Part shown: positions 1-64,000 of the stretch, piece after piece
How the letters are laid out: each line of letters begins with the position of its first letter
Numbering within the stretch: the first letter of the stretch is position 1
Source: Octopus sinensis
Taxonomy: Eukaryota
NCBI RefSeq assembly: GCF_006345805.1
Contig: NC_043012.1
Span: 25,544,001-25,608,000 of the forward strand
DNA: 64,000 nucleotides
Direction of reading: 5' to 3'
Made by a program: the position numbers and the translations under genes
The notes under the pieces: model-generated
The model's input: only the letters and a program-made list of their open reading frames with translations
Told to the model about the DNA's origin: nothing
Database searches by the model: none

Positions 1-24975: not shown

Positions 24976-26439
24976 CAGAAAATAAAAGAACAACGTGAAG
25001 ATACCATTGTACAATAAACATTTATTCTCACGATACCAGTGTACAATAAACATTTATTCTCACGTGCTAAAATGAATGTCATGCGTGGTTAAAAAGCCTG
25101 CTAGAAATACTAACCAAGCCAGATCACCCTCATGTGAAGTGAATATTTTTTTAAAAACACAGAATGTATTATATAATGAAGTGCTTGATACGCTTCAATC
25201 ATACGACAACATCAGTGTCAAAAGACTTCTTTGATCATAGGTCTGCACCAACCAACATTGATTTCTACACTGCAATAATTATAACAAATGTGAATGAATG
25301 AGACAGACTGTCATGGTCTAGGGACTCCTAGCAACGATTGAAATTTCTATCGCAGTCTCATTTAAAATCGCTCGCTAACGAAGTCTCGCATACAGTTCCA
25401 GTTTTAATGCAAGTTATAAGTGTGTGAAACTTGAATTATTTTAATCACCACACTTGCGCACTGATAGATTTTATGTACATGCAATTTCTACCAGATCTTA
25501 AAATGATTTTTTTCTTGTATATCGTTTTTGAGGTCATTCCACATGCTAAACAACAGCTTCCAAAATTCTTGTAAGTCACTCTTCACATGATTAAAACAAT
25601 GGAAAATCGTGTCGCACATTCGAAAGACAAAGATCTCTAATTATCACATATTATATTAGCTTGTTGATTATAACGTGGTTTCGTCGGCGGATTTTTTTCT
25701 CCGTATAGGACTCACAAACAAATAATTACTTATTATAGATACATTAATACATATAAAGTGTTGGCCTGCGGCGACAAAGAGAACACATAAGACAACAATA
25801 ACAAGGTCCGTCTTAAATATAAATATGGCTTTGAAGAAATGGAGCCTGTTCATTTTCGCAAAATTATCGTTCTATCCAAATGGCATTAGACACAGATTTA
25901 TTTGAGTCATGTAACGATGAAGCTTCTATGTTGTGGCTCGATCTGCCAGATATAAGGTGCCAATTACATCCCTGCACACAATAGTGTCCCCACCAAAAAT
26001 GACTATATTAAATATATGTGATCTTTGGTACATCGTGTCTCAAAAGTTTACACAACATTGATGAAACCTTAATTCAGTTGATCAGGTGACCCTTGAATAC
26101 TGGTGCACTGTATTTACATAAAACACTTTCCTATATCTTTGGTATTTTACGGTCGTCTTTATTTCTTCTATCGAATCTTAGAAGAGGCCAGTTTGATTCT
26201 GGTATTAAGATCCTTAGGCATATATGCGGCGCTAGAGATAACGTAAACAAAATGATTGTTGGTAGAAACACTGTAGAGAAACGTGTAATTATGCCCGAAA
26301 AGCTTTTGCTTGTGTATCTTCTAAACGAGGATCACATCATCTGCCGTACGCACATACATACACAAATATATACATGCATACATACATGCATACATACATA
26401 CATGCATGCATATACATGTATTACACAATATATATATAT

Positions 26440-26470
<31 letters not shown>

Positions 26471-26566
26471 ATAACAAGGTAAAATTAATTAATCAGAAGT
26501 AATCAATAATTCACCACAGTAGAATTCAGCATGAGAAAAGGACCATTTCATGGTAAACTTAAGTAA

Positions 26567-26887
26567 TACTTAATAATTAGGGTTCAGCAAAGATTGCTTA
26601 CCACATACCGAAGTTTAAAATAGCAGCCAAAATCGTTATTAATTTTCCTACTTTAAAAAGGCACTCCCAGAAAAACCAAAATACTTGAAACGCGCGTCCA
26701 TAGGTGACCAGATATTGATTAATTTTCGTTACTTTTCCTCTGTGCCTGTGTGGATTGTTTTCAAGTATTTTGGTTTTTCTGGGAGTCCATTTTTGAAGTA
26801 GAAGAAATAGCTAACGCTTTTTGGCTGCTATTTCTAAACTTCGGTATGTGGTAAAGCAAATCTTTGCTGAACCCTAATTATTAAGTA
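26567..26887. mobile_element. MITE-like element with ~125-bp terminal inverted repeats and TA termini
   Basis: 26567-26690 (tacttaataattagggttcagcaaagatt...caaaatacttgaaa) is the reverse complement of 26759-26887 with few mismatches; spacer about 68 bp. Confidence 0.85.
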
Positions 26888-26927
26888 AACAACACACACA
26901 CACACACCCACACACACACACACACAC

Positions 26928-26964
<37 letters not shown>

Positions 26965-27050
26965 CATATACACAAACATACAGACACATATATACACACG
27001 CATTTATATTTCTCCTGTTTTATTTAACTGCTGTACAGTAATACATACAC

Positions 27051-27097
<47 letters not shown>

Positions 27098-27622
27098 TAT
27101 TATATATATATATATATATATATGTTGAATACAGCCGTGTTTCGTAGACTGTAACACACTACTCATGTGTATATGCATTAAATGCATCTGTACATGAATA
27201 GATACGTGCATGCGTAAATATATACATATATACATACAAAATTTGTGTATCTATATATCTTATTGTATACAGGTGAATCTCAACATTACACCGAGCTTGC
27301 TCTTTGCAATTAATGGAATTTCATTTTGCTTTAAAATCATAACCATAATTTACCTGTTTTCCAAATACCACTTTGAAAACCATTCAATTGGGCAACACGC
27401 TCCTATGGTGGTATCAAATTACTGTTAATATGTCTCGCGCTGATATATACGTGTAATCAAGTTGTTATAGAAAATATGTGCCAATGATAAATTGAAATTA
27501 ACTTTGTTCCCATCTCTTGTATGTTGAAATGGTATGTATTGTAGGTAATATATACTTGTGGCTAATATAATTATTATAGCTGACATTAATATACAAACGT
27601 AACATATGTAAAGATATCTTAC

Positions 27623-27703
27623 CTGTAAGACCTGGTTGGCCACGTTGTCCCAAATCACCCTTGTCTCCTTTGGCACCTTGCCTTCCAGGTCGACCAGGCT
27701 GAC
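27623..27703 (-). CDS. Internal collagen triple-helix exon (81 bp, phase 1 to 1, nine Gly-X-Y triplets) of the same gene
   Basis: Minus strand reads ...gtccttttctttctaaag|GTCAGCCTGGT...CTTACAG|gtaaga. Translation is (G)QP GRP GRQ GAK GDK GDL GQR GQP GLT (G), with Gly at every third codon and split Gly codons at both ends. It joins the 48380-48458 exon in frame and in Gly-X-Y register. Confidence 0.9.
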
Positions 27704-28073
27704 CTTTAGAAAGAAAAGGACAAGAAACTTGCTAAATATATTATATAATATTCTACACATTAACATGTTATTTCAAAAACAGATACGCATAATCGTGTGC
27801 ACATTGACACATGCCCATGAATGCGCGTGGATATCTCAATACACAACATATATATACTCACATAAAACAAAATATATATAAATATATAACACATATGAAT
27901 ATATATAAACATGAGGCGTTGCGTGCCTATAAATTCCGGAAGCATATATATCTCTCTCCCTCCCCCTCCCCCTCTCTCTATCTATTTATTTATCTGTCTG
28001 TCTGTCAATCTGCTTCCCTGTCTGTTTGTTTAACTGTCTACACTTCTATCTACCTACCTACCTACCTACCTAC

Positions 28074-28139
<66 letters not shown>

Positions 28140-28206
28140 GCCTATATAGAGATATACGTCCAGATATACAAACAAATATGTATAACACATATATATATAT
28201 GTGTAT

Positions 28207-28240
<34 letters not shown>

Positions 28241-28241
<1 letters not shown>

Positions 28242-28321
28242 TAATTCTAATGAATCTTAATTATATATATATATATATAATTATATATTATATATATATA
28301 ATTAAGATTCATTTGAATTAG
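28241..28321. repeat. AT-rich palindrome, 30-bp arms with 1 mismatch
   Basis: ctaattctaatgaatcttaattatatatat versus atatatataattaagattcatttgaattag. Confidence 0.9.
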
Positions 28322-28385
28322 GTACTTAAGTTCAGGTACCAAGCCTGTTCGATATTGTTCGCGCAGCTGGAAGTTTGGTTAATAA

Positions 28386-28753
28386 AAAGCAAATAAGTAA
28401 CAAAGATACCCAGGTTTGAATGCATTACGGCCGTTTCGAGCGGCTCCATTTCATCGATCGATGCAAACATTACATAATTTGAACGAAACCGGTCTCTTCA
28501 GCATCAGACGTATATATTTCCAACATAAAGGATAAACCATGTGTTAACAAAATTTACATCAGTACGAGAAACCAAAACACTTAGCAAAGGGAAGTGATTT
28601 AAGATTCATACTGAAAATCTATATGGTTGTCTGAAACTCAGGAGTGTGATGTCTGTCAAATTGATGTAATGGTTGCATTGAACAAATAAAGGATGCCGTT
28701 TGAAACGGCTGTAATGCATTCATACTTAGACATCCTTGTTACTTATTTGCTTT
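28386..28753. mobile_element. Older MITE-like element with ~97-bp imperfect inverted arms
   Basis: aaagcaaataagtaacaa...tgaatgcattac.gccgtttc...cattacat.aatttga (28386-28482) is the reverse complement of 28656-28753. Confidence 0.75.
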
Positions 28754-29049
28754 CTATATCAATGTATGCATGTATGTATATTAAACCATTGGGAGTGAAG
28801 GACTCCTAGCCTTTGATAGGGCATTCTTCTAGGAGAAGGTAACTCAGCTAACTGGGATTACTCTGACATAAAACCTGTGGCTCAGTGGTTACCGATGATG
28901 TTGACTTGTTCTTCTTTTCGGATTATGGCTGCTGTTGCTTAGTGAGTGGGATTGACTCAGTGCACAGATCTCCTCACTTTATCGTGCACAGGCATTGCAC
29001 GATAACAACATTATGCTTCGTGAATGGCCATACTCAATAACGAGGGGGC

Positions 29050-29405
<356 letters not shown>

Positions 29406-29891
29406 CATATACTAGACCAAAAAGAAGAAGAAAATACAAGTCAGGGCGAGTATCTTAAAACACCCACCTCTCTCTATATATGTCCGTATATAGGTATGCT
29501 TGTGTGAGTGTGTGTCCATATGAATGTGTGCATATGTGCCTATATCGGTGTATAGATGAATGCGGCTGTATCAGTATACATATGGATAATAGGTTAATTT
29601 TGCATGTTCATGGAGGTGTGTTACTTGTACAATGTGTATGAGGTATCATGGAATGTTGTTATCCAGTATATAATAACTTAAGCAGAAAATTGATATATTT
29701 ATACCAAAACAAAGTATGACACTTATATAGACTTAATAACAATTTATAAACCAATTTGCATTGGGTTAACTTTTCTTCACTTACAGTTCCTAAGCGCAAA
29801 CCACACACACTCAGACATGAAAAGGAATGCGTACATATACACATATTTACAGTCATGGATGTGTGAGTGTGTATGCGTATGCATGTGTATA

Positions 29892-29950
<59 letters not shown>

Positions 29951-30540
29951 GTATATACATACATATATATATATGTATATATGTATATATATATATGCAT
30001 ACATATATAATAAAAGATGTATATATATATTCATATACATATACATATGCATATATGTATATGTACATATATGCATACGTATATATGTATATGTACATAT
30101 GCATACATGCGCATTCACACGCACACAAACACACACACATATATTTTATATATCGAGAGAGAGAGAGAGACGTATTTCTTAGATAATACAGTCAAAGTCA
30201 TACGCCAAATTGTTCGGTTCCAAAATAACCAATTGAGAAGAGGCTGTAAATTGGCACAAATGAAGACGTTTTACTTTCAAGTATTCGTAATAATGTTCTC
30301 TTGTCAAACGGGGGAAGGGGATTTACACCGTACTCATCTTTAAATATAGTAGCAACATAATTGGAGACTAAGTTGAAAGCATGCAAGGAAGTATATACAT
30401 ATTAATTTATAGACGCGTATACATTCAAACCTATCCGTCGAGAAAAGAAGAATAATTAAAAAATATTATTAATGTATCAGAAGGCAAAGCAAAATATCCG
30501 GCTTACATGGTCATTATTCCACCCCTTATATGGTACAGGT

Positions 30541-30917
30541 AGAGGCGCAATGGCCCAGTGGTTAGGGCAGCGGACTCGCGGTCATAGGATTGCGGTTTCG
30601 ATTCCCAGACCGGGCGTTGTGAGTGTTTATTGAGCGAAAACATCTACAGCTCCACGAGGCTCCGGCAGGGGATGGTGGTGATCCTGCTGTACTCTTTCAC
30701 CACAACTTTCTCTCACTCTTACTTCCTTTTCTGTTGTACCTGTATTTCAAAGGGCGCCTTGCCACTCTCTGTGTCACGCTGAATATCCCGAGAACTACGT
30801 TAAGGGTACACGTGTCTGTGGAGTACTCAGCCACTTACACGTTAATTTCACGAGCAGGCTTTTCCGTTGATTCGGATCAACCGGAACCCTCGTCGTCGTA
30901 ACCGACGGAGTACTTCC
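30541..30917 (+). mobile_element. SINE family C, full-length, tail type C1
   Basis: tRNA-like head with A box TGGCCCAGTGG and B box GGTTTCGATTCC. The body is shared with 8880-9075 and the tail with 2340-2550. Confidence 0.9.
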
Positions 30918-30929
30918 ATCCCATGCATT

Positions 30930-32400
30930 TTCATGAACGTTTCAAACACGGGTTACTCAGAAATGTTTTCCGCATATGCTACGCAGATGTTGGTACCACA
31001 AGATGTGGCAACAATTTGTTATATGCATCTGGAATTCTCAAATTACTGTATGATTTCATGTAGCTTAGAAAGCAAGCTTTTGAGAAGAGACGAAGACTAC
31101 ACTACATTTTGTGTGGTGTATTCGTGATATTTCCTCTCCTCAAAGTACGTCTTGACTCTGCTAGTTCAAAGTTATAAACGCCTTCCTTCACCAGAGACAT
31201 CTTTCACAGTTTTGTAGTATTTTAGGCATTCCAGTGACCTATAGAGAAACGCAGTGTTCTTAGAATGTCTTTTGATAGCCAAGGAATTACAGGAAATACC
31301 TGTCTGAAGACCATATAAAACCTTGATTCATTCACTTGAATGCATCTTGAACATGCGATAAAATTTCTGAACGCCGTGTATATTTAATTGTTCTTAATTT
31401 TCGTTGCTTTCTGTGACTTATAATAACAGTTTTCGAATGTTTTAAACGCTACATTAGGATTCAGTAAAGGTGTACAATGTGATTGTTTTTCCTTCAATGT
31501 CTGGAATACATTACTGTTATTGTTGCCAAACCATTCGCTGATTCCGTAGATATTAACGCGCAAACCATATCTCTGATCCTAGAAATTGGGCCATCGAAAC
31601 TGGTAGAATTGAACTTACTTTATACAAGTTCCAATATATCCAATGGAGTTAATTTGTCAACAACTTTGCAAATTTTCTTACAAACCTAAAATTTGAACTT
31701 CGCCTCTATTTGTTTATGGTCACTGCCACAATCTGCGCTACATATAACATGTGGACTACTGATATCTCGCATATCGGATCTTTACGCGAGGAGAATATCA
31801 AATCAGTCACGTGAACTTTCATTGATCGTAAATGTGTCCGTTGTTATTTTATGTCATAATCTCTGCCGAACATAGTGTTACAAATATTTAAATTATCTTC
31901 AAAGTAAAGCTGAAATAAGTGAAATTCAATTTTTTTCTCAAGACCAATACCGTGTCGGCCAAGTTAATATCAAATTTGAAATTGCCTGCCGACATGAGCA
32001 TTAAAATCTTCGAGAACAATAAATTTGTGTAGCGAAAATGGTATTTCTGAGTGACGGAGAGAAAGATAAGATTCTGTCCTCTTTTGCTTGAAGAATTAGC
32101 AGATACACAAAAAGAATTGAAATATAACGATCACATGTAAGAGAAATATTTAAGTTTATTATTCGACCAGTGATACTGTATGACTGCTCTAAATATTTTT
32201 ATAGATTAAATTCTTCGGGAAATCTGCAGACCAACATTCTGTCAAATGGTTACTCAAGAAAAGTCCGGTTCCTGAAATTGCTGCTTTATCTATGATGAGA
32301 CGATTCAATTTCTTAACAGTAATGCAACTCGAGTTTGTATATGCTCTGCACGATTTAGATCGGTTCTTCCTTTCCAATAACATGTGTTAATATTTTGCTT
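30930..32400 (-). mobile_element. Degenerate RTE-type LINE, endonuclease region and downstream linker
   Basis: Minus-strand peptides FIVLEDFNAHVGRQ, GRHGIGLEK, DNLNICNTMF and SADCGSDHKQIEAKF match the APE motifs GDFNA and (A)DCxSDH typical of RTE. Best supported at 31690-32130; outer limits are approximate. Confidence 0.75.
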
Positions 32401-33189
32401 TAGAATAAATTCTTGCTATAAATGTTTTGCTCTTTAAAGTTTCGCTCATTCTGATCACTAGGTATAATTTGCGGTTAAGTAACAAGCATATATAGACAGG
32501 CAGTCTTTAGAGTAACTTCACAATCACTTGGAAGAATATATCTTCGGCACCTACCCAGATACTGAGTGACAGGATGATCGGTGCTCACCTACACAAGGCT
32601 GCTAAGATATAGTAAACTCCACCGAAGCAATTCTTGTCTATGAAAACATGGTCATGACGTCCGAGTGTAATTTGCAATCATTTAGATGTAGATTTGTGAC
32701 TGCATCCGTAAATATTTACCACTGCACGGATTTCTACATCTGAATTTCACGAAAGAAGCACATTTGCACACGGTTGGATGGTCGTTAAAACGCATGCGTC
32801 ATCTGTCATTTAAGAGGGTCTTGGTCAGTTTCGGTTTTAAGGGATGTACAAAAGAGTCACCATCGGACAAAACTAGACTTTTTCGTCGAGTGGGCCAGAT
32901 CGGTCACCGATGATTCGACCAAAGTTTAATGGATTATATGTTACCAGTATCATTCTAGAGTCATCTGAAACGCATACTTAAACACGATATAGACGCCGAA
33001 ACACACACACATATTTAAAATTTCTTATACGTGCCCTTTTGAATTTCTAATAAAATAAATACAGTTGTACTGCGGTTTCCGACCGTCTCTGTTCGCAAAT
33101 AAATCCAGCTTTGTCGCCTGTCTTTCTAATATTCATTTAATATAGTAGTACCTCGGTTTACAAATGCATCTGATCACGAATACACGCGC

Positions 33190-33232
33190 TCTATCTATCT
33201 ATCTATGTACCTATCTACCTCTCTACCTATAC

Positions 33233-33315
<83 letters not shown>

Positions 33316-33342
33316 ATCTATATGTATGTATGTATTATATAT

Positions 33343-33387
<45 letters not shown>

Positions 33388-33470
33388 TATATATATAATA
33401 TATTCTAATACTCTGATCGTGAATAAATCGTACTTTATATATATATATATATATATATAATATAATAATA
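33190..33470. repeat. (CTAT)n/(TA)n microsatellite
   Basis: Directly visible. Confidence 0.95.
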
Positions 33471-33884
33471 TTACTAATTGGATTTTTCACTCCATTACGA
33501 CTATCCCGGTGGTGCGCATGGCAGAATTTTGGAGGGAAAATTTACAGTTTCAATCGTCTACTTAGTTTTAGCCTATGCTCCCTTTCCGCCCACTATTTGA
33601 TGACGCCTGGTCAAAGGTGGCGGCTGGTGGCATTTGATAAATCTAACGAAGATGGTGCTGAAGAAAGACAAGGCAATTTCTCGCCTACGATCTAGAAACA
33701 TGTTCACTATTAACGGTAAGGCATTGTTTTCGTTTATTTACTCCTTCTATTTTGCGTATGTGAATTGCAGGGTTACGCCGTATATGGAGCCCCCCACTTG
33801 TAGAAAATGGAAATAAACAGTCTCTGACTGCTATTTCTAATTCTTTCGGTATGCGGCAGAGCAGCTTGTTGCCTGCATTTTACC

Positions 33885-33920
<36 letters not shown>

Positions 33921-34464
33921 TCTATATATATATATATATATATTATAAGTACGATTATCGTGATCGGAGTTATACGAAACCGAGGTACAACTATATATAC
34001 AAATTATAGAAATAATTGAAATAATGAAAAAAAATGCACCACAGTACCGTTCCTACTTCGCAGACTTTCACCAATTGGAACGTAACACCCACGATAGTCG
34101 AGCGATAATTATCTCTCTCTCTCTCTCTCCCTCTCTGTCTGTCGATCTCTCTCTCCCTCTCTGTCTCTCTCTCTCTATATATATATATACACACATACAC
34201 CATACATGCCTTCTACTGCCAGTGTACATTTGTATACTGTTGACTATGAATTACCTTTATGATTTCAGAAATGCAGTTAAAAGAACATATAGTAGAATAA
34301 ATCATGAAGGTTTATTGTAAAACATGAGTACCCGAATTATTAGCAACATCAGAATAGTGAGACGTGGGGGATTTTGGTTGCGCACACCATGCTGAGTTAT
34401 ACCTCATTATTTTCTTACCGGAATTTGTCAAATTGTAAAGTTACTGTATGGAGACAGTCTCCCC

Positions 34465-34720
<256 letters not shown>

Positions 34721-35064
34721 GTACGTATTTATAATGTAATGCATTTCACGTATGTTATTTCTTATCTATGGTTTCACAACTTTGTTCCGTTGTTTATCTT
34801 CAACAATATACCACTTGCTCGTATATGTGTTGTTTTGCCTGTTTAATTGAGCACAGCAGTTCTAACTTCACGAAGATAAAGCTTATTCTGGAAGTCTAGT
34901 GTTTCAGGTATTTTGTATAGAGATAATCTGTTTACGTTATTTGAGAGAGAATGCAAGCTATAAAGCTTGATTAATAGACATCTATATAAAGATTTAACAC
35001 ACAGATAAAACATATAGCCAGATTTTCATTCTAATGGAGTAAAAGTATATAGATAGATACAACA

Positions 35065-35152
35065 TCATCATTATATATAATATATAATAAATATATATAA
35101 TATATATATACGTATATATTATATATATGTATATATATATGTTATATATATA

Positions 35153-35193
<41 letters not shown>

Positions 35194-35256
35194 TATACGT
35201 ATATATGTATATATATATATTGAATATATATATATATCTATGTATATATATATATA

Positions 35257-35312
<56 letters not shown>

Positions 35313-35350
35313 GAATATACGTATATATGTATATATATATATATACATGA

Positions 35351-35386
<36 letters not shown>

Positions 35387-35431
35387 GAATATATTACGTA
35401 TATATATACGTACATAAATATATGTATATTA

Positions 35432-35472
<41 letters not shown>

Positions 35473-35505
35473 TATATAATATATATATATATATATATAT
35501 ATGGA
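35065..35505. repeat. Long imperfect (TA)n tract
   Basis: Directly visible. Confidence 0.95.
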
Positions 35506-37062
35506 TCTATCAGAAGACCATACGTAGACAAATAGATAATGTTATTTTATTTGTGTATAACAAAATTGAGTAACCGATAATATATAAACGGGAGGGTGTT
35601 CAGAAAGTTGATCAAACAAGCAGATGCAAGCATTCACGCACATATATGATATGAGTGTAATTCTATATACGTAAATGCATGCACACACATGCCTACATAC
35701 ATACGAAAATCTGTAGAGATATTCACATGCACGCACACGCACACACACAAACACACACACACACACACGCACACACACACATATATATATATATATGTAT
35801 ATGTACATAGGTACATATTTATAATTATATCAATGACGTATGTGATATTAAAGGGAGGAAAATAAGTGGGATGCGGAGGAAATTGCAGATAAAATCACTT
35901 GCGTACATTCCAGCAAACGCATTTATAGTTGCTGTGGGTGATGAGGCTGATTTTCCGCTATATGTTCTTAAGTGGTGGGCAGGCATGGGGCGATAGTTAT
36001 TAGTGATTTCGAGTAAATGTATTGTATTCTAGTGGACATGCCCATCCATACATAGATACATATATAACACATAACACACACGTATATTATATGTATATAT
36101 ACATATGTATATACATATATATATATATATTATATATTATATAATATATATATATTATATATATATATATATGTATATAATGGATTTTTATAATAACATA
36201 TGTTTCATTATTCTTTAACTTTTATGTTTATGTACTTTAATGCAACGGCGTGTCAATAACAATATTTGGAGTTTTATGTATATGTGTATATATTAACGCA
36301 TATATATGTATGTAAGTATAATAATGCATATAAGCACATGCATATATATACATATATATACGCATATATACGTATATATATATACATACACACACACACA
36401 CTCAGACACACACACACTCACACACACACACATATATATATGTACATACATTCCCGCGCATATGAATGTGAGGGTATTTTATGCTCGCTGTGTTTGTATA
36501 TGAAAACGATGCAATTGCCTTCATTATTGTCACCTGAAATGAAAGACACGAAAGAAGGCTGAAGAAAAGGTGGAGCTGATGAAGCAGCAGCAGGAGGAGG
36601 AGGTGTAAAAGAAGAGAGAGAATCGCTTTGTAAATAATATAAACAATATCAATGATAATAATCATATGAACGTTTGGTAACAAAACATCATAGTTACAGA
36701 CACACTTTACACTTCACACCAAGACACTCAGATTTGTATCTCCCACGTGGGTTCGTTCTGCTTTCATTTTCTCTCTAGCTATCTCTGTGTCTCTCAATCA
36801 ATCTCTACATTTTACATGTAAAATGTATACACATATATTTACACACACACACATACATACATACACACACACATGCACACGCACACACAAACACACTCAT
36901 ATATATATGCAGATATAATTATACCTATTAATATTTTAGCATAATTATACTGATATATATTCATACTGTATATAGCCATGTACATATATATATATATATA
37001 ATATACACACATCACCACACACACACACACATATATATATATAATATACATATATGTATATA

Positions 37063-37123
<61 letters not shown>

Positions 37124-37339
37124 TATATTATATATATATATATATACACATACATATATACATATTCATGCACACATAGACGCCACATACACACACAGAG
37201 TCCCTTTGCACATATTAAACTCAAAAATTTTCATACAATTTAGTTTTTAAACACATTTCAAAACATCTTTAGAAAACATTCAAAAACTTCTCTCGTTGAT
37301 TCTATCCGATTATTCTGGCAAATTCTACAAAATACTCTC

Positions 37340-37360
37340 CCATGATTATTGCTATTATTA

Positions 37361-37418
<58 letters not shown>

Positions 37419-37444
37419 CATCATTATTATTATTATTATTATTA

Positions 37445-37481
<37 letters not shown>

Positions 37482-37550
37482 GCTATCATCCTCATCATCG
37501 TTATTATTATCTTTATTATTGTTATTATTGTTATTATTATTATTATTACT
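37340..37550. repeat. (TTA)n microsatellite
   Basis: Directly visible. Confidence 0.95.
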
Positions 37551-39156
37551 CTTATTTGCCTCTCATTGAAAGTTGTCTTAAACACAAGACTGAACAGCCA
37601 ATGCTGTAATGTATTAAAGAGCTTTTATCTCAAACTAATTCACTAAGCATGTCTTTCTAACGCTGAATTTTCTGCTTCCGCAATCTAAATGCGTTTCAAA
37701 TATTATTTCTTTTTCTTCCCAGCATTCATTCTTTCTTTCACTCTTTCTGCCTTTTTTTTTCTTAGTTTCTCCCCTTTCTCCTCCTTACTTTCTGTTTTTC
37801 TCTATCTTTCTTATCGTATCTTTTTGGTGGCTTTCTTTTTCTCTTTCCTCTCTTTGTTATTTTTATTCATTTCGTTTCATTTTCTTTTCATAAATTTCTC
37901 TTTGTTTGTGTGTTTAGTGGCTTGTTTCCTTTATGATTACATGTGTGTGTGTGTGTGAGTGTATGTGTGCACGCGTGTGTGTCTATATATGTGAGTATAT
38001 TAGTGTATGCGTGTATACATAAATACACACACATACACACAAACATATATATATAACATGCAATCATATCTATGTTCATTTGTTTTATAATTTTATAATT
38101 TCTTCTATATTTAGGAGGTTATCTTATTATTGTGCATATATATATGTGTGTTTATGTATATGTATATATATATATATATATAGATATATATATATATATA
38201 TATATATGTAGTATGTATGTATGTATGTATGTATGTGTATGTGTATGTATATGTGTGTACGTTATGAATATACATACTGACAGATACATACGTGTAAACG
38301 AATCTGCGTATCTTTGTACGTGAGTATATTTATCTCTCGCGCTCTCTCGTCCCTTCTCTGTGTCTTGTTGTGCGCATGTGTGATTGTATATGTGTATGTG
38401 TGTGTATGTCTGCATGCGTTTGTGTGTGTGCTTGTGTGTGTATGTTTGCGTGTTTGAGCGCGCGTATTATCCTCATTTCAAATACGAAATCCACATCTAA
38501 ACCCGACGCTTTAGTAACGAAGGCTCTTGTACGTTATCGGTCATTTCTACATATCCACGCATATTCACACTCTCACGTACAGTGTATATACATACGCACC
38601 AACATACATACACGCAAATACACTTTTTACATACTTAGAACTATACTTAGGCACAGACAAACATATGCAGCTTCATACATATATATGCAGATTCATACTT
38701 GCATATACTCATATAAACATACGCACAGACATACTCAGTTTTGCTTTACAAATATATCTCTCATTCTGCGCTCTGTCTTTCTTTCTTTCTCTCTTTCATT
38801 GTCTATCCCTCTCTACCTTCCGCTACTTGACTATGTGAAACTCTGCGGCGCTCTATCTCACCATAAGCGTCTAATCTAGATAATAATAATAATAATAATA
38901 ATAATGATGTTGATGATGATGATGTTGATAACAATAATAATGATAATAATAATAATAATATTAATAATAATTAAATGAAGAAGAAGCAGAAGGGGAGGAA
39001 GAAGAAGAAGTAGGGAGTAGAAGCAGAGGAGGAAGAAGAAGAAGAAGATAACAAACTAGGCAACTATTGTAACTAAACAGAAATATACATGCATACACGC
39101 ATATATAAGTATACATATATGCATGTTATGTATACACACACACATACACAAATACA

Positions 39157-39211
<55 letters not shown>

Positions 39212-39315
39212 TTATACATATATATGTGTATGTGTATTCTATATACATATATTTGTGTGCATACATACATAAACGCACACACACTCACACACACACCACA
39301 CACACACACACACAC

Positions 39316-39361
<46 letters not shown>

Positions 39362-39914
39362 GTATATATGCATAGGCACACACGAGTGCGTGTCTGTGAG
39401 GGTGTGTAATAAAAGGGGAATAAAACTAGAGGTAATCTTATGGAAGCTGCTTGTAAGATGGCATTAATGTGTCTTCCGATCGAGTTTGGTAGCGAAGTTA
39501 AAATTTCTGGTTGGTATCAGATGTTTTTGGCGAGGTAACTTGAGATACGACGTGGAGTAATGTGGTATTTTGTACTTTAGTGAGCGTAAGTTTGCGTGAC
39601 CTGGCGCTGGAGTATGGTGGGGCTGTATGGCCTCATTTGCTCTAGTGATGCAGTATGCAGCTGTATGGTGTAACCATGAACGGTGGTGTATCACGATGTG
39701 CTGCATTTACGCGGACTATAGGGTGATGTTTGGTGTAGTGAAATAAGTTCTTATGTGGTGCTTTAGAGCATGTGACGGCCCACATTGGTGCGGTGTATAA
39801 TGATATGGTGCAGTGTAATGCGGTTTTGTTTAGTCAAATGTAGTATGGGTTAGTGTGAAATACTGTAGAGTGGTATGCATTGTGGTATTGTTGTGGTCGG
39901 CCGTATTATAATGA

Positions 39915-40230
39915 AGTGTTTTCTTTGGTTAGAGCGTCGGGTTTGCAAACATGGGGTGGTAAGATCTATTCCTGGACTGGGCTGTGTGTTGTGTTCTTGA
40001 GCAAGATACTTTATTTCACATTGCTCCAGTTCACTCAGCTGTGACATCACTGATACTAATCTGTATCGGGTTTTGCCTTTCCCTTGGATAACGTCAGTGG
40101 CCCGGAGAGGTGAGGCTGATATACATAGGCAAATTCTGGTCTTCCACTAGAAGCACTGTCCGGACTTGCCCTTCGGAGGGGAGGTTTCTAGGTGCAATCC
40201 CATGGTCATTCATGACTGAAGCAGGTTTCC
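39915..40230 (+). mobile_element. SINE family D, diverged
   Basis: ggttagagcgtcgg...ttcctggactgggctgtgtgttgtgttcttgagcaagatacttt...ttgcctttcccttggataac is collinear with 15449-15790. Confidence 0.75.
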
Positions 40231-40618
40231 GTCCGTCACTATGTTGCTTGGGATGCAGTACGATGTGATGTCTTGTGTTATGGAGTGAAGGTGCGTAGCA
40301 TAGTAGTTAGGCTATCCTGTTCACGATTGCCAGGTTCTGCGTTTAGAATCTTGGCGGTGTGTTTTGTCCTTGCGCAAAACACTTTTTTTCACGTTAATCC
40401 TACTATGTGGCCCTCGGATAAGTGTTTACTAAATTGAACCGGTCCCCACTAAATACCTGGAAAGGAGATTCCTGTGATTGCTACTCTAAAAAGTCTAATG
40501 AAAACTGCTTGTGTTTTCGTACGGCAAACACCTCTGCAGATTTTTTTGTATATCCTATATACATATGTAGGTGCCTGTATGTTCATCATTTACATATAGG
40601 TGTCTGTATATATATATA

Positions 40619-41031
40619 GGCGCAGGAGTGGCTGTGTGGTAAGTAGCTTGCTTACCAACCACATGGATCCGGGTTCAGTCCCACTGCGTGGCATCTTGGG
40701 CAAGCGTCTTCTGCTATAGCCCTGGGCCGACCAATGCCTTGTGAGTGGAATTGGTAGATGGAAACTGAAAGAAGCCTGTTGTATATATGTATATATGTAT
40801 ATATGTGTGTGATTGGGGGGTTTGTGTGTCTGTGTTTGTCCCCTAGCATTGCTTGACAACCGATGCTGGTGTGTTTACGTTTCCGTCATTTAGCGGTTCG
40901 GCAAAAGAGACCGATAGAATAAGTACTGGGCTTACAAAGAATAAGTCCCGGGATCGATTTGCTCGACTGAAGGCGGTGCTCCAGCATGGCCGCAGTCAAA
41001 TGACTGAAACAAGTAAAAGAGTAAAAGAGTA
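40619..41031 (+). mobile_element. SINE family A, full-length young reference copy (tRNA head, CORE-like box, internal TA/TG microsatellite, second domain, (TAAAAGAG)n tail)
   Basis: ggcgcaggagtggctgtgtggtaag...gggttcagtccc...cttgggcaag...; multiple homologues in the window. Confidence 0.93.
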
Positions 41032-41184
41032 TATACGTTTATGAATTTGTGTTTCAAAATTCCTGATGTGAAGCCGTGTAATGAAACAGATAATGTTATA
41101 TTTGGAGATAATATGTATCTTTATTTTTTGGCCAAATTAACACAGACACACACACAGACACACACACACGCGCACTATATGTAT

Positions 41185-42030
41185 ATATGCCAAAGAAACA
41201 GCTACGGTGCACTGTAGGATAGGGCCACTCCTTGAAAAGGATGGCACACTCACAGGTAATCCAATGAAGGTAAGTGAAATACTAAATTAGCAATTCAAGA
41301 GTATTTTCACTCCACCCCTAGGGCATTGTCAAGTCAGCAATCCAACTGACTTTTTTTTACCACTGCAGATATAAAATCAGAGGCAGCGATGATTGATTAC
41401 ATCAATATAAAGGAAGACGATGTAATAAAGGCTATTGATGAAATGAAAACAAACTCAGCTACTGGCCCCGATGTATTCCCAGCAATCCGTCTAAAAGTAT
41501 GTAAGGGAGTCCTAGCAAGACCACTGCAGTTCCTCTTTCAGAGCTTCCTTGCAACTGGTAAACTCCCAAGAAAACTGAAGGAAGGTAAAATATGCCCTAT
41601 TCATAAAGGAGGTAGCAGAGCGGAGGCCAAGAACTACAGACCTATCTCTTTGACCTCACATATCAGCAAGCTCATGGAACGAATTGTCAGAAGGAAACTA
41701 ATCACCTTCCTTGAAGAAAATGACTTGCTGCCTGACACCCAACACGGTTTCCGACCAGGAAGAAGCTGCTTAACGCAGCTCCTACAACACTATGACTGGG
41801 TGCTGAAACGACTGCTCAACCACTCAAATGTGGAAGTTATATATCTCGACTTTGCAAAGGCCTTTGATAAAGTCGACCATGGAATGATATGTCACAAACT
41901 GCGTGATCTTGGCATAGTTGGAAAATTGGGAGAAGTCAGGTGGAACCACTACTGTTCATAATGGCCCTCTCAGACATGTCCTCATCCACGCAGAGAGCCA
42001 CGATACAAAAGCTGATACAAAAGTTTAACA
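41185..42030 (+). mobile_element. CR1-like LINE reverse transcriptase fragment, internally deleted
   Basis: ORF 41389-41961 contains ATGPD, PIHKGGSR..KNYRPISLTSHISKLMERIV, QHGFRPGRSCLTQLL and YLDFAKAFDKVDH. It then jumps to PLLFIMALSD and a damaged YADD region (ADTKV). Confidence 0.92.
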
Positions 42031-42059
42031 GGCCGAATTGATATGCATGCCTTTTGTGG

Positions 42060-42410
42060 ATTTTGGACTGTAATTACCCCAGGTATCGTCACAAAAAATA
42101 CCATTTGATGCACCAAGCAGAATGCACGAAACACAACTTGATTTATGTTGGTTGTACCACAGATCAATTAAACAAAAGATTCGATGGGTACAGATATGAC
42201 ATCAGGCACAATAAGAGTACTTCCACATAACTTGCCGATCATTTTGCATAAAACGGCTGCAATTTTGAAAAGGACTTGAAAGCGCATCTTCTCAGAAAAT
42301 ATTCTGAATCTGCTACACTTTCAGTACTAACAAGGGATGAAGAGAAATATGTTTGTGAGTTATTAACATCATACCCTTGAGGAATGAATTATATGACAGG
42401 AGAATAACAA
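42060..42410 (+). mobile_element. Penelope-like element GIY-YIG endonuclease fragment
   Basis: A frame with internal stops reads HQAECTKHNLIYVGCTTDQLNKRFDGYRYDIRHNK...LADHF.NGCNFEKDLKAHLL...ELLTSYP*GMN. This matches the PLE EN pattern CxxxxxxYVGxTxxxLxxRFxxHRxDI...L.T..P.G(L/M)N. Confidence 0.7.
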
Positions 42411-42691
42411 GCTGATTGATTAAATATTCTTCTTTATCTTTTGTTTTGTTTTCTTTCTTTTCTCTTTTTTAATTTTGCCTGTTGTAAACTTGAAAATTGA
42501 AGACTGATGATGTTATTCATTCAAAGTGGGGACGCTGGTTGCCCTCGTTCAGATTTTTATTTGAATTTATATAAGTTTAAAATTTTTAGGTATCACATTT
42601 TATTTTTAACTCAACAAAGACGGACTAGATGTCGAAATACCGTTCAACCAATAGAATATCTACAGCAATCGCATCGCTTTGTATTGTCTAA

Positions 42692-42734
<43 letters not shown>

Positions 42735-42766
42735 GTTGTTGTTGTTGTTATTATTATTATTATTAC

Positions 42767-42799
<33 letters not shown>

Positions 42800-43021
42800 C
42801 ATTATTATTATTATTATTATACAATGCTATATCGGCAGAGCTTGGTGCGATCCCATAAAACCGTTGCTGCAGGTTGGAATCGCTAGTCCGTAACCGACAT
42901 AATAAAAAATGAAGCTTTTATTCGCGTGGTCGAAAACGTTTCCCGTAAAGGAACTTATGGGATATGTTTGTGTTTCTGTATATGTATGTATGTGTGTGTA
43001 TAGATTTTCTTATGTTCTTCT

Positions 43022-43061
<40 letters not shown>

Positions 43062-44043
43062 CCAGCTTTTCTCTACTTCCTATCTTTTCCTTCTACTGAA
43101 GAGCGTATGAGGATAGTAACAAAAGAGACTTCCTGAGCACTAATATAATATACCCCGCCCTTTATTTTTACCTCGCTTCACCTTTTTTTCTAAAAATACT
43201 TCTGTACTATACCCACACCCACACCCACACACACATGCACACACGTCAGTACACGCAAACACGCACACGTATATACATGAATATATACATATATATTCAT
43301 ACACACATACATACATGTACATCCATATACGTAAATGTATATATTTTAGTACGCATGTATTTCCTCATATATCCGGTATACATTTCTTTACACATTCGGC
43401 ATTTCGATTTCGAACTGCTCACAAGAGTCTTTAGAGTTTTTTTCTGTCCTGAAACGTTTTCGCTATAATAACGTAGACGAGGACACAATACAGAACACCA
43501 GAGCACATCGGTGTCCTATAAATTCGATAGTACTGTGTGACGTAACAAAAGCGGTAACGATAAAGCTTAATGCCGGTGAGGAGCGTAGTACATTGTAGTA
43601 AATGTCTAATGATACTGGCTGTAATCCCTTTCAATAATTAACGACTAGTTCAAACTTTAGTTCCTGCATATTTTGCATGCAACAATGAAAGCGTACATGA
43701 TTACATGTCCAGGTACGCAGGTTGCAGGTGTCGAGTGTCATTGCAAATTAGTGCAACGGATATATCTATCACACACTTCGCCATTTTCTTCGCCGTTTAT
43801 AATTTCACAGATAACAATAAACAACCAATTGTGAGGCAAGTAATTGAACAAAGACACACATGCGCTCGCACGCGCACACGCGCTCCGAGAGATTCGCTCA
43901 CACTCTCAGGCATGCATCCATTAAACGTCCTCAGATAAACATACACGCAGAGCGTATACACATATTTATACGTATATGTGTGTATATATATATATTATAT
44001 ATATAAATGTGAATAAGTAAATAAACACACACCACATACACAG

Positions 44044-44080
<37 letters not shown>

Positions 44081-44145
44081 CATATATATACACATTTATA
44101 TATAAAGGGATTGGTAGATAGACAAACAAAATATAGAAACGTACA

Positions 44146-44177
<32 letters not shown>

Positions 44178-45509
44178 GCATATATATATACACGCACACA
44201 CCCGCAAACACACACAAACGCACGCGCGCACACACACAGACACACACACACACATATATATATACAAGCAAGAACGCTTACACGGATATATATATATATA
44301 TGTATGTATGTATATGTATATGTGTGGATGTGAGTGCGTGTGCTTGAGTGTGATTTTGTGCGTGTGTATGAATGCTTATGTTGGTATGTACGTCTGTATG
44401 CACTCATGTCCCACAGCACAAACTAAATACTAACCGTGTCAAACGCAGAGATGAACACAAACACGTATTCACATAAACACACATGTCCACTTACACCACA
44501 CATATAAGTCAATACAACATATAATCACGCAAACAGGGAAAACAAAACACGCCAATTTTCTCTCTGTCTGTTTGTGTATCTTACTTCCTAACAGATATAC
44601 AAGCGTGCGCATTTACAAACCCATATAATAAATATATTCATATAAAGACAAAATACACTATCTCTATACCTCAAATATGTACATATTCACACACATTCGC
44701 ACACAAAACGCACTCTCAAACTCACGAAAACATGCACACAGGGGCACAGAAGAAGAAAGCCACACTCTTATTGTCGTCCACATCCACATACGCAAAAGGA
44801 CTGCGCGCAGATTTAGGCATATGCCCTTGCAGATAACAAGAAATCTGACATTGTGTAAGTTGTAAATCCTGCCATAAAAATTCGACTTGCTATTTTTCAA
44901 TGATGTAAAATGGAGGGCTGTGAAGATTAATGCAGCCTAAGATTGACATTAATAGCTTACCATTCCATGTTTGTGATAGGAAACACATGTCAATGGTAGT
45001 GAGGAATTTCTGCAGCGTGTAGAGACTGTTCCGTTCGAAGGTAGAGGTAAACTGCTCCAGTGATTGTATTTTGAATAATCTTAGCTGTTTCCATGGTTGT
45101 ACACTATCGGACCAAGGACCGAGTTCCTCTCCCACTCCCTAGTCGGTTTAGTTTCCTGCCAACATCTGCGCTAATAGACTATACTCAAGAGGATTCGCGT
45201 TTCAGTTTTTACTATTTCATCTCAAAAAAATGAAATGAAGAATTTGATAATGTAGTTTGAGCACAATGCAAATTGGAATTCAAAGGGTTTGTCACGTTTG
45301 GAATGCTTTTTACCATGGAATACTACATCCAACTAGCTTTTATTAATCGCTTTCAGTTCTTACATCGTTACAAGAAGGCATAATTATCCTCTCGACCCCT
45401 TACGAATGATCTAGTTTGACGGAACATCCTGGATGTGGCAGTTGGGGTAACAAACGCATGAACCTGCACTTCCCAGGGTTTCAGAACAGTTTCCAAAATG
45501 TAGCAATAT

Positions 45510-45617
45510 CGAATGAAGTGCTTTGCTCGAGGACACAACGCCCTATCCGATCTTGGAATGGAACACACTACCTTATGAACTTAGATAAACACCCTAACTA
45601 CAAAAGCAAGTGCCTTT
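45510..45617 (-). mobile_element. SINE family D head, degenerate
   Basis: aagtgctttgctcgaggacacaacgc...ggaatggaac...accctaactac is the reverse complement of the family D 5' region. Confidence 0.55.
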
Positions 45618-48379
45618 ACTATTTATCATAGACCTGACTGCTCATGCGTGACCTAAGTCTGATATAGAAAATTAACAACGATAATTAATTTGAAAACAGA
45701 TCTTGATATGTGTCTACTGTTTCATGTTTTGTCAATTCTAAGGCCATATGAAGAACCTATCATATCTTGCCTTTATGTGGTACCACAATATTTGCATGAA
45801 ACCAAAGCTTTATAGAGAAAAAATGCATTTTGTTAAGCTGCAGATATCGAAAATACTACCTATGCAGAACAGTGTTTCATAAGGTAGCTCCTGGAAAACA
45901 AATTACAGTGAAAAATCTAGTGGAAGATAAATTATGTAAAAGCAAAACCAAAAATAAAAATAAAAGAAAGCAATATAACCTATTTTACAGATTGGTATTC
46001 ATAGAATTGTATTTATCGAAATAATAACTGACATGATATGAAATTAAGTACCATTAAAATAATAAACGAGCTGAATGGGGGGGGGGCGCCATTGCCATTG
46101 CTATCATCTGTAGAAAGGCAAAATTAGTTTGGTGCAAGCGTTCAGACAGGTAACTTAAAGAGTTGCCTGTCGAATGAACGCATCTGCTTGCCGCACTGCT
46201 TTCCCGTGTTCTCTGAATAACCTTGCTGGTTTAGCTTTATTCGTTGTGTCACAATTTAAGTCTATAAATTACGTAAAACTGGTTTAAATACATGTAGATA
46301 AATTATTCCTCAATATCAAAGTCGATATGTTAGGATTTCTGCACAACACTGTATATGTGATTACAATGTTCAAAGTATGGGTCATTAAAAAAATAAAAAG
46401 ACAGTAGAAATATTAGTTTTTTTAAAGTAAATACTGAGCGCACATCTATAGAAAGGATGGAGATTATAGAATTATTTTTACAAGAATCAGCTTTTAGTTC
46501 GGTTCACTTACGCAAAGAAAGAAAAAAACTTTTGTGCAGTTGTGTATGAAAGAAAGCTAAATAATCTACTAATTATTCATTGTTTGGGTTCTTCTTTAAA
46601 TGTTGGTAACGAAGAAGCTCCAGATGTTGTTTGTTTACTTCGTAATATTCCTATCAGTAAACTGTTCTTTGACACCAGAAATATTTCGAAGATTCGCGGA
46701 AGCAAATCATCCGACTTATAAAGATAAAACAATTTCTTTTGTTTTAAGGGAAACTTGAAAGACGCATTAATTCTGTAAGATTCATATTTAAACAACTTCA
46801 AACCAGATAAAGAGAAAGCGACAGAAGCGGTGAATATAGCATGTTGCGGCAGGCATTGCATTGTTCTCTCTTCTAAAGGATTTGAGGAATGACTTGTAAA
46901 ATATTGCGTAAAATTTATCGTCGTGTGTGTGTTTGCTGCAGATTCTGTTTAAAAGAATAACAGAAATCTGGGTCTCATTCCATGACTACTATATCTTCTC
47001 TATCTCTCTGTGTTGACAATATTTCAGATGACTTTAAAGCAGATGTTATTTCAATATTAAATGTACCTGCTGCTGATGTATTATTACTACACGAAACTAC
47101 AGTATGGCAATATTATTTCGTTATATTTTATATTTTTTAAAGAAAAACAAAAAATGAAGTTTCTCTTTAATGTGAATATTTCGAAATGCAAAATGCGGGA
47201 AATAATTTTATAAAAACTCACTTTATGATTTAGAGTTATACGTATCGTAACAGTGACAAAAGCGCAAATATATTGCGAAGAAAAGTAGCTGGTAGTATGA
47301 AAGGAATAAAGAATGTTCGAAAAACAGGAATAGTTATCAATGCATCCAGTTGCTTTAAAATCCATTTTAGCTGAAGTCGTAATGGTCATCAGTTATATTT
47401 CATCCCGACAATTGTATTCGTGTATTATATTTTTCAAATCCTATTTTGAAGATGTGGGTGATTTTCGCAGCATTTCCTAGAATTTAGATCGCAATCTCGA
47501 AATAATATTCGTGTGTGAATGTTTGCATTACGTAAAGAAGCGTTGGCATATTTTATCGATCTTCAATTTTGATTATCCATCAGGTTTACAAATGTACCGT
47601 GGCTATAAAGAATCGCATGTTTTGCTGAGACTTTGGGGAATCTAAAGCATTACGTTTATCATTGAAAACGGAAAGAAGTGAATATTTTTGAAGCCGAATT
47701 AAATTTGAAACATTGCAGCTAGGGAACTTAGTGTTTTTGGATTATTTCTGGTTTTCGCGATAAAGCCGAATGTAATTTTTGCAGCGCATTATAATCACTA
47801 TCCGAGTGTCCTACGAAATTTGAAGAACGAAACTAATTGTTAAGCACAAAAATAAAGAAGAAAATAAAGAAGACAAACACCAATTTAATTTCTCACGGTG
47901 GATTTTGGAAATTCAATAGGAATTAGTTCACAAAATTAAGTAAATACTAAGTTTGAAGGTATTTTCTTTGCAAATTTCGATACAGCGATATATTTCAAGA
48001 TTATTCACAATTACCTAAATTGGATATTAGAGTTATTCTCTATTGGAAACAATGAATTTCTATGAATACGTCATTTCTGAGGACATAAAAAAAGACTAAC
48101 TATTGCAAAAGAACGATGGGTAAACTAGATATGTGATTTCGTTTAACAGTATTAAATCCAATTTTCCGAAAATGTTAGTTTCGAAGAATAATTTATTTTT
48201 CGCATAAACCACTTAATATTTTAATATATTTTTGCGCCAAAGTTTAAAAAAAGCTTATAACTGCTAGAAACGGAGATGTGTTCTTGTATATTTTTCAATT
48301 TAGATAATATATGTGTGCATGTGTGTGTGTACACGTGTGTGTGTTCGTGGGTGCGTCTAAGTAAAGTCTAATTGCTTAC

Positions 48380-48458
48380 CTGGTGTACCAGGGGCACCAA
48401 CTTTTAGAGGTTCACAATAATCTTTGGTAGTTCGACAGAATTTATTGAGTGTGTTAAC
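48380..48458 (-). CDS. Internal coding exon (79 bp, phase 0 to 1) of a gliomedin/colmedin-like transmembrane collagen: C-x6-C motif plus start of collagen helix
   Basis: Minus strand reads ...ccttttttctttctttcttgcag|GTTAAC...GGTACACCAG|gtaagc, with a long polypyrimidine acceptor and a strong donor. Translation is VNTLNKFCRTTKDYCEPLKVGAPGTP(G). CRTTKDYC followed by Gly-X-Y matches the CNSTKGIC-LTGPSGPP segment I recall from vertebrate gliomedin (family assignment from memory, not a search). Confidence 0.82.
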
Positions 48459-48519
48459 CTGCAAGAAAGAAAGAAAAAAGGATGACATAAGTAAAAAAAA
48501 TAACACCTCCTTCGCCACC

Positions 48520-49142
48520 ACTACCACCACCACTACAACCAACACCACCACCAACAACAACAACGCCCTCAACATGACCTCAACGATGACGATGACCACC
48601 AGCCCCGACACCACCATCATCATCATGAGGAAGGAGACGACGAGAAAGAGAGTCACCATCACCACCACCACCATCATGACATCGACGGCAACGAATACCC
48701 CCCATCATATTCACTACCCTCACCGCGACCACCACGATTATCACCACCATCTCCACGACGATGACAAACCACCACCACCACCACCACCAAGACGGTGAGC
48801 TGACAAGATGATTTGCACACCAGACAAAATACGTAGCAGCATTACGTTGTAAGTTCAAATCCTTCCATGGCCGTCTATGCCTTTCGTCGAGATCGAGAAA
48901 ATAAGTAACATGAATCGACTTACCCCCCACCCTTGCACCGAAATTTCAAAATTATTATTGTTGTTGTTGTTATGGCCTTCACCATCATAATCATCTTCAT
49001 CCTCATCATCGTCATCATCACCAAACCACCACCACCACCACCACCACCACCACCATTCATCATCACCATCATCATCATCATCATCATCATCATCATAATC
49101 ATCATCGTCATCATCATCATCATCACCACCATCATCATCATC

Positions 49143-49174
<32 letters not shown>

Positions 49175-49195
49175 CACCAAACCACCACCACCACC

Positions 49196-49241
<46 letters not shown>

Positions 49242-49290
49242 CCACCACCACCACCACCACCAACACCAACATCATCATCGTCCTCCTCAT
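48520..49290. repeat. Compound (CAC)n/(CAT)n/(CAA)n trinucleotide array with internal higher-order duplication
   Basis: Directly visible; starts about 60 nt upstream (gene orientation) of the 48458 acceptor. Confidence 0.92.
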
Positions 49291-49724
49291 TATCATTATT
49301 AGTACATCTTCTGCAGAGACTCGGAATGTGTCTAACAAATCAAGCAATTATCGTTGATTGGTACTTATTGATATAGAAACGAGAGGGCGACGACGGTAAG
49401 GATTATGTCACTGGCGTAGATGGGAGTAATATGGTAAGTGCTTTTGGTAATTATGAATCTAATGACTAGTAATGACTAGTAATGACATGACAGTGGTTAC
49501 ACTGATGATCATGATGTCGTTGTTGCCATTGTTCTTGTGGTGCCATCGGTGAGGATGAGAACGTTGTTCGCAGTTAGAAACCTGGATTAAATATACGTTG
49601 TAATGAGAAAACGATGGACTGAGAAGATCCACAACCATTGGTTCACTGATTTATCTGCAATATGTGAATCCCGGATCAGTAAGTAGAATCCAGTGTTGGA
49701 TTGAGACGGTCATTTTATGTATTT

Positions 49725-49732
49725 ATTTATTA

Positions 49733-49793
<61 letters not shown>

Positions 49794-49854
49794 TATTATT
49801 ATTTATTATTATTATTTATTATTTATTATTATTATATTATTATTATTATTATTA

Positions 49855-49900
<46 letters not shown>

Positions 49901-50120
49901 TATTGTAAACTGCTCCTAATGCTCCATTTACCACCAGTATCGCTATTACATTCCCCCTCATTCTTCTTCTTCTTCTTCTTCTTCTTTTCTTCTTCTTCTT
50001 CTTCTTCTTCTTCTTCTGTCGACTTTACTTTCTCCTTTATCGCATACCTTGTTGTCAGCCTGGCTATATCTATATATCTATGCTATATCTATGATCCTGC
50101 ACCGATTGCCTTCTTTCTAA

Positions 50121-50180
<60 letters not shown>
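49725..50180. repeat. (TTA)n and (TTC)n microsatellites
   Basis: Directly visible. Confidence 0.93.
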
Positions 50181-50181
<1 letters not shown>

Positions 50182-50504
50182 GAGTGAGAGAGCAGCACAA
50201 GCCATCAAAGTGACACTGAGGTAAAATATACAAAGCCCCGTATACCCATCATGACTACCCGTCTGATGAAGGTGCACTAGGCACATGCATCACAACCATG
50301 GTGATCTCATATCAAGATAAACGGCACATGACCTTGCAGGTGGGGCCCAGTTAGAATTTTCTTCTGGTCGAGTAACGCATCCTGCTCAAAAGGTCTCTGA
50401 ATAAGGATTGTTTAAGGATGTTGAACGAAACACCTAGGTTTCCAGTGGTGAATTATTCAAACCTCCAACGAATCCCTCTCAACACATGGCTATAATGCTC
50501 CCCC

Positions 50505-50561
<57 letters not shown>

Positions 50562-50688
50562 TGTTGTTGTTGTTGTTGTTGTTGTTGCTATTATTTTTTG
50601 TGTGTGTGTATTTGTCAAAATATTGAGGAATGATATAAGTGACGTCGGTAACATTCGATCTCTGAATGAAAGTTAATATATAAGGAAG

Positions 50689-50751
50689 CCTAGTACTTAT
50701 TCTATCGGTCTCTTTTGCCGAACCGCTAAGTTACGGGAACGTAAACACACT
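50689..50751 (-). mobile_element. SINE family A internal fragment
   Basis: agtacttattctatcggtctcttttgccgaaccgctaagt matches 18159-18198 almost exactly. Confidence 0.8.
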
Positions 50752-51014
50752 TTATATATATAACACGTCAGATTGTGATACTCTTAAATTAGTTTCTATT
50801 AGTCATTATACTTGACCGCAGAGATAATTGCTAAGTTCTGTTGTTCTTTTAGATGTTTAGCTGTACATCAATTCTTTTCTAGCCAACATATGACAAAATC
50901 AGATTTATTCCAGTTGTGAACAGTATATCGCTTACAAAAATTTCTTTCTTAAGACAAAAATTTCTCTACTGTCTTAAGATATGATTTTTGAAGAAATATT
51001 TTTATGGCTGAGAA

Positions 51015-51210
51015 AAGCGGCGTCCTGGCAGAATTGTTAGCACGGCCGGCAAAATGCTTAGCAGTGTTTTGCTCGTCTTCGCGTTTTGCGTTCGAATTCC
51101 GCTGAGGTCGACGTTGCTTCTCATCCATTCGAAGTCAGTAAGATAAGTATCAGTCGATGTGATCTACTTAAGCTCTTTTCCGAAATTGCTGACCTTCTGC
51201 TAAAATTTGA
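51015..51210 (+). mobile_element. SINE family B
   Basis: gcggcgtcctggcagaattgttagcacggccggcaaaatgcttagc...gttcgaattccgctgaggtcgac. Confidence 0.8.
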
Positions 51211-52089
51211 AATCGATATTTCACGACTAAGTTCAGAATCATACATGGTGTCTACTTCTAACAGTAACCGAGTACATATACATTACAGATTGATATTGAA
51301 GCATTATTAATCCTAATAATATTTTTTACTGTAAGGGGTATTGATAGCGCATCAAAGAAAATGTCTTGCTGTATTAATTTCCGTTCAGAGATCGAATGTT
51401 GCCAACGTCAATTTTATCATTCTTCCATACCGGGACAAACACACAACACACACACACACACGGAGAAAATAATAATAATGATAATAAAATAACATTAACA
51501 TTAAATGCAGGCATGGATATTAATCAACAATAACCCGTGTGCCAAAGTGAAAAAGCAAATTTATTTAAAATATAATTGACATGAAATTCATTAAGAATTA
51601 ATTTATAATTCAATCATTTATTCAATTTTAGAAACCAAAGGAAACAAAAGTGTCCTGCGGTGCGAAGTAAAGACCATGCCTTTAAAACAGAATATTAGGT
51701 GATATTCTCAAAAGTTAACAATCACCGCACCTTAACAAACTTTCGTGACATACACACAGAGCTTTGGAATTTCAAAGAAAAAGCAAGAAATGCTAATCAG
51801 CGTGACATCTTCGACTGAAGATCACACAGAATTAGGGTTGGTACAATAAAAAGAAGTCAGTTTTACTCAGTGACATTGTTTTTGTATTAATATTTCTTTA
51901 GTTTTAATTTTTATTTTTCACATTCATTTAATCTTTCTTTTGATCTTTCTTCACTATTTCATTCAATTCACTTATTCAGGCTTCTTCTACTGTTCGTTAT
52001 TATTAAATCTCACTGTTACTTCTCTCTTTTATCTCTCTCTCTTACAGAGATACTGAATACACACATGTATACATACATACATACATACA

Positions 52090-52123
<34 letters not shown>

Positions 52124-52951
52124 CATACATGCATATTATATATATATATGCCTATATATATGTGTGTGTATATAAATATATAAATACATATACATATACA
52201 CTTATACATACACAGACATATATGCATATACATACATATATCTACATATGGTAAAGGTGAAAATTATAAATAATAAAGTTGGTTATTCGCAATTTTACAA
52301 CCGAAAGGCAGAAATATAGACGTCACTAAAGTCATTAAGGTCACTAGTCAGTACCAATATTGCTAGAAATGAAAGCCAAAATATCTCATCTCACTTATCT
52401 TAATGACAAGGGAGGCAAGGTCCCTACAGGTTCGGGCTTAGTCAGATCACCAGTGATTTTGCATTTTTATCAATGTTCACCAGTGGCTCTGGTATCTGGG
52501 GTTACACTCAACCTCGCCTTGTGAGTTTATAAGACTACCAGAGAAATCACACACTGATTTCCTAAATGGTATACTTATTCATGCAGGTGTGTATGAGTGT
52601 AAAAAGTTTCGTAACGAAACAAAGAGACAGATATGTCTATATTTAATAGCGGCAGATATTGAAGGATATCCCATTAATTTTTTTGTTTTTGATGGGCATT
52701 GCTTATTAGACGAATTGACTTCTTTTGGGGGAAATGAATGCTTTTGAAGACGAATATTCTACAGACTTTTAACACAAAACAGAAAATGTATTGAAGAACC
52801 GTCTATAGCCATGGATTCATTAAAACACTGTAATATATATAAATATATATATATATGTATGTATGTATGTGTGTATGTATATGTATATGTATATATATGT
52901 ATATATAAATATGTATGTATATGTATATATATATATATATAATTAATCAAA

Positions 52952-53051
52952 NNNNNNNNNNNNNNNNNNNNNNNNNNNNNNNNNNNNNNNNNNNNNNNNN
53001 NNNNNNNNNNNNNNNNNNNNNNNNNNNNNNNNNNNNNNNNNNNNNNNNNNN
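52952..53051. other. Scaffold gap (100 N, true size unknown)
   Basis: Run of exactly 100 Ns. Confidence 0.99.
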
Positions 53052-53929
53052 ATGGCATGTGCTGAAAAATTCCTGCCTTTAAGGCTATCGCGAAAGGCCT
53101 GGTTGGTGTTCCATCCTTCCGAGTCCTTTCATAGGTTAAAGAAAAAAAAAGTCAAGGAGTGCTGCAATAAGTGTGTAAACCTGAGACAGGAATATGTTGA
53201 ATGAAATCATAATTAATTGATCCTCCTGTATTTTCTGTTGCCCAAAGTCAGAAACTTTCAGCAAACCCTTATTATGTGAAATGAGAATATGAGGTATTCA
53301 TGCATCTTCTATGGGTTTTAACTACGCACTGACATATGAAGGAAGACTGTATGATTTCCTAATCTTCTTGAATGCAATAAAAGCTACAGTGAAAGAAGAA
53401 ATTGTATTGATCATGACTACTAAGCGAAACCCGTGCCGTCACATTCTACTTCACAGGCATAAAACCACTTATCTATATAATACGATATAATATTGAGCTT
53501 GATATCAAGGAAAATAACAAGAACATTACTATCACTATCAGCTATAAAGCTGACAGTAGCATAACCTCCACTACTACGCTCGACAGCAACAACAGCAGCA
53601 GCAGCAGTGGCAGCCGTAGCAGCAGCAGCAGCAGCAGCAGCAGGAATAACAGCAATATGATAAAAATGACAAAAAAAAACTAGTAATAAGTGTAGCAGAA
53701 AAAAAAATACAGAACGAAATATATGGAGCCATAGATATAAAGGAGCAATGAAAGGGGAGATGGAAGGGGGAGGGGGAGGAGGGGAAAAGAAGAAAAAGAA
53801 ACAGGACTTAACAATGAGCATAACGACGGCGATGACGACGAAAAACGACGACGACCACCACCACCACCACGGCGGCGACGGCGATGGTGGTGGTGGTGTG
53901 ATAGTGATAAAGAAGGAAGAGGAAGTGAA

Positions 53930-54150
53930 GAAGAAGAAATATAAGAAGTAGTAGTAGTAGTAGAAGAAGAAGAAGAAGAAGAAGAAGAAGAAGAAGAAGA
54001 AGAAGAAGAAGAAGAAGAAGAAGAAGAAGAAGGAGGGAGAGGAAGAAGAAGAAGAAGAAGAAAGGAGGAGAGGAAGAAGAAGAAAGGAGGAGAGGAAGAA
54101 GAAGAAAGGAGGAGAGTAAGAAGAAGGAGAAGAAAAAGAAGACGAAGACA
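53930..54150. repeat. (GAA)n polypurine tract with a ~22-bp secondary repeat
   Basis: Directly visible; aaaggaggagaggaagaagaag-type units recur at about 54030-54120. Confidence 0.93.
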
Positions 54151-54309
54151 GTTTGGAATATTAAATTATTGCTTCAGTAGTTCGGTTCGGCTAATGTTAT
54201 ACCATGTTGAATAGTTGACTCCGGAAATACCTTTTTTACATGATAATTCCGATAGTGAAAGCTGTTGATCATGTTCTTTCTTATTGATGATGTTGTTGTT
54301 GACGTACCA

Positions 54310-54314
54310 ATTAC

Positions 54315-54363
<49 letters not shown>

Positions 54364-54427
54364 ATATTATTTTTATTATAATTATTATTATTATTATTAT
54401 TATTACTGTTATTATTATTATTATTAC

Positions 54428-54458
<31 letters not shown>

Positions 54459-54508
54459 TTTGTTTGTTGTTATTGTTGTTATTTTTGTTATTGCTGCCAT
54501 CATCATCA

Positions 54509-54560
<52 letters not shown>

Positions 54561-54635
54561 TACTACTATTATTATTATTATTATTATTATTTTTGTTTGC
54601 TGTTATTGTTGTTATTGTTGTTATTGCTGCCATCA

Positions 54636-54691
<56 letters not shown>

Positions 54692-54725
54692 GTTGTTGTT
54701 GTTGTTATTATTATTATTATTCTAA
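54310..54725. repeat. (TTA)n/(TTG)n/(CAT)n array with ~135-bp internal duplication
   Basis: tttttgtttg.tgttattgttgttatt.ttgttattgctgccatcatcat occurs at about 54457 and 54590. Confidence 0.9.
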
Positions 54726-55940
54726 TATCAGCGCTCGTATCTGCGAGATAAAGAAGTAAAAATTCTCCGTTGAAATCCTGTCAAACATATGAAAAGAGTA
54801 TTTGTCACAATTAAAAAGCTACCCGTTTTCTCAAAGAGTGATGCGCTTCCTGGAATTCTAAACAAGCAAAAAAGTTTTTTATAAACGCCAAAAACAGAAA
54901 ACAAAAATGACAGAAAAACGAAGGAGGGAGGGAGAGAGATTCGGGTATGGTGAGTGATAGACGTGGTTTTAAATAAAGAATAAAAAAAAAAATATATATA
55001 TATATTTCAAAGTGAAATTAAACGTATTTAATATAGAGAAGTAGAAACAGACGTAGTAAAAAAAAAAAAAAGGAAACGTACAAAAGCTGACGATGAGGAG
55101 GGGGGAGATGGGGATGTGGGGAGGGGGAGGAAAAGGAGAAGGAGTAGGAGGAATGATGCTATTGTGGTGAATGATGATAGCGAGGAGGTTTATCATGATG
55201 AGAGTGAATCTAATGATGATTATGGTGATGATGATGATGATGATGATGATGATGGTGATGATGACGACTTTACTGTTTAACCCGAGGTCAATTATTGCTC
55301 GAGAGGCATTTCATCGAAGTGTGCACTGCCTTTGGTAATAAGTGTATTGTTAGTTATGAAACGTAACTGAATAATTAAGGCTATATAATTAATAAATTAA
55401 CATGAAGGCAATCACGTGCACGGACACACACATACACACACACACACACACAGGCACGCACCCATAGGCACACAAACACACAGGGAGGTCTGTGTCGGTA
55501 TGTATGATTTCACGGTATGTATTACAAAACGTCACCGTACGGCAAATATTAGCACCAACACCTCAAGTTGAGGCTTTCTACGTGCTTATTTGACTTGCTA
55601 GAAATAGTTAAGCAGCCCTTGAAGAATGTTTTACTATTTTATATGATATCATAAAATATTTTGTTACACGGCATTAAACATGGTGATTGTCTTGAAGAGA
55701 ACGTTGGTTTTTAACAGGGCTAAATGTTGATCTTGAGGAAGCCGCCTTAACCGGGGGCTGACTTGGAGCGAAACAGCAGCAGTAAGAATCAACATAATCT
55801 ACTATACTGTATACAACGTACCCCCAGCTCACACCATCACCATAGGCACTACCAGTAACACCTCAACCACCAGCACCGCTATCACACCATCGCTGTTAGC
55901 ATAATAAATAATAAAAACAAGAGCAACAATATATATTACT

Positions 55941-56142
55941 TTTTCTCTTCTACCCTGGGCACAAGGCCCAACACTTTTGAGTAGAAGTTCAAATTTTTGA
56001 GGAGGGGTACTTAATTCATCTAGCCCCAAAGGATTAAAGGCAAATTCGACCTCGGCGGAATTTGAACTCAGAACGTAAAGACAGACGAAATAGCACTAAG
56101 TATTTCGCCTGGCGGGCTAACATTTCTGCCAGCTCGTCGCTT
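55941..56142 (-). mobile_element. SINE family B
   Basis: ggcacaaggccc...aaaggcaaattcgacctcggcggaatttgaactcagaacgtaaag...ttctgccagctcg matches 765-976. Confidence 0.88.
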
Positions 56143-57315
56143 ACAAATAGAGATTACCTGCAACAACACTGACACATTCCCAACCACGAGCAACATCGAC
56201 GGAACCCAACCACCAACACCACCAAGGGGGATAGCCGGAAGTGTAAGGACGTTGCGGCGGATGTATCATGATACGTGTTCCAAGTTTTTTGATGTTAGTT
56301 CAAATCCTGCCATGGGTCTACTTAGGAACATCACCACAGTTTGAGAAATGAGAGATGGTCCTATAACCGATTCGTTTCGGGTGTTAATATTCGGGTCAAG
56401 TCTGTCTTGTGCGGATATATTCCTATCAGTCTATGGACCCCTGTAAAGGGCCATGGTTGCTGCATTGCTTCTTCAGAAGGGAAAATTTCGAGGGGAATAA
56501 AAGAACCCTCACCATTTACAAAAGGGGAGGCAAAAGCACTAATACAACCATGAAGCATTCTAACACTATTGGTCCATCGAACATGGCGACGACCATCAGC
56601 AACGCTACTATCTCAAGACGCAACACTAGACGCAACATCCAGGGGCACCACTAAAACAACAGCCTCTACAAATACCACCGAAATCAGCAGCACCGCCACC
56701 ACCAACAACAAGAGTTACAAAATAAACACCAACCAGAATATGTACACCAACGACCTAACCACCAACACCACCACCAGTAATACAAGCATAGAAGCACTTC
56801 TATTACCACGCCATTGACTCACAAAGCAACAAACAAGTGCTACAGATTTCATTTCATTCAGACATCAAAATATTACAGAACATGAGGAAGATTACGAAGA
56901 GAGATAAAATTTCTTTTAGTCTTTGTCTTGAAGAAACTCATTGGTTCTTAGAAATTTGGAAGTTTTCCGTTCCATAGTTTTGGTTACGTTTAAAATATTC
57001 CTCCTGTGTGAAGGAAATATATATTTATATTATTAGAGTCAAAAATATTAAGCGGATAAAAATGGTAAAAACCATGATGAGTCCTATAGAAAGAATATTA
57101 TTAATATCACATATACACATAGCTTAAATACACACGTCTGTATAAAAGCCGCCCATGCATAAGCAGGTAGAGTAAAGGAATGCGTATATATATATATATA
57201 TATGTATATCTGTATGTATATCTGTATGTATATATATATATGTGTATATATATGTATGCGTGTGCATATATATATATGTATGCGTGTGCATATATATATG
57301 TGTATGCGTGTGCGT

Positions 57316-57355
<40 letters not shown>

Positions 57356-57357
<2 letters not shown>

Positions 57358-57660
57358 TTTTTCTTTTACTTGTTTCAGTCTTTTAACTGAGGGCATGCTG
57401 GAGCACCACCTTTTAGTCGAACAAATCGACCCCAGGACTTATTCTTTGTAAGCCTACTACTTATTCTATCGGCCTCTTTTTGCCGAACCGCTAAGTTAAG
57501 GGGATGTAAACACACCAACGGCGGTTGTTAATCGATGGTGAGGGGACAAATACAGACACACAAATACTCACACACGCACACATATATATGTATATATACA
57601 ACGGGCTTCTTTTTATTTTCCATCTACCAAATCCACTCAGGTTTTGGTCGGCCCGAGTTA
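57356..57660 (-). mobile_element. SINE family A, head-truncated
   Basis: cttttacttgtttcagtc...gccgaaccgctaag...ccaaatccactca...ggtcggcccgag. Confidence 0.88.
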
Positions 57661-58479
57661 TCTCGCTCCATCTGCCTATCTTTCTATTTACTTGATATTT
57701 TCCTCGTGTTTATTACAAACTTATATATATATATATATATATAATATATATATATTTATATATATATAATATCATACATGGATATGTGTTTCTACATTCG
57801 TATGTACACTATATCCGCAAAATACATACACTCGGATAAGGCCACAGCGTTTCATAGATTATCATGTATTTCACAAATGTATAGTCGAGGGCGCCTTATG
57901 TACACATACATGCGTACATATAATTGTAAATACGTGCTATATGTATATACAGATTTTTGCATGTTTGTCTGTCTCTTTTTTATCTCTTCCTTTCTCTCTA
58001 TCTATCCCTCTTTCTCTCTTTTGTCTCTCTTTATCTCCTATCTATCAGCAGAGTTTACATTCAGTTTTAAAAAAATTATATATTCATATATGCAAATGTG
58101 TTGTAGTGATTTGTTAGACTGTTCGTATGAGGTTTTTGAAATACATGTCACTAAACTAATTTGCATATGAAAAAACATCAGAAATCATTCTTCAATCTGT
58201 GAGACTGTAAGAGTTTTAGTTCGCGAACACGCAAACTATAGAACTGCAGAAATTATAACGAAATTGACAGACTTATATGCATCTAAATTCTAAAAGTGTC
58301 CGATTTAAAATCCCACCGGTGGTCACATTATTTGAATTTGTTTTTCTTCTTTTCCCCAGGGTCGATTAATTAACAACCTCCTTTTATTTTCTTAAAATAT
58401 TTTTAATACGATTTTGTCCAAAACAAGCTTTGACACCATTGTGAACTAAAATACTCCAAATGTATGTACAAATATAAAG

Positions 58480-59120
58480 ATGTCGATTGACAACACGCTT
58501 GAACGAGTGAATATCATTGACGAGAAAAAAAATTAGATGACGGTAGATAGGCCCAGAGATCAGGAAACGGAAGCAAGATGTTATTAGAATACCTATGACT
58601 AAGAGGAAGCTATGACTAACGGTATCTGTGACTAACTGTTCGCTAAATTGAAAAATAATGCGCCGAGAAGCTAGCGTGTGAAATGATTAAAGGTCTTGAA
58701 ACGTGTTCCAGTGTAAAACATTAATGTGCTAAAGATTGCAACCTCGTAGAAAGGATAGGGCACATTAAAATACCGCCACAATTATGAATTCGATCAAGCA
58801 AGGCACCTGTCCAAAGATTACAACAATATTCAATGGAGGGTCGACTGGTTGTATGAGACATACGAAATACTCAAAGGCGTAAGAAATTTGCAAGCGCGGA
58901 AGAGAGATCCAAGCCGTGCGAATTGGACATATTTGTTTCAAAAGAGATCTTATGACAAGTTCAAATCACAAAGATGAATTCTGTGCGTAGCAACGAAGGT
59001 AAGAAATGACTGTCTTATAACGATTGACAAAAGCATTGTCTTTAAAAGATTGAGTTACCATCCAGTGACTACTCCAGCCAAGAAGACAGACGATCCGAAA
59101 GTTAACGAGAAACCTTGACT
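58480..59120 (+). mobile_element. Highly degenerate RTE-type LINE 3' ORF relic
   Basis: Fragmentary peptides across frames (DDGR*AQ/EIRKRK, RIGHI) fall in the order expected for the RTE post-RT region. Confidence 0.4.
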
Positions 59121-60036
59121 CAAAATCATAAAGATCAACAATAAAACTTACATAAAATACAATCTTTAATCCTTTTTCGCAAACACTATATTCCACGCAT
59201 AGAGACAAGACATAAATATAAATTTAGTGTGCTATAGCTTCGTGAAAAATATTTTGGTTACAGATACGAAACTTCATATTCCACTCGCGCCTCTTTATTG
59301 AATATTTCATCATTACACAATACAATATTTATGAGATTCCTGTGTCAGGGTTGTCTAAGAATAATGCAATGTATGCTGGCTTTAAGGTGGCAAAAGTTGA
59401 ATGATCGGCGCAACGTCCCCGACAGAGTGATGTTTAATTTTAATCAAGTTTGTCCACTTGTCAAAAGCAATCAGTTACATTTCGTGACGACCACTTTGTA
59501 TCTCCCACCCGGATTCAAGTCCCATCGACTCTCTATATTTCTCTCTCTACATAACACTTACGTAATCTATATATCTATCTATATAAATATATTTGTGTGA
59601 GTATATATATATATTATATATATATATGTATATATATATATGTGTGTGTATTATATATATGTATATATATATGTATATATATGTATATACATTATATATA
59701 TATATATATATTATATATATATATACATACACACACACAAACACACACATATATATATATATATTTCACATAGAGATGGGTGAATAAATAAATATATATG
59801 TATATATATATATGTGTATATGTATGTATTATATATATATATATACTATACCTACATACACACACACACACACACACACACTATAATATATATATATATA
59901 TTCACAGACGATGGGAGAATAAAGAATATATATCTATAAGTACATCTATATTATATATCTATCTATCTATCTATTATCTATCTATCTATATATATGTATA
60001 TATATATTATATATATTATAATATGTTATATATATA

Positions 60037-60082
<46 letters not shown>

Positions 60083-60387
60083 GTGTGTATATATACGTTC
60101 ACACATAATACATATGCCTGTATTTCGATACATATACATGTGCGCTTGTGTCTTACGGTTCCTCTAAATTTTTCTGATGAAATATTGTCATAGCGTATAA
60201 ATAAACTCAAGTGATATACTCCTGCGTCGTTCGCCGAGAGCCTACTGTCAACTTGCGTAAATTAATAAATGGTATCAATGGCTTATATATCCTTTTTCCT
60301 TATGCATTTATATATCTATACACACAAATATATTGCTTCACCCGTACTAGTCAATTGTAATATACATCTATAACAAACACAAACAGA

Positions 60388-60428
<41 letters not shown>

Positions 60429-61189
60429 GTGTATGCCTCTCTTTCTTTCTCACTTCAAATACAGGGTGAGTGTATGTATACACATATATATATATATACA
60501 CTCAGATATATATGTATATATATATATACACACACATACATATATATACATCTGTATAAGTGCACGTGTGTGCATAAATGTGCGTGTGTATGTATATATG
60601 TGTGTGTGTGTATCTATGAATATACATATATGCAGGTATCTACATATACATGTATTTATATATGTTTAAGTATATATGCACGCGCACACACCACATAAAC
60701 ACACATACCTAAGCACGTATAAATATATAGTCTGATCTAAGTGTATGATGTATATAGACGTAAAAGCAGATAGATGGAGCAATATATATATATATATAAT
60801 ATATATATATATAATATTATATATATATATATGATATATATAGACAAATACTCATCCATGTGTGTGCGTATATGTGTGTGCGTGTGCGCACATGTGATAC
60901 ATTGTGTGCGTGTGTGTATGGTTATATATTGTGTACGTATGTATTACATCTATTTTAATGACTGTCGTTGAAAGATTTTCATCTTCTTGTCAAGCGTCTC
61001 AGATATCAACGTATCTGTATACTGGACACTCCACTTATAACCAGTAACTTGTCTAGTAAATATAGATTTCACGTGAGAAATTATACTTGTCATATACATA
61101 GAAATATATATATATATATATATAATAATATATATATTATATATATATATATATATATTACATATATGTACATATATATATTATGTATG

Positions 61190-61225
<36 letters not shown>

Positions 61226-61736
61226 CACATATAAGTATATATATATATATAAAATATTATATATATATAATATTATATTGCTAATACTATGCACTAATAT
61301 ATAAATATATATTATAGATAATATGCATATATGTATAAATATATATGTTTGTGTGTACGTGTGCGTGAACGTGTGTGTATGTTGCATGGGTGATATAATC
61401 ACAGAAGCATATAATTATATACGCAGGAAATATATATATAGAAAGTATATTGTGTATATATATATATTGTAAGTATACATATATGTATATATATATATAT
61501 ATTTATATACATCTATGGTTATATACATTTACTTACACGCACACACACACACACGTACATATATGCACATGCACACACACACACATACGTTGTGTACGTA
61601 TACCCAGATATATACATATACGTATGCATATACATTCATGCATACATATACACATACAAACACATACATATATATGAATATATATAAGTATATATATTTT
61701 TGTGTATATATATATATATATATATACGTACAAATC

Positions 61737-61768
<32 letters not shown>

Positions 61769-62254
61769 CGTACAAATACATTTATATCTATACATACATA
61801 ACTAGATATATAACTAAATACATACATTCAAACATATGCTAATGCGTATTCCCTTGTACCTATGTGAGATATTTTGTGTAAGTGTGCCTTTGTGTTGTAT
61901 CAAGATTAATTCTTATTCCCGATATCTTAACGCATCTCAAATTTACTACTCAGCGTTCTGAAAAATTCTCCGGAGAAATATGTGACAGTTCGCCATTAGC
62001 CCTGCTGAGTTCATTGTTAAATGGTCATATATAAAAACTCCTATCAAAAGCTTTCATTATACATCACTGAGATAGTAGGCGGTGAATTATCAAGGAAGGT
62101 CACAAACGAGATTATATGTTTTTACATTATTTAATTCAGTACAAGATGTTGGTTGGTTATCTCGTCGTATCGTTAAACGGTGTTGGAAAATTAGGTCTTG
62201 CTGTATTTACATCAAGACACACACACAGATACACTTGCAAAACACATATACATG

Positions 62255-62318
<64 letters not shown>

Positions 62319-62699
62319 CACAGAATTGATTTATATGTTTGTATGTATGTATCTCCGAATGTATGAATGTATGTATGTATATATATCTGTGTGTATGTGA
62401 GTATATATGAGTGTGTTTGTGTGTATATGCCCGTGTATGAGAGAGAATGTGGGACGAACTCGTAAATAAATGGATAACTGTATATAGAGATAAATTGATA
62501 TATAGCTCGCTAGATAAAAAGATAGCCAGACTGACAGACACATCCATGCACACACACAATCAACCACACACACATACACACACACTCATATATATATATA
62601 TATATGTATAGAGAGAGAAAGAGATAAATACAGAGATAAATATATATATATATACACACACATAGATATATATACACACACATAGATATATATATATAT

Positions 62700-62703
62700 A
62701 TAT

Positions 62704-62770
<67 letters not shown>

Positions 62771-62800
62771 TATAGATAGATAGATAGATAGATAGATAGT
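62700..62800. repeat. (GATA)n microsatellite
   Basis: Directly visible. Confidence 0.95.
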
Positions 62801-63089
62801 CGTTGTCAGCAGCGTGTATTATTCGTGCTATGTATTTACTGTGTTAAGTGTTCCATTTAATCAGAAAAAGAGACAATTAAATCTCGGTTCTTCTAAGTAG
62901 AAGCTGATGGGGCATTTTGGATATAAAAAAGTTGTGACAGAAAAACTTTTAAAAACAGATTAGCAGATTAGCTAAAAACAGAAAAACAGATTAGCAAGGC
63001 GGACAGAGCAGGGATTCGAATTCCGATTGCAACAGTGGAAAAGCAGTTTACTGGAATGTCTGACGTCCCTACTAACCGATCATCGTTTG

Positions 63090-63215
63090 GTAAAACATGG
63101 TTCCGCGTTTAGTTTTACAGCTTGGCACCTGGGGCAAATGTCTTCTACTATTGCGTCTGGCCAGCCAAAGCTTTGTGAGTGGTTTTACGAGACGGAAGCT
63201 CAAAGAAGTTTTTGT
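63090..63215 (+). mobile_element. SINE family A 5' half, degenerate
   Basis: catggttccg...ggcacctggggcaaatgtcttctactat...caaagctttgtgagtgg. Confidence 0.7.
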
Positions 63216-63683
63216 AGAATAGGTTTATATACAGTTAATAAATATATATCCTATATATATTCTGTATAAGCCGAATGAGGTTCAAGTGCCTTACTTTCTG
63301 AATCTGGCTAGCCGGTCGTACCTTCGAAATCGCTATGATCCCATATCTTCCAAAAGTGTAATATGTGTGCGTTTCTGCATGTGTGTATGTGTCTATCTGT
63401 TTATGTCTATGTGTTTGTATATGCCTGTGTTTTGTCTGTGTGTATTTCAATTTTTTTTTGTAACGAGTTTGTTATGTGTAACACACACGCACACATATAG
63501 TTAATTCGAGAAAGCCAAGACCTCATTAGGGATTGTATAATCCAAGGTATTCCACTGGTTCAATACGTATCATTTATATATTTTTAGGAAATATTGGAAA
63601 TTATTAATATAGAGAGAAAACACGGAGAAAATTGAGAATAAATGGATGTAATTACTGATTTATTTGCATGATTTAGAAAGAAA

Positions 63684-63825
63684 AGACGTGTGGTAAGAAG
63701 TTACCTTTAGAAGACTTGGTTTCGAGTTTAGGTCTGGAGCTTCGCACCTTGACAATTGTCTTTTACTATTGGATCGGGACAGACAAAGCTTTGTGAATGA
63801 CTTTAGGAGACAGAAGCTCAATGTG
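63684..63825 (+). mobile_element. SINE family A 5' half, very degenerate
   Basis: gtgtggtaagaag...caccttgacaattgtcttttactat...caaagctttgtgaatg. Confidence 0.55.
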
Positions 63826-64000
63826 ATTTTCACTATATGCAGTTTCAAGTGGGCCTTTGCCACCTATTACAGAACCTATACAAAATCTATAAAACGTGCA
63901 CAATGAAATATGGAGGCAGAGGCACACACCTTCGTTGTGATTTTAGAGCAAGGCATTTCACTTTATTCTCGTCAGCTGAAAAAATAGGGTCTAATGCTAC

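What the first reader, a model, noticed from the sequence alone, without database searches (positions are those of the whole stretch)
48380..48458. Hidden exon of a gliomedin/colmedin-like transmembrane collagen
Seen: a 79-bp exon with canonical splice sites, buried at the end of a poly-Val/Met low-complexity ORF. It encodes C-RTTKDY-C immediately before Gly-X-Y repeats and splices in frame across a 20.7-kb intron (48379 to 27704) to give 11 consecutive triplets (GAP GTP GQP GRP GRQ GAK GDK GDL GQR GQP GLT). Knowledge: gliomedin and invertebrate colmedins (C. elegans UNC-122, COF-2) are type II membrane proteins with a collagen stalk and an olfactomedin domain. I recall human gliomedin as CNSTKGIC before its helix, the same C-x6-C spacing with TK conserved. 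Vertebrate gliomedin clusters Na channels at nodes of Ranvier, whereas cephalopods are unmyelinated. Inference: this is a cephalopod colmedin whose TM exon lies beyond 64000 (or in the gap) and whose olfactomedin exons lie before position 1. Its function in a myelin-free nervous system is open.
Basis: partly seen in the sequence, partly recalled or inferred. Interest (0 to 1): 0.75.

Follow-up and report, generated by a model that had tools for sequence, protein, structure and literature searches.

The report
Octopus colmedin-type membrane collagen exons
The 79-base exon is real and belongs to an already annotated but misnamed octopus gene for a membrane-anchored collagen of the gliomedin/colmedin lineage, although the olfactomedin head that defines that family could not be found anywhere in this genome.

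Summary
Minus-strand exons 48458-48380 and 27703-27623 have canonical splice sites. Read in the frame they share across the 20,676-nt intron, they give C-x6-C followed by 11 Gly-X-Y triplets.

Both exons are already used in RefSeq XP_036366088.1 (Octopus sinensis, uninformative name), so the exon is not hidden.

The predicted transmembrane exon exists. It lies 183 kb upstream, outside the window, and adds a furin-type RRKR site and the first half of a conserved pre-collagen box.

That box (W-V-W-L-T-S-Y-S-R-I-P, 7 residues, C-x6-C, G-X-Y) is shared with about 60 proteins that carry collagen plus an olfactomedin (OLF) domain. They come from priapulids, annelids, nemerteans, arthropods, amphioxus and vertebrates; vertebrate gliomedin has CNSTKG[IV]C. 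The lineage assignment is therefore well supported.

The next collagen exon (13 more triplets, 24 in all) sits on unplaced contig C8610. This explains why the RefSeq model runs into an intron.

No OLF sequence was found in 200 kb downstream or anywhere in the assembly with four different queries. Full colmedin membership is unproven, and loss of OLF is a live possibility.

No RNA reads could be obtained.

The parts
48380..48458 (-). Exon A (coding exon 2 of XP_036366088.1), 79 nt, phase 0 to 1. It encodes the second half of the colmedin pre-collagen box (7 residues, then C-x6-C), a 5-residue linker and the first two Gly-X-Y triplets.
   Evidence: sequence, splice sites, translation. (match to P0001 and P0002). 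(colmedin signature HMM ranks this ORF second of 11,312, E 4.6e-3). (single copy).
48414..48437 (-). Codons of the C-x6-C pair (CRTTKDYC), placed 5 residues before the first Gly of the helix. Inferred to be an interchain disulfide knot or chain-registration element.
   Evidence: C-x6-C stands directly before the first Gly-X-Y in 64 other retrieved proteins, 62 of them OLF-bearing. The function is inferred, not tested.
27704..48379 (-). Intron between exons A and B, 20,676 nt, GT...AG.
27623..27703 (-). Exon B, 81 nt, phase 1 to 1. It encodes nine Gly-X-Y triplets and the first base of the next Gly.
   Evidence: Pfam Collagen 22.2 bits on the exon alone. 100% match to P0001.
48459..64000 (-). 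The 3' part of intron 1 (whole intron 183,481 nt; it runs on beyond the window to exon 1 at C16:25775940-25776557). It holds a 100-N assembly gap at 52952-53051 and trinucleotide-repeat DNA at about 48500-49400 that creates the poly-Val/Met/Gly/Asp reading frames next to exon A.
27558..27622 (-). Intron sequence that RefSeq XP_036366088.1 translates by reading through the exon B donor. This is a model artefact caused by the missing downstream exon.
   Evidence: P0001 residues 233-281 map colinearly to 27704-27558. (the O. bimaculoides model continues with collagen instead).
25221..25298 (-). The piece that supplies the last residues of the truncated RefSeq model. Probably not part of the true protein.
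   Evidence: P0001 residues 270-298 map here at 72% identity. It has no counterpart in P0003.

Best explanation
Exons A and B are genuine coding exons of a single-copy Octopus sinensis gene that is already annotated under an uninformative name (XP_036366088.1). The gene encodes a type II membrane protein of the colmedin/gliomedin lineage.

Shown here:
- Exon 1 lies 183 kb upstream. It gives a 15-residue cytoplasmic tail, one signal-anchor helix (residues 16-34), an Asn/Asp-rich spacer, an R-R-K-R furin-type site (177-180) and the first half of a conserved box (D-Y-V-W-L-T-S-Y-S-R-I-P).
- Exon A supplies the second half of that box (7 residues, then C-x6-C) and starts the triple helix.
- Exon B and a further exon on unplaced contig C8610 extend the helix to 24 uninterrupted triplets, about 20 nm.

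Inferred:
- The protein inserts with its N terminus in the cytoplasm.
- The membrane-proximal non-collagenous region, including the conserved box, brings three chains into register. The cysteine pair locks them by disulfides at the N-terminal end of the helix.
- A furin-like protease can shed the rod, as shown for gliomedin.

Unresolved: what the rod carries at its far end. In all other proteins with this full box it is an olfactomedin propeller. In this genome none can be found. I lean slightly (about 55:45) to the head being lost or replaced rather than merely unassembled.
For: - Splice sites, phases and translation.
- Exact public protein containing exon 1, exon A and exon B in order.
- Exon 1 donor CCA|GTAAGT in phase 0, matching exon A's phase.
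- Hydrophobic segment 16-34 (Kyte-Doolittle 2.71), RRKR, C-x6-C and Gly-X-Y positions.
- Priapulus gliomedin-like protein (Collagen + OLF) aligns through the box and the TM region.
- C-x6-C directly before the helix is found in 64 other retrieved proteins, and 62 of them carry PF02191.
- An HMM built from 59 non-cephalopod signature segments ranks the exon 1 ORF first (E 1.5e-4) and the exon A ORF second (E 4.6e-3) among 11,312 ORFs.
- With collagen masked, the octopus protein hits only colmedins, in the TM box (Lineus E 3e-6, Owenia 5e-4) and in the signature.
- Exon C with matching phase lies on C8610.
- In gliomedin, the furin site RNKR lies between TM and collagen and is needed for shedding, and the N-terminal non-collagenous region is needed for self-association: PMC2064815.
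Against: - No RNA evidence could be obtained, so use of the junctions rests on two RefSeq models, phase logic and cross-species conservation.
- No OLF-coding sequence was found with the Pfam HMM, a priapulid OLF fragment, a tick colmedin or a Mytilus colmedin, nor with a local OLF HMM on 264 kb.
- The 3' end of the gene is unresolved in this assembly.
- The O. bimaculoides model ends 30 residues after the helix.
- Flanking charges on the two sides of the TM helix are similar, so the type II orientation rests on homology and on the needs of the collagen, cysteine and furin parts.
Confidence: 0.85

Rival explanations
1. It is a complete, canonical colmedin. OLF exons exist but lie in unassembled, withheld or unplaced sequence (for example further along C8610), or are too divergent or too finely split for the genome search.
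For: All non-cephalopod proteins retrieved with the full box carry OLF. The gene is demonstrably broken across contigs, with a gap in C16 at 25528352-25528451. The six-frame search uses a pre-filter and had no positive control for OLF.
Against: Four different OLF-containing queries gave no credible OLF hit in 2.7 Gb. The same pipeline does detect partial C1q and TNF exons at 20-32 bits. The only OLF-like ORF, on C2127, belongs to a dispersed repeat and ends in poly-A. Neither octopus RefSeq model nor any cephalopod protein of 189-1045 aa in the protein collection shows OLF joined to this N terminus.
Confidence: 0.35
2. It is a headless derivative of a colmedin. Octopods kept the anchor, shedding site, box and collagen rod but lost the OLF domain. 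The protein then ends in a short tail, as in XP_052829403.1, comparable to SCARA3, which ends at its collagen domain.
For: The O. bimaculoides model stops 30 residues after the 24th triplet. No OLF was found in the genome. Bivalves have type II collagen proteins that lack OLF (P0164, P0175).
Against: The 3' ends of both octopus models may be artefacts, and the O. sinensis one certainly is. The 30-residue tail could not be searched because no reference exists for it. An absence finding from a pre-filtered search is weak.
Confidence: 0.45
3. The rod carries a different head, such as Ig modules as in arthropod colmedins, an LCCL-like module as in the bivalve proteins, or a TNF, C1q, lectin or SRCR domain.
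For: Arthropod colmedins have Ig domains between collagen and OLF. Bivalve P0164 and P0175 have Ig plus a Cys-rich LCCL-like C-terminal end. Exon C ends in phase 1, so at least one more coding exon follows.
Against: No Ig, OLF or other colmedin-like exon lies in 264 kb of C16 or in the 3 kb around exon C. C1q, TNF and LCCL hits lie elsewhere in the genome. SRCR and C-type lectin were not searched.
Confidence: 0.12
4. It is a MACIT-type (XIII/XXIII/XXV, COL-99) or type IV-like collagen, not a colmedin relative.
For: It shares the type II anchor, furin site and collagen. Some database names of its relatives read 'collagen alpha-1(XXIII)-like'.
Against: Only 24 uninterrupted triplets were found. 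The proteins named XXIII-like that share the full box carry OLF. With collagen masked, only colmedins match.
Confidence: 0.03

Closest known systems
Vertebrate gliomedin (GLDN)
   Same: Type II anchor. Furin-type site between TM and collagen (RNKR in GLDN, RRKR here). Pre-collagen box with Y-S-x-(I/V)-P, 7 residues, then C-x-(S/T)-T-K-x-x-C directly before the helix.
   Different: Gliomedin has interrupted, longer collagen repeats and a C-terminal OLF propeller that binds neurofascin and NrCAM. Here there are 24 uninterrupted triplets and no OLF was found. The octopus spacer is Asn/Asp-rich.
Invertebrate colmedins (C. elegans UNC-122 and COF-2, Drosophila CG6867; retrieved here from priapulid, annelid, nemertean and arthropod species)
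   Same: The closest sequence matches. The TM box H-I-(R/K)-(V/I)-L-Y and the signature W-V-W-L-T-S-Y-S-R-I-P ... F-C-x6-C-x-P-G are near-identical in tick, hemipteran and chironomid proteins.
   Different: All of these carry OLF, and arthropod ones also carry Ig domains. UNC-122 and COF-2 themselves were not retrieved or compared here.
Molluscan gliomedin-like proteins (Mytilus, Solemya, Dreissena, Bulinus)
   Same: Collagen plus C-x6-C before the helix, in the same phylum.
   Different: They have OLF but lack the W-V-W-L-T-S-Y-S-R-I-P half of the box. The octopus protein has the box but no detectable OLF.
Bivalve type II collagen-Ig proteins (P0164 Pecten, P0175 Crassostrea)
   Same: Type II anchor, dibasic site, C-x6-C before the collagen, and no OLF.
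   Different: They have a much longer collagen, an Ig domain and a Cys-rich LCCL-like end. They lack the S-Y-S-R-I-P half of the box, and no match to them was found at the octopus locus.
SCARA3 and other class A scavenger receptors; ectodysplasin A
   Same: Collagenous type II membrane proteins, some shed by furin. SCARA3 ends at its collagen domain (PMC4491621, PMC7848082).
   Different: No sequence similarity outside the collagen was seen. TNF hits lie elsewhere in the genome.

Membership tests
Colmedin family (gliomedin, UNC-122, COF-2) | Type II membrane topology: short N-terminal cytoplasmic tail and a single signal-anchor helix | tested here: met
   Residues 16-34 form the only strongly hydrophobic window (KD 2.71). 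This region aligns to the TM box of Lineus, Owenia and Priapulus colmedins. Orientation is inferred from homology.
Colmedin family (gliomedin, UNC-122, COF-2) | Extracellular collagen (Gly-X-Y) repeats | tested here: met
   11 triplets in exons A and B plus 13 in exon C on C8610. Pfam Collagen 52.8 bits on P0003.
Colmedin family (gliomedin, UNC-122, COF-2) | C-terminal olfactomedin (PF02191) domain | tested here: inconclusive
   Not found in 200 kb downstream, around exon C, or genome-wide with four queries. However, the gene's 3' end is unassembled and the search is pre-filtered. Because of this the gene is filed as colmedin-lineage, not as a proven full member.
Colmedin family (gliomedin, UNC-122, COF-2) | Empirical pre-collagen signature derived here: (W/Y)-V-W-L-x-S-Y-S-R-I-P, 7 residues, C-x6-C, then the helix | tested here: met
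   The direct exon 1 to exon A junction gives the canonical 7-residue spacing.
Colmedin family (gliomedin, UNC-122, COF-2) | Furin-type shedding site between TM and collagen | tested here: met
   R-R-K-R at 177-180 fits R-X-K/R-R, and gliomedin has RNKR at 91-94. Only the motif was tested; cleavage itself cannot be tested with these tools.
MACIT collagens (XIII, XXIII, XXV, COL-99) | Several long collagen domains interrupted by non-collagenous segments | tested here: not met
   One uninterrupted run of 24 triplets. No further Gly-X-Y exon in 264 kb of C16. The O. bimaculoides model leaves the helix after triplet 24.
C1q/TNF-type collagen-stalk proteins (C1q-like, ectodysplasin) | C-terminal C1q or TNF jelly-roll domain | tested here: not met
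   C1q and TNF hits in the genome lie on other contigs. No sequence similarity outside the collagen.

The most novel reading that the evidence does not exclude
Octopods retain the membrane anchor, furin site, chain-registration box and collagen rod of a colmedin but have lost the olfactomedin propeller. The genome may hold no OLF domain at all. The conserved N-terminal module would then act on its own, as a shed 20-nm collagen rod or with a new short tail. This would show that the box encoded half by this exon is an autonomous functional unit.
Probability: 0.4. Interest if true: 0.55.

Novelty: new member of a known kind. Interest (0 to 1): 0.35.

Why it matters
- It gives a meaningful identity to octopus genes now labelled 'putative protein DDB_G0292252' and 'serine/threonine-protein kinase samkA-like'.
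- It corrects a truncated RefSeq model and points to an assembly break: exon C is on unplaced contig C8610.
- It defines a short pre-collagen signature, conserved from priapulids to vertebrates, that marks the colmedin lineage and probably nucleates trimer formation.
- If the olfactomedin head is truly missing in octopods, this would be a natural experiment on what the anchor-plus-rod part of gliomedin-type proteins does alone.
- Otherwise it is an ordinary orthologue, useful for studies of synapse and glia-axon matrix in cephalopods.

Tried and rejected
Searches that led nowhere:
- The word search with the 115-aa ORF around exon A found nothing, because of its length limits.
- Pfam on exon A alone gave nothing.
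- C1q, TNF and LCCL heads: hits lie only elsewhere in the genome.
- OLF: there were two weak genome hits. The C14 hit falls to noise with a colmedin-type OLF HMM. The C2127 hit has more than 20 scattered partial copies with stops and ends in a poly-A run, so it is a repeat fragment.
- No phase-1 exon continuing Gly-X-Y lies downstream on C16.
- The 7-residue micro-exon of the O. bimaculoides model was not found in 48459-64000 or downstream. It is an insertion relative to every other family member.
- Earlier scan notes added nothing for this locus.

Steps I could not do:
As a result the upstream flank and the rest of C8610 were seen only through search loci.
- The spliced model was searched exon by exon by reference, and the joined step was left out. 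Public proteins P0001 and P0003 were used instead.
- The 30-residue C-terminal tail of XP_052829403.1 has no DNA reference and was left out of all searches.

Full report
**1.

On the minus strand, 48458-48380 is a 79-nt exon. A long pyrimidine tract and cag precede it, and gtaagc follows it. C-x6-C lies at 48437-48414 and the first Gly codon at 48398.

The same frame stays open upstream through trinucleotide-repeat DNA. This produces the Val/Met-rich 115-aa ORF 48360-48704, so the description 'buried in a low-complexity ORF' is accurate.

Exon B is 27703-27623: 81 nt, aag|G acceptor and CAG|gtaaga donor. Exon A ends after the first base of a Gly codon and exon B supplies the other two. Read in that shared frame, the two exons give 11 Gly-X-Y triplets plus the first base of a twelfth. 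The intron is 20,676 nt.

- No other run of four or more triplets lies on this strand in the window or in the 200 kb downstream that I fetched.
- The exon A peptide is single-copy in the 2.72-Gb genome.

**2. The exon is not hidden**

The window is C16:25544001-25608000 of the assembly. A search with a 30-residue reference covering exon A returned two proteins.

- P0001 is RefSeq XP_036366088.1 of Octopus sinensis, on a contig of exactly the length of C16.
- P0002 is a 59-aa ORF call from another species. It keeps the exon peptide at 86% identity and diverges exactly at both splice sites.
- The cluster mates of P0001 are XP_052829403.1 of O. bimaculoides (P0003, 343 aa) and a 223-aa UniProt fragment.

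Their names ('DDB_G0292252', 'samkA') come from an Asn/Asp-rich low-complexity stretch and say nothing about function.

I searched the spliced model exon by exon, by reference. The joined step was left out, and the public proteins served in its place.

**3. Gene structure**

- Exon 1 maps to C16:25775940-25776557 (minus), which is window-equivalent 231940-232557. Its donor is CCA|GTAAGT in phase 0. Intron 1 is therefore 183,481 nt and contains the 100-N gap at 52952-53051.
- Exon 1 encodes 206 residues:
  - a 15-residue tail;
  - the only strongly hydrophobic segment, residues 16-34 (Kyte-Doolittle 2.71);
  - a basic juxtamembrane stretch;
  - a spacer that is 60% Asn/Asp;
  - R-R-K-R at 177-180;
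  - R-G-D at 188-190;
  - D-Y-V-W-L-T-S-Y-S-R-I-P at its very end.
- After exon B, the O. sinensis model reads through the donor into the intron (27622-27558) and then adds a piece from about 25298-25221. This is an artefact.
- The O. bimaculoides model continues with collagen instead. The matching exon in O. sinensis is on unplaced contig C8610 at 58197-58313 (minus). It is 117 nt, has an aag|GA acceptor and an AAAG|gtacgt donor, runs phase 1 to 1, and encodes 13 triplets.
- The helix is thus 24 uninterrupted triplets, 72 residues, about 20 nm.
- C16 has a 100-N gap at 25528352-25528451, 43 kb downstream of exon B. C8610 may belong there. This is not shown.

**4. What family it belongs to**

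The first whole-protein word search gave mostly collagen-only matches. One exception was a Priapulus 'gliomedin-like' protein with Collagen and OLF domains, which also aligns outside the helix.

A profile search with that pair then returned colmedin/gliomedin proteins from many groups: nemerteans, annelids, arthropods, a horsehair worm, a bryozoan, echinoderms, amphioxus, bivalves, a gastropod and vertebrates.

- In 64 other retrieved proteins a C-x6-C stands directly before the first Gly-X-Y. Of these, 62 carry PF02191.
- In the non-molluscan members the cysteines are preceded, at a fixed 7-residue distance, by (W/Y)-V-W-L-x-S-Y-S-R-I-P.
- Vertebrate gliomedins read M-T-Y-S-M-V-P ...
- The octopus junction of exon 1 to exon A falls between the two halves of the box and gives the canonical spacing. 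The 7-residue micro-exon in the O. bimaculoides model is an insertion relative to every other member. I did not find it in the window.

Two controls support the assignment.

- An HMM built from 59 distinct non-cephalopod signature segments was run against all 11,312 six-frame ORFs of the 264 kb plus the exon 1 and exon C loci. It ranks the exon 1 ORF first (20.6 bits, E 1.5e-4) and the exon A ORF second (15.9 bits, E 4.6e-3). The next ORF has E 0.24.
- With all collagen masked, the octopus protein matches only colmedins, both in the signature and in the TM box H-I-R-V-L-Y (Lineus E 3e-6, Owenia E 5e-4).

**5. How it probably works**

The following is known for gliomedin:

- It is a type II protein.
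- It trimerises through its collagen domain.
- It is released by furin at RNKR between the TM helix and the collagen.
- Deleting the juxtamembrane coiled coil reduces self-association, and deleting the whole N-terminal non-collagenous region almost abolishes it (PMC2064815).

By homology I infer the following for the octopus protein:

- The N terminus is in the cytoplasm.
- Chain recognition happens through the N-terminal region that holds the conserved box.
- The cysteine pair encoded by exon A forms a disulfide lock at the start of the helix.
- The helix zips away from the membrane.
- Cleavage after RRKR is optional and would free a rod that begins about 20 residues before the box.

None of these steps was tested here.

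**6. The missing head**

The family is defined by an OLF domain (PMC1215479, PMC7848082). I could not find one.

- The Pfam HMM over the whole genome gave at best 17.8 bits.
- An OLF-only priapulid fragment gave nothing.
- A tick colmedin and a Mytilus colmedin matched only through their collagen, or collagen and Ig, parts.
- tblastn and a local OLF HMM built from 76 domains found nothing in 264 kb of C16 or around exon C.
- One OLF-like ORF on contig C2127 scores 17-19 bits. It has more than 20 scattered partial copies with stops and ends in a poly-A run, so it is a repeat fragment.
- The same pipeline finds partial C1q and TNF exons at 20-32 bits, so it is not blind to single exons.

The search is still pre-filtered, it had no positive control for OLF, and the gene's 3' end is not assembled. 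The O. bimaculoides model ends 30 residues after the helix. That tail has no reference, so I left it out of all searches.

I therefore treat OLF as inconclusive. I file the gene as colmedin-lineage by its N-terminal hallmarks, and I lean slightly towards loss or replacement of the head.

**7. Limits**

- All 'own' genome searches, all word searches and the one large search were used.
- No contig looked human.

**8. Verdict**

Two points do not stand. The exon is not hidden, because it is already annotated. The olfactomedin exons are not where predicted.

Absence of myelin raises no paradox, since nematode and insect colmedins are known. This is a new, re-identified member of a known kind. Its open and moderately interesting question is whether octopods have a headless colmedin.

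Noticed in passing
L026 1512-1628 (= G000:C8610:58197-58313, minus): The next coding exon of this chromosome-16 gene (13 Gly-X-Y triplets, phase 1 to 1) lies on an unplaced contig. The assembly is broken inside the gene, which is why the RefSeq model is truncated. A 100-N gap at C16:25528352-25528451 is a candidate insertion point.
   Followed up: partly
window 48500-49400, both strands: Dense trinucleotide-repeat DNA (GGT, ATG and GAT types) gives long poly-Val/Met, poly-Gly/Asp and poly-Trp reading frames right next to exon A. It is intronic and not coding.
   Followed up: partly
G000:C13:54495500-54512000 (plus): A tandem array of about 20 short collagen-like ORFs spaced roughly 1 kb apart, many with in-frame stops. 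It appeared in every collagen-containing genome search. It could be a collagen-like gene cluster or a satellite with Gly-X-Y coding potential.
   Followed up: no
P0003 residues 214-220 (O. bimaculoides XP_052829403.1): A 7-residue micro-exon splits the conserved pre-collagen box. It is an insertion relative to all other family members, is absent from the O. sinensis model, and was not found in window 48459-64000. It may be an alternative micro-exon or a model error.
   Followed up: partly
P0164 (Pecten) and P0175 (Crassostrea), C-terminal 110 residues: These bivalve proteins, named 'collagen XXIII/XI-like', are type II membrane proteins. They have a dibasic site, C-x6-C, long collagen, one Ig domain and a Cys-rich end that looks LCCL-like by eye. 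Pfam reported no LCCL hit at E 0.001.
   Followed up: partly
P0001 residues 188-190 (exon 1, C16:25775940-25776557): An R-G-D tripeptide lies between the furin-type site and the conserved box. It is identical in O. sinensis, O. bimaculoides and the O. vulgaris fragment P0017. It could be an integrin-binding motif or chance.
   Followed up: no
L036 1486-1671 (= G000:C2127, minus): A 62-aa ORF whose only Pfam match is OLF (19 bits). It ends in an 18-A run and has more than 20 degenerate copies across chromosomes. It is a repeat-derived look-alike that could mislead OLF searches in this genome.
   Followed up: yes
P0017 (Octopus vulgaris hypothetical protein, 252 aa): A chimeric gene model. Only residues 115-170 match the end of exon 1 of this gene, and the rest is unrelated. 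The O. vulgaris orthologue is therefore also mis-annotated.
   Followed up: partly
G000:C4:16356290-16356862 (plus): A single open frame of 205 aa holding both collagen triplets and a full C1q domain (58.7 bits). It is an ordinary C1q-like gene, unrelated to the finding.
   Followed up: no
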